Shown: one piece after another, positions 1 to 41,878 of the stretch | Layout of the letters: every line of letters begins with the position of its first letter | Position numbering within the stretch: the stretch's first letter is position 1 | Source of the DNA: Eubacteriales bacterium | GTDB taxonomy: Bacteria; Bacillota; Clostridia; Oscillospirales; CAG-382 | DNA: 41,878 nt | Direction: 5' to 3' | NCBI GenBank assembly: GCA_045651025.1 | Contig: JAZRRU010000070.1 | Coordinates: 1-41,878 of the forward strand | Made by a program: the position numbers and the translations under genes | The notes under the pieces: generated by a model | What the model saw: the letters and a program-made list of their open reading frames with translations, nothing else | The model's database searches: none | Told to the model about the DNA's origin: nothing

Positions 1-891
1 GGTCCCGCAGGCTACACTGCGGCTTTATATGCTTCAAGAGCAGGGCTTGATGTTTTAACAATAGAAAGAATGGCGCCTGGCGGTCAGATGGCTCTGACTG
101 ATGTTATAGACAACTATCCCGGTTTTGAAGAAGGTATTGACGGCTTTACACTCGGGATGAAAATGCAGCAAGGCGCGGAGCGTTTCGGTGCGAAGACTGA
201 ATATGCTGAAGTAAATTCTGTTGATTTTTCAGATAAGCTCAAAAAATTATCGACCACAAACGGCGAACTTTTTGCTAAAACAGTCGTTATCGCAACAGGT
301 GCAAATCCCAAGGAGCTCGGACTCAAAGAAGAATGGGATCTTGTTGGAAAAGGTGTTCACTACTGTGCACATTGCGACGGCAGATTTTACAAAAATAAAA
401 CAGTGGCAGTTGTAGGCGGCGGTAATTCGGCGGTTGAAGATGCGCTTTATCTTTCGAGAATCGCAAAAAAAGTGTATCTTATCCACAGACGAGATACGCT
501 CAAAGCAACAAAGATCTATCAGGAACCGTTGATGAATGCGGAAAACGTTGAGTTTTTATGGAACAGCGAAATTTCTCAGATCGTTTCAAACGAAAAAGTT
601 ATCGGTGTTAAAACAAAAGATCTCAAAACGGATGAGGAACGATACACGGATTGCGACGGCGTATTTATAAGCATCGGAAGAAAGCCCGCGACCGAATTTT
701 TAAGCGGCTCGGTTGCTTTGGACGGAAGCGGCTATGTTATCGCTGACGAATCCACGAAAACTGATATAGACGGTGTTTATGCGATAGGAGATGTTCGTAC
801 GAAGCCGTTAAGACAGGTTGTAACCGCAGTTTCTGACGGTGCTGTTGCCGTAAACTTTGCAGAAGAATATCTTGCAATGACTAAATTTTAA
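1..891 (+). CDS. trxB: thioredoxin-disulfide reductase, 5'-truncated by the window edge
   Basis: Frame 1 is open from nt 1 (GPAGYTAALYASRAGL...). It has the redox-active CAHCDG (CxxC), the NADPH-site VVGGGNSAVEDA plus HRRD, and a C-terminal GDV motif. The ORF-track entry 70..891 is only the part after an internal Met. Confidence 0.9.
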   Translation, partial: GPAGYTAALYASRAGLDVLTIERMAPGGQMALTDVIDNYPGFEEGIDGFTLGMKMQQGAERFGAKTEYAEVNSVDFSDKLKKLSTTNGELFAKTVVIATGANPKELGLKEEWDLVGKGVHYCAHCDGRFYKNKTVAVVGGGNSAVEDALYLSRIAKKVYLIHRRDTLKATKIYQEPLMNAENVEFLWNSEISQIVSNEKVIGVKTKDLKTDEERYTDCDGVFISIGRKPATEFLSGSVALDGSGYVIADESTKTDIDGVYAIGDVRTKPLRQVVTAVSDGAVAVNFAEEYLAMTKF

Positions 892-906
892 ATAAAGAGG
901 CTAAAA

Positions 907-1569
907 ATGCAATATCTTATTTCTTTTCTTGAAGGGATCATAACGTTTATCTCACCTTGTTTACTGCCTATGCTGCCGATATACGTTTCGTATTTTGCGG
1001 GCGGCGGCGAAAGAACAACAAAAAAAACATTGGCGAATTCGCTCGGATTTGTTTTGGGATTTACCGTTGTTTTTGTTGCAATGGGTGCGCTTGCGGGAAC
1101 AGTGGGAAGCTTTCTTGTTAAATACCAAACCGCAGTAAATATCATAACAGGGCTTGTTGTTATATTTTTCGGTTTGAATTTTCTCGGCATATTTAAGCTG
1201 AACATTTTCAAAGGCATGAACGGAAATGCAAAGACAAACGACCTCGGATTTTTTTCGTCAATTCTTTTCGGTATAATATTTTCAGTAGGATGGACTCCGT
1301 GTGTCGGCGCATTTCTCGGCTCGGCATTGATGTTGGCATCTCAGCAGGGTCATGTTTTAACAGGAATTCTGATGCTCCTCGCCTACTCTCTCGGTCTCGG
1401 CATCCCGTTTATTGTAAGTGCAATGCTTATAGATAAACTCAAAAGTGCATTCAATTTTATAAAGAAAAATTATAAGGTAATAAACATCATCAGCGGTACA
1501 TTGCTTATTATTTTGGGTGTGCTTATGATGACAGGACTTTTAGGAAAATTTCTTAATATTTTAAATTAA
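907..1569 (+). CDS. ccdA: cytochrome c biogenesis/thiol-disulfide electron-transfer membrane protein, CcdA (DsbD-core) family
   Basis: Polytopic hydrophobic protein with the two conserved family cysteines (ISPCLLPMLP and GWTPCVG). An AAGAGG RBS lies upstream. The gene sits between trxB and a thioredoxin-fold gene. Confidence 0.85.
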   Translation: MQYLISFLEGIITFISPCLLPMLPIYVSYFAGGGERTTKKTLANSLGFVLGFTVVFVAMGALAGTVGSFLVKYQTAVNIITGLVVIFFGLNFLGIFKLNIFKGMNGNAKTNDLGFFSSILFGIIFSVGWTPCVGAFLGSALMLASQQGHVLTGILMLLAYSLGLGIPFIVSAMLIDKLKSAFNFIKKNYKVINIISGTLLIILGVLMMTGLLGKFLNILN

Positions 1570-1593
1570 CGTAAAACAGAACGGACGGTCAAA

Positions 1594-2244
1594 ATGAAAA
1601 AGAAAATATTATGGTTAGTGACTGCGGTTATAGTTGTGGCGGCGTTTGTTGGCATTTATTTTCTCTACGATAACCTCAGTAAAGAATATGCACAGAACAA
1701 CATCGTAAGCATGGAAAAAGAAGAACAGCCGCAGGATGTTACCGAAGAAAAAGAACAGGAAGAAGATAACACGGAAAAGACAGAAGATACAATCGAAAAT
1801 CAGACTGAAACCGTTGAGTACGGTGCTCCTAATTTTACGGTATACGATAAAGACGGAAACAAAGTTGAGCTTTGGGATTTTGTCGGAAAGCCGATAATAT
1901 TGAACTTCTGGGCAAGCTGGTGCGGTCCCTGTAAAAACGAAATGCCGCATTTTGAAGAAGCCTATAAAGCAAACCCCGATCTTGAATTTATCATGGTAAA
2001 CTCAAACGATACTGTTTCTGATGCACAAAAGCTCATAGAAAATAACGGTTACACATTTCCGGTTTATTTTGATATGGACAACGATGCAGCTATAAAATAC
2101 GGAATCTCCGCTTTTCCGACAACAATGCTTATAGACCGAAACGGTGCCCCTATAGGATACGTTACCGGAATGTTGACAGAAGAGGCCCTTAACCAGCTTC
2201 TTGAAATAGCAAGAACGGGCGTAGTTCCCGAAGAATATAAATAA
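1594..2244 (+). CDS. membrane-anchored TlpA/ResA-family thiol-disulfide oxidoreductase
   Basis: N-terminal TM helix, an acidic E/Q/T-rich linker, then a thioredoxin fold with the WASWCGPC active site. Confidence 0.85.
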   Translation: MKKKILWLVTAVIVVAAFVGIYFLYDNLSKEYAQNNIVSMEKEEQPQDVTEEKEQEEDNTEKTEDTIENQTETVEYGAPNFTVYDKDGNKVELWDFVGKPIILNFWASWCGPCKNEMPHFEEAYKANPDLEFIMVNSNDTVSDAQKLIENNGYTFPVYFDMDNDAAIKYGISAFPTTMLIDRNGAPIGYVTGMLTEEALNQLLEIARTGVVPEEYK

Positions 2245-2272
2245 AGAGCAGATTTTCTGCTCTTTATTTTTG
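2243..2272 (+). terminator. rho-independent terminator after the thiol-redox genes
   Basis: AGAGCAG-ATTTT-CTGCTCT hairpin followed by a T-rich run, starting at the stop codon of the ResA-like gene. Confidence 0.6.
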
Positions 2273-2282
2273 TGTAAAAGTA

Positions 2283-2311
2283 TTGACTAAGTGAGAAGAA
2301 TGTAGTATTAT
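2283..2311 (+). promoter_or_regulatory. sigma-A type promoter for the MATE gene
   Basis: TTGACT (2283-2288), 17-nt spacer, TATTAT (2306-2311), about 35 nt upstream of the start codon. Confidence 0.5.
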
Positions 2312-2345
2312 AATAATGAACGCATAGAAAAATTACGGAGAAAAT

Positions 2346-3695
2346 ATGAGCAGAACTACAGATATGACTGTCGGAAGCCCGACAAAGCATTTATTAAAAT
2401 TTGCATTTCCGCTGATAATAACAAATTTAGGCCAACAGCTTTATATGATAGCCGATGCTGCAATAGTTGGCAGAGGTGTAGGTGTTAAAGCATTGGCGGC
2501 AGTAGGTGCAACAGACTGGAGCTATTGGCTGATCCTTTGGACTCTTGTTACGCTAACACAAGGATTTTCAACATTTGTTTCAAGATATTTCGGAGAAAAA
2601 AACTATAAAGCAATGAATAAATCGATTGCGATGTCTGCATTGCTTTGTTTGATCATTGGCGGTTTTTTTACAATTTTAGGCATTATTGTTTCAGAACCTC
2701 TGCTTGCACTGTTAAAAACCCCTTCAGATATTGTTGACGGTGCAAAAACATATCTGATAACAATGATTTCGGGCACTTTGATAGTTACGGCATATAACAT
2801 GGCAGCGTCCATCCTTCGAGCATTCGGCGACGGAAAAAGTCCGCTCGTTGCAATGATAATATCAGCACTTTTGAATATCGGACTTGATATTTTATTTGTC
2901 TTTGCATTTGATCTTGGCATTTTCGGTGCAGCGATTGCTTCTGTTATTGCACAACTTGTATCTTTTATATATTGTCTTATAAAAATAAAAAAGATAGAGT
3001 TTGTAAAACTGGACAGATCCTCTTGGGAAATAGACATGAAGATGATAAAAGATCTTCTTGTTTTCGGTATGCCTCTTGCTCTTGAAATGATCGTTATTGC
3101 ACTTGGCGGAATAATCTTACAGTCAAGCATAAATGCGCAGGGCAGTATATTTATCGCAGGTTACACGGCAACAAATAAGGTTTACGGTCTTCTCGAAAGC
3201 AGCGGTATATCGTTGGGACTTGCATGTTCAACATTTCTTGCTCAGAATTTCGGGGCAGGAAACTTTGAAAGAGTTAAAAAAGGTGTAAAAACAGCGATAC
3301 TTATCGTTATACTTATGGCACTTTTCGTTATGGCATTTGTTTACGTTATCAGGGGAGATCTTTTACAGCTTTTTCTTGATGTTAACGAAGAAGGCGGCAC
3401 GGAAGCTTTGGAAATAGCGGTCCACTATATAACAATATTGCTTGTTTGCCTTATCAGCCTTTATCTTCTGCATATTTTCAGAAACGCATTGCAGGCAATG
3501 GAAGTTTCTGTATGGTCGATGATATCGGGATTTATTGAATGTGCGGCAAGAGTTTTTATGTCAAAAGCCGTTATTCATTGGATGGGCAGTGATGCTTTAT
3601 TTGTATCTGAACCGGTGGCATGGATAGGTGCATTACTGTCTGTAATGATACCGTATTTATATTACAGCAAAAAACTGCTTAAAACGGAGAAATAA
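2346..3695 (+). CDS. MATE family efflux transporter
   Basis: 449-aa, 12-TM-like protein. The N-terminal pattern PLIITNLGQQLYMIADAAIVGRGVG and its overall length are typical of MATE/NorM-type exporters. Confidence 0.85.
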   Translation: MSRTTDMTVGSPTKHLLKFAFPLIITNLGQQLYMIADAAIVGRGVGVKALAAVGATDWSYWLILWTLVTLTQGFSTFVSRYFGEKNYKAMNKSIAMSALLCLIIGGFFTILGIIVSEPLLALLKTPSDIVDGAKTYLITMISGTLIVTAYNMAASILRAFGDGKSPLVAMIISALLNIGLDILFVFAFDLGIFGAAIASVIAQLVSFIYCLIKIKKIEFVKLDRSSWEIDMKMIKDLLVFGMPLALEMIVIALGGIILQSSINAQGSIFIAGYTATNKVYGLLESSGISLGLACSTFLAQNFGAGNFERVKKGVKTAILIVILMALFVMAFVYVIRGDLLQLFLDVNEEGGTEALEIAVHYITILLVCLISLYLLHIFRNALQAMEVSVWSMISGFIECAARVFMSKAVIHWMGSDALFVSEPVAWIGALLSVMIPYLYYSKKLLKTEK

Positions 3696-4442
3696 ATGAA
3701 AATTAAAGAATGGTTTCAAAGAGAAGCAAAAGAAACTGTTTTGCTTTTACGCTGCATACCTACAACGGTTGTTACCCTGTTCGTAGTAAGTGTAATATGC
3801 ATGAATCTTCTTGCAAACAAAACGCTTCTTCAGCTCGACTGGATCGCACTCGACGGCGGAATACTTATCTCGTGGCTGTCTTTCATGTGTATGGACGTTA
3901 TCACGAAGCATTTCGGCCCGAAAGCGTCGAACAAGATCTCGGTTCTCGCAACGCTGATTAACCTCATGACCTGTCTCGTGTTTTTCGTTGCAAGCGCGAT
4001 ACCCTCGAACGTAGGGGATTACAGCGCGTTTGACGGTATATTCGGCGGAACGTGGTTCATCCTCGTCGGAAGCACAATCGCTTTCCTCGCTTCCGCGGTC
4101 ATAAATAACACGCTTAACTGGACGATAGGGAAGTGCTTCAGGAAGAACCCCGACGGAAAGCTCGCCTACGCAACGCGAACCTACGTCTCGACGTTCATCG
4201 GTCAGTTTTTCGATAACTTTATCTTCTCGGTCATCGTTTTCGTGTTTTTTGCGCCTATCTTCTGGGACGGCTTCTGCTGGACGGTCTTGCAGTGCGCGAT
4301 GTGCGCGCTTGTCGGCGCGTGCGCCGAGCTTTTGATGCAAATTCTTTTCTCCCCGATGGGCTATAAAATCTCGAAAAAATGGAAATCGGAGTCGATCGGT
4401 AGGGATTACCTCGATTATATCGAAAAGGAGCGCAGAAAATGA
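3696..4442 (+). CDS. yhhQ: queuosine-precursor transporter-like membrane protein (YhhQ/DUF165, VUT family)
   Basis: Matches YhhQ-like signature stretches (SFMCMDVITKHFGPKASNK; STFIGQFFDNFIFSVIVF). The start codon abuts the MATE stop. The GC/codon shift occurs inside this ORF. Confidence 0.7.
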   Translation: MKIKEWFQREAKETVLLLRCIPTTVVTLFVVSVICMNLLANKTLLQLDWIALDGGILISWLSFMCMDVITKHFGPKASNKISVLATLINLMTCLVFFVASAIPSNVGDYSAFDGIFGGTWFILVGSTIAFLASAVINNTLNWTIGKCFRKNPDGKLAYATRTYVSTFIGQFFDNFIFSVIVFVFFAPIFWDGFCWTVLQCAMCALVGACAELLMQILFSPMGYKISKKWKSESIGRDYLDYIEKERRK

Positions 4443-5092
4443 AGGTTTTAATAACGGGAACTTCTCAGGGAATCGGACTTGCGGTTGCGGAGTATTTTCT
4501 GAAATCGGGTCACACGGTCATCGGCATCGACCGTCAGGATTCGACGATAGAAAACAGCTCGTACACCCACTATAAATGCGATGTGCGCGATAGGGAAAAC
4601 CTTCCCGAAATTGACGGAGTTGAAATTCTTATCAACAACGCGGGCACTCAAAACGAGGACGATATCGAAATCAACCTCAAAGCGCCTATCTTCATAACCG
4701 AAAAATACGGCGTTCAGAATAAAATAAAATCTATCCTCAACGTCGGCTCTGCGAGCGCGCATACGGGCTCGGAATTCCCCGAATATTGCGCGAGCAAGGG
4801 CGGAATCCTTTCTTATACGAAAAACGTGGCAAAACGCGTTGCCGCTTTTGGCGCAACGTGTAATTCGCTCGATCCGGGCGGTGTTGTAACCCCTCTCAAC
4901 GAGTGCGTTATGAACGATCCTGCGCTTTGGAACAGAATAATGGACGAGACACCCTTGAGACGCTGGGCAACCGCCGAGGAGATTGCCGAATGGGCGTATT
5001 TCCTCACCGTTACGAACAAATTCTGCACGGGACAGAATATCCTCGTCGACGGCGGCGAATCGATCAACCACAAATTCATCTGGAACGAATAA
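4439..5092 (+). CDS. SDR family (short-chain dehydrogenase/reductase) oxidoreductase
   Basis: TGTSQGIG cofactor motif, NNAG, and the catalytic S...YCASK (YxxxK). A 4-nt ATGA overlap with the upstream gene suggests translational coupling. Confidence 0.8.
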   Translation: MKVLITGTSQGIGLAVAEYFLKSGHTVIGIDRQDSTIENSSYTHYKCDVRDRENLPEIDGVEILINNAGTQNEDDIEINLKAPIFITEKYGVQNKIKSILNVGSASAHTGSEFPEYCASKGGILSYTKNVAKRVAAFGATCNSLDPGGVVTPLNECVMNDPALWNRIMDETPLRRWATAEEIAEWAYFLTVTNKFCTGQNILVDGGESINHKFIWNE

Positions 5093-5095
5093 TAA

Positions 5096-5129
5096 AAAAG
5101 CACTTATGACGTGAATCATAAGTGCTTTT
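5096..5129. terminator. bidirectional terminator between convergent genes
   Basis: 14-bp perfect hairpin AAAAGCACTTATGA-CGTGAA-TCATAAGTGCTTTT, flanked by A- and T-runs. It lies between the SDR stop (5092) and the ligase stop (5134). Confidence 0.8.
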
Positions 5130-5133
5130 CATT

Positions 5134-7434
5134 TTATCCGTTAACCTTTTCGAGGTCTTTTTTGCGGATTTCGACACGTCTGACCTTACCGCTGATGGTC
5201 TTCGGGAGCTCGTCGACAAATTCGACGATTCTCGGGTATTTGTAGGGTGCGGTGTGTGTCTTGACGTATTCCTGAATCTCTTTTTTGAGCTCGTCCGTGC
5301 CGACGGTGTTCTTCGTGAGCACGATCGTCGCCTTTACGATCTGACCGCGTACCTCGTCGGGAACGGGAGTGATGGCACATTCAAGAACGTAGGGAAGCTC
5401 CATGATAACGCTTTCGATCTCGAACGGTCCGATACGGTAACCCGACGACTTGATAACGTCGTCGATACGTCCGACGTACCAGAGATAACCGTCCTCGTCC
5501 ATCGTCGCCTGGTCGCCCGTGTGGTAATAACCGTCATACCATGCTTCGTTCGTCTTTTCCTCGTCGAGGTAATAGCCGATGAAGAGTCCGCAGGGAACGT
5601 TTTCGCTCGTGCGGATGCAGATTTCGCCCGCGTCGCCCGTCTTGCATTCGTTTCCGTCGGGATCGAGGATAACGACGTCATAGAGGGGGCTGGGCTTACC
5701 CATAGAGCCGAGCTTCGAAGTCGAGCCGACGAAGTTTGCAATCGAGAGAGTGGTCTCTGTCTGACCGTAACCCTCCATGATAGTCAGTCCCGTTGCTTTC
5801 TTGAACTGGTTGAAAACCTCGGGGTTGAGCGCTTCGCCCGCGGTCGTAGCGTATTCTATCGAAGAAAGATCGTATTTCGAGAGGTCTTCCTTGATGAAGA
5901 AGCGGTACATCGTGGGGGGCGCACAGAAGGTCGTGATGTTGTACTTCTTGAAAAGGGGAAGGATGTCGTCGGAGTGGAATCTGTCGAAGTCGTATGTGAA
6001 AATACCTGCCTCGCAGAGCCACTGACCGTAGAGCTTGCCCCAGAGCGCTTTGCCCCATCCCGTGTCGGAGATCGTGAAATGAAGTCCGTCGGGGTTTACG
6101 TTGTGCCAATATTTCGCGGTCGTATAATGACCGAGCGCGTATTTGTAAGAGTGTGTCGCGATTCTCGGATATCCCGTCGTGCCCGAGGTGAAGAGCATGA
6201 GCATCGGGTCGTTTCCGCAGGGAGTGTTCTCGTTGCGGAAGTAATGGGTGCTGAAACGCTCCATTTCGACGTTGAAGTCGTACCAACCGTCTTTCGTTCC
6301 GCCGACGAGTATCTTCTTGATCTCGGGGAACTCGCTTGCCGCCTTTTCCGCTTCGGCGGATACGCTGCCGTCAGCGGTGCAGACGATTGCTTTAACTCCG
6401 GCTGCTTTGTATCTGTAACTAAAGTCGTGCTCGACGAGCTGGTTCGTCGCGGGAATCGCGATCGCGCCGATCTTGTGAAGCGCGAGCATACAGAACCAGA
6501 ACTGATAGTGACGCTTGAGGACGAGCATAACCGTGTCGCCCTTTTTGATTCCGAGCGATTCGAAGTAGTTCGCCGTCTTTGCGGAGTAGCGCTTCATATC
6601 GTTGAACGTGAATCTTCTTTCGGACTTGTCGTTGCCGACCCACATCATCGCGAGCTTGTCGGGATTCTTCTCGGCGATAGCGTCAACACAGTCAAAAGCA
6701 AAGTTGAACTTGTCTTCGTTCTTGAACTTGATTCCGTTGAAAACGCCCTGCTCGTCAAGCGTCGTTTCAACAAAATTGTCTGCGACGGTCTTGACGTTCG
6801 AGTCCGCTTTTTTGGCTTTCGCGCCAATAAACGGTGCTTCGGGGTAGGACTCCGCAAAATCGCCGTCCTGCCGGTTGAGAACGACCGCCTGGAACTCGCA
6901 TCCGCCCTCGCTCACCGCGATCATACCGTGAGGAATAATACTGTTGTAGAATATCGAGTCGCCCTCGTTGAGAACGCTGATATGATTGCCGACCTGAACC
7001 TTGAGCGAGCCCTTTACGATAACGTCAAACTCCTGACCGTTGTGGGAGTTGAGCTTGATAGGTGCGTTCTGCTCGGATTCCATGTAGGGGAGCTTTACGA
7101 GGAACGGCTCGGCGAGCTTGTCCTTGAACTTCGGTGCAAGGTTGTAGTAAACGCCTGCCTGCTTCTTGATTATTTCAAGTCCTTCGCCTTTTCTCGTGAT
7201 CGCAAAAGAAGTAAGCGTCGTGCTCGTACCCTCGATAATATCGACGACCTCGACGTTACACGCTTTTGCGCATTTATAAATAAAAGTAAAACTGAAATCG
7301 GTCTCGCCCTGCTCGAGAAGACGATAGTCCTCAAGCGTAACGCCCGTGAGGGCTGCGAGCTCTTCCTGCGAATAGCCCTTTGCCTCACGCAAGCCCTTGA
7401 TACGGCTTGCAACCTCTTTCAAATTGATTTCCAT
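5134..7434 (-). CDS. fusion protein: XRE-type HTH + cupin domain + medium-chain-type acyl-CoA synthetase (ANL adenylating enzyme)
   Basis: The start is taken at MEINLKEV (ATG 7434) with a GGAAGGAG RBS; the ORF-track start at 7524 lies inside the T-box terminator. Domains: aa ~5-60 HTH (GYSQEELAALTGVTLEDYRLLEQG), aa ~100-187 cupin (G-x-E-F...GD...PHG), aa ~240-766 ligase. Ligase motifs: TSGTTGYPR, YGQTE, YHTGD, GRIDDVIKSSGYRIGPFEIE, ISGKVRR. Confidence 0.8.
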   Translation of the reverse strand: MEINLKEVASRIKGLREAKGYSQEELAALTGVTLEDYRLLEQGETDFSFTFIYKCAKACNVEVVDIIEGTSTTLTSFAITRKGEGLEIIKKQAGVYYNLAPKFKDKLAEPFLVKLPYMESEQNAPIKLNSHNGQEFDVIVKGSLKVQVGNHISVLNEGDSIFYNSIIPHGMIAVSEGGCEFQAVVLNRQDGDFAESYPEAPFIGAKAKKADSNVKTVADNFVETTLDEQGVFNGIKFKNEDKFNFAFDCVDAIAEKNPDKLAMMWVGNDKSERRFTFNDMKRYSAKTANYFESLGIKKGDTVMLVLKRHYQFWFCMLALHKIGAIAIPATNQLVEHDFSYRYKAAGVKAIVCTADGSVSAEAEKAASEFPEIKKILVGGTKDGWYDFNVEMERFSTHYFRNENTPCGNDPMLMLFTSGTTGYPRIATHSYKYALGHYTTAKYWHNVNPDGLHFTISDTGWGKALWGKLYGQWLCEAGIFTYDFDRFHSDDILPLFKKYNITTFCAPPTMYRFFIKEDLSKYDLSSIEYATTAGEALNPEVFNQFKKATGLTIMEGYGQTETTLSIANFVGSTSKLGSMGKPSPLYDVVILDPDGNECKTGDAGEICIRTSENVPCGLFIGYYLDEEKTNEAWYDGYYHTGDQATMDEDGYLWYVGRIDDVIKSSGYRIGPFEIESVIMELPYVLECAITPVPDEVRGQIVKATIVLTKNTVGTDELKKEIQEYVKTHTAPYKYPRIVEFVDELPKTISGKVRRVEIRKKDLEKVNG

Positions 7435-7480
7435 TGTTGTTTGCTCCTTCCGTTTCTGTTGATTCGGATTTGAATAAAAC

Positions 7481-7766
7481 AAAAAAGACTCGTCCCAAAG
7501 AAAACTTTGAGACGAGTCATTCAACTCGCGGTACCACTCAAATTGCGAACACGATGATTCGCCACCTTACGGGCTCAATCAAGCCCTTGCTTTCACGCAG
7601 CAATACGGAAGGAACCTAATTAACGTTCGTTGTTCAGCCCTCCAACTCGGAAGTGATGGGTCATTGGAAAGCTCTGTCATTGGCTCGCAGCAACCGCCAA
7701 CTCTCTCAAAACTCGGCAATCCGACCGTCTTCGTCATAGTTGTTCATTATATTCAAATTTCATTGT
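7481..7766 (-). promoter_or_regulatory. T-box riboswitch leader, probable Ile (AUC) specifier
   Basis: Minus-strand RNA features:
- K-turn context UGAC...CGAG.
- AGAGAG bulge (7701-7706).
- Distal loop GGUUGCUGCGAG.
- T-box motif GAGUGGUACCGCGAG (7527-7539).
- Terminator GACUCGUC-N16-GACGAGUC plus U6 (7481-7518).
The specifier loop is non-canonical. The best reading is CCC-AUC-A next to the basal helix GAAG/CUUC (AUC at 7655-7657). Confidence 0.8.
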
Positions 7767-7771
7767 AACGC

Positions 7772-7800
7772 ATTATACTCGTTTATAACACTATTGTCAA
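7772..7800 (-). promoter_or_regulatory. consensus sigma-A promoter for the Ile T-box/ligase unit
   Basis: Minus strand reads TTGACA (7800-7795), 17-nt spacer, TATAAT (7777-7772). Confidence 0.75.
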
Positions 7801-7848
7801 GAGCTTTTTGCGCTTTTTTGGAAACAATTTACCAAAATACCGTGATTT

Positions 7849-9132
7849 TCAAATGCATGCGAGCGCCTGTTCGATGTCTGCGATAATGTCAACCTTGTCC
7901 TCAAGACCGCAGGAAAGGCGAATAAGATCGGGAGCAACGCCCGCCGCCTTGAGTTCGGCGTCGTTCATCTGACGGTGAGTTGCGTTTGCGGGATGCAAGC
8001 AGCAGGTCTTCGAGTCCGCAACGTGCGTTTCGATCGATGCGAGCTTGAGGTTCTTCATGAACTTCTCCGCAGCCGTTCTTCCGCCGTCAACGCCGAACGA
8101 AATTACACCGCAGGAGCCGTTGGGAAGATATTTCTGACCGAGAGTATAGTTCTTGTCGTCCTCAAGACCGCAATAGCGTACCCATGTGATCTTCGGATGC
8201 TTCTTGAGGTATTCGGCAACCGCCTGCGCGTTTTCGCAATGACGCGCCATTCTTACCTCAAGACTTTCAAGCCCGAGGTTGATGAGATATGCGTTCTGGG
8301 GCGATTGGATCGCGCCGAGATCGCGCATGAGCTGTGCGGTTGCTTTCGTGATATACGCACCCTCGAGACCGAATCTTTCGGTATAAGTAACGCCGTGATA
8401 GCTTTCGTCGGGAGTGCAAAGTCCGGGGAACTTGTCGGGATATTTCGTCCAGTCAAATTTGCCGGAATCTACGATGCATCCGCCGACACCGCTTGCGTGA
8501 CCGTCCATATATTTCGTCGTGGAGTGAATTACGATATCTGCGCCCCATTCGATCGGACGGCAGTTGATGGGTGTTGCAAACGTGTTGTCGATAATAAGCG
8601 GTACGCCGTGACTGTGCGCCGCTTTTGCAAAGCGTTCGATGTCAAGCACATCGAGCGCGGGGTTTGCAATCGTTTCGCCGAAAACTGCTTTCGTGTTCGG
8701 ACGGAAAGCGTTTTCGAGCTCCTCGTCCGAGCAGTCGGGAGCAACGAACGTAAATTCGATGCCCATTCTCTTCATAGTAACCGAGAAGAGGTTGAACGTT
8801 CCGCCGTAGATCGCGGACGAACAAACGACGTGGTCACCGCAGGACGCGATGTTGAAGACGCTGTAGAACGAAGCCGCCTGACCGCTCGAGGTCAGCATCG
8901 CCGCGCTACCGCCTTCAAGCGCCGCAATACGAGCCGCAACGCAGTCGTTCGTGGGGTTCTGCAATCTGCTGTAAAAATATCCCGAGGCCTCGAGGTCAAA
9001 AAGCTTGCCCATCTCCTCGCTCGTATCGTATTTGAAGGTAGTGCTCTGATAAATAGGAATCTGACGGGGCTCGCCGTTTTTGGGAGTATAGCCCGCCTGA
9101 ATACATTTTGTACCGATTTTATAGTTGTTCAT
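7849..9132 (-). CDS. metY: O-acetylhomoserine sulfhydrylase-type PLP enzyme (Cys/Met metabolism family)
   Basis: 427 aa with family hallmarks: YSRLQNPT, SSGQAA, the PLP-lysine context HSTTKYMDGH, and C-terminal IRLSCGLED. A GAGG RBS precedes it, and only 17 nt separate it from the upstream gene. Confidence 0.9.
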   Translation of the reverse strand: MNNYKIGTKCIQAGYTPKNGEPRQIPIYQSTTFKYDTSEEMGKLFDLEASGYFYSRLQNPTNDCVAARIAALEGGSAAMLTSSGQAASFYSVFNIASCGDHVVCSSAIYGGTFNLFSVTMKRMGIEFTFVAPDCSDEELENAFRPNTKAVFGETIANPALDVLDIERFAKAAHSHGVPLIIDNTFATPINCRPIEWGADIVIHSTTKYMDGHASGVGGCIVDSGKFDWTKYPDKFPGLCTPDESYHGVTYTERFGLEGAYITKATAQLMRDLGAIQSPQNAYLINLGLESLEVRMARHCENAQAVAEYLKKHPKITWVRYCGLEDDKNYTLGQKYLPNGSCGVISFGVDGGRTAAEKFMKNLKLASIETHVADSKTCCLHPANATHRQMNDAELKAAGVAPDLIRLSCGLEDKVDIIADIEQALACI

Positions 9133-9149
9133 TATATTTACCTCACGAT

Positions 9150-11609
9150 CTACTTTTTGAGTCCAAGCATTTCGATGGATTCATCACGCATTTTGTATTT
9201 GAGGATCTTACCTGCGGCATTCATCGGGAACTGATCGACGAAAACGAAGTATCTCGGAACCTTGTGACGCGCGATATACGCGTTTCCGAACTCCTTCATC
9301 TCGGCTTCGTCCGCCGTTTCACCTTTGTGAAGAATAACCCATGCACAGCATTCCTCACCGTATCTTTCGTCCGGAACGCCGACGCCCTGAACGTCGCGAA
9401 CCTTCGGGTTTGTAAGATAAAATTCTTCGATCTCGCGGGGATAGAGGTTCTCGCCGCCGCGGATGATCATATCCTTGAGTCGGCCTGTGATCTTGTAATA
9501 TCCGTCGGGAGTTCTGCAAGCGATGTCGCCCGAATGGAGCCATCCGTCTGCATCGATCGCCTGCGCGGTTGCCTCGGGCATTTTGTAATATCCCTTCATG
9601 ATGTTAAAACCGCGTGCAACGAACTCGCCGCTTTCGCCGTCGGGAAGCTCCGAACCCGTTTCGGGATCGATGATCTTGCATTCAACTCCGGGGAACGCGC
9701 TTCCGACCGTCTCAACACGGTGATCAAGGTCTTCGTTAACCTCGCCCATCGTGCATCCGGGCGCCGCTTCGGTCTGACCGTAGACGGAAATTATCTCGCG
9801 CATGTTCATTTCAACGGCGGCGCGGCGCATCAGGTCCGCGGGACAGTTTGCACCTGCCATGATTCCCGTTCTCATGTATGAAAAATCGGGTTTTTCAAAA
9901 TCCTTGTGGTTGAACATCGCGATGAACATCGTCGGAACACCGTTGAAGCAGGTGATTCTTTCGTCGTTAACGCAAGCGAGCGACGATTTCGGCGAGAAAT
10001 AGGGGATGGGACAGAGCGTACCGCCGTGAGTCATCATCGAGGTCATCGAGAGAACCATGCCGAAGCAGTGGAACATCGGAACCTGAATCATCATGCGGTC
10101 TGCGGTCGAGAGGTCCATTCTGTCGCCGATGATCTTGCCGTTGTTGACGATATTTCTGTGGGTAAGCATAACGCCCTTCGGGAATCCCGTCGTACCCGAG
10201 GTGTACTGCATGTTGCATACGTCGTCGGGCTTTACGAGAGAAGCGCGTCTGCGAACCTCTTCACGCGGAACGAGCGAAGCGCGCGAGAGCATCTGCTCCC
10301 AGTTAAGACATCCGTCCATATTAAATCCAACCGTAACGACGTTACGGAGGAAGGGGAGATTCTTCGAGTAAAGGGGCTTGCCGGGGGTGAGATTCTTGAG
10401 CTCGGGACAGAGCTCGCTGATGATCTCTTTATAGTTAATATCCTTGCAGTCCTCGATCATAACGAGCGTGTGGGTGTCGGACTGACGAAGGAGATATTCG
10501 ATCTCGTGTATCTTGTATGCAGTGTTGACCGTAACGAGAACCGCGCCGATCTTCGTGGTTGCCCAGAACGTGACGTACCATTGAGGCACGTTCGTTGCCC
10601 AGACCGCAACGTGATCGCCCGCTTTTACGCCGAGCGAGATAAGTGCCGCGGCACATTCGTCAACGTCTCGACGGAACTGCTCGTAGGTTCGTGTGTAGTC
10701 AAGCGTAGGGTATTTGAACGCATACTGGTCGGGGTAATTCTTGCACATCGTGTCAAGAACGTCCGAGAACGTCGCGTCAATAAGGTCGTATTTTTTCCAG
10801 ACGTAGGTGCCGGTTTTTGCGCGGTTATAGTACGCGCGGTCAAAATCCTTTTTTTCGCGATTGAGCGACGAAATATAGTTTGCAAAATGAGTAAGAACGA
10901 TGTCCGCATCGTTGATCTCGTCGTTCCACGCCGCGCAGATAAATCCCTCGAAGTTAAGCGAAGAGAGCGCGTTGATAAGATTTTCGACGGGAAGCTCGCC
11001 CTCGCCGATAAGAACCGTTTTACCGTCCTTCATATCGCCGAGACGAACGTACTTTATGTACGCGCCGAGAACCTTGATCGTAGTTTCAGCCGTTTCACCC
11101 GCGCCGAAGTAAGTTCCTCTTACGTTCCAGCAGGCACCGATAACGGCAGACGAGAAAAAGTTGATTATGTCAATAACGTTTTGAGTATCCGAAAGAAAAC
11201 CGACCGTTTCGAGAAGAATATTTACGTCGCAATCCTCGGCACGCTTGATGGCGGGCGCGAGCTTTTCCTTCAAAACGTCGAAAGAAACCTCTTTTTCAAC
11301 GCGCACGATAACGTTCGAAACGCCCGAGACAGCCGCCATATCGACGTATTTCGTGATTGCTTCGGCGTTCGCCTCGTCGGATTCGATTGAGTAGGGGTAG
11401 TTAAGTGCGGAAACCGAAAGATTTCGGTTGATGAGCTTTCTTTTCGCGTCGGAAACGCGGTCACGGCGGAGAATACTGTCGTGATGCTGGTTGCGTTCTT
11501 TTATCGCATCGTATATCTCAAATCCCGAAAAGCCGTAGTCGTATGCATAACGGCAGGTATCGAGAAACGAGGGCCGATTCACATATTTTGTTGAAAATAC
11601 GATTTTCAT
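9150..11609 (-). CDS. fusion protein: xylose-isomerase-like TIM-barrel domain + acyl-CoA ligase (ANL family)
   Basis: aa 1-~250 resemble the AP-endonuclease-2/sugar-phosphate-isomerase barrel (NILLETVG, YVRLGDMKDG..GEGELP, FEGFICAAWNDE). aa ~260-819 carry YTSGTTGFPKGVMLTH, YGQTE, WLHSGD, GRLKDMIIRGGENLYPREIE and AAGKILK. The start lies 2 nt after the stop of the upstream gene. Confidence 0.8.
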   Translation of the reverse strand: MKIVFSTKYVNRPSFLDTCRYAYDYGFSGFEIYDAIKERNQHHDSILRRDRVSDAKRKLINRNLSVSALNYPYSIESDEANAEAITKYVDMAAVSGVSNVIVRVEKEVSFDVLKEKLAPAIKRAEDCDVNILLETVGFLSDTQNVIDIINFFSSAVIGACWNVRGTYFGAGETAETTIKVLGAYIKYVRLGDMKDGKTVLIGEGELPVENLINALSSLNFEGFICAAWNDEINDADIVLTHFANYISSLNREKKDFDRAYYNRAKTGTYVWKKYDLIDATFSDVLDTMCKNYPDQYAFKYPTLDYTRTYEQFRRDVDECAAALISLGVKAGDHVAVWATNVPQWYVTFWATTKIGAVLVTVNTAYKIHEIEYLLRQSDTHTLVMIEDCKDINYKEIISELCPELKNLTPGKPLYSKNLPFLRNVVTVGFNMDGCLNWEQMLSRASLVPREEVRRRASLVKPDDVCNMQYTSGTTGFPKGVMLTHRNIVNNGKIIGDRMDLSTADRMMIQVPMFHCFGMVLSMTSMMTHGGTLCPIPYFSPKSSLACVNDERITCFNGVPTMFIAMFNHKDFEKPDFSYMRTGIMAGANCPADLMRRAAVEMNMREIISVYGQTEAAPGCTMGEVNEDLDHRVETVGSAFPGVECKIIDPETGSELPDGESGEFVARGFNIMKGYYKMPEATAQAIDADGWLHSGDIACRTPDGYYKITGRLKDMIIRGGENLYPREIEEFYLTNPKVRDVQGVGVPDERYGEECCAWVILHKGETADEAEMKEFGNAYIARHKVPRYFVFVDQFPMNAAGKILKYKMRDESIEMLGLKK

Positions 11610-11611
11610 TC

Positions 11612-13000
11612 TTAGTTCTCCTCAAAAACGATCTTGTTGAGGGCGTTGATGTACGCTCTGATGCTTGCCGCAACGATGTCTGTGGAGATTCCGTTGCCCG
11701 AGTAGAGTTTTCCGTTGTTGCGGAGGCGTACGAGAGCCGAACCGAGTGCCTCTTTGCCTTCGGTTACCGACTGAACCTGAAAATCGTCGAGCTCGTAGTG
11801 ATAACCGACGCACTGCTCGATCGCGCGGAACGCCGAGTCGATAGGACCGTCACCCGTGCTGACGCCCGAGATGATCTCGCCGTCGCATTTGAGAGTTACC
11901 TGTGACATAGAGCTAGTGAGGTTACTGCTGTTAGTGGTATAACTCTCGAGATGATAGGTCGAGGGTGCCTGCATCGCAGAGCTTGCGATAAGCGCCTCGA
12001 GCTCCTTCGCACCGACTGCACCCTTCTTCTCGCAGACCTGCATGAGCGCTTTGTGAACGTTTCCGCAGTCGGACTCGTTGAGGTCATATCCGAGAAGCTG
12101 AGCCGCCTGTGCAACCTGCGCGATAGAGCTGTCGGAATCGAGAAGTATCTTCTTCTTTTCGCTTACGGTTTCGTCGGATTCGTAGGATTCGTGGTTTATG
12201 CTTGCAAGCATATCTTCGATGCTTGCGTGAATTTTCGTGTTGTTGAGGTCGGTGCCTGCATCAAGCTGGGATGCGCAAATATTCACCGCATCCGCGATCT
12301 CGCCAGTGAGAAGCACGTTCTTTCCCGCCATCGCGCATTTGAGTCCGTCTGCACCGTTTTTGATAGCCGCAACCGCCGACGCAACCGCCATGTTGATGCG
12401 GTCGGAAACCTGAACGTAAACAGGAGCGTCGATTTCTGCTTTGACCTTCATGACAAGATCGGCGATCTCGTCGGGGAGGGAAATACCCGCATCGTCGCAG
12501 AGCGTGATAACGCCCGCGCCGTTTTCTTTTGCTTCCCTTGCCGCAGAAATAAGGAACTCAACGTCGGCTCTCGTCGCGTCGAGCGCGCAGAATTCAACGT
12601 CTGCACAGAGTTCTTTTGCCGCTTTTACGAGCTCTGCGATCTTGAGGAGCATTTTTTCGGCTTTTACGTGGTAGGTATATTCCATCAAAACGGTCGAAAC
12701 GGGAAGCGCAACCTGAAGTCGGGGATTCTTCGCTTCCTTGATGCATTCGAAAGCGTTCTTCACGTCGTCAGCCGTAAAACCGACGGGAATCGCAACGATT
12801 GCGTTCTTTACGTTTTGACAAATAGTCTTGTATATAATAGCATCCTCGCGAAGATTCTTCACGGGCGCGAGCTCAATTGCGTTCGCACCGATTCTGTCAG
12901 CGCAAACGGCGATTGCGGTCTTTTCACGGAAAAGAAGCGCGATCTCGCGATCCTCGGAGAGCTTTTTGAGAGTAATGTCGGAAATGATTATGTTTTTCAT
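11612..13000 (-). CDS. LeuA (2-isopropylmalate/citramalate synthase)-like protein with degenerate catalytic motifs and a retained LeuA_dimer-type C-terminal domain
   Basis: The overall layout is collinear with IPMS. The C-terminus VTEGKEALGSALVRLRNNGKLYSGNGISTDIVAASIRAYINALNKI matches the regulatory domain. The N-terminal DTTLRDGEQ motif reads DITLKKLSE, and HxHNDxG reads QVSDRIN. Start chosen at ATG 13000 (AAAGGA RBS); ATG 13018 lacks an SD. Confidence 0.75.
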   Translation of the reverse strand: MKNIIISDITLKKLSEDREIALLFREKTAIAVCADRIGANAIELAPVKNLREDAIIYKTICQNVKNAIVAIPVGFTADDVKNAFECIKEAKNPRLQVALPVSTVLMEYTYHVKAEKMLLKIAELVKAAKELCADVEFCALDATRADVEFLISAAREAKENGAGVITLCDDAGISLPDEIADLVMKVKAEIDAPVYVQVSDRINMAVASAVAAIKNGADGLKCAMAGKNVLLTGEIADAVNICASQLDAGTDLNNTKIHASIEDMLASINHESYESDETVSEKKKILLDSDSSIAQVAQAAQLLGYDLNESDCGNVHKALMQVCEKKGAVGAKELEALIASSAMQAPSTYHLESYTTNSSNLTSSMSQVTLKCDGEIISGVSTGDGPIDSAFRAIEQCVGYHYELDDFQVQSVTEGKEALGSALVRLRNNGKLYSGNGISTDIVAASIRAYINALNKIVFEEN

Positions 13001-13050
13001 TTTTCTGGTTCCTTTCATTGTGGGAGCGAAAATATTTTTGAAGCTTCAAC

Positions 13051-13325
13051 AAAAAAACGTTTCCGTCTCCTTGTCGATCCAAAGAGACGAAAACGTCAAA
13101 AAAACATTTCCGCGGTACCACTCTTTTTCATCCGCTTCGGATGCACTCAGATGCAATCACATCTATGCTCTGTAACGGGAGCACCCGTCTGCCCTTACTT
13201 CGAAAATTCACGGCAGACGCTCCGCGGTGAGTTCTGCGAACCTTCCCCGATGCCTCGCACCAAACGGCATCTCTCTCAAGGCGAAAGTATTTCGCGTACT
13301 ATTCCGCATCACAGCGTTTAATATT
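13051..13325 (-). promoter_or_regulatory. T-box riboswitch leader, Leu (CUC) specifier
   Basis: Minus-strand RNA features:
- Basal helix GCGG/CCGC.
- Specifier loop AAUAGUA / AGAA-CUC-A (CUC at 13229-13231).
- AGAGAG bulge.
- Distal loop GGUGCGAG.
- T-box GAGUGGUACCGCG (13111-13123).
- Terminator CGUUUUCGUCUC-N14-GAGACGGAAACG plus U7 (13051-13095). Confidence 0.88.
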
Positions 13326-13332
13326 GAGTCGT

Positions 13333-13361
13333 ATTTTACCACGTTATCGCGGTTTTGTCAA
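13333..13361 (-). promoter_or_regulatory. sigma-A promoter (extended -10) for the Leu T-box operon
   Basis: Minus strand reads TTGACA (13361-13356), 17-nt spacer ending in TGg, TAAAAT (13338-13333). Confidence 0.75.
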
Positions 13362-13382
13362 GATATTTTTCGATTTTGAGTG

Positions 13383-14936
13383 TTAACAATTTTCGTTCAG
13401 GCATTCAAAAATCTCATCAACCTCTTTCGCGTTGCGCTTCTTCGTGAATGCGCTTACGATCGGCACGACGATGAACGAAACAGCCATCGCACAAACACCC
13501 ATCTCTGGCGATTTTGCCGCTGCGGATGCAAAATTCGAGTTAAGCGTGATAACGAGCGTCGAAATACCGACGGTGAGAAGTCCTGCGACCATACCTGCGT
13601 ATGCACCGGCCTTCGTGATCTTCTTCGAAAAGAGTCCCCAGATGTAGGGTCCGATGAAGCAACCCGAAACGACGCCCCACGAGAACGACATAAGACTTAC
13701 GATGATCGGAATGTCCTGCGTTGCAAAAATGAACGAGCACGCAACGAACGCGAGACAGAAAAGACGGGTGAGAAGCATTTGGTTGTCGGGATTTATCGTC
13801 TTTTTGCTGACAGTGGGGATGAAGTCGACTGCAACCGCCGACGCCGAAGTAAGAACGATCGACTGAAGCGTTGACATCGAAGCGGAGATCAACAGAATTA
13901 TAATAAGCGCAAGAAGAATGATCCCAAAAGTTCCGTTTGTCAGAACCGTCATAAGTACGCTCGGTATTACCGAGTCAATACCGCCCTCGGGGAGTTGACC
14001 TCCAAGAATAAGACGCGACGTACTGCCGATGAGGTATGCACCACAGCCGATAACCGCACAGAAAATCGTCGAGATGATCGTTCCGCGCTTGATTGCCGCC
14101 GTGTCCTTGATCGCATAGAACTTGCCGATCATCTGCGGGAGCCCCCACGTACCGAAGCTCGTGAGCATGATGTTGAAGCACAAGAACCTGAAAGCGTTAC
14201 CGCCGAAGATGTTGGTAAGCTGGCTTCCCGTGACGGGATTCGGGTCGTCGGGAAGCGGCTTGAAGCTACCGAGATTTTCCAAGAGCCCCGAAATACCGCC
14301 GACGCTTTCGTGGTTAAGCACGACGAAAACAAGGCAAACAACGCCTGCAATCATAATAACGCCCTGAATAAGGTCGGTGTAAGCCGTCGCGACGTATCCG
14401 CCCGCAACAAGGTAAACCGCAGTAAGACAAGCGATCATAAGCATCCAAACCCAGGTTTCAACTCCGGGGAATACTGCGTTGAAGATCGAACCGAGCCCCT
14501 TGTAAACAGCGGCTGTATAGGGTACGAGAAACACGAAGATAACGACCGAAGCCAAAAGCTTCATCTTTTTCGAGGAGTATCTCTTCTCGAAATATTCGGG
14601 CATGGTTTTTGCGTTGAGCTTTTTCGTGATCTTTCTCGTGCGGTTCGCAAACAAAAGCCACGAAAGGAGACAACCGAGAACTGCGTTGCCAACACCGATC
14701 CAGATACTTCCGAGCCCGATGTTCCAACCGTGCTGACCTGCGTATCCGACAAAAACGACCGCCGAAAAATAGGTCGTGCCGTATGCGAACGCCGTCGACC
14801 AAGCGCCGATGTTTCGCCCTCCTATAAGAAAATTATCAAGAGTTTTTGATTTGCCGTAACTTATACAACCGACAAGTGCCATCAAAACTGCATATATGCA
14901 GAGACCTATGATTGTGTAAAGCTGTGCATCTGTCAT
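13383..14936 (-). CDS. sodium:solute symporter (SSS) family transporter
   Basis: 517-aa polytopic protein with an SSS-like N-terminal pattern (FLIGGRNIGAWSTAFAYGTTYFSAVVFVGYAG) and about 13 hydrophobic segments. An AGGAGG RBS precedes it, and a Tyr T-box lies directly upstream. Confidence 0.85.
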   Translation of the reverse strand: MTDAQLYTIIGLCIYAVLMALVGCISYGKSKTLDNFLIGGRNIGAWSTAFAYGTTYFSAVVFVGYAGQHGWNIGLGSIWIGVGNAVLGCLLSWLLFANRTRKITKKLNAKTMPEYFEKRYSSKKMKLLASVVIFVFLVPYTAAVYKGLGSIFNAVFPGVETWVWMLMIACLTAVYLVAGGYVATAYTDLIQGVIMIAGVVCLVFVVLNHESVGGISGLLENLGSFKPLPDDPNPVTGSQLTNIFGGNAFRFLCFNIMLTSFGTWGLPQMIGKFYAIKDTAAIKRGTIISTIFCAVIGCGAYLIGSTSRLILGGQLPEGGIDSVIPSVLMTVLTNGTFGIILLALIIILLISASMSTLQSIVLTSASAVAVDFIPTVSKKTINPDNQMLLTRLFCLAFVACSFIFATQDIPIIVSLMSFSWGVVSGCFIGPYIWGLFSKKITKAGAYAGMVAGLLTVGISTLVITLNSNFASAAAKSPEMGVCAMAVSFIVVPIVSAFTKKRNAKEVDEIFECLNENC

Positions 14937-14961
14937 TTCTGTTACCTCCTAACGGGGAAAA

Positions 14962-15232
14962 TAAAAAGCCCCCGTATTCCAAAATGAATACAGAGGACGA
15001 GAAAACCCGTGGTACCACCTCTATTTACCGTTCTCTCGCGATCACGGCCTTTCCGAGTGCCAATCAGCACCCTCGTTCTGTGACGGGAACTCCCGTTGCG
15101 GCCTACTCGGTTCACCCTTTCGGTGCACTGCTCGCAGAATGTATTCAGCAAGAACGTCCCCATTGTCTCGCACCACCCGACAACTCTCTCAAGGCTTCGA
15201 AAATGCCTACTTGTTTCTGCTCAAACGCATTT
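14962..15232 (-). promoter_or_regulatory. T-box riboswitch leader, Tyr (UAC) specifier
   Basis: Minus-strand RNA features:
- Basal helix GCAGAA/UUCUGC.
- Specifier loop ACAAGUA / GAA-UAC-A (UAC at 15141-15143).
- AGAGAG bulge.
- Distal loop GGUGGUGCGAG.
- T-box GGUGGUACCACG (15008-15019).
- Terminator hairpin (14969-14996) followed by a U-rich run. Confidence 0.88.
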
Positions 15233-15238
15233 TTTAGC

Positions 15239-15267
15239 ATACTATCACACTTCGATAATGAAGTCAA
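15239..15267 (-). promoter_or_regulatory. sigma-A promoter (extended -10) for the Tyr T-box/SSS unit
   Basis: Minus strand reads TTGACT (15267-15262), 17-nt spacer ending in TGa, TAGTAT (15244-15239). Confidence 0.7.
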
Positions 15268-15374
15268 GAGCAAAAATCAAATTTTTCATATTTTTTTCGA
15301 ATCCGAGAAATTCCTATTGTTATTTGTCGGAAACTGTTGTATTATATAGGAAAATAGCGTAAGGGGGAATTGAT

Positions 15375-16256
15375 ATGGAAAGACAAATCTCAACCCAATC
15401 TCTTGAACTCATAAAAAAAATGCAGCAAAACGAGCTTACCGAGAGCGTCGTTTATGAAAAAATCGCAAAATTCGCAAAAGGCGAGGAAAACAAAAAAACT
15501 CTTCTCCGCCTCTCGCAGGAAGAGCTCAACCATTATAATATCTGGAAATCCTATACGGGCATCGAAATGAAGCCCGAAAAGGCGAAAGTCCTCAAATACA
15601 CGTTTTTCGCTCGCATCTTCGGCTTCACCTTCGCCGTGAAGCTTATGGAACGCGGTGAAGAGATGGCGCAGGAAAAATATGCGGCGCTTATCGAAGAAGT
15701 TGAGGAAAGCGTTGAAATACGTGCTCAGGAAGAGGAGCACGAAAACGCACTTCTCGATATGCTTGACGAAGAACGCTTGCAGTACGTCGGAAGTATGGTT
15801 CTCGGTCTCAACGATGCGCTCGTCGAGCTTGCGGGCAGTCTTGCCGGCTTTACGTTCGCGTTGCAGGATACGCGCCTCGTCGCCCTCTCCGGACTTATCG
15901 TCGGTATTTCCGCGACGTTTTCGATGGCATCGAGCGAGTTTCTCTCTGCGAAAAGCGAGGGACGCTCGGACGCGCTGAAATCCTGTACTTATACGGGCGT
16001 TGCGTATCTCCTGACCGTCGTTCTTCTTATTCTGCCCTATATCCTCTTCGACCCGAGACAATATATCGCCGCACTCGTCTTTATGCTCTTGATAATCGTC
16101 GGCATAATCGCCGGATTTACATATTATACTTCGGTCGCAAAAGACCAACCCTTCCTCTCGCGCTTTACCGAGATGTCGGTCATAAGCATCAGCGTTGCCG
16201 TCCTCTCCTTCTTCGTCGGTATTCTCGCAAAAGAATTCCTCGGCGTCGACGTTTGA
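15375..16256 (+). CDS. VIT1/CCC1-family iron (Fe/Mn) transporter with an N-terminal ferritin/rubrerythrin-like domain
   Basis: Two ExxH pairs (EELNHY; EEEHEN) sit in a helical N-domain. A CCC1-type membrane domain follows (GLNDALVELAGSLAG, SMASSEFLS, three C-terminal TM helices). A GGGGGA RBS precedes it. Confidence 0.8.
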   Translation: MERQISTQSLELIKKMQQNELTESVVYEKIAKFAKGEENKKTLLRLSQEELNHYNIWKSYTGIEMKPEKAKVLKYTFFARIFGFTFAVKLMERGEEMAQEKYAALIEEVEESVEIRAQEEEHENALLDMLDEERLQYVGSMVLGLNDALVELAGSLAGFTFALQDTRLVALSGLIVGISATFSMASSEFLSAKSEGRSDALKSCTYTGVAYLLTVVLLILPYILFDPRQYIAALVFMLLIIVGIIAGFTYYTSVAKDQPFLSRFTEMSVISISVAVLSFFVGILAKEFLGVDV

Positions 16257-16265
16257 TAATTAATG

Positions 16266-16297
16266 AAAAAAGGTTCGCTTTATTGCGAACCTTTTTG
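16266..16297. terminator. bidirectional terminator between convergent genes
   Basis: AAAAAA-GGTTCGC-TTTATT-GCGAACC-TTTTT between stops at 16256 (+) and 16298 (-). Confidence 0.7.
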
Positions 16298-16522
16298 TTA
16301 TTTAACCCTTTTCGTAATATAAACCGCCGAAGCAATAACAGCGCCAACTACCAAAACACCGACAAGAACGTACGCCCACGCAAATTCCTTCCTCGGCGGC
16401 TCGGGTATCGCATTTTCAGCCCCCGAAACATCGGAAACCTCCGCGAAAACGGGCAAAACCGTGACGGTAAGTATCAAAATACATATAAAAACCGCAAAAA
16501 TAATTTTACCGAAATTAAGCAT
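16298..16522 (-). CDS. small secreted/membrane protein (signal-like N-terminus and C-terminal TM helix), function unknown
   Basis: 74-aa ORF with GAAAGGAAG RBS and its own near-consensus promoter. It is hydrophobic at both ends with a Pro/Glu-rich middle. No family recognised. Confidence 0.5.
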   Translation of the reverse strand: MLNFGKIIFAVFICILILTVTVLPVFAEVSDVSGAENAIPEPPRKEFAWAYVLVGVLVVGAVIASAVYITKRVK

Positions 16523-16549
16523 AACTTATCTTCCTTTCATTTCTTCGTT

Positions 16550-16579
16550 TAGTATATCCGTTATTCCTGCTTTTGTCAA
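16550..16579 (-). promoter_or_regulatory. sigma-A promoter for the 74-aa ORF
   Basis: Minus strand reads TTGACA (16579-16574), 18-nt spacer, TATACT (16555-16550). Confidence 0.55.
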
Positions 16580-16678
16580 GAAAAGGGAAGCGCACTGTTA
16601 AAATGCACAAACCGAGTTCGCGGTAGTTAATCGAGTCTGCGCCGAAACACCAAAAATGCAAAAAATGTCGAAAATACA

Positions 16679-16707
16679 TTGACAAATTAAAAGGAAATGC
16701 GTATTAT
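16679..16707 (+). promoter_or_regulatory. sigma-A promoter for feoAB
   Basis: TTGACA (16679-16684), 17-nt spacer, TATTAT (16702-16707). Confidence 0.7.
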
Positions 16708-16717
16708 AAAATATGCA

Positions 16718-16733
16718 GTTAGCATACGCTAAC
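16718..16733. promoter_or_regulatory. 16-bp palindrome GTTAGC-ATAC-GCTAAC (candidate operator or RNA hairpin), copy 1
   Basis: Perfect 6-4-6 inverted repeat starting 11 nt after the -10 hexamer, so it overlaps the expected transcription start. The same arms recur at 17032-17047. Confidence 0.5.
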
Positions 16734-16765
16734 TATGAACGGTCAAACTCCAATGAGGTATTATT

Positions 16766-16987
16766 ATGAAAACGATGCTTGATGCGAAAATCGGCGATAC
16801 CGTAAAAGTCATCCGTGTTCACGGTGAGGGTGCTCTCCGCCGTCGCATTATGGATATGGGTGTAACGAAGGGTGTCGAGATTTATATTCGCAAGGTTGCC
16901 CCTCTCGGCGATCCCGTTGAGGTAACCGTGCGCGGTTATGAACTCACCTTGAGAAAAGAAGATATCGACAGAATCGAGATCGAATAA
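16766..16987 (+). CDS. feoA: ferrous iron transport protein A
   Basis: 73-aa FeoA-domain protein (VIRVHGEGALRRRIMDMGVTKGVEI...) immediately upstream of feoB. Confidence 0.9.
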   Translation: MKTMLDAKIGDTVKVIRVHGEGALRRRIMDMGVTKGVEIYIRKVAPLGDPVEVTVRGYELTLRKEDIDRIEIE

Positions 16988-17031
16988 CTTTTGAAAACCT
17001 TTTTAAGGTTTTCGAATTTTTATGCTGATCG

Positions 17032-17047
17032 GTTAGCTTGTGCTAAC
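17032..17047. promoter_or_regulatory. 16-bp palindrome GTTAGC-TTGT-GCTAAC, copy 2 (feoA-feoB intergenic)
   Basis: Same 6-bp arms and 4-nt spacer length as copy 1. It lies 23 nt upstream of the feoB ATG. Confidence 0.5.
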
Positions 17048-17070
17048 TCGATTTGCGAAAGGATATATTG

Positions 17071-19188
17071 ATGGAAATAAGAATTGCACTTGCCGGCAAC
17101 CCGAACTGCGGAAAAACGACGCTTTTCAACGCACTTACCGGCTCGAATCAGTTCGTCGGCAACTGGCCCGGCGTTACTGTTGAAAAAAAAGAAGGAAAAC
17201 TGAAAAAACGCGACGGTGTTATCGTTACCGATTTGCCCGGTATCTATTCACTCTCGCCCTACACACCCGAAGAAGTCGTCGCGCGTAAATATCTCGTGAA
17301 CGAGCGTCCCGATGCAATTTTGAACGTCGTTGACGGAACTAACCTCGAGCGCAACCTTTATCTCACGACACAGCTTTCCGAGCTCGGAATCCCGACGGTC
17401 ATCGCGCTTAATATGGCGGATATCGTCCGTAAGAACGGCGATAAGATCGATATCGAGGGGCTCTCAAAAGCGCTTCGCTGTCCGATTGTCGAAATATCTG
17501 CGCTCAAAGAAGAGGGAATAACCGAGGCGATCGAGCTTGCGATAAACGCCGCAATCGAACATAAAGCCGAACCGATGCATATCTTCTCGGGCGAGGTCGA
17601 GCATGCTCTCGCACATATCGAGGAAGCGGTCGTCCACGAACTCCCGAAAGAACAACAGCGTTGGTATGCGATAAAAATGTTCGAGCGTGATAAACGCGTT
17701 TATGAGGCACTTTCGATTTCAAAAGAAACTATCGAGCATATCGAAGAAGATATCGCCCACGTTGAGCTTGAATTTGACGATGATGCCGAGAGCATAATCG
17801 CAAACGAACGTTATCTCTATATCCAGCGCATTGTCGAGAAATGCGTCAAGAAGAAAAACGTCGGAAAACTTTCGGCTTCCGATAAGATCGACCGAATCGT
17901 GACTAACCGATTCCTCGCGCTTCCGATATTTGCGGCCGTGATGTTCCTCGTTTATTATATTTCGGTCTCGACCGTAGGCGACTGGGCGACGGTCTGGGCA
18001 ACCGACGGACTTTTCGGCGAGGGATTTGACCTCTTCGGTACTTGGATCGACGGTGTTCCCGTTCTTGCGGAAAAAGGACTTGATGCGATAGGCGTTAATG
18101 CCGATTGGCTGAGATCGCTCATCATCGACGGTATTATCGGCGGCGTCGGCTCGGTTCTCGGGTTTGTACCCCAGATGATCGTTCTCTTTCTTTTCCTCTC
18201 GTTCCTCGAATCCTGCGGTTATATGTCGCGTATCGCGTTTATGATGGATAAACTCTTCCGAAAACTCGGACTCTCGGGCAAATCGTTTATCCCGATGCTT
18301 GTCGGCTCGGGTTGCGGTGTCCCCGGCATAATGGCTTCGCGTACGATCGAAAACGAGCGCGACCGCCGTATGACGATTATGACGACGACGTTCATCCCTT
18401 GCGGTGCAAAGCTTCCGATCATCGCGCTCATAACGACCTCGCTTTTCGACGGTGCGTGGTGGGTTGCTCCGAGTGCATATTTCCTCGGTGTCACCGCGAT
18501 AATCGTGTCGGGTATAATGCTTAAAAAGACGAAGCTTTTCTACGGCGACCCCGCGCCCTTCGTTATGGAGCTTCCCGCTTACCATCTTCCGACCGCGAAC
18601 TCGATCTTCCGTGCGACCTGGGAAAGAAGCAGCTCGTTCGTGAAAAAGGCGGGAACCGTAATTCTTCTTTCCGCGATACTTATCTGGGGCGGTTCTCACT
18701 TCGGCTTCGTAGGTGATACGTTCACCTTCTCGCTCGAAATGGAGCTCGGAAACAGTCTTCTCGGCTATATCGGAAATGCGATAAAATGGATGTTCATTCC
18801 TCTCGGCTTCGGCTCGATAAAAGCGACTGTTGCCACGATAATGGGACTCGTTGCAAAAGAAGAGATAGTTGCCGTCTTCGGTGTACTTGACTTCGAGGGT
18901 ATTGGACCTCTTGCGGCATATTCCTTCCTTGCGTTCAACCTTCTCTGCGCTCCCTGCTTTGCGGCGATTGGTGCAATAAGCCGTGAGATGAACTCGCCGA
19001 AGTGGACTGCGATAACGATAACCTATCAGTGCGCTTTTGCTTATGCCGTTTCGCTTATGATCTATCAGTTCGGGAAAGCGATTTCGGGTAATATCGACGT
19101 CGCCGGATTCATTTTCGCCCTTGCGGTAGCGGCGTTCCTCGTTTATATGCTGGTGAGAAAACCGTATAGACCGAAAAACAGGAGTTAA
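17071..19188 (+). CDS. feoB: ferrous iron transporter B (GTPase + permease)
   Basis: G1 GNPNCGKTT, G3 DLPG, G4 NMAD, and a polytopic C-terminal permease. The ATG at 17071 (MEIRIALAG) is preferred over the TTG at 17053. Confidence 0.95.
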   Translation: MEIRIALAGNPNCGKTTLFNALTGSNQFVGNWPGVTVEKKEGKLKKRDGVIVTDLPGIYSLSPYTPEEVVARKYLVNERPDAILNVVDGTNLERNLYLTTQLSELGIPTVIALNMADIVRKNGDKIDIEGLSKALRCPIVEISALKEEGITEAIELAINAAIEHKAEPMHIFSGEVEHALAHIEEAVVHELPKEQQRWYAIKMFERDKRVYEALSISKETIEHIEEDIAHVELEFDDDAESIIANERYLYIQRIVEKCVKKKNVGKLSASDKIDRIVTNRFLALPIFAAVMFLVYYISVSTVGDWATVWATDGLFGEGFDLFGTWIDGVPVLAEKGLDAIGVNADWLRSLIIDGIIGGVGSVLGFVPQMIVLFLFLSFLESCGYMSRIAFMMDKLFRKLGLSGKSFIPMLVGSGCGVPGIMASRTIENERDRRMTIMTTTFIPCGAKLPIIALITTSLFDGAWWVAPSAYFLGVTAIIVSGIMLKKTKLFYGDPAPFVMELPAYHLPTANSIFRATWERSSSFVKKAGTVILLSAILIWGGSHFGFVGDTFTFSLEMELGNSLLGYIGNAIKWMFIPLGFGSIKATVATIMGLVAKEEIVAVFGVLDFEGIGPLAAYSFLAFNLLCAPCFAAIGAISREMNSPKWTAITITYQCAFAYAVSLMIYQFGKAISGNIDVAGFIFALAVAAFLVYMLVRKPYRPKNRS

Positions 19189-19192
19189 TAAT

Positions 19193-19369
19193 ATGGTATG
19201 GCTTACAAATAATATTTCGACAATATTAGTCTTGATTTTGCTCGTTTTGGCGGTTGTGTTGATTATACGCAAGATGATAAACGATAAAAAATCGGGAAAA
19301 TCGGTTTGCGGATGCGGTTGCGGATGTGAGAGCTGCGCCCTTTCCGACAAATGCAAAGGTAACAAATAA
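19193..19369 (+). CDS. FeoB-associated Cys-rich small membrane protein (58 aa; below the ORF-track cutoff)
   Basis: ATG at 19193 with an AGGAG RBS 9 nt upstream, 4 nt after the feoB stop. It encodes MVWLTNNISTILVLILLVLAVVLIIRK...CGCGCGCESCALSDKC: one TM helix plus a Cys cluster. A strong terminator follows. Confidence 0.7.
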   Translation: MVWLTNNISTILVLILLVLAVVLIIRKMINDKKSGKSVCGCGCGCESCALSDKCKGNK

Positions 19370-19376
19370 TCAAAAA

Positions 19377-19412
19377 AAGAGCCGTTCTGCTTGAAAAAAC
19401 GGCTCTTTTGTT
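19377..19412 (+). terminator. rho-independent terminator of the feo operon
   Basis: AAGAGCCGTT-N11-AACGGCTCTT hairpin followed by TTTGTTG. Confidence 0.8.
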
Positions 19413-19446
19413 GTAAAATAATAAAAACGAAAAAGGAGAAATAACT

Positions 19447-19674
19447 ATGTTTTTTGATAAAACCGAAAAAATCATTCTTTCCGTTGAGGGAATGCATTGC
19501 AACCATTGCAAAGCGCGCGTTGAAAATGCGCTCGCCGCAATCAAAGGCGTGAAAAAAGCGGAAGCTGATCTTGCCACAGGCGACGTGACCGTGACGTTCG
19601 TTCCTTCGAAGACCGACGGAAATGCGCTCTGCAACGCCGTTAACGCGTGCGGATTTGCGGCTAAATTAAAATGA
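19447..19674 (+). CDS. copZ: heavy-metal-associated (HMA) copper chaperone
   Basis: 75 aa with the GMHCNHC metal-binding motif. A 4-nt overlap links it to the downstream P-type ATPase gene. Confidence 0.85.
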
Positions 19675-21812
19675 AAAAAGACGTTGTAATAAAAGTCGGC
19701 GGAATGTCTTGTGTAAGGTGTTCCGCCGCTGTCGAGAATGCGCTCTGCGCCGTTTCGGGCGTCGAGACCGCTGTCGTTTCTTATGCAAACGGCAGGGCAG
19801 AGGTCAGCTTTGACGACGGGAAGACCGATTTGAAAACGCTCGAAAAGGCGATCAAAAAAGCGGGCTATTCCGTGCTTCCCGATGTTCGCTCGGCGAGGAA
19901 AAAGGAATTCCGCGCCCTTTTGACACTTTTCACTTTTTCTCTTGTGCTCTCGATACCGTTTTTCTTGATGATGGCGCTTATGATCCTTGCGCCCGAGTCG
20001 GAAATGATGCATGCTTTGCATAACGGCTATCTTCAGCTCGCTCTTGCAACTCCCGTTCAGTTCGTTTCGGGATTCCGCTTTTACCGCGGCGCTTTCTTTT
20101 CATTGAAAAACAAAAGCCCGAGCATGGACGTTCTCGTTGCGCTCGGCACTACCGCGTCGTACGTATACAGCGTTTACAGCTTGCTTTCGGGCAACGGCGC
20201 GTTCTATTTTGAAAGCTCCGCGATGATAATAACCCTCGTCTTGCTCGGCAAGATGCTCGAGGCAAAAGCAAAAGCAAAAACCTCGGAATCAATCGAAAAG
20301 CTCATGGACCTTGCACCGAAGCGCGCGACGGTCTTGCGCGACGGCAGGGAAGAGATTATCCCCGTGTCGCAGATAGCCGTCGGTGATATCGTTGTCGTCC
20401 GCCCGGGCGAGTCGATTCCCGCTGACGGAATAGTTATCGAGGGGATTACGAGTATCGACGAGTCGATGCTCACGGGCGAGAGTATGCCGATTTCAAAAAC
20501 CGTCGGCGACAAGATTTTCGGAGGAACGGTGAACGGACGCGGTTCGGTCAAATTCTGCGCCGAAAACGTCGGAAGCGACACCGTACTTTCGGGCATAATC
20601 CGCCTTGTGGAAGAAGCGCAGTCATCAAAAGCGCGTATCCAGACAACCGCCGACAAGGTTTCTGCGATTTTCGTTCCGTCGGTTGCATTGATCGCAATTC
20701 TAACGCTCGTATTATCACTGGCTTTTGAGCTTTCTCTCTCCGAGTCGATTGACCGCGCGGTCGCGGTTCTCGTGATCGCCTGCCCCTGCTCGCTTGGGCT
20801 TGCAACCCCGACGGCGCTTATGGTCGGTATCGGACGCGGCGCGTCGATGGGTATACTCATCAAAAACGCCGACGCTCTCGAGCAGGCGTGTAAAATAAAA
20901 GCGCTCGCGCTCGATAAGACGGGAACCGTCACCGAGGGAAGACCTCGCATAACGAAAATAATCAACCTTAACGATACCGTTCCCGATGCGCTGAAATATG
21001 CCGCTTCGGCGGAATCACGCTCGGAGCACCCTCTCGCGCATGTGATCGTCTCGGCATACGGGAACGAAATCCCCGAGTGCGAGGAATTTGAGTCGCTTAC
21101 GGGACGCGGTGTAAGAGCAACCGTCGAGGGTAAAAAAGTTCTCGTTGGAAAGATGTCGTGGATCGAGGAAGAATGCGGCTGTACTCTCCCCGAGGAAGCA
21201 AAAAATCTCTCGCTTTCGGGGAATACCGTTATCGTTTCCTCGGTGGATTCTGTGCCGGCTCTTGCGGTTGCCGTTTCAGACCCCGTCCGTGAGGATTCGA
21301 GGGAAGCGGTAAAACGCTTGCATACGATGAACGTGAAAACTGCTCTCGTCACGGGCGATAACGAACCGACGGCGAAGTCGGTTGCCGAATCCGTCGGAAT
21401 CGATTCGTTCACCGCAAACGTGCTTCCCGACGGTAAGGTCGAGGAGCTCAAAAAGCTTCGTTCGGAATATGGAGTCGTCGGAATGGTCGGCGACGGTATC
21501 AACGATGCACCCGCGCTTACCTTTGCCGATGTCGGATTTGCCGTCGGAGGCGGTACCGATATCGCGATGGAATCGGGCGATATTGTCCTTGTCGGAGGCG
21601 GCGTTTCCGCCGTTTCTGATGCAATTTCGCTCTCAAAAGCTACGATGCGAAAAATAAAACAGAACCTTTTCTGGGCGTTTTTCTACAACTCGGTCGGCAT
21701 CCCTCTCGCGGCGCTCGGTATGCTTTCCCCCGTGCTTGCAGGAGCGGCGATGGCGCTTTCATCCGTTTCGGTCGTTACGAACTCGCTCCTCTTGAAAAAA
21801 GTGAAGATATAA
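19671..21812 (+). CDS. copA: copper-translocating P1B-type ATPase
   Basis: N-terminal HMA (GMSCVRC), TGES, the CPC transmembrane motif, DKTGT phosphorylation site, SEHPLA, and GDGINDAP. Confidence 0.95.
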
Positions 21813-21813
21813 C

Positions 21814-21846
21814 AAAAACGCAGGTTGTTGAAACCTGCGTTTTTTA
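21814..21846. terminator. bidirectional terminator between copA and trpB2
   Basis: ACGCAGGTT-GTTGA-AACCTGCGT hairpin with a flanking A-run and T5. It lies between stops at 21812 (+) and 21849 (-). Confidence 0.8.
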
Positions 21847-21848
21847 TG

Positions 21849-23213
21849 TTAAATTTTAGGAAGAGCTTCGATGCTCTTTTTGATTTCGTCGTCGGTGGGG
21901 ACATAGTCGGTCATAGTACCGTTGTTGACCTGCTCGTAAGCGGGCATATCGAAATAACCCGTACCCGTGAGACCAAAGAGAATGACCTTTTCCTCGCCCG
22001 TTTTCTTGCATCTGAGCGCTTCGTCAACTGCGGCTCTGATTGCATGGGAGGATTCGGGCGCAGGGAGAATACCCTCGACCTTCGCGAAAAGCTTCGCCGC
22101 CTCGAAAACCTCGGTCTGCTTGTAGGACGTTGCCTTCATAAGACCGTCGTCATAGAGCTGGGAAACGACCGAGTTCATGCCGTGGTAACGGAGTCCGCCT
22201 GCGTGGCTCGATGCGGGGATGTATTCCGAACCGAGAGTATACATCTTTATGAGAGGAGTCATGTGACCCGTGTCGCCGTAGTCGTATACAAACGAGCCCC
22301 TCGTGAGCGAAGGACAGGACGACGGCTCAACCGCGATAAATTCGGGGTCGTGAGTGCCGTTTATCTTGTCAACGACATAGGGAGCGATAAGTCCTCCGAG
22401 GTTCGAGCCGCCGCCGGCACAGCCGATAACAACGTCGGGATAGATGCCGTATTTATCGAGCGCGGCTTTCGCTTCGAGACCTATGATAGACTGATGAAGA
22501 AGAACGTGGTTCATAACGCTGCCGAGAACGTAACGGCAGTTTTCTGTGTTGATTGCCTTTTCGACCGCCTCGGAAATAGCGCATCCGAGCGAGCCCGTAG
22601 TGTTCGGGAATTTTTCGTTGATTCGTCTGCCAACCTCGGTCGTCATTGAGGGGGAGGGAATTACTTCCGCTCCGAACGTGCGGATAACCTCTCGTCTGTG
22701 GGGCTTCTGCATAGCCGAGCCCTTTACCATAAACACCGTGAGGTCAACGCCGTAGAACGCCGATGCCATCGCGAGCGCCGTGCCCCATTGTCCTGCGCCG
22801 GTTTCGGTCGTGAGCGAGGTTATGCCCTGCTCTTTTGCGTAGTAGACCTGCGCGACGGCGGAGTTGAGCTTGTGCGAGCCCGAGGTGTTTGCGCCCTCGT
22901 ATTTGTAGTAAATATGTGCGGGCGTGCCGAGTGCGCGTTCGAGATGATATGCGCGCGTCGTGGGCGACGGACGGAACATTTTATAGAAATCGATGATACC
23001 CTCGGGGATGTCGATAAAAAGATCGTCCTCGTTAAGCTCTTGTCTTGCAAGCTCGTCGCAGAATACCTTCTGCAACTGCTCAAAGGTCACGGGCTCCTTT
23101 GTGACGGGGTCAAGCATAGGCGCGGGCTTGTTTTTCATAGCGGCGCGGATGTTGAGCCACTGCTTCGGTATCTCGTTTTCCGAAAGAAATATCTTGTAAG
23201 GAATCGTAGACAT
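21849..23213 (-). CDS. trpB: TrpB2-type tryptophan synthase beta-like PLP enzyme
   Basis: 454 aa starting at MSTIPYKI (ATG 23213, AAGGAGA RBS). It has the PLP-lysine context NTSGSHKLNSA, a GGGSN loop and the long TrpB2-style N-terminus. The ORF-track start at 23294 lies inside the T-box. Confidence 0.88.
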   Translation of the reverse strand: MSTIPYKIFLSENEIPKQWLNIRAAMKNKPAPMLDPVTKEPVTFEQLQKVFCDELARQELNEDDLFIDIPEGIIDFYKMFRPSPTTRAYHLERALGTPAHIYYKYEGANTSGSHKLNSAVAQVYYAKEQGITSLTTETGAGQWGTALAMASAFYGVDLTVFMVKGSAMQKPHRREVIRTFGAEVIPSPSMTTEVGRRINEKFPNTTGSLGCAISEAVEKAINTENCRYVLGSVMNHVLLHQSIIGLEAKAALDKYGIYPDVVIGCAGGGSNLGGLIAPYVVDKINGTHDPEFIAVEPSSCPSLTRGSFVYDYGDTGHMTPLIKMYTLGSEYIPASSHAGGLRYHGMNSVVSQLYDDGLMKATSYKQTEVFEAAKLFAKVEGILPAPESSHAIRAAVDEALRCKKTGEEKVILFGLTGTGYFDMPAYEQVNNGTMTDYVPTDDEIKKSIEALPKI

Positions 23214-23241
23214 TTTTTGATTCTCCTTTGACTTATTCAAG

Positions 23242-23492
23242 AAAAAACCGCAAGATATACCAAACCTTTGAGGCGATATATCTCGCGGTGCCACTCAAAA
23301 TTATACTCAGCGGGTACGTAAATACCCCTCCCGTTGACGCAGGGATTCTTGCGGCGCGGCATACTTGCAAAAACTTTCCGCCTTGCTCCTCTCGGGTCCA
23401 TTCGACGAGAACTTACCTGTCGGACTTCCACCGTCTCCGACTCGCTGAAGGCAGTAATCTTGCTTACTACTCCCGATCACAGGATTTTTAAA
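23242..23492 (-). promoter_or_regulatory. T-box riboswitch leader, Trp (UGG) specifier
   Basis: Minus-strand RNA features:
- Basal helix UCGGG/CCCGA.
- Specifier loop AGUAGUA / GAA-UGG-A (UGG at 23398-23400).
- Distal loop GGUGGAAG.
- T-box GAGUGGCACCGCGAGA (23284-23296).
- 12-bp terminator CCGCGAGAUAUA/UAUAUCUUGCGG plus U6 (23242-23288), overlapping the T-box motif. Confidence 0.88.
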
Positions 23493-23501
23493 TTTTAACT
23501 G

Positions 23502-23530
23502 ATTCTAACACTAAAATCGTTGTTTGTCAA
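23502..23530 (-). promoter_or_regulatory. sigma-A promoter (extended -10) for the Trp T-box/trpB2 unit
   Basis: Minus strand reads TTGACA (23530-23525), 17-nt spacer ending in TGt, TAGAAT (23507-23502). Confidence 0.75.
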
Positions 23531-23535
23531 TAGAT

Positions 23536-24618
23536 TTACGCCAAATACTCCTCAAGCGTCAACCCCTTTTCAAACATCTCGGTCGCGGCGTCTCTGCCGA
23601 CGTATCTGAAGTGCCATGATTCGTGCTTGATGCCCGTGATGTGCTGTGTTCCCTCGGGATAACGGAGAATAAAACCAAAACGGTGTGCGTTCGCCGCGAG
23701 CCATTTTGCTTCGGGCGTGCCGTTGAAGTTTGCGTTCGTTGTTTCAAGGTTGTGCATATCAACGCACAATCCCGACTGATGCTCACTGGTTCCGGGGTAG
23801 GAAGAATAGGTCTTTACGTGTGCAATCGCCTCGTCCTTGGTCGGTTTGCGCAGTGTACCGTTGCATTTCGCGCACTTGCCGTTCTTCATCTCATCTTTTT
23901 CGTATCTGGTGTCAATATATTCACTGCAGTTCTTACAAACGTAATCGTTTGCAAGGTCGCGGTTGAGATAGTTGTTGAACAATCCCGATTGCGAGCTGTA
24001 AGAACGGTAAGCGTTCGCAACCGTAACGTCGTCGATACCGTAATGCTTCGCTTCGAGAAGAAACGCTTCGAGTGCAAGATTTGCGGTTTTGTTTATCTTG
24101 CCCCATTCTACGGGACGTCCCGGGCGGATGTTCGAACACTTGACCATATCCTTAGGGACGTAACCCTTAGGAAGCGGGTTGTTTGCGTTAACGAGGATGA
24201 GAAATTCCGAGGCGTCGTCGGGATCGACGTATTCCTCGTATTTCGTCATATCGACCGCATATTTAACGCCGATATATTTTTCGTATGCCTCGGTCGTGGA
24301 TATCGGCTCATCGTCCGAAACTGCGGGCTCGTCGGAAGTATCTTCACTTTCCGTATCCGAAGATTCTTCTTTTGAAGATTCGTCGGAAACGTCATTGGAA
24401 ATGTCATTGGAAACGTCGGTTATTCTCGATTCATCCGTCGAGACGTCTCTGCTCTCATCGTCGTCCGAGCCGACAAGAACGCAGACCGTAATGACGGCGG
24501 AAATAGCGAGAATGAGGAAGAGTACCGCGGCACCGAGAATTATCTTCGCCTTGATTCTCTTTCTTCTTCTGCGCTTCATGACTTTTGAATGGTTGTAGTT
24601 TGGATCTTTATTGTTCAT
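23536..24618 (-). CDS. membrane-anchored M15B (VanY-type) D-alanyl-D-alanine carboxypeptidase
   Basis: N-terminal basic stretch and TM helix, an acidic Ser/Asp/Glu-rich linker, then VanY motifs (YRSYSSQ, PGTSEHQSGLCVD, ESWHFRYVG). The ATG at 24618 is preferred over the TTG at 24624. Confidence 0.8.
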   Translation of the reverse strand: MNNKDPNYNHSKVMKRRRRKRIKAKIILGAAVLFLILAISAVITVCVLVGSDDDESRDVSTDESRITDVSNDISNDVSDESSKEESSDTESEDTSDEPAVSDDEPISTTEAYEKYIGVKYAVDMTKYEEYVDPDDASEFLILVNANNPLPKGYVPKDMVKCSNIRPGRPVEWGKINKTANLALEAFLLEAKHYGIDDVTVANAYRSYSSQSGLFNNYLNRDLANDYVCKNCSEYIDTRYEKDEMKNGKCAKCNGTLRKPTKDEAIAHVKTYSSYPGTSEHQSGLCVDMHNLETTNANFNGTPEAKWLAANAHRFGFILRYPEGTQHITGIKHESWHFRYVGRDAATEMFEKGLTLEEYLA

Positions 24619-24620
24619 TT

Positions 24621-25286
24621 TCAACCTATATTAGCCGCGGCAAGAAGCTCCTCGGCCGCGCCCTTAATGTCGGATTTTCCGAGGACACTGCTTCCCGCAA
24701 CCAGAACGTTCGCGCCCGAAAGAACGCACATTCTTGCGTTTTCTGCGGAGACACCGCCGTCAACGCTGATCTCAAAATCAAGATCGTGCGCCTCTCTGTA
24801 ATCACGAAGCTCGGTGCACTTCGGGAGCATATCTGCCATAAATTTCTGACCGCCGAATCCCGGCTCAACCGTCATGACGAGAACGAGGTCGCAAAGAGAA
24901 AGGTAGGGAAGTATCGCGGATACGGGTGTTTTCGGTTTTATCGAAAGACCTGCTTTCTTTCCGCACGCGCGGATTTTTTTGAGACATGCTTCAACGTCGT
25001 GGGTCGCCTCGGCGTGAATCGTGATGATGTCTGCGCCCGCGGATGCAAAATCCTCTATGTAACGTATCGGGTCTGTGATCATAAGATGCACGTCGGAAAC
25101 GAGGTCGGTGCATTTCGAGAGTGATTTGACGACGGGCTGACCGAACGAGATGTTCGGAACGAAAACGCCGTCCATAACGTCGAGGTGAATATATTCCGCG
25201 CCGCCCTCTTTCGCAAGAGCGATCTGAGGCCCTGCTGCAGCAAAGTCGCAGGAGAGCGCCGAGGGAGAAAGTTTTATTCTTTTCAT
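24621..25286 (-). CDS. rpe: ribulose-phosphate 3-epimerase
   Basis: 221 aa with HLDVMDG, MTVEPGFGGQKF, VDGG and the overall Rpe TIM-barrel pattern. Confidence 0.92.
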   Translation of the reverse strand: MKRIKLSPSALSCDFAAAGPQIALAKEGGAEYIHLDVMDGVFVPNISFGQPVVKSLSKCTDLVSDVHLMITDPIRYIEDFASAGADIITIHAEATHDVEACLKKIRACGKKAGLSIKPKTPVSAILPYLSLCDLVLVMTVEPGFGGQKFMADMLPKCTELRDYREAHDLDFEISVDGGVSAENARMCVLSGANVLVAGSSVLGKSDIKGAAEELLAAANIG

Positions 25287-25410
25287 AATAATAATCCCCT
25301 TTCGAGAGTTGGTTACATATCCTATTAATGAATATTCGGCATACCAAAAACGTGTCCGAAGTAAAAAGAAAAGGAACTTAACGTAATTGCACGTTTTTTA
25401 TGCCTTCTAT

Positions 25411-25439
25411 ATAATAAACCTTTTGTCGTTTTATGTCAA
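25411..25439 (-). promoter_or_regulatory. sigma-A promoter for rpe and the VanY-type gene
   Basis: Minus strand reads TTGACA (25439-25434), 17-nt spacer, TATTAT (25416-25411). This leaves a leader of about 125 nt. Confidence 0.6.
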
Positions 25440-25465
25440 TAAAGTTTGCACAAACTTTGTTTTCA

Positions 25466-25792
25466 TCAAAAAATATTTTTGAAGGTCGGATTTTCGCTGT
25501 CCTTTATCTCAAGAATCGCCTCGCGGAACCGAAGAACGGCCTCTCCGTCCTCGATGGGTGTTTCCGAATTAAGATTCTCCGCCTCCCCCATCGTAACGTC
25601 AATTTCCGCGTCGCGTACGAAAATCGAAATATATCCGCTTTTCTCGTTCCAGAGATTTTTCGCTTCGTTTATCTTGCCCTCGTCGATGAGACTCGTGATA
25701 TCGTCGCAGACCGAGCAGATGTAGACCGAATTGATGACGGTGAAGATTATAATTAAAAGGAGTATTGTCAAAGCGGTTATAAAATTTCCCAT
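25466..25792 (-). CDS. small membrane-anchored protein, DUF4363-like (usual partner of DUF421/YetF genes)
   Basis: Start taken at MGNFITALT (ATG 25792, GGGAGAG RBS, 1 nt after the upstream stop). It has a single N-terminal TM helix. The family call rests on size, position and memory of the pairing. Confidence 0.55.
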   Translation of the reverse strand: MGNFITALTILLLIIIFTVINSVYICSVCDDITSLIDEGKINEAKNLWNEKSGYISIFVRDAEIDVTMGEAENLNSETPIEDGEAVLRFREAILEIKDSENPTFKNIF

Positions 25793-25793
25793 A

Positions 25794-26264
25794 TTACTCT
25801 CCCGATTGATTCGGAGCGGCATCCTCTTTCGGAAGAATGCTCATCTTTCCCGTGCGTTCAAGAATCACCTTTTCGACCTCGCTCAGGTTCGAAAAACCGT
25901 TTATGCGTACCTGTGCTTCGACGTCCTCGGTGGAAATTCGGACGGTCGTGAGGTTCTCCTCGTTGAATTTTTCGTTTTCAAACAACACGACGGGATTTCC
26001 GTTGAGAAAAACGCGGAATTTTTTGCTCTTCTGACTCGCAAAAGAAACGATGACCTCGATGGAAGAAATTATCAAAAGCGGAAGCGCGCCGTGGAGCAGG
26101 GGAACGTCTGTGTCGGTAACGGGAAGAACGGCGAGCTCGGAAAGCAAGACCGTCGTGACGAGCTCCGAGACCTGCATTTCGCCGATCTGACGCTTTCCCA
26201 TCAGCTTCATCATAGCCATCAGCAAAATATAAAAAATGAAAGCGCGTATTGTAGTAACAGTCAT
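25794..26264 (-). CDS. DUF421 (YetF-like) membrane protein
   Basis: N-terminal TM helices with MGKRQIGEMQVSELVTTVLLSE, characteristic of the DUF421 family, plus a soluble C-terminal domain. Confidence 0.7.
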   Translation of the reverse strand: MTVTTIRAFIFYILLMAMMKLMGKRQIGEMQVSELVTTVLLSELAVLPVTDTDVPLLHGALPLLIISSIEVIVSFASQKSKKFRVFLNGNPVVLFENEKFNEENLTTVRISTEDVEAQVRINGFSNLSEVEKVILERTGKMSILPKEDAAPNQSGE

Positions 26265-26319
26265 CGTTTCACCTCTTGACTATATTTTCCCAAACGTTTT
26301 TGCATTTATTCGGAAATAC

Positions 26320-26348
26320 TTGACTTGTTGTGTAAAAACAGTTAGAAT
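26320..26348 (+). promoter_or_regulatory. sigma-A promoter for the C_GCAxxG_C_C gene
   Basis: TTGACT (26320-26325), 17-nt spacer, TAGAAT (26343-26348). Confidence 0.65.
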
Positions 26349-26377
26349 AATGGGGAAATTTGATTTGAGGTGTGTTT

Positions 26378-26833
26378 ATGAATCACGTAGATAGAGCAGA
26401 AGAGCTTTTTAACTCGGGATATAACTGTGCGCAGTCGGTCGTTTGTGCTTTTTGTGATGAGATAGGCGTGGATTTCGAGACTGCATTGAAGCTTTCCTCG
26501 TCCTTTGGTGCGGGAATGGGTATGCTCCGCGAGGTTTGCGGTGCGCTAACGGGCGCTTTTATGGTCGCGGGCTTCCTCTGGGGCTATTCTGATAAAGATG
26601 ACCCCGCAAAAAAGACCGAGCATTATGCACTCATCCGCCGTATAGGTGAAGAGTTTAAGGAAATGAACACGACGTATATCTGCAAGGATCTTCTCGCGAA
26701 CATAAAAAATATAAGTATGTCTTCTCCCGCAAAACGCAACGCGGAATACTACGCTTCGCGCCCTTGCTGTAAATTTGTGGGCGATGCGGCTGAAATTCTC
26801 GATAAAATTATCGCCGAAAAGGCCGATAAATAG
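26378..26833 (+). CDS. C_GCAxxG_C_C family (putative redox-active) protein
   Basis: YNCAQSVVCAFC near the N-terminus and further conserved Cys residues (CGALTG, YICKD, RPCCKFV). The ATG at 26378 with a GAGGTG RBS is preferred over the GTG at 26372. Confidence 0.75.
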   Translation: MNHVDRAEELFNSGYNCAQSVVCAFCDEIGVDFETALKLSSSFGAGMGMLREVCGALTGAFMVAGFLWGYSDKDDPAKKTEHYALIRRIGEEFKEMNTTYICKDLLANIKNISMSSPAKRNAEYYASRPCCKFVGDAAEILDKIIAEKADK

Positions 26834-26851
26834 GGCATTTTTTGAATGCCG

Positions 26852-26895
26852 ATACCTTTTTTGAAAAAAATTTCAACTTTTTTCAAAAAAGGTAT
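26852..26895 (+). terminator. long hairpin/terminator downstream of the C_GCAxxG gene
   Basis: 12-bp perfect inverted repeat ATACCTTTTTTG ... CAAAAAAGGTAT enclosing an A/T-rich loop. A smaller GGCATT/AATGCC hairpin (26833-26850) precedes it. Confidence 0.5.
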
Positions 26896-26923
26896 TGCAA
26901 AATGCTTTCCGATGTGATATTAT
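26895..26923 (+). promoter_or_regulatory. sigma-A promoter (extended -10) for the tRNA array
   Basis: TTGCAA (26895-26900), 17-nt spacer ending in TGa, TATTAT (26918-26923), 28 nt upstream of the first tRNA. Confidence 0.65.
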
Positions 26924-26950
26924 AGTCAAGCGCGTTGACGCAGCCAATTT

Positions 26951-27027
26951 GGTTCGGTAGTTCAGTTGGTTAGAATGCCGCCCTGTCACGGCGGAGGTCG
27001 TGGGTTCGAGTCCCATCCGAATCGCCA
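26951..27027 (+). tRNA. tRNA-Asp (GTC), CCA encoded
   Basis: 77-nt cloverleaf: acceptor GGTTCGG/CCGAATC, anticodon loop CTGTCAC, T-arm GTGGG-TTCGAGT-CCCAT. Confidence 0.92.
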
Positions 27028-27069
27028 ACTTTTTTCAATCCTTTCCGTTTCAGCTGCTCCGCAAGACGT

Positions 27070-27145
27070 GCGGATTTAGCTCATTTGGTAGAGCGCCACC
27101 TTGCCAAGGTGGAGGTAGCGGGTTCGAGCCCCGTAATCCGCTCCA
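27070..27145 (+). tRNA. tRNA-Gly (GCC), CCA encoded
   Basis: 76-nt cloverleaf: acceptor GCGGATT/AATCCGC, anticodon stem CCACC/GGTGG with loop TTGCCAA. Confidence 0.92.
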
Positions 27146-27169
27146 GACTTGATCCGAAAGGATCGGTAT

Positions 27170-27243
27170 GGCGCCATAGCCAAGCGGTAAGGCAGAGGTC
27201 TGCAACACCTTTATCCCCAGTTCGATTCTGGGTGGCGCCTCCA
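27170..27243 (+). tRNA. tRNA-Cys (GCA), CCA encoded
   Basis: 74-nt cloverleaf: acceptor GGCGCCA/TGGCGCC, anticodon loop CTGCAAC, T-arm CCCAG-TTCGATT-CTGGG. Confidence 0.9.
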
Positions 27244-27279
27244 AGAAAAATACAACTTCATATATAAAACGTCTTTGAT

Positions 27280-27355
27280 GCTGATGTGGCACAGGTGGTA
27301 GCGCACATCCTTGGTAAGGATGAGGTCATGAGTTCGAGTCTCATCATCAGCTCCA
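27280..27355 (+). tRNA. tRNA-Thr (GGT), CCA encoded
   Basis: 76-nt cloverleaf: acceptor GCTGATG/CATCAGC, anticodon stem CATCC/GGATG with loop TTGGTAA. There is one mismatch in the D-stem. Confidence 0.85.
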
Positions 27356-27431
27356 GCGGATTTAGCTCATTTGGTAGAGCGCCACCTTGCCAAGGTGGAG
27401 GTAGCGGGTTCGAGCCCCGTAATCCGCTCCA
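27356..27431 (+). tRNA. tRNA-Gly (GCC), second identical copy
   Basis: Sequence identical to 27070-27145. It starts on the nucleotide after the CCA of tRNA-Thr. Confidence 0.92.
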
Positions 27432-27436
27432 AAAAT

Positions 27437-27513
27437 GGTTCGGTAGTTCAGTTGGTTAGAATGCCGCCCTGTCACGGCGGAGGTCGTGGGTTCGAGTCCC
27501 ATCCGAATCGCCA
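27437..27513 (+). tRNA. tRNA-Asp (GTC), second identical copy
   Basis: Sequence identical to 26951-27027. Confidence 0.92.
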
Positions 27514-27540
27514 TTGCTTTCCCAATCGGGAAAGCGATAT

Positions 27541-27616
27541 GCCTCTGTAGCTCAGTTGGTAGAGCAGGAGACTGAAAATCTCCGTGTCATTGGTTCAATT
27601 CCGATCGGAGGCACCA
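27541..27616 (+). tRNA. tRNA-Phe (GAA), CCA encoded
   Basis: 76-nt cloverleaf: acceptor GCCTCTG/CGGAGGC (one G-U pair), anticodon stem GGAGA/TCTCC with loop CTGAAAA. Confidence 0.9.
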
Positions 27617-27620
27617 AAAA

Positions 27621-27655
27621 GAAAAGTCACACATTGTGTGACTTTTTCTTTTTGT
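27621..27655 (+). terminator. rho-independent terminator of the tRNA array
   Basis: AGTCACAC-ATT-GTGTGACT hairpin followed by TTTTTCTTTTT. Confidence 0.8.
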
Positions 27656-27774
27656 ACTCTTCACTATTCTTTCTTCACTTTTCACTCTTCTCTAAAAATG
27701 TGTGACTTTTCCAGATAAAAGATAAGAGAGAAGAGATAAAAGAAAATGTGTGGCTCCGCCACAAATTTATAATC

Positions 27775-27803
27775 TTGCCGCTTCGCCGCTTTTGTGCTAT
27801 AAT
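27775..27803 (+). promoter_or_regulatory. sigma-A promoter (extended -10) for the AT-rich islet gene
   Basis: TTGCCG (27775-27780), 17-nt spacer ending in TGc, TATAAT (27798-27803). An AAGGTGGTGG RBS precedes the ATG at 27824. Confidence 0.6.
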
Positions 27804-27823
27804 ACATGTAAGGTGGTGGTTTT

Positions 27824-28297
27824 ATGAAAATATTAAAAAGAGCACTCGTGATATTATTGATTATTATATTTGCGTTACCTATTATTTCGTATATTGGCAT
27901 TGTTATTACAAATAACACAATCGCTGATAACATAGAAAAAGATTTAGTTGCATATCATTTGCCCTTAAACACAGAGTTAGTAGATTCGCTTTCGGCAGCA
28001 GGTAAGTTGAATGGTAACGGAAATGGTATGCAATATATGGGTACTATTCTTGTTGAGAGTGCTTTGAGTGAAGAAGAATTAGAGGAATATTACAGTTCTG
28101 AGTTTGATTATATTGAGGTAAGAAAACAAAAAACCGCAAATATTGATTTCATTCATCCCAGAAATTATAATTTTAATGGTTTTTCTAAAACAAATAAGAG
28201 GACATATTATTCCATAACTTGTTGGGACGATGATAGACGAGAGAAATTTGGCGAGTTTATCTCTGAATTGCTTGATTTTGATATCAGAGGTCATTAA
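27824..28297 (+). CDS. membrane-anchored hypothetical protein in a roughly 30% GC islet
   Basis: 157-aa ORF with a good promoter, RBS and terminator. It has an N-terminal TM helix. No family recognised. Confidence 0.55.
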   Translation: MKILKRALVILLIIIFALPIISYIGIVITNNTIADNIEKDLVAYHLPLNTELVDSLSAAGKLNGNGNGMQYMGTILVESALSEEELEEYYSSEFDYIEVRKQKTANIDFIHPRNYNFNGFSKTNKRTYYSITCWDDDRREKFGEFISELLDFDIRGH

Positions 28298-28333
28298 TAC
28301 TAAAAAAGGTAAATCTTATACTTCCCACAGACC

Positions 28334-28364
28334 AAAAAAGACCGTCATTGACGGTCTTTTTCTA
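28334..28364. terminator. bidirectional terminator between convergent genes
   Basis: AAAAAAGACCGTC-ATT-GACGGTCTTTTT between stops at 28297 (+) and 28375 (-). Confidence 0.8.
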
Positions 28365-28374
28365 TTTAACTGCC

Positions 28375-28956
28375 TCAAGCCTCCGCAAAAGCGAAATACC
28401 AACGCGAACCCGATTTTACGGTGACGTAATCGCGCGTCGTCTGGCTCTTGCCCGTAACGACGGTCATTCTGACAATGGCGATCTCGTCGATGTACTCGTT
28501 TCCGTTTTTAACTTTTTCGTTGTATTTTTTCATAGCGGACTCAAATTTGTTGTCTCCCTCTTTGTATCGGAGAACCGAAACGAGCCCGAATCGAATTTCC
28601 TCTTCCGTGTATTTCGGCTCGTACCCCTCGTATCCCTTTTCGAGATAAGATTTCAAAAGCGTGTCGTTCGTATCTCTGTGTCCGTAGAGAACGATTTTGT
28701 TATATTGCGACGAATATTCGATCATATTCCCGACGTCATAGAGAAGCGACGCCTTCTGGTATTCCGCGACCGCGGCTTCGGGACTTGATGCGCCCGAGAA
28801 TATCGCCGAGCCGAGGAGTATGACCCCGCCCGCAATAAGAACTCCGAGAATAGCGCAGAGAATATAGGTCAACCGCTTTTTCGCCTTTTTGCTCATCGGC
28901 GCCTTTTGCGGTTTGTTTTCTTCTTTCATATCAAAAATATCGATCTCGCCGTTCAT
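28375..28956 (-). CDS. membrane-anchored hypothetical protein (N-in TM helix plus extracytoplasmic globular domain)
   Basis: 193-aa ORF with a GGGAG RBS and its own consensus promoter. It has a Lys-rich N-terminus and one TM helix. No family recognised with confidence. Confidence 0.6.
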   Translation of the reverse strand: MNGEIDIFDMKEENKPQKAPMSKKAKKRLTYILCAILGVLIAGGVILLGSAIFSGASSPEAAVAEYQKASLLYDVGNMIEYSSQYNKIVLYGHRDTNDTLLKSYLEKGYEGYEPKYTEEEIRFGLVSVLRYKEGDNKFESAMKKYNEKVKNGNEYIDEIAIVRMTVVTGKSQTTRDYVTVKSGSRWYFAFAEA

Positions 28957-28982
28957 ATTTCTGCTCCCAAATCGTTTTGTTT

Positions 28983-29011
28983 ATAATACCATAAATAAAA
29001 ATGACTGTCAA
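28983..29011 (-). promoter_or_regulatory. sigma-A promoter for the 193-aa gene, embedded in the upstream terminator
   Basis: Minus strand reads TTGACA (29011-29006), 17-nt spacer, TATTAT (28988-28983). Confidence 0.65.
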
Positions 29012-29031
29012 TCATACGACTGACAGTCATT
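29000..29031 (-). terminator. terminator ending the phage-like operon
   Basis: 11-bp hairpin AATGACTGTCA-N10-TGACAGTCATT with a T-run on the minus strand, directly after the stop at 29036. Confidence 0.75.
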
Positions 29032-29035
29032 TTGT

Positions 29036-29365
29036 TTAATTTGAGGTATAAAGCCCGATAATTTCGTTTTTGATTCGCGAGCTGTTCTCGAGATGCTCGA
29101 TGTACGCTTCCTCCGCGTCGTCAAGCTCGCGCTCGTTGTCGCACCCTCGTGAGTGCTTGAGCATCGCAAAAAGCAGCTTGCTCATCTTTTCTTCGCTCTC
29201 AAGTCGGAGAATCTCGAGCCGTAACCTCTCGGCGCGCTTTTCCTCGGCGTCTTTTTTTGCTTTTTTGATCGCGACGGTGATGATAGCAGCGAAAATACTG
29301 CCCGAGATTCCTACCGAAGAAAAAACGATAGGGAACACCTCGCTCAAAAATTCAAGCCAGCTCAT
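29036..29365 (-). CDS. hypothetical protein: N-terminal TM helix plus charged coiled-coil tail (possible lysis accessory)
   Basis: 109-aa ORF downstream of the holin-like gene. It has a weak or absent SD and no recognised family. The call rests on position and coding-like composition. Confidence 0.4.
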   Translation of the reverse strand: MSWLEFLSEVFPIVFSSVGISGSIFAAIITVAIKKAKKDAEEKRAERLRLEILRLESEEKMSKLLFAMLKHSRGCDNERELDDAEEAYIEHLENSSRIKNEIIGLYTSN

Positions 29366-29413
29366 ATGTCGTACATAAGGTCATAAATGCAGTCAGCAAA
29401 GACCGATATGACC

Positions 29414-29749
29414 CTAAACATCATTTTCATCAGCGTCTTCATCCTCGGAACTACCTTTCGTATCATCCGTCTTTTTCATCTGCTTAACGATGTTGTTCGT
29501 GTACACGCTTGCCGCCGCGCAAAGCAATCCCTGCGTGATCCCTGCGTAAATTATCTCAAAAACGCCCATCGTGTCCGTCGGAAGATAACATGTCAGCTTG
29601 TATACCGTAACGAGCATAATGCCCATCACACCGAGTATAAGCGGTATGTACCTGTCCGAAACACTGCTCTTTTTTATCAGTACGCCGAGAACGTAGAGCA
29701 CGGGAACGATAATAAAAAGCTCACTCTCAATATAGTTGGAAAAATCCAT
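29414..29749 (-). CDS. phage holin-like protein
   Basis: 111 aa with three hydrophobic segments and a highly acidic C-terminal tail (SSEDEDADENDV). A GGAGG RBS precedes it. It is the last part of the structural operon, the usual holin position. Confidence 0.6.
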   Translation of the reverse strand: MDFSNYIESELFIIVPVLYVLGVLIKKSSVSDRYIPLILGVMGIMLVTVYKLTCYLPTDTMGVFEIIYAGITQGLLCAAASVYTNNIVKQMKKTDDTKGSSEDEDADENDV

Positions 29750-29758
29750 ATTTGCCTC

Positions 29759-31678
29759 CTATTTTAACATATTCACGGTTGTGTTCATGCCTTTTCCGCC
29801 TCCGCTCATGTTCCCGCCGGAGGAAGAGAGACGCAGAATCTTGAGATATCTGTCGACGTTCCCCTGTGGGATTCCGAGCTTTTGACAGCATTTTTTGAAC
29901 TCACTTTCGTCCTGCGCTGATGCGTAGATATAGTCAAGCTGTTTTTCGATCGCGACATCCTTCGCGGAGGTTTTCGCCGTTCTTTCATCCGCGCCCTGAA
30001 CGATGAGCTTGTTGTACTGCTCGCCGTAGATTTTTTCATAATGCTCTTTTGCATCGTAAGAAATGACCTGAACTTTCATGTCATCCGTGCTCGAGCTCGT
30101 GTATCCGTAGGATTTGAGCACGAGAAGAAGATCGTTAAGGTAATCCTCGTTCAGGTCGTAATTCTCACTGAGGTCAAGCAGGTATTTGTTCACGTAATAC
30201 ATCTGCTTGTCGCCATTGAGCGAGGTCTTTCCTCCGCTTGCGCTCGAAACGAGCTGTTTGCCGAGGTCTTTTGCGGTAATGCTCGGTGCGTAACCTTTGT
30301 TTTCGGTCGATTGGTTCTTGTTCGAGGAATTGCCCGACGAATTGTTTGAAGATGAATTTCCGTTCTGCGTCTTTTTTGCGTTCAGCTCAGCGTCGAGCAT
30401 CTGCTTTTTCATCTCCCAGCCGAGAAGCTCAAGCTCCTTCTTTGCACGAATCTCCGCTTCGTATTCCTCTTGCTTTGCCGCAAGCTCGGAAGCGCTTTTT
30501 TCTTTTGCCCACTGAAGCTCCTGCTGTTTCATCTCAAGCTCTGCTTGGAGCTGTTCCATGTCGGCTTTTATCTGTGCTTGGTATTTGTCCTTTTCGGCGC
30601 TTCTCTCTGCGGAATTTTCGAGCTGCTGTTGAATGAGCTCTTTGTTCTTCATTTCGAGCTCTGCTTGGAGCTTTTCCATATCCGCCTTGATCTGCGCTTC
30701 ATATTTTGCCTTGTCGGCGTCGCGGTTCGCAACGGCGTTTTCCTTTTCCCATTGGAACTCTTTGTCCCTCTGCGAAAGCTCTGCCTGAAGTCGTTCCATC
30801 TGTGCTCGGAGCTCTGCTTCGTATTTTGTCTTTTCTGCATCGCGGTTGGAAGAAGCGTTTTCCTTTTCCCATTGAAGCTCCTGCTGTTTCATCGCAAGCT
30901 CTGCTTGAAGCTTTTCCATATCCGCCTTGATCTGCGCTTCGTATTTTGCTTTTTCAGCAGCACGGTTAGAAACGTCATTCATTTTTTCCCATTGGAATTC
31001 TTTGTCCCTCTGTGAGAGCTCTGCCTGGAGACGTTCCATCTGTGCGCGGAGCTCGGCTTCGTATTTCGCTCTTTCCGCGTCGCGATTTGAAGAAGCGTTT
31101 TCTTTTTCCCATTGAAGCTCTTTATCCCTCTGCGAAAGCTCGTTCTGGTGGCGTTCCATTTCCGCCGCGAGAGAGGATTCTGCAAGATATTTTTCTTGCG
31201 CAAGCTTTGCGTCATCCTGCTCTTTTTGAAGCTCCATTCCCGCAATTTCCGCGTTGAGCTTGTTGCGTCTGTCGTGATAGTCGCTGATTTTTGCGGCTTG
31301 ATCGAACGCAAGCTCGTTTTTCTTGTCAGCAAACTGAAGCTCGATATCCTTCATGTTCGAGTTCTTTTTGCTTGCAAGCTCCGAAAAACGGTTCCCGAGA
31401 ATAATTCCCGAGTTGAGCTTCGCCTGCGCGGTCTCACCCGAAAATCCGAGTCCCCTTGCCGCGAGTGTATTAAGGGTGTTGCGCTCCTCGCGAGCGGTGT
31501 CGCTGTATGCTTGGTTCCTGTCGGCGCGGTATTGCGTTTCAATTTCGTTTTTTGCGTTCGTATGCTGATTCGAGAGGTTGCTGAGCGCGTTTTTATAGAG
31601 CTCGTTGAGCTTTTTCTCGTCTTCAGAATAACTCGCAAGCGCCGTTTTTAGGTTGTTGATTGTGTTATTGTAAGCCAT
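29759..31678 (-). CDS. phage-like 639-aa coiled-coil repeat protein (tail fibre/needle, or tape-measure/ejection-like)
   Basis: The central 245 aa are six tandem 40-aa repeats (M-E-R/K-L-Q-A-E-L-x-x-[RK]-x-K-E-[FL]-Q-W-E-K-E-N...K-Y-E-A-[EQ]-[LI]-[RK]-A). A Ser/Asn/Gly linker and a globular C-terminal domain follow. It overlaps the upstream gene by 14 nt. Confidence 0.7.
   Translation of the reverse strand: MAYNNTINNLKTALASYSEDEKKLNELYKNALSNLSNQHTNAKNEIETQYRADRNQAYSDTAREERNTLNTLAARGLGFSGETAQAKLNSGIILGNRFSELASKKNSNMKDIELQFADKKNELAFDQAAKISDYHDRRNKLNAEIAGMELQKEQDDAKLAQEKYLAESSLAAEMERHQNELSQRDKELQWEKENASSNRDAERAKYEAELRAQMERLQAELSQRDKEFQWEKMNDVSNRAAEKAKYEAQIKADMEKLQAELAMKQQELQWEKENASSNRDAEKTKYEAELRAQMERLQAELSQRDKEFQWEKENAVANRDADKAKYEAQIKADMEKLQAELEMKNKELIQQQLENSAERSAEKDKYQAQIKADMEQLQAELEMKQQELQWAKEKSASELAAKQEEYEAEIRAKKELELLGWEMKKQMLDAELNAKKTQNGNSSSNNSSGNSSNKNQSTENKGYAPSITAKDLGKQLVSSASGGKTSLNGDKQMYYVNKYLLDLSENYDLNEDYLNDLLLVLKSYGYTSSSTDDMKVQVISYDAKEHYEKIYGEQYNKLIVQGADERTAKTSAKDVAIEKQLDYIYASAQDESEFKKCCQKLGIPQGNVDRYLKILRLSSSGGNMSGGGKGMNTTVNMLK
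30434..31168 (-). repeat. in-frame tandem repeat, 120 bp x ~6 (alternating two 120-bp variants, so a ~240-bp super-repeat)
   Basis: Codons for aa 171-415 of the 639-aa protein. Met recurs at aa 174/214/254/294/334/374, and Trp at aa 190/230/270/310/390. Confidence 0.85.
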
Positions 31679-33407
31679 TTCTCAAACTCCTTTCTTTTTC
31701 TCTTGTTTTGAGTGCGATTCCGTGCAGGGTGAACCTGCCTTTTCCCGATGCGGTTATCCTTAACGAAAACGGAGTTGCGCGTTTTAGCGACGGTCTGCAT
31801 GCGATCCGCATGAACCCGTCGGAATCGTTACCGAACGAAAAACTGCGCTGCGCGCCGTCTTCGACTGAGCCCTTTTTGACTTCGATTTGAATCTCAATCG
31901 GACCTTCCTTGTGCAGATCCGACTCAAGAGCAACGAGATCGCATCGTCCGCTCTTTCTCGGACCCGCTACGTAGGCGCTTTCCCATACCGCTTCGATCTC
32001 CTCATCGGTCTCGATGTCGTTCGAGAAAACGAAAATACCGTTTTCTTTTATCAAAAACAGCTTTTTCCCGAAAACCGAAAAACGCTTTCCCTCAAACCCG
32101 TCGTAAATATACCAGAACCCGTTTCCGTAGTTGTAGACATACGCGGTGCTTTCGTGGATGAAAAAAAGCTCTCGGTTCGCCTGAAAATCAAAGATCGCAA
32201 GATTCTCAAAATTGCCGCCCAGAATACCCGAGATCGCCTCGTTGATCTCGTTTGAAAAGCAAACGGCGTTCTTCTCGTTCTGTACGTTCGTCGATTCCCA
32301 CATATTAAGCCCGTCGTCACAAAGCGTGACAGGGCGGTTGTTCACGATACAGCCGTCGGTTTCAAAAAGACACCCCTTGCTTCCGTTTAGGTTAAAAACA
32401 GGAAACGATGAATAGGTGTTCCCGAGCGCGTCTTTTTGAAGATCACAGTAAGAATAATATGCTTGATCCTTCGTGAATATAAGCTGTCTGTCATATTGCT
32501 GCACGATGCAGGTTATCTTGCCGTTGCCGATCACTGTGAACGCGTTTACAGGGAAGTATTCAACGCTCGGGATTCCGTCTGCGAGCTCGGAATGGAATCG
32601 GTAGTTCGGAAGCTCGGGATTACCCCAGAGAAATGCACGTCCGTCGGAATTACCGCCGAACAGCATGATCTTCGTGCAACCGAAAATTCGTTTCTTGTCA
32701 CTGTCGCTGTTTTTCTTCGAGTAGACGACTTCAAGGTTGTTTATCCCCTCGGGCGGCGGACTCGAAAAATTGATTTCCTTTTGATCGTTGAGAGAGTATT
32801 CTTCCGTATATTCTTCTCCGTCGAGCTTGACCGAAACGATGGAGTCGATCTCGGTCTCGGGCAGAACGTAGCTTGTCGCACTTCCGTCGCAGGAGAAGAG
32901 AACTCTCCTCTTGTCGGAAATGAGGTTTATCTGCTCGAAAATTTCGCCCGCCCCCGTCGGCGAGACTCCGATAGCCACACAGGGAATATATCCCTCGACC
33001 TCAGTGAGAACACTTCCGTCGAATTTCCCGTAATAACTACTGGTTTTGATATAAAGATATCCGTTGAACTCAAACATAATACAGTCCTCGGAGTCGATTT
33101 CGCCGATCGATACGGGTCTCGGTTGTTCTTGAGTAATATCAAGGTAATAAAGCCGTCCGTCCATGGAGACGACGATCAACTCCTTGCCCTTAAGCATCCC
33201 CGTCCATAACCCTCGCACGGGGAGATCACGGCTTTCCTCTCCGTCAAAAAACCCAAAACGAAGTATGAGCTTTATTGCATTGCGTTTTACGAGAGAACCG
33301 CTGTCGGTAACACGAAAATTCTTCATATACCTCGCGACGCCGATTCCGTTTTGGAGCTTGGCTCGCATATCGATCCCCGAAAAACCCTTTTCTGTGCCGA
33401 GTATCAT
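31665..33407 (-). CDS. phage-like 580-aa beta-rich structural protein (nozzle/tail-tubular-B-like or tailspike-like)
   Basis: Size, position after the adaptor-like gene, and repeated Gly/aromatic beta-strand-like blocks suggest a propeller. A 4-nt overlap links it to the upstream gene. The function is inferred from synteny only. Confidence 0.5.
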   Translation of the reverse strand: MILGTEKGFSGIDMRAKLQNGIGVARYMKNFRVTDSGSLVKRNAIKLILRFGFFDGEESRDLPVRGLWTGMLKGKELIVVSMDGRLYYLDITQEQPRPVSIGEIDSEDCIMFEFNGYLYIKTSSYYGKFDGSVLTEVEGYIPCVAIGVSPTGAGEIFEQINLISDKRRVLFSCDGSATSYVLPETEIDSIVSVKLDGEEYTEEYSLNDQKEINFSSPPPEGINNLEVVYSKKNSDSDKKRIFGCTKIMLFGGNSDGRAFLWGNPELPNYRFHSELADGIPSVEYFPVNAFTVIGNGKITCIVQQYDRQLIFTKDQAYYSYCDLQKDALGNTYSSFPVFNLNGSKGCLFETDGCIVNNRPVTLCDDGLNMWESTNVQNEKNAVCFSNEINEAISGILGGNFENLAIFDFQANRELFFIHESTAYVYNYGNGFWYIYDGFEGKRFSVFGKKLFLIKENGIFVFSNDIETDEEIEAVWESAYVAGPRKSGRCDLVALESDLHKEGPIEIQIEVKKGSVEDGAQRSFSFGNDSDGFMRIACRPSLKRATPFSLRITASGKGRFTLHGIALKTREKERSLRNGLQ

Positions 33408-33787
33408 GCATATACCTCCGTTATCGAAACGGTTCGCGCTTTACCGAACCTTATCGCTCGCTCGCGTGCGTCGTGATAGAGCTTGTGAAAGTTTGCGGCA
33501 AGCTCGTCGTCCTCACCGAGAAGCAACAAGCGCGAAAGCCCGTAGGGAAGTATACCCGACGAAACGACGTCACTGCAAACGAGCTTGTCGTCGATCGACA
33601 GAATCGATTCGACACGATGCTCGATACGGCGGATTCTTGAGTCGATTTCCGCGTTCTCCGCAAGAAGTATGTTTATCAGCGAAACCGCTCTTTGCTGCAT
33701 GTCGGAAACGTCGTTCGGAATACTTCCGTCTGACTTCCTTAGACCGCATAGGTCAAGCGAAATTTCAAAAAGTTCTTTTCCTGTCAT
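33404..33787 (-). CDS. phage-like head-tail adaptor/connector candidate (127 aa)
   Basis: AAAGGAGGA RBS. A small helical protein located between the head and tail-like genes. No motif recognised. Confidence 0.45.
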   Translation of the reverse strand: MTGKELFEISLDLCGLRKSDGSIPNDVSDMQQRAVSLINILLAENAEIDSRIRRIEHRVESILSIDDKLVCSDVVSSGILPYGLSRLLLLGEDDELAANFHKLYHDARERAIRFGKARTVSITEVYA

Positions 33788-33822
33788 TTTGTCCTCCTTT
33801 GTATTTCTTATTTTAAAATGAA

Positions 33823-33851
33823 GGGCTGCCTCAAAAAATTTTGGGCAGCCC
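33823..33851 (-). terminator. intra-operon hairpin (attenuating terminator) after the head genes
   Basis: GGGCTGCC-N13-GGCAGCCC on the minus strand, followed by TTCATTTT. It lies between the 124-aa and 127-aa genes. Confidence 0.55.
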
Positions 33852-33856
33852 GGACA

Positions 33857-34231
33857 TTAGTGATTAATTACGGGAGTGTACTTGACAAAGCAGATCTTGA
33901 TGCCCTGCTGACCGAGAGATGCTCCGTTTGTGTTGACGAATTTGAATTCACCGAACCCGTCGTTCTTCTTGATGCCCTTTGTCGTGATGTTAACGACGTT
34001 GAGAGATTTTGCCGTAAGAGGTACTCTGACCTCGCCGTAACCCGCTTCGGAAGGCAAGCAGGAAAGAACGATGTCCGATGCAGAGGAAGCGGTGGTATCA
34101 ACGATAACGGTGATGCTGTCCTTCGCGTCGGAAAGATCGGCGGTAAAAACCGCGTCGGTCACCTCGGAAAGTGCGATTGCGTTCGCCTTGAAAAGACCGT
34201 TTGTGCTGTATGCGTTAACGTTCTGTGCCAT
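33857..34231 (-). CDS. phage-like 124-aa beta-rich protein (head decoration/Ig-like candidate)
   Basis: Immediately downstream of the capsid gene with a GGAGA-type RBS. A hairpin follows. The function is inferred from position. Confidence 0.45.
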   Translation of the reverse strand: MAQNVNAYSTNGLFKANAIALSEVTDAVFTADLSDAKDSITVIVDTTASSASDIVLSCLPSEAGYGEVRVPLTAKSLNVVNITTKGIKKNDGFGEFKFVNTNGASLGQQGIKICFVKYTPVINH

Positions 34232-34248
34232 ATTAAGTTCTCCTTTCG

Positions 34249-35079
34249 TTATTCAATGACGTTTCCGCCGTCGATTACGGGACAGCAGACGAGCTCGTTG
34301 GGCTTGATTACCTTTGCGCCGAAAACGAGGCGGCCTCGAACTGCCTTGTCGAACGAGTTCTCGAGTCGGTCGAGAACCTGAGTTTCGAGCACCTGCTCTG
34401 CGTAGGCGATTGCCGAGTAAGAGCCGGCAAGCATCATGGTGTTGCCGTTTTCGTCCTTTGCAAGCTGGTTGGAAACGAAGATATCGCAACCGAGCTCGTT
34501 CGTGAAAGCAACTGCACCCGTGCCGTTAACGCCGTTGTTGATCTGGAATTTGATGCCCGCGAGCATGAGCTTCGTCTTGATGAACGGGGGTACGACGATC
34601 CAGGTTCTTCCGTCGGGAACGTTCGCTTCCTCGAGCTTCTGCTTCATTTCTGCAATAAGCTGCAAAACGTTCGAGGGAGTGACCTCGGATTCGTCCATCA
34701 TAGAGCCCGCTTCGTCATAAAGCGAGAAGACGTAAGTATCGACTTCGTTTTTGAGAAGATAGCTGGCTCTCTTTGTCTGGCTGTCCTCGAGACCGATCGA
34801 GGAACGGAGTGCTTCGATGTCCTTGATCTTGAAGGAGAACGCCTTGTCCTGATCGATAAGAAGCTGAAGGGAAGCGTCGTCGATGTCCTCATAGGTGATA
34901 CTGCCCTCATAGTCGTAAACGGTCGGGTCGTTAAGACCGATAAAGATAACGCTGTCACCGCAGTTCTTTATGTCGCCTGCAAACTGAGTGTTGCAGACGG
35001 TGTTTGCGAGAAGGTTGTCTTCGTTTGTGCGGAGGATCTCCGCGCTGATGATTTTTTCAATGCTGTTGTAGTTAGCCAA
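34249..35079 (-). CDS. phage major capsid protein, small HK97-fold (P22-coat-like) candidate
   Basis: 276 aa following the scaffold-like gene with a GGAGG RBS. The pattern (K..SYLLKNEVDTYVFSLY; WIVVPPFIKTKLMLAG; MLAGSYSAIAYA) resembles the coat-protein families of short-tailed phages. Confidence 0.65.
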   Translation of the reverse strand: MANYNSIEKIISAEILRTNEDNLLANTVCNTQFAGDIKNCGDSVIFIGLNDPTVYDYEGSITYEDIDDASLQLLIDQDKAFSFKIKDIEALRSSIGLEDSQTKRASYLLKNEVDTYVFSLYDEAGSMMDESEVTPSNVLQLIAEMKQKLEEANVPDGRTWIVVPPFIKTKLMLAGIKFQINNGVNGTGAVAFTNELGCDIFVSNQLAKDENGNTMMLAGSYSAIAYAEQVLETQVLDRLENSFDKAVRGRLVFGAKVIKPNELVCCPVIDGGNVIE

Positions 35080-35090
35080 ATTATTACCTC

Positions 35091-35633
35091 CTAAAATCTC
35101 CAGCCCTTCATGGCTCTGAGAATGTTTTTGTAGTTGTTTTTGATTTCGTTACCGCTCATCTTTTCAACGGCTTCTTTTGTGAATACCGGCTCGGTGGAGC
35201 CGTCGGATTCTGCGTATGCGCCGACCTTTGAGTTTCGTTCGTTCACGTCGCGGGCATATCTGTCAAGGCGGTCCTGCGCGACGGTATGAAGCGCAAAAGC
35301 ATGCGCAAGCGGAACACCGTTAGAAACCTCTGCCCAGACCGCTTCGGGAATTTCCTCGGGTGCGACCTCGGGAAAAAGCTCCTTGAATTTTTCGATCTGA
35401 AGCGCGGTTTCGTTTTCGTCTCTCTTGAGACGGTCCTGCTTTCTCGTTTCCTTTTTGAGTTCTCGCGCGGCGGTAAGCTCCTGAACGATACTTTCGGGCA
35501 ACCCGTCGAGATTCATCGGCTGTTCGCCGAACTCTTCTTCGATTCTGAAAAGGAATTCGTCGATTCTAAGCCCCGCCATATCCGCGAGATCATAAATAGT
35601 ATCGAGAATCTGCTCATTGTTGATGGTTTTCAA
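35091..35633 (-). CDS. phage scaffolding protein candidate
   Basis: 180-aa, highly charged helical protein between the portal and capsid genes. It overlaps the portal 3' end by 20 nt. Confidence 0.55.
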   Translation of the reverse strand: MKTINNEQILDTIYDLADMAGLRIDEFLFRIEEEFGEQPMNLDGLPESIVQELTAARELKKETRKQDRLKRDENETALQIEKFKELFPEVAPEEIPEAVWAEVSNGVPLAHAFALHTVAQDRLDRYARDVNERNSKVGAYAESDGSTEPVFTKEAVEKMSGNEIKNNYKNILRAMKGWRF

Positions 35634-37206
35634 TCTCTGTCAAATCCTGTCCTTCCTGTCCGACCGCTTCTTCGGCCTGACGTATTTCTTCGATAAGTCC
35701 GTCCTTGTCGGGAATAAGTCCCTCGGGCAGACGCTCTAAATATTGCACGGTTGAAATGCGGTTGAGCTTAAGCAACGCATCAAGCGTGTTGAGCGAGGAA
35801 ATCTCACTCCAATAACTGCTTGCACCGACGTCAACTTTGCAGTTGAACAACGCGTTCTTGTATTTCGAAAACGAAAACGGCTCGTAGCTTCCTTTTCCGT
35901 CTTCGCCGACATCAACGAGACGCTTGTCGTCATAGTATGAAAACATAAAATCAAGCCAGATAAGTCCGATGTCCTCAACGAACTGATAGACGTTTCGTTT
36001 TACGTTTTCAAGAGGCACCGCCGAAGCGTTCTGGAGCGCGAGAATCGCACTCGTGTTGTTGGGTGCAACATCGCCGAGCGCCGCATCGTTCGCACCGAGA
36101 AACTCCTTCGTGTGGCTGATAGCCAGTGATAGAACCTCGAGCATACCCGATTGCATCTGACCGGGCGAGATGACCTTTGCAACGCTCTCAACGGGACCGT
36201 TGACGGCAATTGCCTCTCCGACTCTGTCCGACCATTCATCAAGCATGGTAGAGTCGTATACGACCTTCGAAAACGCGGTATCCATCATGTGCTTCATAAC
36301 CATAGCGAAGCCCTTGTTGATGAATATCTGGTTGTCGATAAGCCCTGTGCCGACCGCCTGCCCGTGCCATGAATTCTTTATCGCCGACCAGTTAAAAAAC
36401 GCGATGGGGTAGAGCGAAAGCATCGTTTCGGTCGTGTCCTTGATAACTGCGTTTTTAACCGACTTGCGATAGAGAACCTTGCCGTTTTCGTCCTTCCAGA
36501 GCTTTATGAGCGAGATGCATTTCGTGCCCTGAAGCTCGATCTTTGCCATATCGCCCGATTGAGTAACGGTATCGTCGTCGGGAACGATCTTTTTTATCTC
36601 TTCCTTCGGAATCCCGTTCGCTTCTGCTTGGGTGATAAGCGATTCGACCGTTTCTCGCTGTGCGATGAGGATGTACGGCTGGTTTTGGACGTTCTTCGAG
36701 TTCGGGTCGCCGAAAAATACGTTCGTGTTGTCAAGCAAAACGCTCTTGAAATCACCCGTAAACGGCTGACCGGTCTTGATTTTGTCGTCCCAGTATGTGT
36801 AGCATACGGCATCACCCGAAACGGCGGCATCGGTAAGCGATGAGGCAAGCAGGTCGTTCATTTTGTTCTTTTCCCATCGCATGTCCGCGATGCGGTTGAG
36901 TTTGTCAGAGGCGATGCTCGCCTCCTCCTCGCCGAACCCGAGACCGCCGTACGGTGAAGTAAGAGAAAAGCGCATTTTTATGGGAGTCTGCATAATATTA
37001 CTCGTAAAATAGCCGATAATGCGCTTGAAGATGTTGAACACCGGCGTCGGCAATCCGCCTGAGTTAAGGTTGTCCCATTGATCGCCTCTGTAAAACCTTT
37101 CGTTCGTGTTCACTTTTTCATAGAGATTAATAGAGTAGTTGTATTCTTTGCCCTTCTCGTAGAGCTCCCACTCCTCCGTGAAGGACCTTCCTTTGCGGTT
37201 TTTCAT
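35614..37206 (-). CDS. phage portal protein
   Basis: 530 aa starting at MKNRKGRSF (ATG 37206, AAGGAGAAAG RBS, 10 nt after the terL stop). The N-terminal NERFYRGDQW motif and the size are typical of portal/connector proteins. The ORF-track start at 37347 lies inside terL. Confidence 0.75.
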   Translation of the reverse strand: MKNRKGRSFTEEWELYEKGKEYNYSINLYEKVNTNERFYRGDQWDNLNSGGLPTPVFNIFKRIIGYFTSNIMQTPIKMRFSLTSPYGGLGFGEEEASIASDKLNRIADMRWEKNKMNDLLASSLTDAAVSGDAVCYTYWDDKIKTGQPFTGDFKSVLLDNTNVFFGDPNSKNVQNQPYILIAQRETVESLITQAEANGIPKEEIKKIVPDDDTVTQSGDMAKIELQGTKCISLIKLWKDENGKVLYRKSVKNAVIKDTTETMLSLYPIAFFNWSAIKNSWHGQAVGTGLIDNQIFINKGFAMVMKHMMDTAFSKVVYDSTMLDEWSDRVGEAIAVNGPVESVAKVISPGQMQSGMLEVLSLAISHTKEFLGANDAALGDVAPNNTSAILALQNASAVPLENVKRNVYQFVEDIGLIWLDFMFSYYDDKRLVDVGEDGKGSYEPFSFSKYKNALFNCKVDVGASSYWSEISSLNTLDALLKLNRISTVQYLERLPEGLIPDKDGLIEEIRQAEEAVGQEGQDLTEIENHQQ

Positions 37207-37216
37207 CTTTCTCCTT

Positions 37217-38581
37217 TCAGTAGGAAAGAAATTCAGCGAAGTCGCCTGTGTTTTCGCTGTGTTTTGCTGTGTCAAATGCATAAATACTGCCTGTGAAGCG
37301 ATTTTTTTGCTTCGGCGGTGTTTTCGGCTGTCTTGACATAAGAGCATACCGTAACGCCTCCGGCGCGTGCGTTATCTCGTGGGGCGTGCTTGCGGCATCC
37401 TCGCGTATCCGCTCATCAAACCGAAGCAGGGGAATGCACCGTATCAGATTCGCGCATTTTCTCGAAATAAGAAGCTTTGCATCACCGCCGTAAGAAGCCC
37501 CCGCCTTGAGATATTCGCGAACGATACGCCACCCTGTAATTCGGCTGTTGTCCGCTTTTATCATGTGCGAAAGTCCTCGCGCGGTCATGATGTCAAACCC
37601 GCTTTTTCCGCTTTCCTGCCGCCTGTTCCAAAGATCGGGAGATGCGACGGTGTATCGAATACGCTCGTCCTTTTCGGTGAGAGAAAGAATCTTGTCCGCC
37701 GCTTCCGATAAAAGCAGATTGCTTTCATAAAGCTCTCGGTAGACGATGATCCTGCCGTTTTTGTCGCAGGCGCACCAGAGACAAGCCGTCATGTCAAGCC
37801 CATAGTCCAACGCCCGAAAACGAATCGCTCCGTCGGGGATGTCAACCTCACCGTCGATAATATGCCTTTTCGGGTCGAATTCGGGGAAAAAGGCGCCCTC
37901 AAAAGCATCCCAATCGCCGTAGAGCATTGCTTTCCGTCGAACCTCGGGGAGATTCATAAGAGTGTCAAGATATTCGGGGTTGTTCTCCATAATGAACTTG
38001 TTGTCGAACACGAGGGACTTTACAAAAAGATAGTCATCCGGATTCTCGTTCCCACGGAATTCTCGGTCGATGAACCGTCTTTTCACCCATTCGTGCCCAA
38101 CGCCGCCGGGGTTGCAGGTGAAGTACATTCTCGGTGCGAACCTCGTTTTCATATTCCCCGAGGCGCGGTTGCTCTCGGTCAGGGCGAGGAACTGAAACTC
38201 CGTGAAATGAGTCGCTTCCTCAAGCCCGATGACCTCGTACGCCTGCCCCTGAAACTGAAGAACGTCGTTTTCGCTGTCGCAGTACCCGAGCTTTATCCTC
38301 GAGCCGTTCTTGAACCGAAACTCCTTCTCACCCGCGATATATTTCGCCGCACCCTTTAGTAACGCCATCATAGGTAAAAGGTGATTCTCGCGAAGCTCCG
38401 CAAGCGTTCGCCTCAGAAGAAGAATCTGTATCCCGTCATAGTTCAAAGCGAGAAGTATAAGCTTCATTCTCATCGCCCAGCTTTTTCCGCCGCCTCTTGC
38501 TCCTCCGTAGGCGGTGTATTTTGCCGTCGATTCAAAAAACGCCTTCTGCTTTTCGTTCGGCTCGATGATAACCTCTCTCAT
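37217..38581 (-). CDS. terL: phage terminase large subunit
   Basis: Walker A YGGARGGGKSW, Walker B-like VIGLEEATHF, and a C-terminal RNaseH-like nuclease block (ALDYGLDMTACLW). An ATGA overlap links it to terS. Confidence 0.85.
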   Translation of the reverse strand: MREVIIEPNEKQKAFFESTAKYTAYGGARGGGKSWAMRMKLILLALNYDGIQILLLRRTLAELRENHLLPMMALLKGAAKYIAGEKEFRFKNGSRIKLGYCDSENDVLQFQGQAYEVIGLEEATHFTEFQFLALTESNRASGNMKTRFAPRMYFTCNPGGVGHEWVKRRFIDREFRGNENPDDYLFVKSLVFDNKFIMENNPEYLDTLMNLPEVRRKAMLYGDWDAFEGAFFPEFDPKRHIIDGEVDIPDGAIRFRALDYGLDMTACLWCACDKNGRIIVYRELYESNLLLSEAADKILSLTEKDERIRYTVASPDLWNRRQESGKSGFDIMTARGLSHMIKADNSRITGWRIVREYLKAGASYGGDAKLLISRKCANLIRCIPLLRFDERIREDAASTPHEITHAPEALRYALMSRQPKTPPKQKNRFTGSIYAFDTAKHSENTGDFAEFLSY

Positions 38582-38952
38582 TGTGCCCAGTCGGCTGCCT
38601 TTCCTTTGAAAATAACCTGCTCACTTGTGGCCTCGCTGTTTTCCTCGGGCTTGTCACGGTAACCGTGATTATTTTTCAGGTCAAAGGAAAGAACCGCCGC
38701 AGGTATCTTTCCGCCGAATGCGAGCTGCTTTTTGATCTTTGCGATTTTGTTTCTTGCAACCCGCAGCGTACGCCCGAACCTTTTGCTGTTCATCATAACG
38801 ATCATCTCGTCCCTCGTCGTCCCGAGATAATCCGCAAGCGATTCGATGTCTGCGACCTCACCGCTTTCGGGCAGATAAACGTCAAAGTACTGGGCAACGC
38901 GCCTCTCGCATTCCTTTTGCGAAGCAAAAGCTCCGCGCTTGTCGTTCTGCAT
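38578..38952 (-). CDS. terS: phage terminase small subunit candidate
   Basis: 124 aa with the N-terminal pattern VAQYFDVYLPESGEVADIESLADYLGTTRDEMIVMMN (HTH-like DNA-binding), as in small terminases. It is translationally coupled to terL. Confidence 0.6.
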   Translation of the reverse strand: MQNDKRGAFASQKECERRVAQYFDVYLPESGEVADIESLADYLGTTRDEMIVMMNSKRFGRTLRVARNKIAKIKKQLAFGGKIPAAVLSFDLKNNHGYRDKPEENSEATSEQVIFKGKAADWAQ

Positions 38953-39079
38953 TTCCCGTTCATTACCTCCTTCCGTTTCGCATTTGACGCATTTATTTTA
39001 AGCCGAAAAAAAGAAAACTTCATCCCGAATAAATCGGAACGAAGTCTCAAAAAAATCTCACTGAATTTTCAATCAAAAC

Positions 39080-39108
39080 AAAAAAGAGCCGAATCCTCGG
39101 CTCTTTTT
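39080..39108 (-). terminator. rho-independent terminator of lepA-hemW
   Basis: AGAGCCGA-GGAT-TCGGCTCT on the minus strand, followed by TTTTTTGTTTTG. It starts 2 nt after the hemW stop. Confidence 0.85.
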
Positions 39109-39109
39109 C

Positions 39110-40216
39110 TTATATTAATATCTCTGAAATAATACTGTTCGAAACACGAAAGCCCTTGCTGTTAAGACGAAGCACGCCGTCCTCAAAAACGCCGTACCCG
39201 AGGTCTGCAACCTTTTTCGCATATTCGTATGCATCTTCGGGGATTTCTGCGCCTCTCGCCGTACGAAGCCCGAGCATGATGCGTTCTTCGGCTTCTTCTT
39301 CGGGCGTAAGAAAGTCAACCTGCTCAAAATCCGTCGGCGCAAAAAGGGAAGTATAGCTTCGCTTGATGAATTCGTTCACGTCGGCAACAGCAGAAAACCG
39401 CTTTCCGCCAAAAAACGAATGTGCCCCTGCACCAAACCCAAAATACTCTCCGCATTCCCAGTAATTAAGATTGTGCTTCGATTCGAACCCGCTTTTTGAA
39501 AAGGACGAAATCTCATAGTGCGAGAATCCGTTTCCTTTCAAAAATTCGTACAGAAATTCATATTGCGCTTCTTCTCTGTCTTCGTCGGGGAAAACGAGCT
39601 CGTCCCTTTTGTTGAAAAGCGGCGTTCCTTCCTCGATCTGCAAGGAATACGCAGAAATATGATCTACGCCCGTGCCTACGATGTCGGAAACGCTTTTCCG
39701 GAACTCCGTACCGCTCTGATTCGGAAGCGCAAAAATAATGTCTCCGCTTATGTTGTAAAACCCTGCCTTGCGCGCGTCCGCGATGCAAATCTTGGCATCT
39801 TCAAAGGTATGAATACGCCCGAGCGACTTGAGTACTCTGTCGCTTGATGATTGAATACCGACCGAGAGCCGATTCGCACCAACTTGTCGAAGCTTCAAAA
39901 GTGCCTCAAAATCGACGGTCTTCGGATTCACCTCAACGGTTATTTCGCAATTCTCCGCGAGCTTGAAACGGCTTCGAACGGTCTCAATAAGCTCGCATAA
40001 CCTGTCTATCCCGAGTATCGGGGGCGTTCCTCCGCCGAAATATACGGTTCTAACCGTCTTTTCGGTCTCAAAAAACGAAACCTGACGCTTCAACGCCTCG
40101 AAATATTCCTGCTTCAAGTCCTCGCTTTGACCCGCGAGAGAGTAAAAAGCGCAGTAATCACACTTCTTTACACAAAACGGAATGTGAAAATAAAGCGAGA
40201 TGAAATTATTCGTCAT
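39110..40216 (-). CDS. hemW: radical SAM heme chaperone HemW (HemN-like, oxygen-independent coproporphyrinogen oxidase family)
   Basis: [16 protein letters not shown] radical-SAM CxxxCxxC cluster near the N-terminus, 368 aa, GGGTP motif, and the conserved position immediately downstream of lepA (11-nt overlap). Confidence 0.85.
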
Positions 40217-41878
40217 CGTATTTAAGAACAGCCATGAACGCTTCCTGCGGTACTTCGACCGTGCCGAGCGTTCTCATGCGCTTCTTACCTTCTTTTTGCT
40301 TTTCAAGAAGCTTCTTCTTACGTGTGATGTCACCGCCGTAGCATTTCGCAAGAACGTCTTTTCTCATCGCCTTGACGGTCTCTCGCGCGATAACCTTTCC
40401 GCCGATAGCCGCCTGAACGGGAATCTCAAAAAGCTGTCTCGGAATGTTGTCCTTGAGCTTTTCGCAGATTCGCCTTGCTCTCGGATACGCTCTGTCGGAA
40501 TGGATTATGAACGAAAGCGCGTCAACAACGTCACCGTTGAGAAGTATATCAAGCTTCGAGAGCTTCGACGGTCTGTAGTCCTTGAACTCATAGTCGAGCG
40601 AAGCGTAGCCCTTGCTCTTCGATTTGAGCGAGTCGAAGAAGTCATATACGATCTCGTTTAGGGGGAGAAGATAATGAAGCTCGGCTCTGTTCGTGTCGAT
40701 GTACTTCATATCAACGTATTCGCCTCTGCGGTCGGTACAGAGCTGCATGATAGTACCGACGTATTCGGTAGGCGTGATTATCGTCGCCTTGACAAACGGT
40801 TCACAAGCCGTCTCGATGTTCGCAGGATCGGGATAATTCGAGGGGTTGTCGATGTAAACCGTCTCGCCGTTCGTCTTGTGTATCTCATAGATAACGCTCG
40901 GAGCGGTTGTGATAAGATCGAGCATAAACTCGCGCTCAAGACGCTCCTCAATTATCTCCATGTGCAAAAGACCGAGGAATCCGCATCTGAACCCGAACCC
41001 AAGCGCCGCCGACGTTTCGAGCTCGTAGGTGAACGAAGCGTCGTTAAGACGGAGCTTGTCGAGCGCATCCTTGAGATCACCGTATTTGGAGCCGTCAGCA
41101 GGGTAAATACCTGCATAAACCATGGGCTGTGCCTTCTTGAAGCCGGGAAGCGGCTTCTCACAGGGATTTTCAACGAGCGTGACCGTGTCACCTACGTCGG
41201 TGTCCGCGATGTTCTTGATGCTTGCGGTGAAGTATCCGACCTCGCCTGCTTCGAGAACGTCTTTTTTGTCGAGCGAGAATGTCGAGAGCGTACCGAGCTC
41301 GACGATCTCAAATTCCGCACCCGTGTGCATCATTCTGACCTTGTCGCCGACCTTCATTCTGCCGTTCATAACGCGTATATAAACGACAACGCCCTTGTAT
41401 GCGTCGTAATAGCTGTCAAATATCCACGCCTCAAGCGGAGCTTCTCTGTCGCCCTTGGGACAGGGAACCTCCTTGACTACCTTCTCGAGAACGTCTTTGA
41501 TGCCGATGCCCATTTTTGCGCTTATGCAGGGCGCATCATCTGCGGGAATACCGATGATATCCTCGATTTCGCGCTTCACCATATCGGGGTCTGCGCTCGG
41601 AAGATCGATCTTGTTGATGACGGGAATTATCTCGAGATCGTGATCGACCGCAAGATAAGCGTTTGCAAGCGTCTGCGCCTGAATACCCTGAGTCGAGTCG
41701 ACGATAAGAACCGCGCCCTCGCAAGCCGCGAGCGAACGCGAAACCTCATACCCAAAGTCAACGTGACCGGGGGTGTCGATGAGGTTGAGTATATACTCCT
41801 CACCGCTTTCGGTTGTGAAGTTGAGCTTAACAGCGTGTGCCTTGATGGTAATTCCACGCTCACGCTCAAGGTCCATAT
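40206..41878 (-). CDS. lepA: elongation factor 4 (LepA), 5'-truncated by the window edge
   Basis: [24 protein letters not shown] GTPase motifs and the LepA-specific C-terminal domain. The reading frame is open to the window end, so the N-terminal G1 motif lies outside. Confidence 0.95.

Follow-up and report, generated by a model that had tools for sequence, protein, structure and literature searches.

We propose, with a probability of roughly 60%, that a gene in the window (the whole 41,878-nucleotide stretch of DNA analysed here) specifies a short branched-chain carboxylate-CoA ligase, most likely for 2-methylbutyrate, which is transcribed as a monocistronic unit under the control of an isoleucine T-box and carries a helix-turn-helix (HTH)-cupin partner. 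The fusion would be a candidate gene for 2-methylbutyrate scavenging under isoleucine shortage. Synthesis of branched-chain amino acids from branched short-chain fatty acids by rumen and gut anaerobes has been known since the 1960s, and 2-methylbutyrate is plentiful in the rumen and hindgut; to our knowledge, the genes for the acid-activation step and their control are poorly assigned. An isoleucine T-box ahead of a Macs/MbcS-type ligase would act as a regulatory "label" for such a gene. The locus comprises the following features:

7772..7800, minus strand: sigma-70-type promoter, -35 TTGACA at 7800..7795, -10 TATAAT at 7777..7772, 17-nt spacer (12/12 matches)
7750..7760, minus strand: 5′ leader motif AAATTTGAATA, consensus AAATTTGAATATCAC, near transcript positions +5..+20 (conservation of 90% or more among the aligned upstream regions)
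7505..7746, minus strand: T-box leader with Stem I (K-turn, specifier loop, AG bulge, distal loop), Stem II, Stem IIA/B, Stem III and T-box/antiterminator (RF00230, RNAalifold)
7655..7657, minus strand: predicted specifier triplet AUC (Ile), then A at 7654, then the CUUC strand of the basal helix (covariance-model alignment)
7533..7536, minus strand: UGGU of the T-box bulge, within GAGUGGUACCGCG (aligns to the T-box consensus; invariant in homologues)
7481..7518, minus strand: intrinsic terminator of the leader, 14-bp stem and U tract, rival to the antiterminator (terminator search, 7518..7487; kept in homologues)
7468..7476, minus strand: conserved post-terminator motif TATTCAAAT, reverse complement of part of the 5′ motif (homologue alignment)
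7444..7451, minus strand: ribosome-binding site GGAAGGAG, 9 nt ahead of the ATG (read from the sequence; GAAAGGAG kept in homologues)
5134..7434, minus strand: coding sequence of the 766-aa fusion protein (ORF list, Pfam, homologues)
7243..7401, minus strand: XRE-type HTH domain, aa 12-64 (Pfam HTH_3, 37.3 bits; cut-off 23)
6892..7068, minus strand: cupin domain, aa 123-181 (Pfam Cupin_2, 34.1 bits; cut-off 27.2)
5185..6681, minus strand: ANL-type acyl-CoA synthetase, AMP-binding aa 252-622 and AMP-binding_C aa 672-750 (Pfam, alignment to 3ETC)
5095..5130, minus strand: bidirectional terminator common to the ligase gene and a convergent SDR gene (terminator search, neighbour annotation)

The original prediction described a 766-aa ORF combining an HTH, a cupin and an acyl-CoA synthetase behind a perfect TTGACA-17-TATAAT promoter. 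Pfam recovered the domains in the order HTH_3, Cupin_2, AMP-binding and AMP-binding_C, with every element in its predicted place, and the promoter proved equally exact. A longer, TTG-initiated ORF was rejected, as it would traverse the T-box terminator and the homologues share the Met start encoded by the ATG. The downstream neighbour of the ligase gene is a convergent SDR gene; the bidirectional terminator shared by the two makes the ligase gene monocistronic.

The possibility that the ORF is two genes joined by assembly, which had been named as grounds for refutation, was dismissed: at least 583 genome stretches encode a relative, the best 80 of them (84-91% identical, nearly all spanning the whole protein) come from several independent MAG projects, and the split and fused forms are orthologous. 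In a survey of domain architectures, the combination of HTH_3, Cupin_2, AMP-binding and AMP-binding_C was common to more than 120 protein clusters. The close relatives all derive from ruminant or other gut Clostridia MAGs, and cultured carriers are Zongyangia hominis, Ligaoa zhengdingensis and [Clostridium] cellulosi. Nothing on this fusion, or on a T-box linked to a CoA ligase, was found in the literature searched.

In other Oscillospiraceae, two neighbouring genes encode the HTH-cupin and the ligase separately, in many cases downstream of the same isoleucine T-box. The free-standing HTH-cupin genes encode 188-196 aa at about 50% identity and lie 0-117 nt upstream of an orthologous ligase (55-59% identical). 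This arrangement was seen in 6/6 complete loci found via the HTH-cupin and in 3/4 loci found via the ligase; a seventh HTH-cupin locus, at an incomplete contig end, appears alike. The partner, split or fused, represents a conserved, uncharacterised module. Four split loci (L084, L085, L089 and L090) and one lone ligase (L091) have no T-box, so the link to isoleucine is not universal. Other fusions of this ligase clade carry a GNAT or a VOC/glyoxalase domain.

The complete T-box leader of the original prediction was recovered both by covariance-model search and by covariation-based folding of homologous leaders. RF00230 matched positions 7746..7505 over its full length (1-219; 89.0 bits, local E 5e-20), about 4 bits below the curated gathering score of 93, so a scan at the gathering threshold missed the T-box in the window. 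Orthologous leaders scored 109.9, 103.8, 99.7, 97.2 and 96.8 bits against the same model, which exceeds that threshold, and in one case 88.5 bits. The RNAalifold consensus of 74 leaders contained 59 pairs, of which 31 show compensatory changes, and included antiterminator pairs that compete with the intrinsic terminator. The T-box sequence AAUUUGAGUGGUACCGCG was invariant among the homologous leaders, and its UGGU bulge is predicted to base-pair with an uncharged tRNA that ends in ACCA, with A as the discriminator base.

The covariance-model alignment and the independent RNAalifold consensus placed AUC and its following A identically, adjoining the GAAG/CUUC helix. AUC was invariant in 74/74 homologous leaders and lies one base 5′ of a covarying helix (AU in 57, GC in 17); it also occupies the specifier position in six distant loci (L081, L087, L088, L092, L093 and L094). 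The neighbouring frames were rejected: CAU and UAU because the base ahead of AUC varies between C and U among leaders, and UCA, UCC and UCG because the base after it is A in most leaders and C or G in a minority. AUC was chosen as the one triplet that never varies and lies at the right distance from the helix. The isoleucine assignment, previously called moderately secure, is much firmer on this evidence, and the leader, judged from its sequence and covariation, is a genuine T-box with predicted specificity for isoleucine.

The accompanying caveat, that the AGUA/GAA elements of the specifier-loop S-turn are missing, holds in the covariance-model alignment, where AGUA is deleted and GAC stands in place of GAA. 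RNAalifold fills the S-turn position with a covarying helix, GGUC/GACC (columns 25-28/97-100). The missing S-turn is a variant feature and does not decide T-box membership. Like the isoleucine T-boxes of RF00230, the leader combines a K-turn, AUC with a purine directly after it, an AG bulge and a distal loop with Stems II, IIA/B and III, a UGGN bulge and an antiterminator that competes with a terminator; it differs in having, instead of the S-turn, the covarying 4-bp helix directly above a small loop. The gene controlled also differs, being an acyl-CoA ligase rather than a synthetase, a biosynthetic operon or a transporter, which would extend T-box regulons past these classes. No mention of CoA ligases in T-box regulons was found in the papers open to searching.

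The ligase domain had been predicted to be intact and to belong to a branch that activates branched acids, and both points were upheld. Pfam scored AMP-binding at 204 bits and AMP-binding_C at 77.7 bits; the motifs FTSGTTGYPR, GYGQTET, YHTGD, GRIDDVIKSSGYRIGPFEIE and PKTISGKVRR are present; and alignment to 3ETC made the ANL core motifs A3, A5, A7, A8 and A10, including the catalytic Lys, all visible. The best PDB match was Macs (3ETC; E 1e-203), with about 62% identity over about 524 aligned residues and all ANL core motifs in common. The best NCBIfam model was MbcS (NF047394), at 456.6 bits. As the equivalog cut-off of 850 was not reached, specificity is not transferable with confidence, and the ligase is best regarded as a relative, not an orthologue, of MbcS. 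The ligase falls in the Macs/MbcS branch, whose characterised members favour 2-methylbutyrate. 2-Methylbutyrate is the preferred substrate of Macs from Methanosarcina acetivorans, which forms adenylates with C3-C8 acids and for which productive thioester formation has been reported with 2-methylbutyrate (PMC10455477). In S. aureus, MbcS contributes to the synthesis of branched-chain fatty acids and selects 2-methylbutyrate and isobutyrate as substrates (PMC10026030). Given the 62% identity to Macs, we therefore read the ligase as specific for short branched-chain acids, with a likely preference for 2-methylbutyrate. Macs and MbcS are without an N-terminal HTH-cupin and neither has been reported under a T-box, whereas the ligase described here has both.

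In the AF2 model of the HTH-cupin module (pLDDT 85), five HTH helices (pLDDT 80-95) precede a beta-barrel. The module, a separate, tightly coupled upstream gene in other Oscillospiraceae and fused here, would be an obligate partner of the ligase, over which it most likely adds a second layer of control that depends on a ligand or metal. A tentative alternative is that it is an accessory or catalytic domain that does not bind DNA, in which a metal-dependent cupin binds isoleucine or another effector, or acts on the substrate or product; an allosteric switch of the ligase and the isomerisation or epimerisation of a 2-methylacyl compound are forms that this could take. It is favoured by the invariance of His131, Glu135 and His169, whose H-x3-E...H spacing is that of the HppE facial triad, and of Tyr163, Ser165, Lys145 and Asp159 in the family, although many true regulators also keep their cupin metal ligands and the canonical cupin motif has its first His replaced by Asn here. 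Of the top 17 Foldseek matches (E about 4e-14), all but the ninth, 1Y9Q, were HppE; Psf4, HEPD and MPnS came next. These enzymes have the same HTH-like and cupin layout, and HppE was also matched by sequence (E 1.5e-5); yet the TM score was only about 0.5 and identity to HppE about 22%. HppE, HEPD, MPnS and 1Y9Q share the two-domain layout and the triad with the module, but the three enzymes use O2/H2O2 on phosphonates, a poor fit to the anaerobic, carboxylate context here; O2-dependent chemistry is unlikely in a strict anaerobe, and the path from 2-methylbutyrate to its CoA ester has no obvious gap. The translational coupling or fusion of the partner genes, the acidic HTH described below and the other fusions of the clade, whose GNAT and VOC/glyoxalase domains act on proteins or acyl-CoAs and not on DNA, also speak for an accessory domain.

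The trigger enzyme envisaged in the original prediction, in which the HTH-cupin binds DNA and represses or activates genes of branched-chain metabolism, with an affinity governed by the cupin or by the acyl-adenylate or acyl-CoA that the ligase makes, appears doubtful. The HTH and cupin domains that it requires pass their Pfam cut-offs, while assignment as a DNA-binding regulator extends only to Pfam-level homology. The closest curated full-length relative is the repressor PuuR, aligned across aa 9-180, and the HTH weakly matches a BzdR-type family; both scores are far under their cut-offs (24.7 against 211 bits and 26.4 against 204 bits), so that membership of a curated regulator family was not found. 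PuuR and other XRE-HTH and cupin repressors have the same domain order and size as the module, but PuuR is free-standing, whereas the module invariably occurs with a ligase, as a pair or as a fusion. PuuR is roughly neutral in charge; the HTH region of the module has a net charge of -2 to -9 in 17/17 family members examined, with a conserved acidic xE[ED]Y in the recognition helix where DNA contacts would be expected. In BirA, PutA and BzdR, too, a domain of DNA-binding type at the N-terminus is joined to an enzyme or a domain resembling one; BirA makes an acyl-adenylate, as the fusion's ligase would, and BzdR senses the CoA ester produced by a neighbouring ligase. The fusion differs from them in its acidic HTH and in the cupin between HTH and enzyme, and the similarity is confined to a generic HTH. 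A regulator beside a ligase is a common arrangement and the HTH-cupin/ligase pair is conserved, and the leading fold matches include 1Y9Q, an uncharacterised protein with a regulator annotation; against this, in several species a promoterless HTH-cupin gene overlaps or abuts the ligase gene, as genes for subunits do.

In an alignment of 75 homologous upstream regions, both hexamers were conserved and the spacer was not, and around the promoter only the hexamers, an A tract and the +5..+20 motif were conserved. An A-rich tract lies upstream of the promoter in the window as well. The +5..+20 motif, just 3′ of the -10 box, sits where a repressor could act. However, no conserved palindromic operator was found around the promoter in this alignment, the motif itself is not palindromic, and its sole partner lies about 290 bp off, 3′ of the terminator; the search of this alignment for an autoregulatory operator at the promoter came up empty. 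The claim of a DNA-binding N-terminus is somewhat weakened by the acidic HTH, the invariant cupin triad, the presence of enzymes as well as regulators among the nearest folds and the lack of a conserved palindrome.

The two leader motifs are complementary over 9 + 7 bp, and they are jointly lost in four loci and jointly altered in another (L055). Three results speak against a long-range RNA helix between them: in-register extension of the pairing showed no covariation (0.43 vs 0.41 in permutations), the helix was absent from the MFE fold, and its duplex energy, calculated for the window alone, was no better than that of shuffled controls.

A two-part device, in which a cupin partner that binds a metal or ligand, split or fused, gates the 2-methylbutyrate ligase or relays the state of its acyl-adenylate or acyl-CoA to DNA, is an unlikely elaboration. 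If true, isoleucine starvation (through the T-box) and precursor or product status (through the cupin) would be integrated in one protein, a previously unrecognised BirA-like ligase-regulator for amino-acid salvage from fermentation acids.

Under the preferred reading, of a T-box-controlled 2-methylbutyrate ligase, transcription would begin at a strong, constitutive-looking promoter and would normally halt at the T-box terminator, and read-through would require uncharged tRNA-Ile to pair with both the AUC specifier and the UGGU bulge. The ligase would then convert exogenous 2-methylbutyrate to 2-methylbutyryl-CoA, which a ferredoxin-dependent 2-oxoacid oxidoreductase would reductively carboxylate and a transamination would turn into isoleucine; 2-methylbutyryl-CoA could in addition save isoleucine by serving as a primer for anteiso fatty acids. 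A rumen organism is accepted to make isoleucine from 2-methylbutyrate by reductive carboxylation (PMC2812497). No 2-oxoacid:ferredoxin oxidoreductase gene was found in the window or beside any homologue examined.

A different job for the ligase, either propionate activation for 2-oxobutyrate or supply of an anteiso primer when isoleucine is scarce, is improbable: the C3-C8 range of Macs adenylation (PMC10455477) and the lipid role of MbcS (PMC10026030) would allow it, and isoleucine T-box control would suit propionate (via 2-oxobutyrate to isoleucine) or primer supply equally well, but Macs has been reported to carry 2-methylbutyrate productively through to the thioester (PMC10455477), T-box regulons otherwise serve to raise charged-tRNA levels (PMC2494555), and the second ligase of the adjacent Leu T-box operon hints at a parallel theme of turning acids into amino acids. 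This Leu(CUC) T-box operon, which has its promoter near 13330 and carries another acyl-CoA ligase fusion, is a recurrent neighbour of the fusion gene.

The original prediction had described a single ORF with helix-turn-helix (HTH), cupin and acyl-CoA ligase domains behind a consensus promoter and a T-box leader, and every one of these elements proved correct, including a full-length match to the Rfam T-box model RF00230. The mechanical ORF list gives the ORF as 7524..5134 (minus strand) with a TTG start. Judged from the sequence, translation begins instead at the ATG at 7434, because GGAAGGAG precedes it, the leader terminator lies upstream and this start is common to all homologues. A bidirectional terminator closes the gene, which is therefore predicted to be monocistronic.

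Features of the fusion gene and its leader (aa, residues of the 766-aa product)
7800..7772, minus strand, promoter TTGACA-17-TATAAT (12/12 matches)
7760..7750, minus strand, 5′ motif AAATTTGAATA(TCAC), just past the start site
7518..7487, minus strand, leader terminator, 14-bp stem and U tract
7476..7468, minus strand, 3′ motif TTTTGTTTTATTCAAAT (also written TATTCAAAT), just past the terminator
5130..5095, bidirectional terminator at the 3′ end of the ligase gene
aa 12-64, HTH_3 (Pfam)
aa 123-181, Cupin_2 (Pfam)
aa 252-622, AMP-binding (Pfam)
aa 672-750, AMP-binding_C (Pfam)

An Rfam scan at the gathering threshold picked up three T-boxes elsewhere in the window and missed that of the fusion gene; a local scan placed the latter at 7746..7505 (minus strand) with 89.0 bits (E 5e-20), 4 below the threshold of 93. 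We compared 74 upstream leaders from the best 80 of at least 583 loci (84-91% identical proteins), all 80 from ruminant or other gut Clostridia MAGs. Nearly all leaders carry both T-box hallmark motifs, locus L079 having a variant of one. Across the alignment, ATC (7657..7655) is invariant, with C/U variation at the one or two bases 5′ of it and mostly A, with a minority of C or G, at the base 3′ of it. An independent RNAalifold consensus of the 74 leaders contains 59 pairs, 31 with compensatory changes. Covariation is seen in the basal Stem I helix, GAAG/CUUC (57 sequences with AU, 17 with GC). Immediately above that helix is a second one, GGUC/GACC, and the small loop left between them reads [C/U]-AUC-[A/C/G] on its 3′ strand. 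The specifier loop lacks the usual AGUA/GAA S-turn, as had been cautioned; the second helix stands in its place, which accounts for the slightly low covariance-model score. AUC recurs at the same position in six distant leaders, namely that of a fusion in a MAG labelled Fusobacterium (L087) and those of five split operons: L081 ([Clostridium] cellulosi type), L088, L092 (Oscillospiraceae MB08-C2-2), L093 (Zongyangia hominis) and L094 (Ligaoa zhengdingensis). The UGGU bulge is compatible with a discriminator-A tRNA such as tRNA-Ile, but is not discriminating. With the triplet invariant and adjoining a covarying helix, the Ile assignment, earlier rated only moderately secure, can be regarded as secure short of experiment. 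The L087 contig, binned as Fusobacterium sp. JB021, carries both fusion and Ile T-box; in an early survey, the two genomes examined from the Fusobacteria/Thermotogae group had no T-boxes (PMC2494555), and the fusion may reflect horizontal transfer or mis-binning.

The two motifs flanking the T-box are conserved far above their surroundings in homologous leaders. They could form a 5′-3′ RNA clamp on read-through transcripts or be a pair of protein sites. A link between them is suggested by their complementarity over 9 bp, with 7 bp more between an A run and the U tract, by their joint loss in four loci, by their joint change in L055 and by their rearrangement in L024 and L031. Against a simple RNA helix, covariation in the helix extension is not significant, the MFE fold does not form the helix, and the duplex energy does not improve on that of shuffled controls.

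The four-domain architecture (HTH_3, Cupin_2, AMP-binding, AMP-binding_C) is common to more than 120 protein clusters, each of at least 84% identity; at a 50% clustering level there remain three clusters of full-length fusions (83, 55 and 42% identity) and some fragments. When the N-terminal 230 aa served as query, HTH-cupin proteins that stand alone were also retrieved (188-196 aa, about 50% identical). Each of the six complete contexts looked at from this search places that gene 0-117 nt upstream of a same-strand gene for an AMP-binding ligase of 546-557 aa (55-59% identical to the window ligase domain), and a seventh, incomplete contig has the same arrangement; at one split locus the HTH-cupin stop overlaps the ligase start. 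Conversely, three of four unfused ligase orthologues picked by ligase similarity alone have an HTH-cupin gene 2-26 nt upstream. Because the two genes adjoin in searches from either side, the window protein is best described as a conserved two-gene unit in fused form. An Ile T-box precedes the HTH-cupin gene in 5/9 split units and is absent from the other four, which seem to share a transcript with queA-tgt-mntP-HAD genes. A HAD-family hydrolase gene (~215-224 aa) recurs upstream of the unit in L084, L085, L090, L092, L093 and L094, directly before it or before the T-box. The L084 genome, which has a split pair, also carries a Leu(CUC) T-box (12119..12361, plus strand, 142.6 bits) before another AMP-binding ligase gene. 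In L091, two Gut-1 RNA-like matches just under the gathering score (4675..4752, plus; 5704..5781, minus) flank the gene downstream of the lone ligase orthologue.

It is possible, at roughly one chance in three, that the HTH-cupin module is an allosteric or catalytic partner that does not bind DNA. The original prediction of a candidate trigger enzyme, both catalyst and transcription factor, stands as regards the Pfam domains; the regulatory role through DNA binding goes beyond the evidence and seems slightly less likely than such a partner role. In its favour are the Pfam-level homology of HTH_3 and Cupin_2 and weak matches to PuuR (24.7 bits against a cut-off of 211) and a BzdR-type family. 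The following points are against it or neutral. All 17 members, fused and free, are net acidic over residues 1-72, with xE[ED]Y in the recognition helix, and aligned homologous upstream regions show no conserved palindromic operator at the promoter. Family invariants include His131, Glu135 and His169, spaced as a 2-His-1-Glu site. The AF2 model (pLDDT 85) best matches HppE, Psf4, HEPD and MPnS, enzymes with the same HTH-like plus cupin layout, and also matches 1Y9Q, an uncharacterised ‘regulator’. Other proteins of this ligase clade have GNAT or VOC domains as fusion partners. Among relatives outside the window, P0124, P0137, P0129 and P0123 carry a GNAT acetyltransferase or a glyoxalase/VOC domain at the C terminus, or an unassigned N-terminal extension of 165 aa.

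The top NCBIfam model for the ligase is MbcS (456.6 bits, below the equivalog cut-off of 850), and the best solved structure is Macs of M. acetivorans (3ETC, E 1e-203, ~62% identical), against which all core motifs are conserved, the A10 lysine included. Macs prefers 2-methylbutyrate and completes the two-step reaction with it (PMC10455477); MbcS selectively activates 2-methylbutyrate and isobutyrate (PMC10026030). Isoleucine synthesis by reductive carboxylation of 2-methylbutyrate is the accepted route in a rumen methanogen (PMC2812497). Given the predicted Ile-specific induction, and with every relative coming from the gut, the simplest reading is that the enzyme would be a starvation-induced 2-methylbutyrate activator: isoleucine starvation would induce the ligase, and the activated acid would feed isoleucine synthesis or, alternatively, anteiso-lipid priming. 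Propionate is a possible alternative substrate. The window annotation has no ferredoxin oxidoreductase gene near the fusion gene. The individual parts are of known kinds; the papers that could be searched contained no T-box/CoA-ligase link and no description of the fusion, and the combination of a Macs-type ligase with an obligate HTH-cupin partner and an Ile T-box appears undescribed.

Other T-boxes in the window and the genes behind them
7849..9132, minus strand, O-acetylhomoserine sulfhydrylase-like gene, Leu T-box operon
9150..11609, minus strand, 819-aa acyl-CoA ligase fusion, Leu T-box operon
11612..13018, minus strand, LeuA-like gene, Leu T-box operon
13321..13080, minus strand, Leu(CUC) T-box of the operon upstream of the fusion gene
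13383..14936, minus strand, sodium:solute symporter, PutP/PanF type
14990..15234, minus strand, T-box with UAC (Tyr) specifier, before the symporter
21849..23294, minus strand, TrpB-like (TrpB2) PLP enzyme gene
23266..23489, minus strand, T-box with UGG (Trp) specifier and UGGC bulge, before the TrpB2-type gene

The 819-aa protein joins an N-terminal xylose-isomerase-like TIM barrel (AP_endonuc_2) to a PRK12583-type ligase. In ~18/80 related loci the Ile T-box gene is immediately preceded by the LeuA-like/TIM-ligase pair, whose operon may be an isovalerate-to-leucine counterpart. The symporter could transport tyrosine or an aromatic precursor, and the T-box before TrpB2 suggests indole salvage. 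With Ile, Leu, Tyr and Trp T-box genes present, several precursor-salvage functions are therefore probably under T-box control in this organism.

Elsewhere, a prophage-like stretch (29759..38581) includes a P22-type portal (35614..37347) and a terminase large subunit (37217..38581), and several large adjoining ORFs have no Pfam match. The window holds no tRNA-Ile gene; a seven-tRNA cluster at 26951..27616 (plus strand) encodes Asp, Gly, Cys, Thr, Gly, Asp and Phe tRNAs.

Follow-up and report, generated by a model that had tools for sequence, protein, structure and literature searches.

Three co-oriented genes lie on the minus strand of the window (the whole stretch of 41,878 nucleotides that was analysed) downstream of a promoter and a T-box leader, and code for a catalytically dead paralog of 2-isopropylmalate synthase (henceforth pseudo-LeuA), a fusion of a TIM barrel with an acyl-CoA synthetase (FUS), and an enzyme of the MetY type (Table 1). 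The Rfam T-box model RF00230 matches the leader over the full length of the model with 134.6 bits (gathering score 93, E 6e-30), and the homologous leaders of relatives yield independent Rfam T-box matches. The AGAGAG bulge, the distal loop GGUGCGAG and GAGUGGUACCGCG are all found in it. Transcription continues past such leaders when the cognate tRNA carries no amino acid. The specifier of orthologous leaders is CUC in 55+3 cases, CUG in two and CCC in two, with CUC retained also in leaders that have diverged around the codon within the specifier loop; at about 10 of 77 loci a T-box upstream of pseudo-LeuA is missing. An earlier note, made from the letters of the DNA, had described a Leu(CUC) T-box operon, and this description is upheld by the conservation of CUC across at least 58 orthologous leaders, by the model match with specifier, bulge and loops at the positions given, and by the promoter (TTGACA, 17-nt spacer, TAAAAT with an upstream TG). 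The gene spacings that it gave, 2 nt and 17 nt, are exact, and the interior of the operon, where it saw neither promoter nor terminator, holds merely weak matches to either. It was also right about the terminator and its U7 tract, and wrong about the stem, which has 18 pairs rather than 12 (-33.5 kcal/mol, z = -3.7 versus shuffles).

Table 1. Features of the T-box operon and of the neighbouring Ile unit (positions in the window)
Feature	Position	Strand	Basis or remark
Sigma-70-type promoter, TTGACA / 17-nt spacer / TG-extended TAAAAT	13333..13361	-	11/12 consensus matches, TG present
T-box leader (Stem I, specifier loop, AG bulge, distal loop, Stem III, antiterminator T-box sequence)	13080..13321	-	Rfam RF00230
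Specifier codon CUC (Leu)	13229..13231	-	Register in Rfam alignment (GAA-CUC-A), GCGG/CCGC closing pairs
Intrinsic terminator, 18-bp stem including 3 G-U (13097-13056) plus U7, overlapping the antiterminator 3' arm	13049..13097	-	Folding
Pseudo-LeuA, catalytically dead 2-isopropylmalate synthase paralog with intact LeuA regulatory domain	11612..13000	-	Pfam, residue comparison, AF2
FUS N-terminal domain (aa 1-250), xylose-isomerase-like TIM barrel	10860..11609	-	Pfam AP_endonuc_2, 59.9 bits
FUS C-terminal domain (aa ~276-819), ANL-family acyl-CoA synthetase, predicted isovalerate-CoA ligase	9150..10784	-	AMP-binding 313.9, AMP-binding_C 52.3 bits
MetY-type O-acetylhomoserine sulfhydrylase	7849..9132	-	TIGR01326, 582 bits vs cut-off 495
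Promoter (perfect) of the neighbouring unit, which spans 7487..7800 in all	7800-7772	-	Consensus match
Ile (AUC) T-box	7746-7505	-	Rfam 89 bits, E 4e-20, slightly below the Rfam threshold
Terminator of the Ile T-box unit	7518-7487	-	
HCL, HTH(XRE)-cupin-MbcS-like acyl-CoA synthetase, 766 aa, predicted 2-methylbutyrate-CoA ligase	5134..7434	-	Pfam HTH_3, Cupin_2, AMP-binding; true start ATG 7434

The reading frame of pseudo-LeuA extends to 13018; translation probably begins at the ATG in position 13000, behind an AAAGGAA ribosome-binding site, and yields a protein of 462 aa, the same as in relatives. The protein contains HMGL-like (101.7 bits) and LeuA_dimer (114.1 bits) domains and scores under every NCBIfam LeuA cut-off. 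Comparison with solved LeuA structures shows Arg replaced by Lys, the metal-binding Asp by Lys, the catalytic Glu by Leu and HxH by QxS, and the catalytic residues are found in none of 76 orthologs and none of about 105 clusters at 50% identity. These same sequences retain the regulatory motif GDGP(I/V)D, and no part of the protein is better conserved than the regulatory domain (82% versus 64% for the barrel). The AF2 model (pLDDT 92.6) displays the full LeuA architecture of DRE-TIM barrel, linker subdomains and C-terminal allosteric domain (PF08502), matches LeuA structures and aligns with the leucine-bound enzyme of M. tuberculosis (3fig), with the regulatory motifs TEG..A.G and STDI likewise conserved. 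Unlike LeuA, these proteins are pseudoenzymes; the family, about 460-475 aa long, is invariably paired with FUS. As its regulatory domain is intact and highly conserved, pseudo-LeuA may be a leucine sensor, which is compatible with the conservation patterns; that it binds leucine is suggested by the conserved motifs.

The barrel of FUS is seen solely as a fusion to the ligase. Its AF2 model (pLDDT 89.6) resembles UlaE, YcjR and ketose 3-epimerases (Foldseek TM 0.70-0.75), and three of the four canonical metal ligands are replaced (D to N162, H to R189, E to A228). The ligase domain has complete core motifs (YTSGTTGFPKG, YGQTE, SGD, GRLKD, GK) and a mean identity of 89% over 75 species. FUS reaches no NCBIfam cut-off, the top match being PRK12583 with 663 bits against 832; the relatives with solved structures (feruloyl-, malonyl- and fatty-acyl-CoA ligases) are uninformative on specificity. 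The domain content of both proteins, with AP_endonuc_2, AMP-binding and AMP-binding_C in the fusion, agrees with what had been claimed from the translations, as do the replaced catalytic residues with the claim of a dead LeuA.

Pseudo-LeuA lies immediately 5' of FUS in all 77 loci with sequence available, and the two genes are also paired, overlapping or adjacent, in five distant lineages with pseudo-LeuA identities of 34-39%. They form a strictly conserved two-gene module, with at least 592 matching stretches among species-representative genomes; all relatives are metagenome-assembled genomes from herbivore or human gut. A recurrent gene order around the module is Leu (CUC) T-box, pseudo-LeuA, FUS, (Amidohydro_2), Ile (AUC) T-box, HCL, Val (GUA) T-box, HCL, a branched-chain aminotransferase (BCAT; IlvE NF009897, 479 versus a cut-off of 307), a P-loop protein and the alpha, beta and gamma subunits of a 2-oxoacid:ferredoxin oxidoreductase (VOR; VorB NF005507, 541 bits versus 399). 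Elsewhere, pseudo-LeuA, FUS, BCAT, the P-loop protein, a ferredoxin and VOR alpha/beta/gamma form a single run (L085), the three VOR genes (L083) or BCAT (L086) precede the module, and FUS is followed after 31 nt by a Leu/Phe/Val-type amino-acid dehydrogenase (L080) or by a class I/II aminotransferase (L045). Neither VOR nor BCAT occurs in the window, nor within 8 kb in most of the closest relatives (L001-L025). The earlier note had suggested activation of isovalerate for reductive carboxylation and had itself objected that the window holds no such oxidoreductase; this is true, and the objection is answered by the relatives in which the module stands beside VOR. Together with the IlvE-type aminotransferases, the dehydrogenase and the ligases under Ile and Val T-boxes, these neighbourhoods provide strong context for the suggestion.

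Directly downstream of the operon, a fourth T-box, with an Ile specifier, precedes HCL; it had been overlooked in the earlier note. HCL scores 456 bits against the NCBIfam MbcS cut-off of 850. In relatives, the T-box of HCL genes reads AUC (17+6) or GUA (13+2), and in 30 of 30 cases the clade to which the paralog belongs, Ile-type or Val-type, agrees with the specifier. The MbcS of S. aureus activates 2-methylbutyrate and isobutyrate, a preference which the Ile and Val T-boxes of these MbcS-like ligases match, and isovalerate is a poor substrate for it (PMC10026030), which fits a separate ligase serving leucine. At L081, a PaaK-like ligase and an ACT-domain protein stand behind a Phe (UUC) T-box. 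By analogy, this looks like the one-ligase-per-amino-acid logic applied to phenylacetate, once more with an acid-CoA ligase beside a small protein of amino-acid-binding type; the ligase subfamily and the sensor fold differ (ACT versus the LeuA regulatory domain), and the function of the ACT partner is itself putative.

We posit, as the probable reading, that pseudo-LeuA and FUS constitute one arm of a T-box-gated salvage of carboxylic acids that makes branched-chain amino acids. Uncharged tRNA-Leu(GAG) would pair with the CUC specifier and stabilise the antiterminator, and read-through would allow transcription of pseudo-LeuA and FUS, and here of MetY too. FUS, as an AMP-forming ligase, would convert isovalerate, the substrate that we infer for it, to isovaleryl-CoA, from which a VorB-type oxidoreductase, whose genes adjoin the module in relatives and presumably lie at another place in the present genome, would produce 2-oxoisocaproate by reductive carboxylation; a branched-chain aminotransferase or amino-acid dehydrogenase would then yield leucine, the direction in which flux presumably runs. 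In parallel arms, MbcS-like ligases would activate 2-methylbutyrate under Ile (AUC) and isobutyrate under Val (GUA) T-boxes, and the window would carry the Ile arm. Pseudo-LeuA is translationally coupled to FUS and is most likely its leucine-binding regulatory partner, adding end-product feedback to the tRNA-charging signal; like this role, that of the TIM domain in the system is one that we infer. Against the route it may be observed that reductive carboxylation requires no LeuA paralog and no TIM barrel, and the pathway thus leaves a substantial conserved portion of the module unaccounted for.

It is conceivable, if unlikely, that FUS activates some other acid related to leucine, for instance isocaproate, 2-hydroxyisocaproate or a 3-methylbutenoate, or that the non-canonical barrels of pseudo-LeuA and FUS combine into a novel active site for the acyl-adenylate or acyl-CoA. 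In more than 100 clusters at 50% identity, both barrels strictly accompany the ligase, and the invariant polar and basic residues of the FUS barrel (R57, K58, N61, R62, E134, N162, R164, R189, D192, H241) suggest a ligand pocket. However, canonical catalytic and metal residues have been lost from both, and their sequences diverge more quickly than those of the ligase and of the regulatory domain, a pattern expected of scaffolding or regulatory parts. While the Ile and Val arms have no need for such domains and the FUS ligase belongs to a subfamily separate from MbcS (about 24% identity), isovalerate fully explains the VOR and BCAT context.

We consider it quite unlikely that FUS and the HCL ligases instead produce isovaleryl-, 2-methylbutyryl- and isobutyryl-CoA chiefly to prime the synthesis of branched-chain fatty acids by FabH, with the T-boxes inducing them when the primer-yielding amino acids run short. 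The precedent is MbcS, which the HCL ligases resemble and which supplies such primers from exogenous acids (PMC10026030); it feeds lipid synthesis, unlike the amino-acid route proposed here. HCL differs from it by the N-terminal HTH-cupin region, and FUS falls in another ANL subfamily (PRK12583-like). To our knowledge, MbcS has not been described as T-box regulated. The acyl-CoA is a branch point, and the same ligases could feed both fates; nevertheless, in relatives they cluster with VOR and with BCAT, LeuDH-type or other aminotransferase genes rather than with fab genes, the tRNA-charging signal reports amino-acid need in translation, and the Phe T-box on a PaaK-like ligase has no lipid rationale.

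The third gene, with a Cys_Met_Meta_PP domain and the PLP lysine, is MetY-type as had been claimed and passes the ordinary TIGR01326 cut-off. Starting 17 nt after FUS, co-oriented and with no promoter or terminator between, it is probably co-transcribed with the module. MetY (80% identical) and MetA also follow FUS in the distant L083, and CysK-like genes lie 3' of FUS in seven loci, which might hint at a single functional unit that ties sulfur amino-acid chemistry to leucine. Such a unit is very unlikely: MetY is adjacent to FUS in 0 of 80 species loci, the closest FUS relative (89% identity) lacks it, its 93-94% identical orthologs occur alone or as a MetY-MetA pair in unrelated neighbourhoods, and in L030 about 2.6 kb separates it from the upstream FUS, with a Lys riboswitch after FUS in between. 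The neighbourhood comparison shows that the trio is not conserved as a unit, which the earlier note had named as counting against its reading, and we read MetY as a lineage-specific addition and co-transcribed passenger outside the conserved module. Its poor fit to the scheme, which the earlier note had taken as a pointer to undescribed chemistry, is therefore no evidence for such chemistry. That the cluster ferments branched-chain amino acids to acids, via aminotransferase, VOR, acyl-CoA and the ligases in reverse, is scarcely credible: BCAT and VOR do run oxidatively in amino-acid-fermenting Clostridia, but T-boxes induce under starvation for the cognate amino acid, the opposite of a catabolic need, AMP-forming ligases are effectively irreversible and conserve no ATP, and the clusters have no phosphotransacylase or kinase genes.

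The proposed salvage of isovalerate to leucine under T-box control has partial counterparts in known systems. The ilv-leu T-box of B. subtilis (RF00230) is likewise transcription-attenuating and shares the CUC specifier, the UGGU bulge and the switch between terminator and antiterminator, and both operons control leucine supply and encode a LeuA-family protein; here that protein is dead, no leuBCD or ilv genes follow, and the enzyme under control is a fusion containing an acyl-CoA synthetase. In automatic annotation, the locus would wrongly pass for an ordinary leuA T-box. The predicted steps, acid to acyl-CoA, to 2-oxoacid (VorB-type) and to amino acid (IlvE), match the classical VOR-dependent reductive carboxylation of rumen and gut anaerobes and methanogens, as does the gut habitat of the relatives. 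That scheme includes neither a T-box for each ligase nor the pseudo-LeuA and TIM accessories. Reportedly, Allison and co-workers found in the 1960s-80s that rumen bacteria make leucine, valine and isoleucine from isovalerate, isobutyrate and 2-methylbutyrate in this manner. The pathway is thus old biochemistry; in the literature searched we found no account, at the level of genes, of the activating enzymes or of how they are regulated, and the two-gene module and the T-box scheme with a ligase for each amino acid appear to be undescribed. If our proposal is true, it would assign genes to a route that since the 1960s has been known from biochemistry alone, and uncultured herbivore-gut bacteria would make leucine from the fermentation acid isovalerate.

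The leader preceding the leucine operon of the window is, with near certainty, a leucine T-box, and as an RNA it is a standard one. Its match to the Rfam model RF00230 spans the whole model, including Stem I, Stem III and the antiterminator, and the Rfam alignment places GAA-CUC-A in the specifier slot (bases 13231-13229), with a GCGG/CCGC closing helix and a purine following the codon. The leader further displays the UGGN-type bulge, or T-box sequence, GAGUGGUACCGCG for the NCCA end of the tRNA, an AGAGAG bulge and the distal loop GGUGCGAG. The segment UUCGUCUCUUUG is common to the 5' arm of the terminator and the antiterminator, making the two structures mutually exclusive. An earlier note, made from the sequence alone, had described the promoter and these leader elements and proposed an RF00230 search with a check of the specifier; all were located in the sequence or the Rfam alignment, the model score lies above the threshold of 93, and the specifier is CUC. 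Its terminator keeps the U7 tract, and the stem, given there as 12 bp, measures 18 bp. The three co-directional ORFs are separated by exactly the 2 and 17 nt it had stated, with merely weak promoter-like or terminator-like matches within the operon.

Features of the window by position
Feature	Position	Strand	Details
HTH(XRE)-cupin-MbcS-like acyl-CoA synthetase	5134-7434	-	behind the Ile T-box
Ile T-box unit	7487-7800	-	perfect TTGACA-17-TATAAT promoter (7800-7772) and terminator
Ile (AUC) T-box, fourth in the window	7505-7746	-	89 bits, E 4e-20, just under the Rfam 93
MetY	7849-9132	-	TIGR01326, 582 bits vs 495.1; PLP lysine in HSTTKYMDGH
TIM-barrel-ligase fusion	9150-11609	-	819 aa; AP_endonuc_2 barrel (aa 1-250) and ANL acyl-CoA synthetase
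LeuA paralog	11612-13000	-	HMGL-like and LeuA_dimer; ORF runs to 13018
Terminator of Leu leader	13097-13056	-	18-bp stem and U7, z = -3.7
Leu T-box leader	13080-13321	-	RF00230, 134.6 bits vs gathering score 93, E 6e-30, model positions 1-219
Promoter upstream of Leu leader	13361-13333	-	TTGACA-17-TG-TAAAAT
Sodium:solute symporter (SSS family)	13383-14936	-	weak PutP, PanF, MctC, ActP similarity
Tyr (UAC) T-box	14990-15234	-	99.9 bits; ahead of the SSS symporter
TrpB-like (TrpB2-type) PLP enzyme	21849-23213	-	NF009057, 663 bits vs 366
Trp (UGG) T-box	23266-23489	-	93.0 bits; ahead of the TrpB-like gene
Seven tRNA genes (Asp, Gly, Cys, Thr, Gly, Asp, Phe)	26951-27616
P22-like portal	35614-37347
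Large terminase	37217-38581

The first gene of the operon codes for a paralog of 2-isopropylmalate synthase (LeuA), and the earlier description of it as catalytically dead is upheld by both profile scores and residues. It falls under every NCBIfam LeuA cut-off (best NF002086, 242.8 bits against 532; TIGR00973, 222.9 against 598.7). Alignment to solved LeuA structures shows that DTTLRDGEQ has become SDITLKKLSED, the catalytic Glu before DATR is a Leu (FCALDATR), and the HxH of HCHND has given way to QVSDR (VQVSD), so that nothing is left of the Arg, the catalytic Glu or either kind of metal ligand. These losses are shared by 76 orthologs and extend to about 105 representative clusters. The PF08502 allosteric/dimerization domain is retained (114.1 bits against 24.9), as are GDGPID and related regulatory-domain motifs; in genuine LeuA this C-terminal domain binds leucine. 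The AlphaFold model (pLDDT 92.6) displays the complete LeuA architecture, its barrel superposing on the Listeria, Neisseria and Cytophaga enzymes at 1.6-1.9 A, and in a whole-protein fold search the full chain aligned with Mycobacterium tuberculosis LeuA, including the leucine-bound 3fig. A PDB sequence search with the regulatory domain alone returned nothing useful, and the matching solved bacterial-type LeuAs comprise only the catalytic domain. We dropped a link between the GDGP motif and the documented feedback-resistant LeuA mutations of Corynebacterium glutamicum (R529H, G532D, L535V), as the positions were not mapped.

These proteins constitute a large unannotated pseudoenzyme family. 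Its best 150 clusters at 50% identity include about 105 full-length ones (453-489 aa), all devoid of the metal Asp and the HxH, with GDGP(I/V)D kept in nearly all; canonical LeuAs surface in the cluster search only at 29-34% identity. The few named members are labeled "hypothetical", "IPMS regulatory domain-containing" or plain "2-isopropylmalate synthase". In practice the paralog will be misannotated as leuA, and this locus as a normal leuA T-box; with such names, metabolic reconstructions of gut metagenome-assembled genomes (MAGs) would call leucine prototrophy too often.

The second gene codes for the TIM-barrel-acyl-CoA-ligase fusion that the earlier note had recognized, with AP_endonuc_2, AMP-binding (313.9 bits) and AMP-binding_C (52.3 bits) domains in a single ORF. 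Every core motif of the ANL superfamily could be read in it, namely the P-loop S/TGTTGxPKG, YGxTE, SGD, GRxKD and the C-terminal GK, and by its sequence the ligase is predicted to be a competent acyl-CoA synthetase. Its best NCBIfam match, PRK12583 (663 bits), lies under the cut-off of 832, and PDB matches to the ligase domain provided no clue to its substrate. The barrel adopts the PF01261 fold (59.9 bits against 31.1; AF2 pLDDT 89.6), and Foldseek relates it to UlaE, YcjR and ketose 3-epimerases with probability 1.0 and TM 0.70-0.75 at 10-17% identity. When compared with 3wqo, 8xix and 4kw2, the Glu-Asp-His-Glu metal tetrad appears to be reduced to E134, with D replaced by N162, H by R189 and E by A228, a loss held with moderate confidence because the structure alignments are low in sequence identity. 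N162 and R189 are invariant across the family, and the barrel as sole query returned only fusion proteins or their fragments. Mean identity to the window is 89% for the ligase and 68% for the barrel of the fusion; in the LeuA paralog it is 82% for the regulatory domain, 64% for the barrel and 55% for the linker. Hence, the strongest constraint falls on the ligase and the regulatory domain.

Scanning a single genome for each species recovered at least 592 stretches coding for relatives of the fusion. The best 80 loci all come from MAGs of the guts of ruminants, other herbivores or humans, labeled as Clostridia, Oscillospiraceae, Acutalibacteraceae and Christensenellaceae, along with two "Spirochaetales" bins. 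In the latter (L071, L073) the gene pair is 70% identical to that of the window and is not preceded by a T-box, which reflects either horizontal transfer to spirochaetes or contig mis-binning. The LeuA paralog lies directly upstream of the fusion in all 77 loci with sequence there, the other three ending at a contig edge. Even representatives only 34-39% identical to the window's paralog, when traced to their contigs, each overlap or abut an 826-847-aa TIM-ligase fusion.

Clustering of all ORFs in the 80 loci, followed by annotation of recurrent families, revealed a characteristic neighborhood. Ligases with an HTH-cupin-MbcS-like architecture (Pfam, NCBIfam MbcS-like) occur in 33 loci, often as a tandem pair, a CbiA/ParA-like P-loop protein (Pfam) in 25, a class IV, branched-chain aminotransferase (IlvE NF009897, 479 bits against 307) in 21, and the alpha/beta/gamma subunits of a 2-oxoacid:ferredoxin oxidoreductase (alpha being VorB NF005507, 541 bits against 399) in 11. 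The usual gene order is LeuA paralog, fusion, in some cases an Amidohydro_2 gene, two HTH-cupin ligases, aminotransferase, P-loop protein and the oxidoreductase subunits. In distant loci (L083, L085, L086) the oxidoreductase, with a ferredoxin subunit, and/or the aminotransferase are contiguous with the gene pair. Elsewhere the fusion is followed by a class I/II aminotransferase (L045) or, after 31 nt, by an amino-acid dehydrogenase of the ELFV (Glu/Leu/Phe/Val-dehydrogenase) family (L080). Orthologous modules are embedded with the oxidoreductase, an aminating enzyme and sister ligases under Ile and Val T-boxes. A search of the window for homologs of the oxidoreductase, the aminotransferase, the P-loop protein, the Amidohydro_2 protein and PaaK-like ligases found none, in line with the oxidoreductase-free window of the earlier note.

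The Amidohydro_2 protein (PF04909, about 267 aa) is encoded about 40 nt after the fusion, within the Leu T-box unit, in 27 of the 80 loci (e.g. L010:2678-3487, L016, L033); it has no NCBIfam match and occupies the slot held by MetY in the window. About 10 loci have no T-box ahead of the LeuA paralog, among them a sub-lineage (L028, L029, L032, L034, L042, L057; e.g. L028:5983-6611) in which the LeuA paralog, fusion, aminotransferase, P-loop protein, oxidoreductase subunits, a stand-alone HTH-cupin protein and a ligase form a single run. The region of about 600 nt upstream of the paralog in these loci has a conserved stem-loop and matches no Rfam family; permissive Rfam settings gave one chance-level match only.

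The specifier codons of these leaders follow the ligase type. Leaders ahead of the LeuA paralog carry CUC in 55 loci plus 3 where the gene was missed by ORF calling, CUG in 2 and CCC in 2; those ahead of the HTH-cupin ligases carry AUC (17+6) or GUA (13+2). The regex-based caller behind these counts failed on about 15% of leaders, and its calls were validated by Rfam alignments for the window and L072; Rfam matches confirm leaders in L017, L027, L030, L039, L065, L072 and L081. In two "Ructibacterium sp." MAGs (L011, about 6290-6540, and L041) a one-base change replaces CUC by CCC (Pro) in an otherwise conserved leader, which could be a degenerate or re-targeted switch. The Ile-type and Val-type ligases form separate clades, with the nearest neighbor sharing the specifier in 30 of 30 cases. 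In the window, the true start of the Ile-type ligase is the ATG at 7434, the listed TTG at 7524 falling inside the terminator; its score against MbcS NF047394 (456.4 bits against 850) indicates family-level resemblance only. The MbcS of Staphylococcus aureus activates 2-methylbutyrate and isobutyrate, and isovalerate only poorly (PMC10026030). This range agrees with the placement of MbcS-like ligases under Ile and Val T-boxes and implies a division in which they would serve these two amino acids, with the fusion, a different ligase, serving leucine. In the relative L081, a Phe (UUC) T-box (2107-2350) precedes a PaaK-like phenylacetate-CoA ligase (534 bits, under the cut-off of 646) and a 143-aa ACT-domain protein (2420-4180), directly upstream of the Leu module; the respective families (f14, f23) also occur in L002, L007, L011 and L013. 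This unit suggests phenylacetate-to-phenylalanine salvage by the same logic as the Leu module.

All our functional assignments draw on sequence, structure prediction and gene context. On this basis, we favor, as somewhat the better bet, a T-box-gated route from isovalerate to leucine. Uncharged tRNA-Leu(GAG) would permit read-through of the Leu T-box; the fusion, as the leader and the associated oxidoreductase and aminotransferase genes suggest, would convert isovalerate to isovaleryl-CoA; the oxidoreductase, with reduced ferredoxin and CO2, would carboxylate this to 2-oxoisocaproate; and the aminotransferase or a dehydrogenase would yield leucine. As T-boxes switch on under starvation and the ligases are AMP-forming, the biosynthetic direction is indicated. 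The pathway itself is old biochemistry, the classical rumen route to leucine from isovalerate being reportedly the work of Allison and co-workers.

The LeuA paralog and the TIM barrel are superfluous to reductive carboxylation, yet inseparable from the ligase. The 2-nt junction between the two genes, which overlap elsewhere, suggests a stoichiometric complex. We tentatively propose that the LeuA paralog might be a leucine-binding regulatory subunit of the fusion, with both barrels acting as a docking pair, a possibility to which we give rather less than even weight; the ACT protein beside the PaaK-like ligase offers an analogy for such a regulatory partner. Alternatively, the two barrels may have acquired a new catalytic role, for which the invariant basic and polar cluster in the barrel of the fusion speaks, set against the replaced catalytic and metal residues of both.

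The third gene, as the earlier note had it, codes for a MetY-type enzyme; it passes TIGR01326, retains the PLP lysine, and is an ordinary O-acetylhomoserine sulfhydrylase. It may be functionally tied to the module, since MetY (80% identical to that of the window) and MetA follow the fusion in the distant locus L083, and CysK-like genes lie downstream of it in 7 loci; we read these cases as a loose clustering of amino-acid genes. The trio as a conserved unit, set beforehand as a check, is rejected: MetY adjoins the fusion in none of the 80 species loci, and its nearest orthologs lie elsewhere. Within 8 kb of the fusion, MetY was seen among the 80 loci only in L030, about 2.6 kb downstream and beyond a lysine riboswitch. 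That riboswitch (L030:10543-10714, 83 bits) directly follows the fusion and controls dapA- and lysA-like genes, with the MetY homolog at 13033-14304, about 2.3 kb past it. In the closest relative of the fusion (89% identity) the gene pair leads straight to the next T-box with its ligase. Orthologs of MetY at 93-94% identity stand in unrelated neighborhoods, singly or paired with MetA, and a search for riboswitches there found none; the exact MetY sequence of the window has no database record. Hence, the conserved unit consists of two genes, the LeuA paralog preceding the fusion in 77 of 77 loci and MetY following it in 0 of 80.

Other parts of the window carry further T-boxes. The symporter under the Tyr T-box might take up tyrosine or else an aryl-acetate precursor, and this pairing recurs in L081 (12887-13130). 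The TrpB2-type enzyme behind the Trp T-box looks like one for salvage of indole to tryptophan, and would be another T-box-controlled salvage gene of the window. After the tRNA cluster, the region of about 28300-38600, with phage-type genes and large ORFs without Pfam matches, probably represents a prophage, either whole or as a remnant.

Branched-chain volatile fatty acids have long been known as amino-acid precursors for rumen and hindgut bacteria, and are given to ruminants as a feed additive for better fiber digestion. A gene-level account of their activation or its regulation was not found in the literature searched, nor was any of T-box-controlled branched-chain-acid ligases or of the LeuA-paralog/TIM-ligase module; this is weak evidence, as subscription papers were mostly outside reach. 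The module and the arrangement of one T-box per ligase thus appear to be new, in that we did not find them described. The codon of the RNA switch (Leu, Ile, Val or Phe) in effect labels the predicted substrate of the ligase, and the enzyme assignments that follow from it can be tested directly in at least 592 stretches. If the LeuA paralog is a leucine sensor, the case would show how the allosteric domain of one enzyme can be reused on its own to regulate another enzyme, one of salvage. In its fullest form, which we put forward as a speculation on the unlikely side, the paralog and the barrel of the fusion would be a pseudoenzyme leucine-sensing gate on isovalerate activation, placing it under control of both tRNA-Leu charging and free leucine. 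The module would then represent the leucine branch of a broader, hitherto undescribed Leu/Ile/Val/Phe T-box regulon in which the specifier predicts the acid taken by the ligase, and would provide the genes by which hundreds of uncultured gut Clostridia assimilate branched-chain volatile fatty acids.

Follow-up and report, generated by a model that had tools for sequence, protein, structure and literature searches.

The window, meaning the whole stretch of DNA analyzed here (41,878 nucleotides), carries on its reverse strand a gene for a LeuA homologue that appears to be catalytically stripped and is called pLeuA below. The open reading frame extends over 11612..13018 (-), and the ATG at 13000 was taken as the likely start because the homologues are 462 aa long and AAGGA lies upstream of that ATG. 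The 462-aa product of 11612..13000 consists of a barrel (aa 1-262, 12215-13000), a shortened accessory linker (aa 263-342, 11975-12214), and a LeuA_dimer regulatory domain (aa 343-462, 11615-11974), followed by the stop codon at 11612-11614.

pLeuA is followed on the same strand by an 819-aa fusion of a TIM barrel and an AMP-forming acyl-CoA ligase (9150..11609, -). The xylose-isomerase-like TIM barrel occupies about aa 1-250 (10860-11609) and the ligase aa 270-819 (9150-10802). In Pfam, the fusion matched AP_endonuc_2 (4e-16), AMP-binding (PF00501, 1.7e-93), and AMP-binding_C (PF13193, 1e-13), and in NCBIfam it matched PRK12583 at 663 bits. The core motifs of the ligase were intact in the sequence (YTSGTTGFPKG, YGQTE, SGD, GRLKDMIIRGGEN, and AAGK). 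The metal ligands of the TIM barrel were lost in the window clade, and the ligand pattern of the window fusion reads ENRYRDA. Canonical metal ligands, with the pattern (E/K)DHHHDE, were found in 30 of 59 divergent lineages, about half, so an extra reaction may belong to the ancestral module. The AF2 model of the fusion had a pLDDT of 90.8, and its Foldseek matches were ketose 3-epimerases, UlaE, and AsbF. Among the matches listed in a protein database search with the TIM domain, only fragments of the same fusion were present and no free-standing relatives.

The two genes were closely linked in all relatives that could be compared. The fusion lies directly 3' of pLeuA in 137 of the 137 loci with enough downstream sequence, and the spacing was -7 to +5 nt in 121 of 147 loci. 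In the window, 2 nt separate the pLeuA stop from the start codon of the fusion, whose GAGGAG Shine-Dalgarno sequence lies inside the 3' end of pLeuA.

A T-box leader was detected upstream of pLeuA (13080..13321, -) using Rfam RF00230; its score of 134.6 bits (E 6e-30) exceeds the gathering score of 93. It contains the specifier CUC for leucine at 13231-13229 (-) in the context GAA-CUC-A and the T-box sequence AGUGGUACCGCGG at 13122-13110 (-). A terminator scan predicted an intrinsic terminator (13056..13097, -) with an 18-pair hairpin ahead of a U run, which coincides in part with the 3' end of the matched T-box. The putative promoter of the operon, a sigma-70-like TTGACA-17-TAAAAT with a TG extension (13333..13361, -), reached 11 of 12 positions in a consensus scan and is a pattern match only. 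Specifier codons were read by eye or by regex from the alignment. In the orthologous close leaders the specifier was CUC in 61 of 74 and CUG in 2 of 74, and CUC or CUG was also read in the divergent loci L082, L099, L122, L123, and L125, at 39-42% protein identity. The link of the pLeuA-ligase pair to leucine is well supported. The preliminary description had placed pLeuA first in a leucine-starvation operon with translational coupling to the ligase fusion; the first point agrees with the position of the gene directly behind the leader with its CUC specifier, and the second with the 2-nt gap and the Shine-Dalgarno sequence described above. At one divergent locus, L135, the pair belongs to a longer operon, and the T-box at its head is of the Ile type.

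Several other genes of the window were also considered. An O-acetylhomoserine sulfhydrylase gene (7849..9132, -; TIGR01326, 582 bits) begins 17 nt downstream of the fusion. No terminator was predicted between 9150 and 7849 in the terminator scan, and this gene is probably co-transcribed with the fusion in the window. It was rejected as a conserved member of the module, as none of the 80 orthologous loci has it downstream. The Na+/solute symporter gene (13383-14936) was also rejected; it occurred in only a few of these loci, and there downstream, whereas in the window it lies upstream.

The window contains a second T-box leader for branched-chain amino acids (7505..7746, -), with the specifier AUC for isoleucine. 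It scored 89 bits against RF00230 (E 4e-20), slightly short of the required 93. A promoter (7800-7772, -) was found by consensus scan and a terminator (7518-7487, -) by terminator scan. The gene behind this leader (5134..7434, -) encodes a 766-aa protein with an HTH, a cupin, and an AMP-forming acyl-CoA ligase (Pfam HTH_3, Cupin_2, AMP-binding, and AMP-binding_C), i.e., a paralogous acid-activating enzyme under an Ile T-box. A T-box motif was located upstream of 55 of 56 orthologues or paralogues of this HTH-cupin-ligase, with a specifier for isoleucine (AUC) or valine (GUA).

The domain order of pLeuA, an HMGL-like barrel, a linker, and LeuA_dimer, is that of LeuA itself, a Claisen-condensing DRE-TIM metallolyase (TIGR00973/PRK00915; 3ewb, 3rmj, 1sr9/3fig). 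Profile searches matched HMGL-like (PF00682) at residues 10-232 with an E-value of 5.9e-29 and LeuA_dimer (PF08502) at residues 337-463 with 5.5e-33, the latter covering profile positions 4-130 of 131. The C-terminal domain aligned to canonical LeuA without gaps. The AF2 model had a pLDDT of 92.3, and its barrel superposed on the 2-isopropylmalate synthase (IPMS) structure 3ewb with a TM score of 0.92 and an rmsd of 1.6 A. The full-length model matched M. tuberculosis LeuA, including the leucine-bound structure 3fig. When the C-terminal domain was compared with the PDB as a single sequence, only chance matches and no solved homologue were obtained. Against the NCBIfam equivalogs, pLeuA fell below every cut-off for IPMS (all at least 517), citramalate synthase, and homocitrate synthase; the best IPMS equivalog, NF002086, gave 242.8 bits, where 532 are required.

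Residue-level alignments were made to the solved IPMS structures 3ewb, 3rmj, and 3eeg and to canonical LeuA. In pLeuA, DTTLRDGEQ is replaced by DITLKKLSE, ATSDVHMEY by PVSTVLMEY, and HCHDDLG by QVSDRIN, and the strand-8 motif NGLGERAGNA is reduced to A----GKNVL by a 4-residue deletion. Two further losses had been overlooked in the preliminary description. The Glu of FSAEDATR is Leu in pLeuA (FCALDATR), and the HxSG(I/V)HQ motif of subdomain I is removed by a deletion of about 40 residues. In IPMS, the loop with this motif covers the active site of the partner subunit.

The losses were then surveyed in 142 full-length relatives of pLeuA with 34-82% identity. The metal Asp and the second His of HxH were each retained in 0 of 142, and the GER deletion was present in 142 of 142. 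The first His of HxH was retained in 8 of 142 and the substrate Arg of the D-R-E signature in 38 of 142, and no His was present at either aligned HxSG(I/V)HQ position in these relatives. The metal Asp, both His of HxH, and GER were all kept in 15 of 16 canonical LeuA loci from the same scan. The best explanation of these alignments is that pLeuA would lack metal binding, 2-oxoacid binding, and the catalytic loop of the accessory domain. It had been stated from the single sequence that pLeuA is collinear with IPMS, that its DTTLRDGEQ, ATSxxH, HxHNDxG, and NGIGERAGNA blocks are replaced, and that the LeuA_dimer domain is kept. All three statements hold in the profile, structure, and alignment data, the losses recur in relatives, and the catalytic residues were not found at shifted positions.

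The pLeuA family is large, with thousands of homologues, carriers in 383 species-level genomes, and about 120 clusters at 50% identity, and the same losses extend down to about 31% identity. All 81 close pLeuA coding sequences were intact and of near-constant length. Among them, the median dN was 0.154 against a dS of about 1.76, and since dS has reached saturation among these sequences, the resulting dN/dS of about 0.09 or less is only an upper bound. By region, dN was 0.068 in the C-terminal part and 0.19 in the barrel, and the family-wide mean pairwise identity was 57.5% in the C-terminal domain against 33% in the barrel, so the retained regulatory domain is also the most conserved part of the protein. 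pLeuA is therefore an old, selected family and not a product of decay, in line with the retained pseudoenzyme inferred in the preliminary description. On the evidence of aligned sequences and predicted folds, the identification of pLeuA as an IPMS-derived pseudoenzyme is well supported.

The barrel is also under purifying selection. Residues D8, T10, S102, D141, R144, and D169 on the old active-site face are near-invariant, and together these features allow a ligand-binding or other role of the barrel. By inspection, 14 of 16 barrel positions conserved at 90% or more are also conserved in canonical LeuA, and the conserved positions showed no novel grouping of polar residues.

The operons of divergent relatives contain further genes of branched-chain amino acid metabolism. 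In L082, L083, L086, and L088, the order is pLeuA, fusion, branched-chain aminotransferase (BCAT; PRK13357, 466 > 307 bits in L082-type loci), and a PFOR-type 2-oxoacid:ferredoxin oxidoreductase (OFOR; TIGR02176, 1732 > 911). A VOR-type OFOR (VorB, 527 > 399) was found in L084 and others. BCAT and/or OFOR genes were present in 20 of 38 divergent loci of at least 9 kb; the relatives with an OFOR and a BCAT in one operon were L082/083/086/088, L099, L109, L118, L123-126, L135, L139, L143, and L144. Neither gene was found in the 42-kb window, and within 8 kb in close relatives OFOR and BCAT were rare (2 and 5 of 83, respectively). An Amidohydro_2 gene follows the pLeuA-fusion pair in 23 loci, and a pair of genes for a PaaK-like ligase and an ACT protein lies upstream of pLeuA in 15 close loci. 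Given the BCAT and OFOR genes in the operons of relatives, the most likely substrate of the ligase is isovalerate, activated as a step toward leucine.

It is long established that bacteria of the rumen and hindgut use isovalerate, 2-methylbutyrate, and isobutyrate to make leucine, isoleucine, and valine. In the rumen, leucine can arise from isovalerate via carboxylation and amination (cited in PMC7356843), and in Clostridium, branched-chain 2-oxoacids are substrates of an enzyme of the PFOR family (10.1101/401489). The route from isovalerate to leucine needs exactly an acyl-CoA ligase, an OFOR, and a BCAT, which are the gene sets found with pLeuA. The hosts of pLeuA are likewise Clostridia of the ruminant gut and other animal guts. 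In the literature searched, the rumen route is defined physiologically, and T-box control, dedicated ligases, and a dead LeuA partner are not described there; no paper was found on the genes of the activation step of the branched-chain acid route or on their control. The three T-box-controlled acyl-CoA ligases near OFOR and BCAT genes are candidate genes for this old pathway.

From these data, a mechanism can be proposed. Uncharged tRNA-Leu would turn on the pLeuA-ligase pair through the Leu-specific T-box, and pLeuA would be made together with the 819-aa fusion and most likely bound to it. The ligase would convert isovalerate to isovaleryl-CoA, OFOR would convert isovaleryl-CoA to 2-ketoisocaproate by reductive carboxylation, and BCAT would convert 2-ketoisocaproate to leucine. 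Within pLeuA, the barrel would act as a scaffold, and the functional part would be the C-terminal LeuA regulatory domain. The IPMS C-terminal domain carries the leucine site (PMC9860122). The dead LeuA would then provide end-product control, in which leucine on the regulatory domain restrains the ligase as leucine restrains IPMS. That pLeuA binds leucine, that it forms a physical complex with the fusion, that it inhibits the ligase rather than activating it, and that isovalerate is the substrate are separate suppositions, each of which may be correct. In our judgment, the chances are about even that pLeuA is itself non-catalytic, probably binds leucine, and is the partner of an isovalerate-CoA ligase at the entry to a reductive-carboxylation route to leucine.

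A more specific proposal can be made only tentatively, and it may well fail. In it, pLeuA and the fusion would form a leucine-gated isovalerate-activating complex with two former enzyme TIM barrels as its allosteric chassis, and this complex, with the ligases under Ile and Val T-boxes, would carry out the committed step. If so, the so far unassigned committed step and the feedback control would be defined for a widespread ferredoxin-driven route by which Clostridia of the gut and rumen turn branched-chain fermentation acids into branched-chain amino acids. The allosteric module of the classical first enzyme would also have been moved, in the form of a pseudoenzyme, to the enzyme that begins an alternative pathway.

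A different role of pLeuA in the same partnership deserves attention, even if we consider it unlikely. pLeuA may be a structural or activating subunit of the fusion, such as an obligate scaffold, chaperone, or specificity factor that might complete a hetero-oligomer, with leucine regulation occurring at the T-box only. The linkage in 137 of 137 loci and the tight coupling indicate partnership and not sensing, and both TIM-type modules of the window clade have been retained despite their lost catalytic residues, which fits a structural chassis. However, the strongest constraint falls on the regulatory domain and not on the barrel, both in identity (57.5% against 33%) and in dN (0.068 against 0.19), and the LeuA_dimer signature is kept over the full profile. 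Such a pattern would be difficult to account for without a role of ligand binding.

LeuA_dimer domains in citramalate synthases bind isoleucine, so the presence of the domain does not by itself specify the ligand of pLeuA. It is quite unlikely, in our view, that pLeuA senses another ligand (2-ketoisocaproate, isovalerate or isovaleryl-CoA, or another branched-chain amino acid) through the retained domain or the old active-site face of the barrel, or that it activates the ligase rather than inhibiting it. Besides the isoleucine-binding domains, the near-invariance of several residues on the substrate face of the barrel and the Ile-type T-box above the longer operon of L135 are consistent with such a role. 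However, the adjoining leader was Leu-specific in 63 of 74 close leaders and in 5 divergent loci, and the barrel Arg and the metal site for 2-oxoacid binding are gone.

A neo-functionalized, metal-independent enzyme appears improbable; its substrate might be isovaleryl-CoA, say, or an intermediate shared with the fusion TIM barrel or Amidohydro_2. The barrel is under purifying selection (dN/dS of about 0.1), the partner TIM barrel has canonical metal ligands in 30 of 59 divergent lineages, and the Amidohydro_2 gene after the pair in 23 loci hints at chemistry beyond ligase, OFOR, and BCAT. However, no part of pLeuA is less conserved than the barrel, 14 of its 16 conserved positions are common to canonical LeuA, no new polar constellation is seen, and the pathway is already complete with three enzymes. 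The probability that pLeuA is a pseudogene in decay, or a true leuA distorted by annotation, is practically nil, as only the motif loss speaks for it, against 81 of 81 intact coding sequences, a dN far below dS, thousands of homologues in 383 species-level genomes, and a confident fold.

The proposed leucine-binding partner of the ligase can be compared with known systems. Both LeuA and pLeuA are tied to leucine supply and its regulation. However, pLeuA differs from LeuA in that RD/E/Q, HxH, and NGxGERAGN are absent, the HxSGxHQ loop has been deleted, no equivalog gives it even half of the cut-off score, and it is always followed by the TIM and acyl-CoA ligase fusion. A leu-operon context was recognized at none of the pLeuA loci examined, in a scan for which leuBCD was no explicit search target. 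The plant methylthioalkylmalate synthase and 2-isobutylmalate synthase (6e1j) are likewise offshoots of IPMS in which one functional half was discarded. These plant enzymes kept catalysis and lost the regulatory domain (PMC11532901; 10.1101/2021.09.28.462264), and pLeuA is their mirror image, with the allosteric domain kept and catalysis dropped.

IlvN/IlvH of acetohydroxyacid synthase and the ACT proteins beside PaaK-type aryl-acetate-CoA ligases in anaerobes resemble pLeuA in that a small-molecule-binding polypeptide is encoded beside the enzyme that opens a pathway. In pLeuA, however, LeuA_dimer is carried on a complete dead TIM-barrel enzyme and no ACT domain is involved, and its regulation is something we infer. 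A search of the literature on dead or pseudo IPMS, T-box branched-chain acid ligases, and isovalerate-to-leucine genes found no description of the pLeuA family. The dead LeuA would exemplify a bacterial metabolic pseudoenzyme, in which the allosteric half is reused on another enzyme with the same end product.

In databases, pLeuA proteins are labeled 'hypothetical protein', 'regulatory domain-containing protein' or, wrongly, '2-isopropylmalate synthase'. Judging from the motif losses, this last label may lead to false leucine prototrophy in genome-based metabolic models. Fragments of the fusion are named 'AMP-binding protein' or 'TIM barrel protein'.

The pLeuA open reading frame extended over 11612..13018 (-), and because its homologues are 462 aa long and AAGGA lies upstream of the ATG at 13000, that codon was taken as the working start (462 aa). 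Pfam assigned residues 10-232 to HMGL-like (E 5.9e-29) and residues 337-463 to LeuA_dimer (E 5.5e-33). The preliminary description had proposed that the catalytic motifs were replaced while the C-terminal LeuA_dimer domain was kept, and both parts were confirmed. Residue-level alignments to solved IPMS (2-isopropylmalate synthase) and canonical LeuA placed DITLKKLSE at DTTLRDGEQ, VSTVL at TSxxH, QVSDRIN at HxHxDxG, and A----GKNVL at NGxGERAGNA. Two additional losses, absent from that description, were the Glu of FSAEDATR, changed to Leu, and the HxSG(I/V)HQ loop of the accessory domain, taken out by a deletion of ~40 residues.

These losses were followed in a census of 142 full-length pLeuA-family members of genomic and metagenomic origin. 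The metal Asp and the second His were each retained in 0/142 and the first His in 8/142, and the GER segment was deleted in all 142. At canonical LeuA loci from the same scan, every catalytic residue was present in 15 of 16. All NCBIfam models for isopropylmalate, citramalate, and homocitrate synthases scored far under their cut-offs (best 242.8 bits vs 532). Judged from its sequence, pLeuA is by family a LeuA/DRE-TIM homologue that lacks all the catalytic signatures and stays below each curated cut-off, and the label isopropylmalate synthase, given by one source, should not be used for it. LeuA paralogues of canonical length (about 503-511 aa) with partly degraded motifs were also seen in L160 (9001-10488; DTTLSEGEK / RCRDDLG), P0254 (FDSTLCEGE / HSQNDLG), and P0269 (WDTTLCDGE / IRAYNDLG), and may represent independent or intermediate losses of catalysis within the LeuA family.

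The AF2 model of pLeuA was confident (pLDDT 92.3). Its barrel superposed on IPMS 3ewb (1.6 A), and M. tuberculosis LeuA, its leucine-bound form included, was matched over the entire chain. Fold and regulatory domain have both survived, and the catalytic chemistry has presumably been lost.

Homologues of pLeuA numbered in the thousands in a large protein database. In a 50%-identity library, about 120 clusters of full-length relatives (453-497 aa) were found down to ~31% identity, and canonical LeuA (503-516 aa) turned up only at about 200 bits. A relative was encoded in 383 species-level genomes, the best 80 of which were all gut or rumen Clostridia MAGs, including Oscillospiraceae, Acutalibacteraceae, and Monoglobaceae. 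All 81 close coding sequences were intact (1386-1395 nt), with a median dN of 0.154 and a dS of about 1.76; since dS is saturated, dN/dS is only bounded, at most about 0.09. Decay as a pseudogene is refuted by these intact sequences, by a dN far below dS, and by the same losses throughout the family (n=142), and retention under selection, as first suggested, was upheld. Mean pairwise identity fell from 57.5% in the C-terminal domain to 33% in the barrel and 32% in the linker, and dN was 0.068 in the C-terminal domain vs 0.19 in the barrel. There is little doubt that pLeuA is a selected non-catalytic LeuA homologue.

The proposed leucine-starvation operon headed by pLeuA was borne out by a Leu T-box leader at 13321-13080 (-), which scored 134.6 bits against a gathering score of 93; a promoter-like site precedes it, and its terminator has 18 pairs (13097-13056 (-)). 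Its specifier, GAA-CUC-A at 13231-13229, reads leucine. Among 74 orthologous leaders the specifier was CUC in 61 and CUG in 2. A T-box also lay directly upstream at divergent loci whose pLeuA was only 39-42% identical, with CUC in L082, L099, L123, and L125 and CUG in L122. This synonymous switch argues that amino-acid identity is the conserved property. The divergent locus L135 carried a single T-box (5560-5789), apparently specifying AUC (Ile), at the head of a long operon in the order HTH-cupin-ligase, Amidohydro_2, pLeuA, fusion, BCAT (branched-chain aminotransferase), CbiA-like, and VOR; no separate Leu leader before pLeuA reached the Rfam gathering threshold there.

The tight coupling to the 819-aa ligase fusion (9150-11609 (-)) also held. 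The junction in the window is TAA-GA-ATG with GAGGAG just upstream, and the distance from the pLeuA stop to the fusion start was -7 to +5 nt in 121/147 loci. This fusion of a xylose-isomerase-like TIM barrel to an AMP-forming acyl-CoA ligase directly followed pLeuA wherever 600 nt or more of downstream sequence was available (137/137 family loci), and no canonical LeuA locus had it. An Amidohydro_2 (PF04909) protein of about 266 aa, without an NCBIfam match, often stood right after and sometimes before the pair (L081, L102, L105, L123, L135, L147, and 17 of the close loci L001-L080).

The ligase half contained all core AMP-ligase motifs and matched the fatty-acid CoA ligase family PRK12583 at 663 bits. 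The TIM half had a confident fold (pLDDT 90.8, pTM 0.87) resembling ketose 3-epimerases, UlaE, and AsbF. Its metal ligands (aa 1-250) differed between lineages: they were lost in the window clade (E-N-R-Y-R-D-A in 74/76 sequences, ENRYRDS in 2/76), canonical (E/K)-D-H-H-H-D-E in 30/59 divergent sequences (L081-L147), and partially lost in a scattered manner, several times apparently independently, in the remaining lineages. With the pLeuA motifs lost as well, the window module therefore comprises two catalytically stripped TIM-type domains and one competent ligase.

T-boxes are induced by uncharged tRNA and AMP-forming ligases are effectively irreversible, so the module would run in the biosynthetic direction. 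In L082, L083, L086, and L088 the operon read pLeuA, fusion, BCAT (PRK13357, 466 bits vs 307), and PFOR-type oxidoreductase (TIGR02176, 1732 bits vs 911). A VOR-type oxidoreductase (VorB, 527 bits vs 399) accompanied it in L084, L116, L118, L122-L126, L135, L139, L143, and L144. Among the 38 divergent loci spanning 9 kb or more, 20 had BCAT and/or 2-oxoacid:ferredoxin oxidoreductase (OFOR) genes, and this extension is seen in several independent lineages. An acyl-CoA ligase, an OFOR, and a BCAT under a leucine-starvation switch are the exact enzyme set for isovalerate to leucine by reductive carboxylation, which is physiologically known from the rumen (PMC7356843). Genetic support for a PFOR-family enzyme acting on branched-chain 2-oxoacids comes from Clostridium sporogenes (10.1101/401489). 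Furthermore, 55 of 56 neighbouring HTH+cupin+ligase paralogues had a T-box motif upstream, mostly AUC (Ile), and where two copies were adjacent the other one read GUA (Val), which lends independent support to the pathway reading. We consider it probable that pLeuA and an isovalerate-activating ligase act together to supply leucine. For a rumen pathway that has long been known, this opens both the genes and their control to direct testing.

The leucine site of IPMS sits in the C-terminal domain (PMC9860122). Because this domain is the most constrained in pLeuA, whose gene invariably accompanies that for the first enzyme of the alternative leucine route, end-product control is the most economical reading. 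With leucine bound, pLeuA would restrain the ligase that opens this route; speculatively, it might cap the fusion TIM barrel and so restrain ligase domain movements. We infer each of leucine binding, a complex with the fusion, and the sign of the effect, and hold a leucine-binding feedback subunit tentatively, at close to an even chance. Binding of a different ligand, or activation, seems unlikely, but would fit with Ile as the ligand of LeuA_dimer in citramalate synthase and with the partial conservation of the old substrate face in the pLeuA barrel. A new enzymatic activity is hinted at by continuing selection on the barrel, by the metal ligands that the partner TIM domain keeps in many lineages, and by the Amidohydro_2 gene following in 23 loci. 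Against this, no signature of a novel active site can be seen: by inspection, most barrel positions that exceed 90% conservation are likewise kept in genuine LeuA, and no new polar constellation stands out among them. A purely structural role beside the fusion is less probable and would leave unexplained the constraint on the regulatory domain, the strongest in the protein.

By function, pLeuA as a feedback subunit most resembles IlvN/IlvH, separate amino-acid-binding regulatory subunits, and it can also be likened to ACT proteins encoded beside PaaK-type ligases. The plant MAM and IBMS synthases present the reverse case, having lost the regulatory domain of IPMS and retained its catalysis. 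A PaaK-like phenylacetate-CoA ligase (438 aa) followed by a 143-aa ACT-domain protein lay just upstream of pLeuA (about 5800-7567) in 15 close loci (L009, L011, and 13 others); as read from the sequences by eye, this pair would be a second case of an acid-CoA ligase with an amino-acid-binding protein in this neighbourhood. In a literature library with only a minority of subscription journals, neither the pLeuA family nor any branched-chain acid ligase under T-box control was found described. We rate pLeuA as a pseudoenzyme or allosteric subunit whose parent enzyme family is not known to give rise to such proteins.

The window contains further T-box units. An Ile leader, the fourth in the window (7746-7505 (-); 89 bits vs gathering 93, E 4e-20, specifier AUC), has its own terminator and a perfect TTGACA-17-TATAAT promoter and precedes a 766-aa HTH + cupin + AMP-ligase (7434-5134 (-)). 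Between the Leu and Ile units, 17 nt after the fusion, lies an O-acetylhomoserine sulfhydrylase (7849-9132 (-)). Since neither a promoter nor a terminator was predicted for it and it was absent from this position in 80/80 related loci, its transcription would respond to leucine in this genome alone. A Tyr leader (14990-15234 (-); 99.9 bits, UAC) precedes a sodium:solute symporter family transporter (13383-14936 (-)), which might take up tyrosine or an aryl-acid precursor; orthologues lay downstream of the pLeuA pair in L021, L040, and L067. A Trp leader (23266-23489 (-); 93.0 bits, UGG) precedes a stand-alone TrpB-like PLP enzyme (21849-23231 (-); PRK12391, 663 bits), which suggests indole to tryptophan salvage, fitting the precursor-salvage theme of the region. 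Beyond a cluster of seven tRNA genes (26951-27613 (+)), large ORFs without a Pfam match and a P22-like portal protein (35614-37347), together at 29759-37347 (-), probably represent a prophage or remnant, and AT skew was strongly negative at 30-32 kb (-0.40, -0.33).

Follow-up and report, generated by a model that had tools for sequence, protein, structure and literature searches.

A putative domesticated P22-like podovirus operon, resembling a gene transfer agent, in a Clostridia clade including CAG-382

The gene transfer agent (GTA) of Faecalibacterium prausnitzii, FpGTA, was described by Borodovich et al. (Nat Commun 2026, PMC12946183; preprint bioRxiv 2024.11.15.623857). Its particles are 40 nm in size, look tail-less, and contain ~8.5-9 kb of host DNA; by spectral count, a 'TolA' coiled-coil protein (RCH50844) ranks third among the proteins of the purified particles (PMC12946183). 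FpGTA I, described as podovirus-like, is a ~10-kb chromosomal operon without mobility genes, and is reported just within the genus Faecalibacterium. A second operon, at a distance of 125 kb, contains its fibre genes together with those for holin and endolysin. Of the other described systems, RcGTA of the Alphaproteobacteria has a siphovirus-like build that includes a tail tube, a tape measure and a prohead protease, and it is controlled by host regulators. PBSX of Bacillus subtilis, a defective phage-like element of ~28 kb with a contractile tail, packages host DNA, lyses its producer, and acts as a killer particle.

The element described here lies in a window (the whole stretch of DNA analysed, 41,878 nucleotides) from a bacterium of the family CAG-382, which, like Faecalibacterium, belongs to the order Oscillospirales. 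The original prediction knew of no such system described for this kind of organism; this is superseded by FpGTA, which was reported from the same order in the 2024 preprint and the 2026 paper (PMC12946183). The kind of system is already known from FpGTA, and what is new is the different capsid family. The element is most likely a host-owned, GTA-like particle system, not a prophage. It is interpreted with reasonable confidence as a domesticated late operon of a P22-like podovirus, i.e. a GTA-like viriform.

The gene order of FpGTA (terS, terL, portal, one gene, capsid, two small genes, nozzle, coiled-coil) is near-identical to that of the element. Both nozzles have the P22 gp10 fold (PDB 8eap), and the coiled-coil protein of FpGTA, described as 'TolA-like', is comparable to that of the element. 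The capsids, however, differ. The annotation of the FpGTA capsid (RCH50849) places it in the N4-gp56 family, whereas the element capsid fails that NCBIfam model and belongs to phrog_267, not to phrog_1357, the home of N4 gp56; in a profile comparison with a phrog_1357 capsid it showed no similarity (probability 0.1%). Unlike FpGTA, the element has no Prp-like protein between portal and capsid, lacks the one additional gene that FpGTA has between the nozzle and the coiled-coil protein, carries its holin in the main operon, and spans ~60 species. As judged from annotation and family membership, which set the two capsids apart, the element and FpGTA were probably domesticated separately.

The features of the element are listed in Table 1. 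Coordinates, protein families and folds agree on a single compact minus-strand operon with the order terS, terL, P22-type portal, scaffold, capsid, small protein, tail adaptor, tail nozzle, coiled-coil, holin and membrane protein, as had been proposed. Overlaps of 4 nt are found at terS/terL and adaptor/nozzle, and longer ones at portal/scaffold (20 nt) and nozzle/coiled-coil (14 nt); the remaining gaps are 7-17 nt, except for one of 48 nt between the holin and the 109-aa gene and one of 69 nt that contains a hairpin. The window outside the element consists of housekeeping genes (lepA, hemW, rpe, VanY, feoB, leuA and others). Between the tRNA array and hemW, the window has no integrase, repressor, replication, tail-fibre or endolysin genes, and the earlier claim that mobility, immunity, replication and endolysin genes are missing there is confirmed. 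The host-like composition also claimed is borne out: the element has a GC content of 0.496 and a GC3 of 0.607, against 0.513 and 0.616 in the host genes, and its RSCU correlates with that of the host at 0.91, where one half of the host genes correlates with the other half at 0.955. The low-GC islet nearby is the 157-aa gene at 27824-28297 (GC 0.31).

Table 1. Features of the element and its predicted regulatory sites (nucleotide positions in the window)
Feature	Position	Strand	Basis
Whole element	29036-38952	minus	11 ORFs; coordinates unchanged from the original prediction
Predicted activator-type promoter 5' of terS	38995-39060	minus	repeats and -10, conserved
terS, small terminase subunit, 124 aa	38578-38952	minus	Pfam PF16677 GP3_package
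terL, large terminase subunit, 454 aa	37217-38581	minus	Terminase_3, Terminase_6N; phrog_979
Portal, P22-type, 531 aa from start 37209	35614-37209	minus	PF16510 P22_portal, SU10_portal, phrog_156
Scaffolding protein, 180 aa	35091-35633	minus	assigned by position
Major capsid protein, 276 aa	34249-35079	minus	phrog_267; PDB 8e16 gp6; Pfam Phage_capsid_4
Small fast-evolving protein, 124 aa	33857-34231	minus	position only
G+C-rich hairpin and U-rich tract (to 33815)	33823-33851	minus	folding energy, conserved position
Tail adaptor (by resemblance), 127 aa	33404-33787	minus	Foldseek: P22 gp4 / Sf6 gp7
Tail nozzle (predicted fold), 580 aa	31665-33407	minus	AlphaFold2 and Foldseek; beta-propeller
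Coiled-coil virion protein, 639 aa	29759-31678	minus	tandem repeat, position after nozzle
Holin, 111 aa	29414-29749	minus	PF16079 Phage_holin_5_2; phrog_1129
Membrane protein, 109 aa	29036-29365	minus	N-terminal transmembrane helix, charged helical tail
Intrinsic terminator ending the operon	28998-29033	minus	16-pair stem, then T-run

The packaging and head genes are identified mainly by family matches. TerS matches GP3_package with an E-value of 1e-7, which passes the curated cut-off, and its orthologues are 48-81% identical (dN/dS 0.11-0.15). TerL (dN/dS ~0.06) is predicted to comprise an ATPase and a nuclease part; it matches phrog_979 (E 5e-51), while phrog_5653 and phrog_10250 match residues 217-425, and its score against the PBSX-family terminase model is sub-threshold (63.6 bits, cut-off 105). 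The portal (dN/dS ~0.065) matches P22_portal (E 1e-19), SU10_portal, and phrog_156 (E 2e-35). Its longest ORF begins at 37347, within terL, but orthologues favour the start at 37209. The 180-aa gene is assigned as the scaffold by its position between portal and capsid, like that of P22 gp8. Family searches with it returned no match; weak homology links it to its positional counterpart in the phage-like contig L092, and 58 of 59 loci have it at full length. The capsid, which matches phrog_267 (E 1e-38) and PDB 8e16 gp6 (E 3e-18), is by its sequence a minimal HK97-type protein of the phrog_267 / Pfam Phage_capsid_4 family; precomputed PF25209 assignments are found on its homologues, and the family also has relatives in ordinary phages of 38-59 kb. 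The slot of ~450 nt between capsid and adaptor holds a gene of ~120-136 aa in every locus, and one of 123 aa in the phage-like relatives L002 and L092. The 124-aa protein of the window, with an orthologue identity of merely 22-59%, probably decorates the head, to judge by its position, or is otherwise exposed on the virion surface.

The tail genes point to the short-tailed-phage ancestry that had been proposed. The AlphaFold2 model of the 580-aa protein (pLDDT 88.6, pTM 0.86) is predicted to fold as a podovirus tail nozzle: the top 28 Foldseek matches in the PDB, with E-values of 1e-19 to 1e-11, all come from podovirus nozzles or tails and include 8eap_D (P22 gp10), and the fold is also like those of T7 gp12 and Sf6 gp8. 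In sequence, the protein is a homologue of gp15 of the Bacillus podophage Page (E 5e-32, 28% identity). The modelled 127-aa protein (pLDDT 86.8) resembles the tail adaptors P22 gp4 and Sf6 gp7, which make up most of its top 14 Foldseek matches in the PDB, with TM scores of 0.5-0.62 and probabilities up to 0.96, but weak E-values (0.25-2); its length is 125-132 aa in 52 of 52 loci. The 639-aa gene directly follows the nozzle gene, in the position of P22 gp26, and its product is proposed to act as the needle or plug of the tail and might also bear a knob for receptor binding. The N-terminal (1-150) and C-terminal (~460-600) domains are conserved and the coiled coil, which contains four copies of a 40-aa repeat (DNA 30638-31141), is variable; orthologues are 332-583 aa long. 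The inspected loci encode no receptor-binding protein, tail fibre or endolysin within or close to the cluster, which leaves delivery and lysis unexplained unless the genes lie elsewhere.

The holin matches Phage_holin_5_2 (E 1e-20) and phrog_1129 (E 9e-22). The 109-aa membrane protein, which had no match in family searches, is kept beside it in 32 loci, and this position makes it probably an accessory lysis protein. The pair appears to be missing from the cluster in one sub-clade: no holin is found 3' of the coiled-coil gene in L044, the one locus where that region was read out, and tblastn finds none in L040, L042, L045, L047, L050, L051 or L053. The next gene beyond the terminator (193 aa, 28375-28956) is served by a separate promoter (TTGACA-17-TATTAT, 29011-28983). 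In other species, host esterase genes lie between this gene and the element.

The late operon of P22 and Sf6 has the same order of functions, from the terminases to the adaptor, the nozzle and a coiled-coil protein in the needle position, the element corresponding to P22 gp3-gp2-gp1-gp8-gp5-(small protein)-gp4-gp10-gp26 position. The kinship is seen in the Pfam matches (GP3_package, P22_portal) and in the nozzle and adaptor folds. In contrast to these phages, the element lacks genes for ejection proteins, a tailspike, an integrase, immunity or replication, has a minimal coat of 276 aa without the P22 insertion domain, and is chromosomally fixed and vertically inherited in a Gram-positive-type Clostridia lineage. 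The podophages compared (~39-40 kb) were Bacillus phage Page (NC_022764) and L092 (Logan SRR29063594, 39 kb), together with three phage-like contigs (L072, L074 and L088; IMG/VR, 37-44 kb). L092 shares the scaffold, capsid (43%), adaptor and nozzle (29%) with the element in the same order, whereas the capsid of Page is of the N4-gp56 family, unlike that of the element. All five have an extra 3-4 kb between portal and scaffold and 2-3 kb between capsid and nozzle, and also carry tail spikes or fibres, giant internal proteins, endolysin and replication genes.

Two regulatory features are conserved. No promoter of the TTGACA-17-TATAAT type is present upstream of terS, as first observed, but a different conserved promoter without a -35 box is found instead. 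It consists of four direct repeats in an 11-nt phase (GAGAT at 39059, GAGAC at 39048, CCGAT at 39037 and GGGAT at 39026), the proximal box being GGGATGAA (39026-39019), followed after 18 nt by the -10 TAAAAT (39000-38995) and, beyond it, by a conserved GCGTCAAATGCG box (38990-38979). This architecture is found within 250 nt upstream in 28 of 52 loci, and ~500 nt upstream in four further loci, in which an extra gene is inserted. Among 30 distinct promoter sequences, the GA is invariant in the -11 repeat and 77-93% conserved in the -22 repeat. The internal hairpin, noted originally, is real, with a folding energy of -24.9 kcal/mol (z -3.6). In 50 of 52 loci this position carries a strong hairpin (-12 kcal/mol or lower within 45 nt), and the stem sequences are unrelated to one another; it is a probable partial terminator between the head genes and those for tail and lysis.

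A colinear cluster is present in 60 GTDB species representatives, all from a clade of uncultured gut Clostridia to which CAG-382 belongs. The genes lepA-hemW lie directly upstream in 16 loci besides the window, and downstream host synteny is shared; since the upstream context is a different one in some sub-clades, some rearrangement or movement has taken place. The distances of the element correlate with those of lepA (Mantel r = 0.74; none of 5000 permutations as high) and of hemW (r = 0.91). Between closest relatives, dS is ~1-1.3 for element and host genes alike, and dN/dS is about 0.013-0.15 in all element genes (lepA, 0.02). The capsid (dN/dS 0.013-0.021), with 72-98% identity across the 60 species, is more conserved than the neighbouring hemW (46-74%). 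Possibly disrupted genes (internal stop or split) number just three or four in ~60 genomes, and no integrase, repressor or replication genes are found in the window, in the 631-kb contig L064, or at the other loci inspected. The cluster is thus vertically inherited with the host chromosome and under strong purifying selection. The comparison of relatives at the hemW locus, which had been suggested as a check, thereby decides between the two possibilities first put forward: conservation, co-divergence and dN/dS favour a maintained particle element over a remnant not yet eroded, and the proposed capsid-forming satellite is disfavoured by the vertical inheritance and the lack of an integrase or replication module.

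In these respects (a structural cluster without mobility genes, clade-wide vertical inheritance, purifying selection and host-like composition) the element is similar to RcGTA, and control by a host regulator may be presumed for it. The architectures are not homologous, the element having a short podovirus neck and no protease. The best reading is that it derives from a P22-like short-tailed phage whose integrase, tailspike and ejection-protein genes were lost, as were those for immunity and replication. A host or distally encoded activator would bind the phased repeats, which stand in for the -35 box, and turn the operon on in a fraction of cells, while the hairpin would reduce read-through, so that fewer tail than head proteins are made. 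Portal, scaffold and capsid protein would assemble a small procapsid, into which TerS and TerL would load DNA; the adaptor, nozzle and coiled-coil protein would then seal the portal, giving the particle a very short tail. Release would fall to the holin and its partner, assisted by a host autolysin or by a lysin from a gene elsewhere. We infer that the particles transport random pieces of host DNA, each too short for the whole element, to other cells. The retention of terS and terL under selection argues that DNA packaging is part of the function.

It is possible, though rather unlikely, that the domesticated particle is selected for something other than gene transfer: a PBSX-like killer packaging undelivered DNA, a device for programmed lysis and DNA release, or host-owned capsids and terminase directed against infecting podophages. 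Conservation, purifying selection and host regulation fit such roles equally and are silent on purpose, the cluster has no receptor-binding or fibre gene, and the FpGTA authors leave a PBSX-like role open (PMC12946183). However, selection maintains the full adaptor-nozzle-needle exit channel, a requirement for DNA delivery that a pure lysis device would not share, though a killer particle might.

An active mobile element, either a very small temperate podovirus or a cf-PICI-like satellite that inserts by the tRNA array or hemW and spreads horizontally, is very improbable. The position beside the tRNA array, the satellite-like size of ~10 kb, the fragments labelled viral in IMG/VR, and the variable upstream context among sub-clades are in its favour, but no integrase, excisionase, primase, replication or repressor gene occurs at the loci inspected, the divergence follows that of host genes, codon use is host-like, and host gene synteny is preserved on either flank. 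A defective prophage in neutral decay, which would fit the missing integrase, immunity and replication genes and the stops or splits in three or four genomes, can hardly be credited when reading frames are intact at a dS of ~1 or more between closest relatives with dN/dS about 0.01-0.15, the capsid is better conserved than hemW, 60 species carry the element, and promoter and hairpin are conserved.

For a maintained GTA-like system, two further observations may be considered. At least one member of the clade, Ca. Coliplasma (family CAG-382), has a genome of only ~1.4 Mb (PMC8957277), and useless DNA is unlikely to persist in so small a genome, which is counted in favour of a maintained function. 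In Supplementary Data 4 of the FpGTA study (PMC12946183), CAG-382 DNA is found in virus-like-particle preparations with negative read-length spline coefficients, a weak hint that it is commoner in short reads.

Very probably, the element is an operon that has been domesticated, is maintained by selection, and makes podovirus-type particles. Its eleven ORFs lie on one strand and are closely packed. Two gene junctions are 4-nt overlaps (ATGA), two more are overlaps of 14 and 20 nt, and the intergenic gaps are mostly 7-17 nt, with a strong hairpin in one gap of 69 nt. Five of the eleven ORFs (small terminase, large terminase, portal, capsid, and holin) were identified by family scans. Scans with Pfam, PHROGs, and NCBIfam, covering the element and the window's other long ORFs taken as genes, found no integrase, repressor, replication, fibre, or endolysin gene in the window, and these remaining long ORFs are housekeeping genes. 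Integrase, excision, immunity, and replication functions are absent also in L064, a related locus on another contig, and in the other loci inspected. The sole match of the element in the NCBIfam scan is a sub-threshold one to a PBSX-type terminase, Rfam shows no known RNA in the element, and the contig index holds no exact match of the window's capsid. In GC content, GC3, and codon use the element agrees with the host genes of the window (RSCU r 0.91). The ORFs, the scans, and the composition thus confirm the original prediction of a compact one-strand phage-like operon of host-like composition and without mobility or lysogeny genes.

Features of the element and its flanks in the window
Feature	Position	Strand	Remarks
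terS promoter element	39060-38995		
Box after the -10 hexamer	38979-38990		
Element, eleven ORFs	29036-38952	minus	read from the window sequence
terS, small terminase	38578-38952	minus	family match GP3_package
terL, large terminase		minus	identified by family scans
Portal		minus	P22-type by family scan
Capsid protein (276 aa)		minus	phrog_267; PDB 8e16 gp6, E 3e-18
Tandem repeat in coiled-coil gene	30638-31141		
Holin		minus	Phage_holin_5_2
109-aa membrane protein	29036-29365	minus	last gene of the element
Operon-end terminator	29033-28998		next gene with its own sigma-70-type promoter
193-aa membrane protein	28375-28956		
157-aa membrane-anchored protein	27824-28297	plus	between tRNA array and 193-aa gene
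Low-GC islet	27800-28300		29-31% GC
Terminator hairpin, bidirectional	27621-27647		end of tRNA array
Seven-tRNA array	26951-27616		Asp, Gly, Cys, Thr, Gly, Asp, Phe
VanY-type peptidase, 362 aa	23536-24624	minus	about 4.4 kb from element end

The nozzle and the adaptor were identified by fold comparison only. The model of the 580-aa protein (pLDDT 88.6) was built from an alignment of 43 homologues, and each of its best 28 PDB fold matches is a nozzle or tail chain of a podovirus (E 1e-19 to 1e-11), including those of Pa223, cyanophage A4, T7 gp12, P22 gp10 (chain 8eap_D, Foldseek E 3e-15), and Sf6 gp8. The protein is also homologous in sequence to gp15 of the Bacillus podophage Page. The closest folds to the model of the 127-aa protein (pLDDT 86.8) are the tail adaptors Sf6 gp7 and P22 gp4, with TM-scores of 0.5-0.62 and weak E-values, and an adaptor role fits the position of its gene, which is translationally coupled to the nozzle gene. 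PDB sequence searches returned nothing for the nozzle, the portal, the adaptor profile, or the coiled-coil protein.

In the 639-aa protein, the N- and C-terminal domains are conserved, and the coiled coil that joins them varies in length. It is the longest of its family (orthologues, 332-583 aa) because its coiled coil includes a 40-aa (120-nt) tandem repeat of about four copies, arranged as a 240-nt unit in 1.9 copies with 86% identity. The late operon of P22 has the order terS, terL, portal, scaffold, coat, (small protein), adaptor, nozzle, and coiled coil, and the gene order of the element is the same. Because its position is that of the P22 coiled-coil needle gp26, the 639-aa protein is proposed to be a needle or plug. 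Of the two alternatives in the original prediction, the nozzle and adaptor folds, together with conservation and selection, support the maintained, particle-producing element of short-tailed-phage ancestry.

The particles are likely to package DNA in the way of a gene transfer agent (GTA), because terS and terL are under strong selection, the complete exit channel has been kept, and FpGTA, the GTA of Faecalibacterium prausnitzii, provides a precedent. A weak hint comes from human faecal particle DNA, in which the abundance of CAG-382, as of some other taxa, varies significantly with read length (PMC12946183, Supplementary Data 4); the three spline coefficients of the family are all negative (FDR 4e-6), which suggests short packaged fragments. 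The main rival explanation is that the domesticated particle serves another purpose, for example as a killer like PBSX, for lysis, or in defence. Should DNA be moved by the particles, much of the gene flow in rumen and hindgut communities would take this route. To our knowledge, only a handful of GTAs are known outside the Alphaproteobacteria. FpGTA, the first podovirus-like one, was reported recently and in one genus only (PMC12946183).

Operon I of FpGTA (10.5 kb) carries the genes for terS, terL, portal, one other protein, capsid, small proteins, a nozzle for which the authors cite PDB 8eap, and a 'TolA-like' coiled-coil protein abundant in the particles; a second operon, 125 kb away, encodes fibre, receptor-binding protein, holin, and endolysin (PMC12946183). 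The particles measure 40 nm, have no visible tail, and carry host DNA of 8.4-9 kb (PMC12946183). By accessions (RCH50852 to RCH50844) and stated functions, the gene order of the element matches that of operon I, apart from an additional gene that precedes the coiled-coil gene in FpGTA, and a nozzle with the P22 gp10 fold (8eap) is common to both. Since the two architectures are nearly the same, the kind of system is already known, and the remark in the original prediction that no such system was known to it for this kind of organism has been overtaken by FpGTA (preprint 2024, paper 2026, PMC12946183). A 2026 preprint on particle DNA from mouse gut also describes candidate GTA clusters in Oscillospirales families. 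As far as the literature searched shows, what is new is the vertical conservation throughout the clade, the separate lineage of the capsid, and the conservation of the promoter.

Simple membership of the element in FpGTA is argued against by the capsid family, the lack of a Prp signature, and the placement of the holin, an indirect distinction drawn from annotation and family membership. The FpGTA capsid RCH50849.1 is annotated as N4-gp56, whereas the element's capsid has no NCBIfam match at E 0.01 or better. The latter belongs to phrog_267, and N4 gp56 and the Page capsid to phrog_1357; the hhalign probability between the element's capsid and an N4-gp56-family (phrog_1357) capsid is 0.1%. Between portal and capsid, FpGTA is annotated with the Prp-like RCH50850, while the 180-aa protein at this place in the element has no Pfam or NCBIfam match. 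The holin gene lies in the main operon of the element but in the distant second operon of FpGTA.

A more tentative reading, about which we remain somewhat doubtful, is that the element represents a second podovirus-derived GTA family, with an evolutionary origin other than that of FpGTA. A phage whose capsid is of another lineage would have been domesticated independently, and the common ancestor of the CAG-382 clade, gut Clostridia with small genomes, would already have had the element, which would have been kept since and would be switched by a host regulator via repeats in 11-nt phase. In the mechanism proposed, the regulator would bind these repeats, which replace the -35 box, and thereby switch the operon on. 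If this reading is true, the Oscillospirales have repeatedly turned small short-tailed phages into DNA-exchange devices; the element is in this respect a candidate case of repeated, independent domestication inside one bacterial order.

Outside the clade, the nearest capsid relatives are at most 48% identical. A 43%-identical capsid occurs on L092, a 39-kb phage-like contig of 31% GC, where scaffold, capsid, adaptor, and nozzle are homologous to those of the element and in the same order, but are accompanied by many more genes, among them a holin gene and one for a protein of 1372 aa. Homologous portal, capsid, and nozzle genes occur likewise on IMG/VR contigs of 37-44 kb, where additional genes take up 3-4 kb between portal and scaffold and 2-3 kb between capsid and nozzle in comparison with the element. 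Page encodes spikes and fibres, an endolysin, and replication proteins, and it has a gene of 5 kb. Because the phage relatives carry such extra genes, the element is regarded as a reduced form of the late region found in podophages of about 40 kb.

Two compact contigs resemble the element in gene order, the virome scaffold L002 (MT836592.1, 9.6 kb) with terS, terL, portal, scaffold, capsid, small gene, adaptor, and nozzle, and L073 (IMG/VR, 9.7 kb) from portal to nozzle; their proteins are 29-51% identical to those of the element. Either domesticated lineages in addition to the present one or small podophages may be represented by them. The GC content of L002 is 59%, and its nozzle cluster is found on contigs of 35-55 kb. 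L002 was considered as the Faecalibacterium FpGTA and rejected, its capsid not being of the N4-gp56 family; in appearance it is a small podophage or element related to the present one.

Other named systems also differ from the element. RcGTA has a siphovirus-type cluster with prohead protease, tail tube, and tape measure, whereas the element is without these and has a podovirus adaptor and nozzle. A complete P22-like prophage would carry integrase, immunity, replication, ejection proteins, and tailspike, in contrast to the element, which comprises the terS-to-needle genes and the holin only; host genes flank it on both sides. The integrase, the alpA/stl-type regulatory and primase/rep modules, and the horizontal spread of cf-PICI all have no counterpart in the element, the divergence of which tracks the host.

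When the capsid protein was used as a query against one genome per GTDB species, 60 loci with capsids of 72-98% identity were obtained, all from metagenome-assembled Clostridia of ruminant, horse, rabbit, and other guts, with a few from groundwater. The window's proteins, mapped onto these loci, are colinear in essentially every one of sufficient length. The window and 16 of the loci (one of these, L064, on a 631-kb contig) have lepA-hemW directly upstream of the element, and the downstream host genes shared are the 193-aa gene, GCAxxG, yetF, rpe, and vanY. Among the genomes with the element is that of Candidatus Coliplasma caballi (1.41 Mb), of the GTDB genus UBA1752, family CAG-382, Oscillospirales (PMC8957277). 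An element of the same kind as FpGTA is fixed here throughout an entire clade of Clostridia from herbivore guts, most of them uncultured, and its approximately 60 orthologous operons, with the host markers, provide a second data set on how phages become domesticated.

The pairwise distances of terL, portal, and capsid combined correlate with those of lepA (Mantel r 0.74, reached by 0 of 5000 permutations) and of hemW (Mantel r 0.91). Against the closest relatives, dS of the element is about 1-1.3, the same as that of lepA (1.3-1.4). The dN/dS values are 0.013-0.021 for the capsid, about 0.06 for terL, about 0.065 for the portal, and 0.04-0.15 for terS, scaffold, adaptor, nozzle, and holin, compared with 0.02 for the host gene lepA. 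The capsid gene thus evolves as slowly as that of the translation factor LepA, in a clade where the genome of one member or more is as small as about 1.4 Mb, and its identity (72-98%) exceeds that of the neighbouring hemW (46-74%). Possible disruptions occur in only three or four of the approximately 60 genomes, as single internal stop codons or a split gene in the L047 capsid, the L043 portal, the L055 nozzle (11953-13679), and perhaps the N-terminus of the L024 nozzle; these may be metagenome-assembly errors or occasional loss of function. The element is therefore inherited vertically along with its host lineage and is under purifying selection, two features by which GTAs and viriforms are recognized. 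Purifying selection, host-tracking distances, and the scarcity of disruptions argue strongly against a horizontally spreading element. A neutrally decaying remnant is excluded by the same observations.

In three high-GC rabbit-gut members the cluster is expanded by non-coding spacers holding tandem repeats (in L054, at 2284-5002, 6345-7230, and 10816-11876; similarly in L059 and L048). The 2.7-kb spacer between terS and terL holds a 161-nt repeat in 2.3 copies, and Rfam gave no match in the expanded intergenic regions of the three loci.

Upstream of terS there is no -35 box. In its place are three to five direct repeats GnGAy in an exact 11-nt phase, the last of them within GGGATGAA, followed after 18 nt by the -10 hexamer TAnAAT and then by a box resembling GCGTC(A/G)AATG. 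A loose pattern of this arrangement, specified without the GA of the -11 repeat, was found upstream of terS in 28 of 52 loci, and in four more at about 500 nt behind an inserted extra gene, against 27 matches elsewhere in 1.9 Mb, mostly without repeats. The omitted GA is invariant in 30 distinct sequences. The layout is that of a putative activator-dependent promoter. With regard to the host regulation expected of GTAs, the element has no repressor or Cro gene and has this conserved promoter with phased repeats, a concrete cis-regulatory motif from which the regulator and the missing fibre and lysin genes may be traced. The hairpin in the 69-nt gap, between the head genes and the adaptor, keeps its place in 50 of 52 loci although the sequences of its stem are unrelated, which fits a putative attenuator setting the ratios of head to tail proteins.

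The promoter was compared by eye with the consensus sequences of sigma-H, sigma-F/G, and ECF sigma factors, and these were rejected, as their spacings do not fit. The box after the -10 hexamer reads GCGTCAAATGCG in the window and GTGTCGAATGG and CCGTCGAAGGC in other loci, and in several lineages it agrees with the Spo0A box (TGNCGAA) at 6 of 7 positions; the upstream repeats of some lineages (TGCGACA) resemble the reverse complement of that box. This partial resemblance is too weak for Spo0A boxes to be claimed and may be coincidence. The extra small ORF between promoter and terS, present in the sub-clade of L034, L037, L038, L039, and L041 (about 500 nt upstream of terS), would be co-transcribed with the operon; it ends in …NYIASKLYIFKRKD, reminiscent of GtrA-type membrane proteins.

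No fibre, receptor-binding, or endolysin gene was found in the window or, at the loci inspected, in flanks of up to 10 kb. By tblastn, neither the holin nor its 109-aa partner was detected in L040, L042, L044, L045, L047, L050, L051, and L053, a sub-clade with capsids 75-79% identical to that of the window. In L044 (13397-15500) the cluster stops after the coiled-coil gene, and a lipoprotein gene follows on the opposite strand. The lysis genes probably do not belong to the conserved core and may be located elsewhere, as in FpGTA.

The 193-aa membrane protein was rejected as a member of the element, since its gene has its own sigma-70-type promoter past the terminator and is several kb away in other species. 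In some of these, 1-5 kb of genes intervene; they were considered as the missing lysin or fibre genes, but their motifs, read without a library scan, suggest host secreted esterase-type hydrolases and lipoproteins, and the idea was rejected. In the window, the 157-aa gene, of 31% GC, lies in the low-GC islet and has foreign codon use (GC3 0.26). The slot by the 193-aa gene is therefore a variable insertion spot, its contents differing among loci.

The VanY-type peptidase could be the lysin that the operon is without. The endolysin of Page, annotated as L-alanyl-D-glutamate peptidase, belongs to the related M15 peptidases. The housekeeping gene rpe separates VanY from the element, and no direct link between the two was found. 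The peptidase gene is kept in synteny with the element, and its orthologue in L064 shows faint or weak matches to choline-binding repeat families. The tRNA array, which ends at a bidirectional terminator hairpin, contains duplicated Asp-GTC and Gly-GCC genes.
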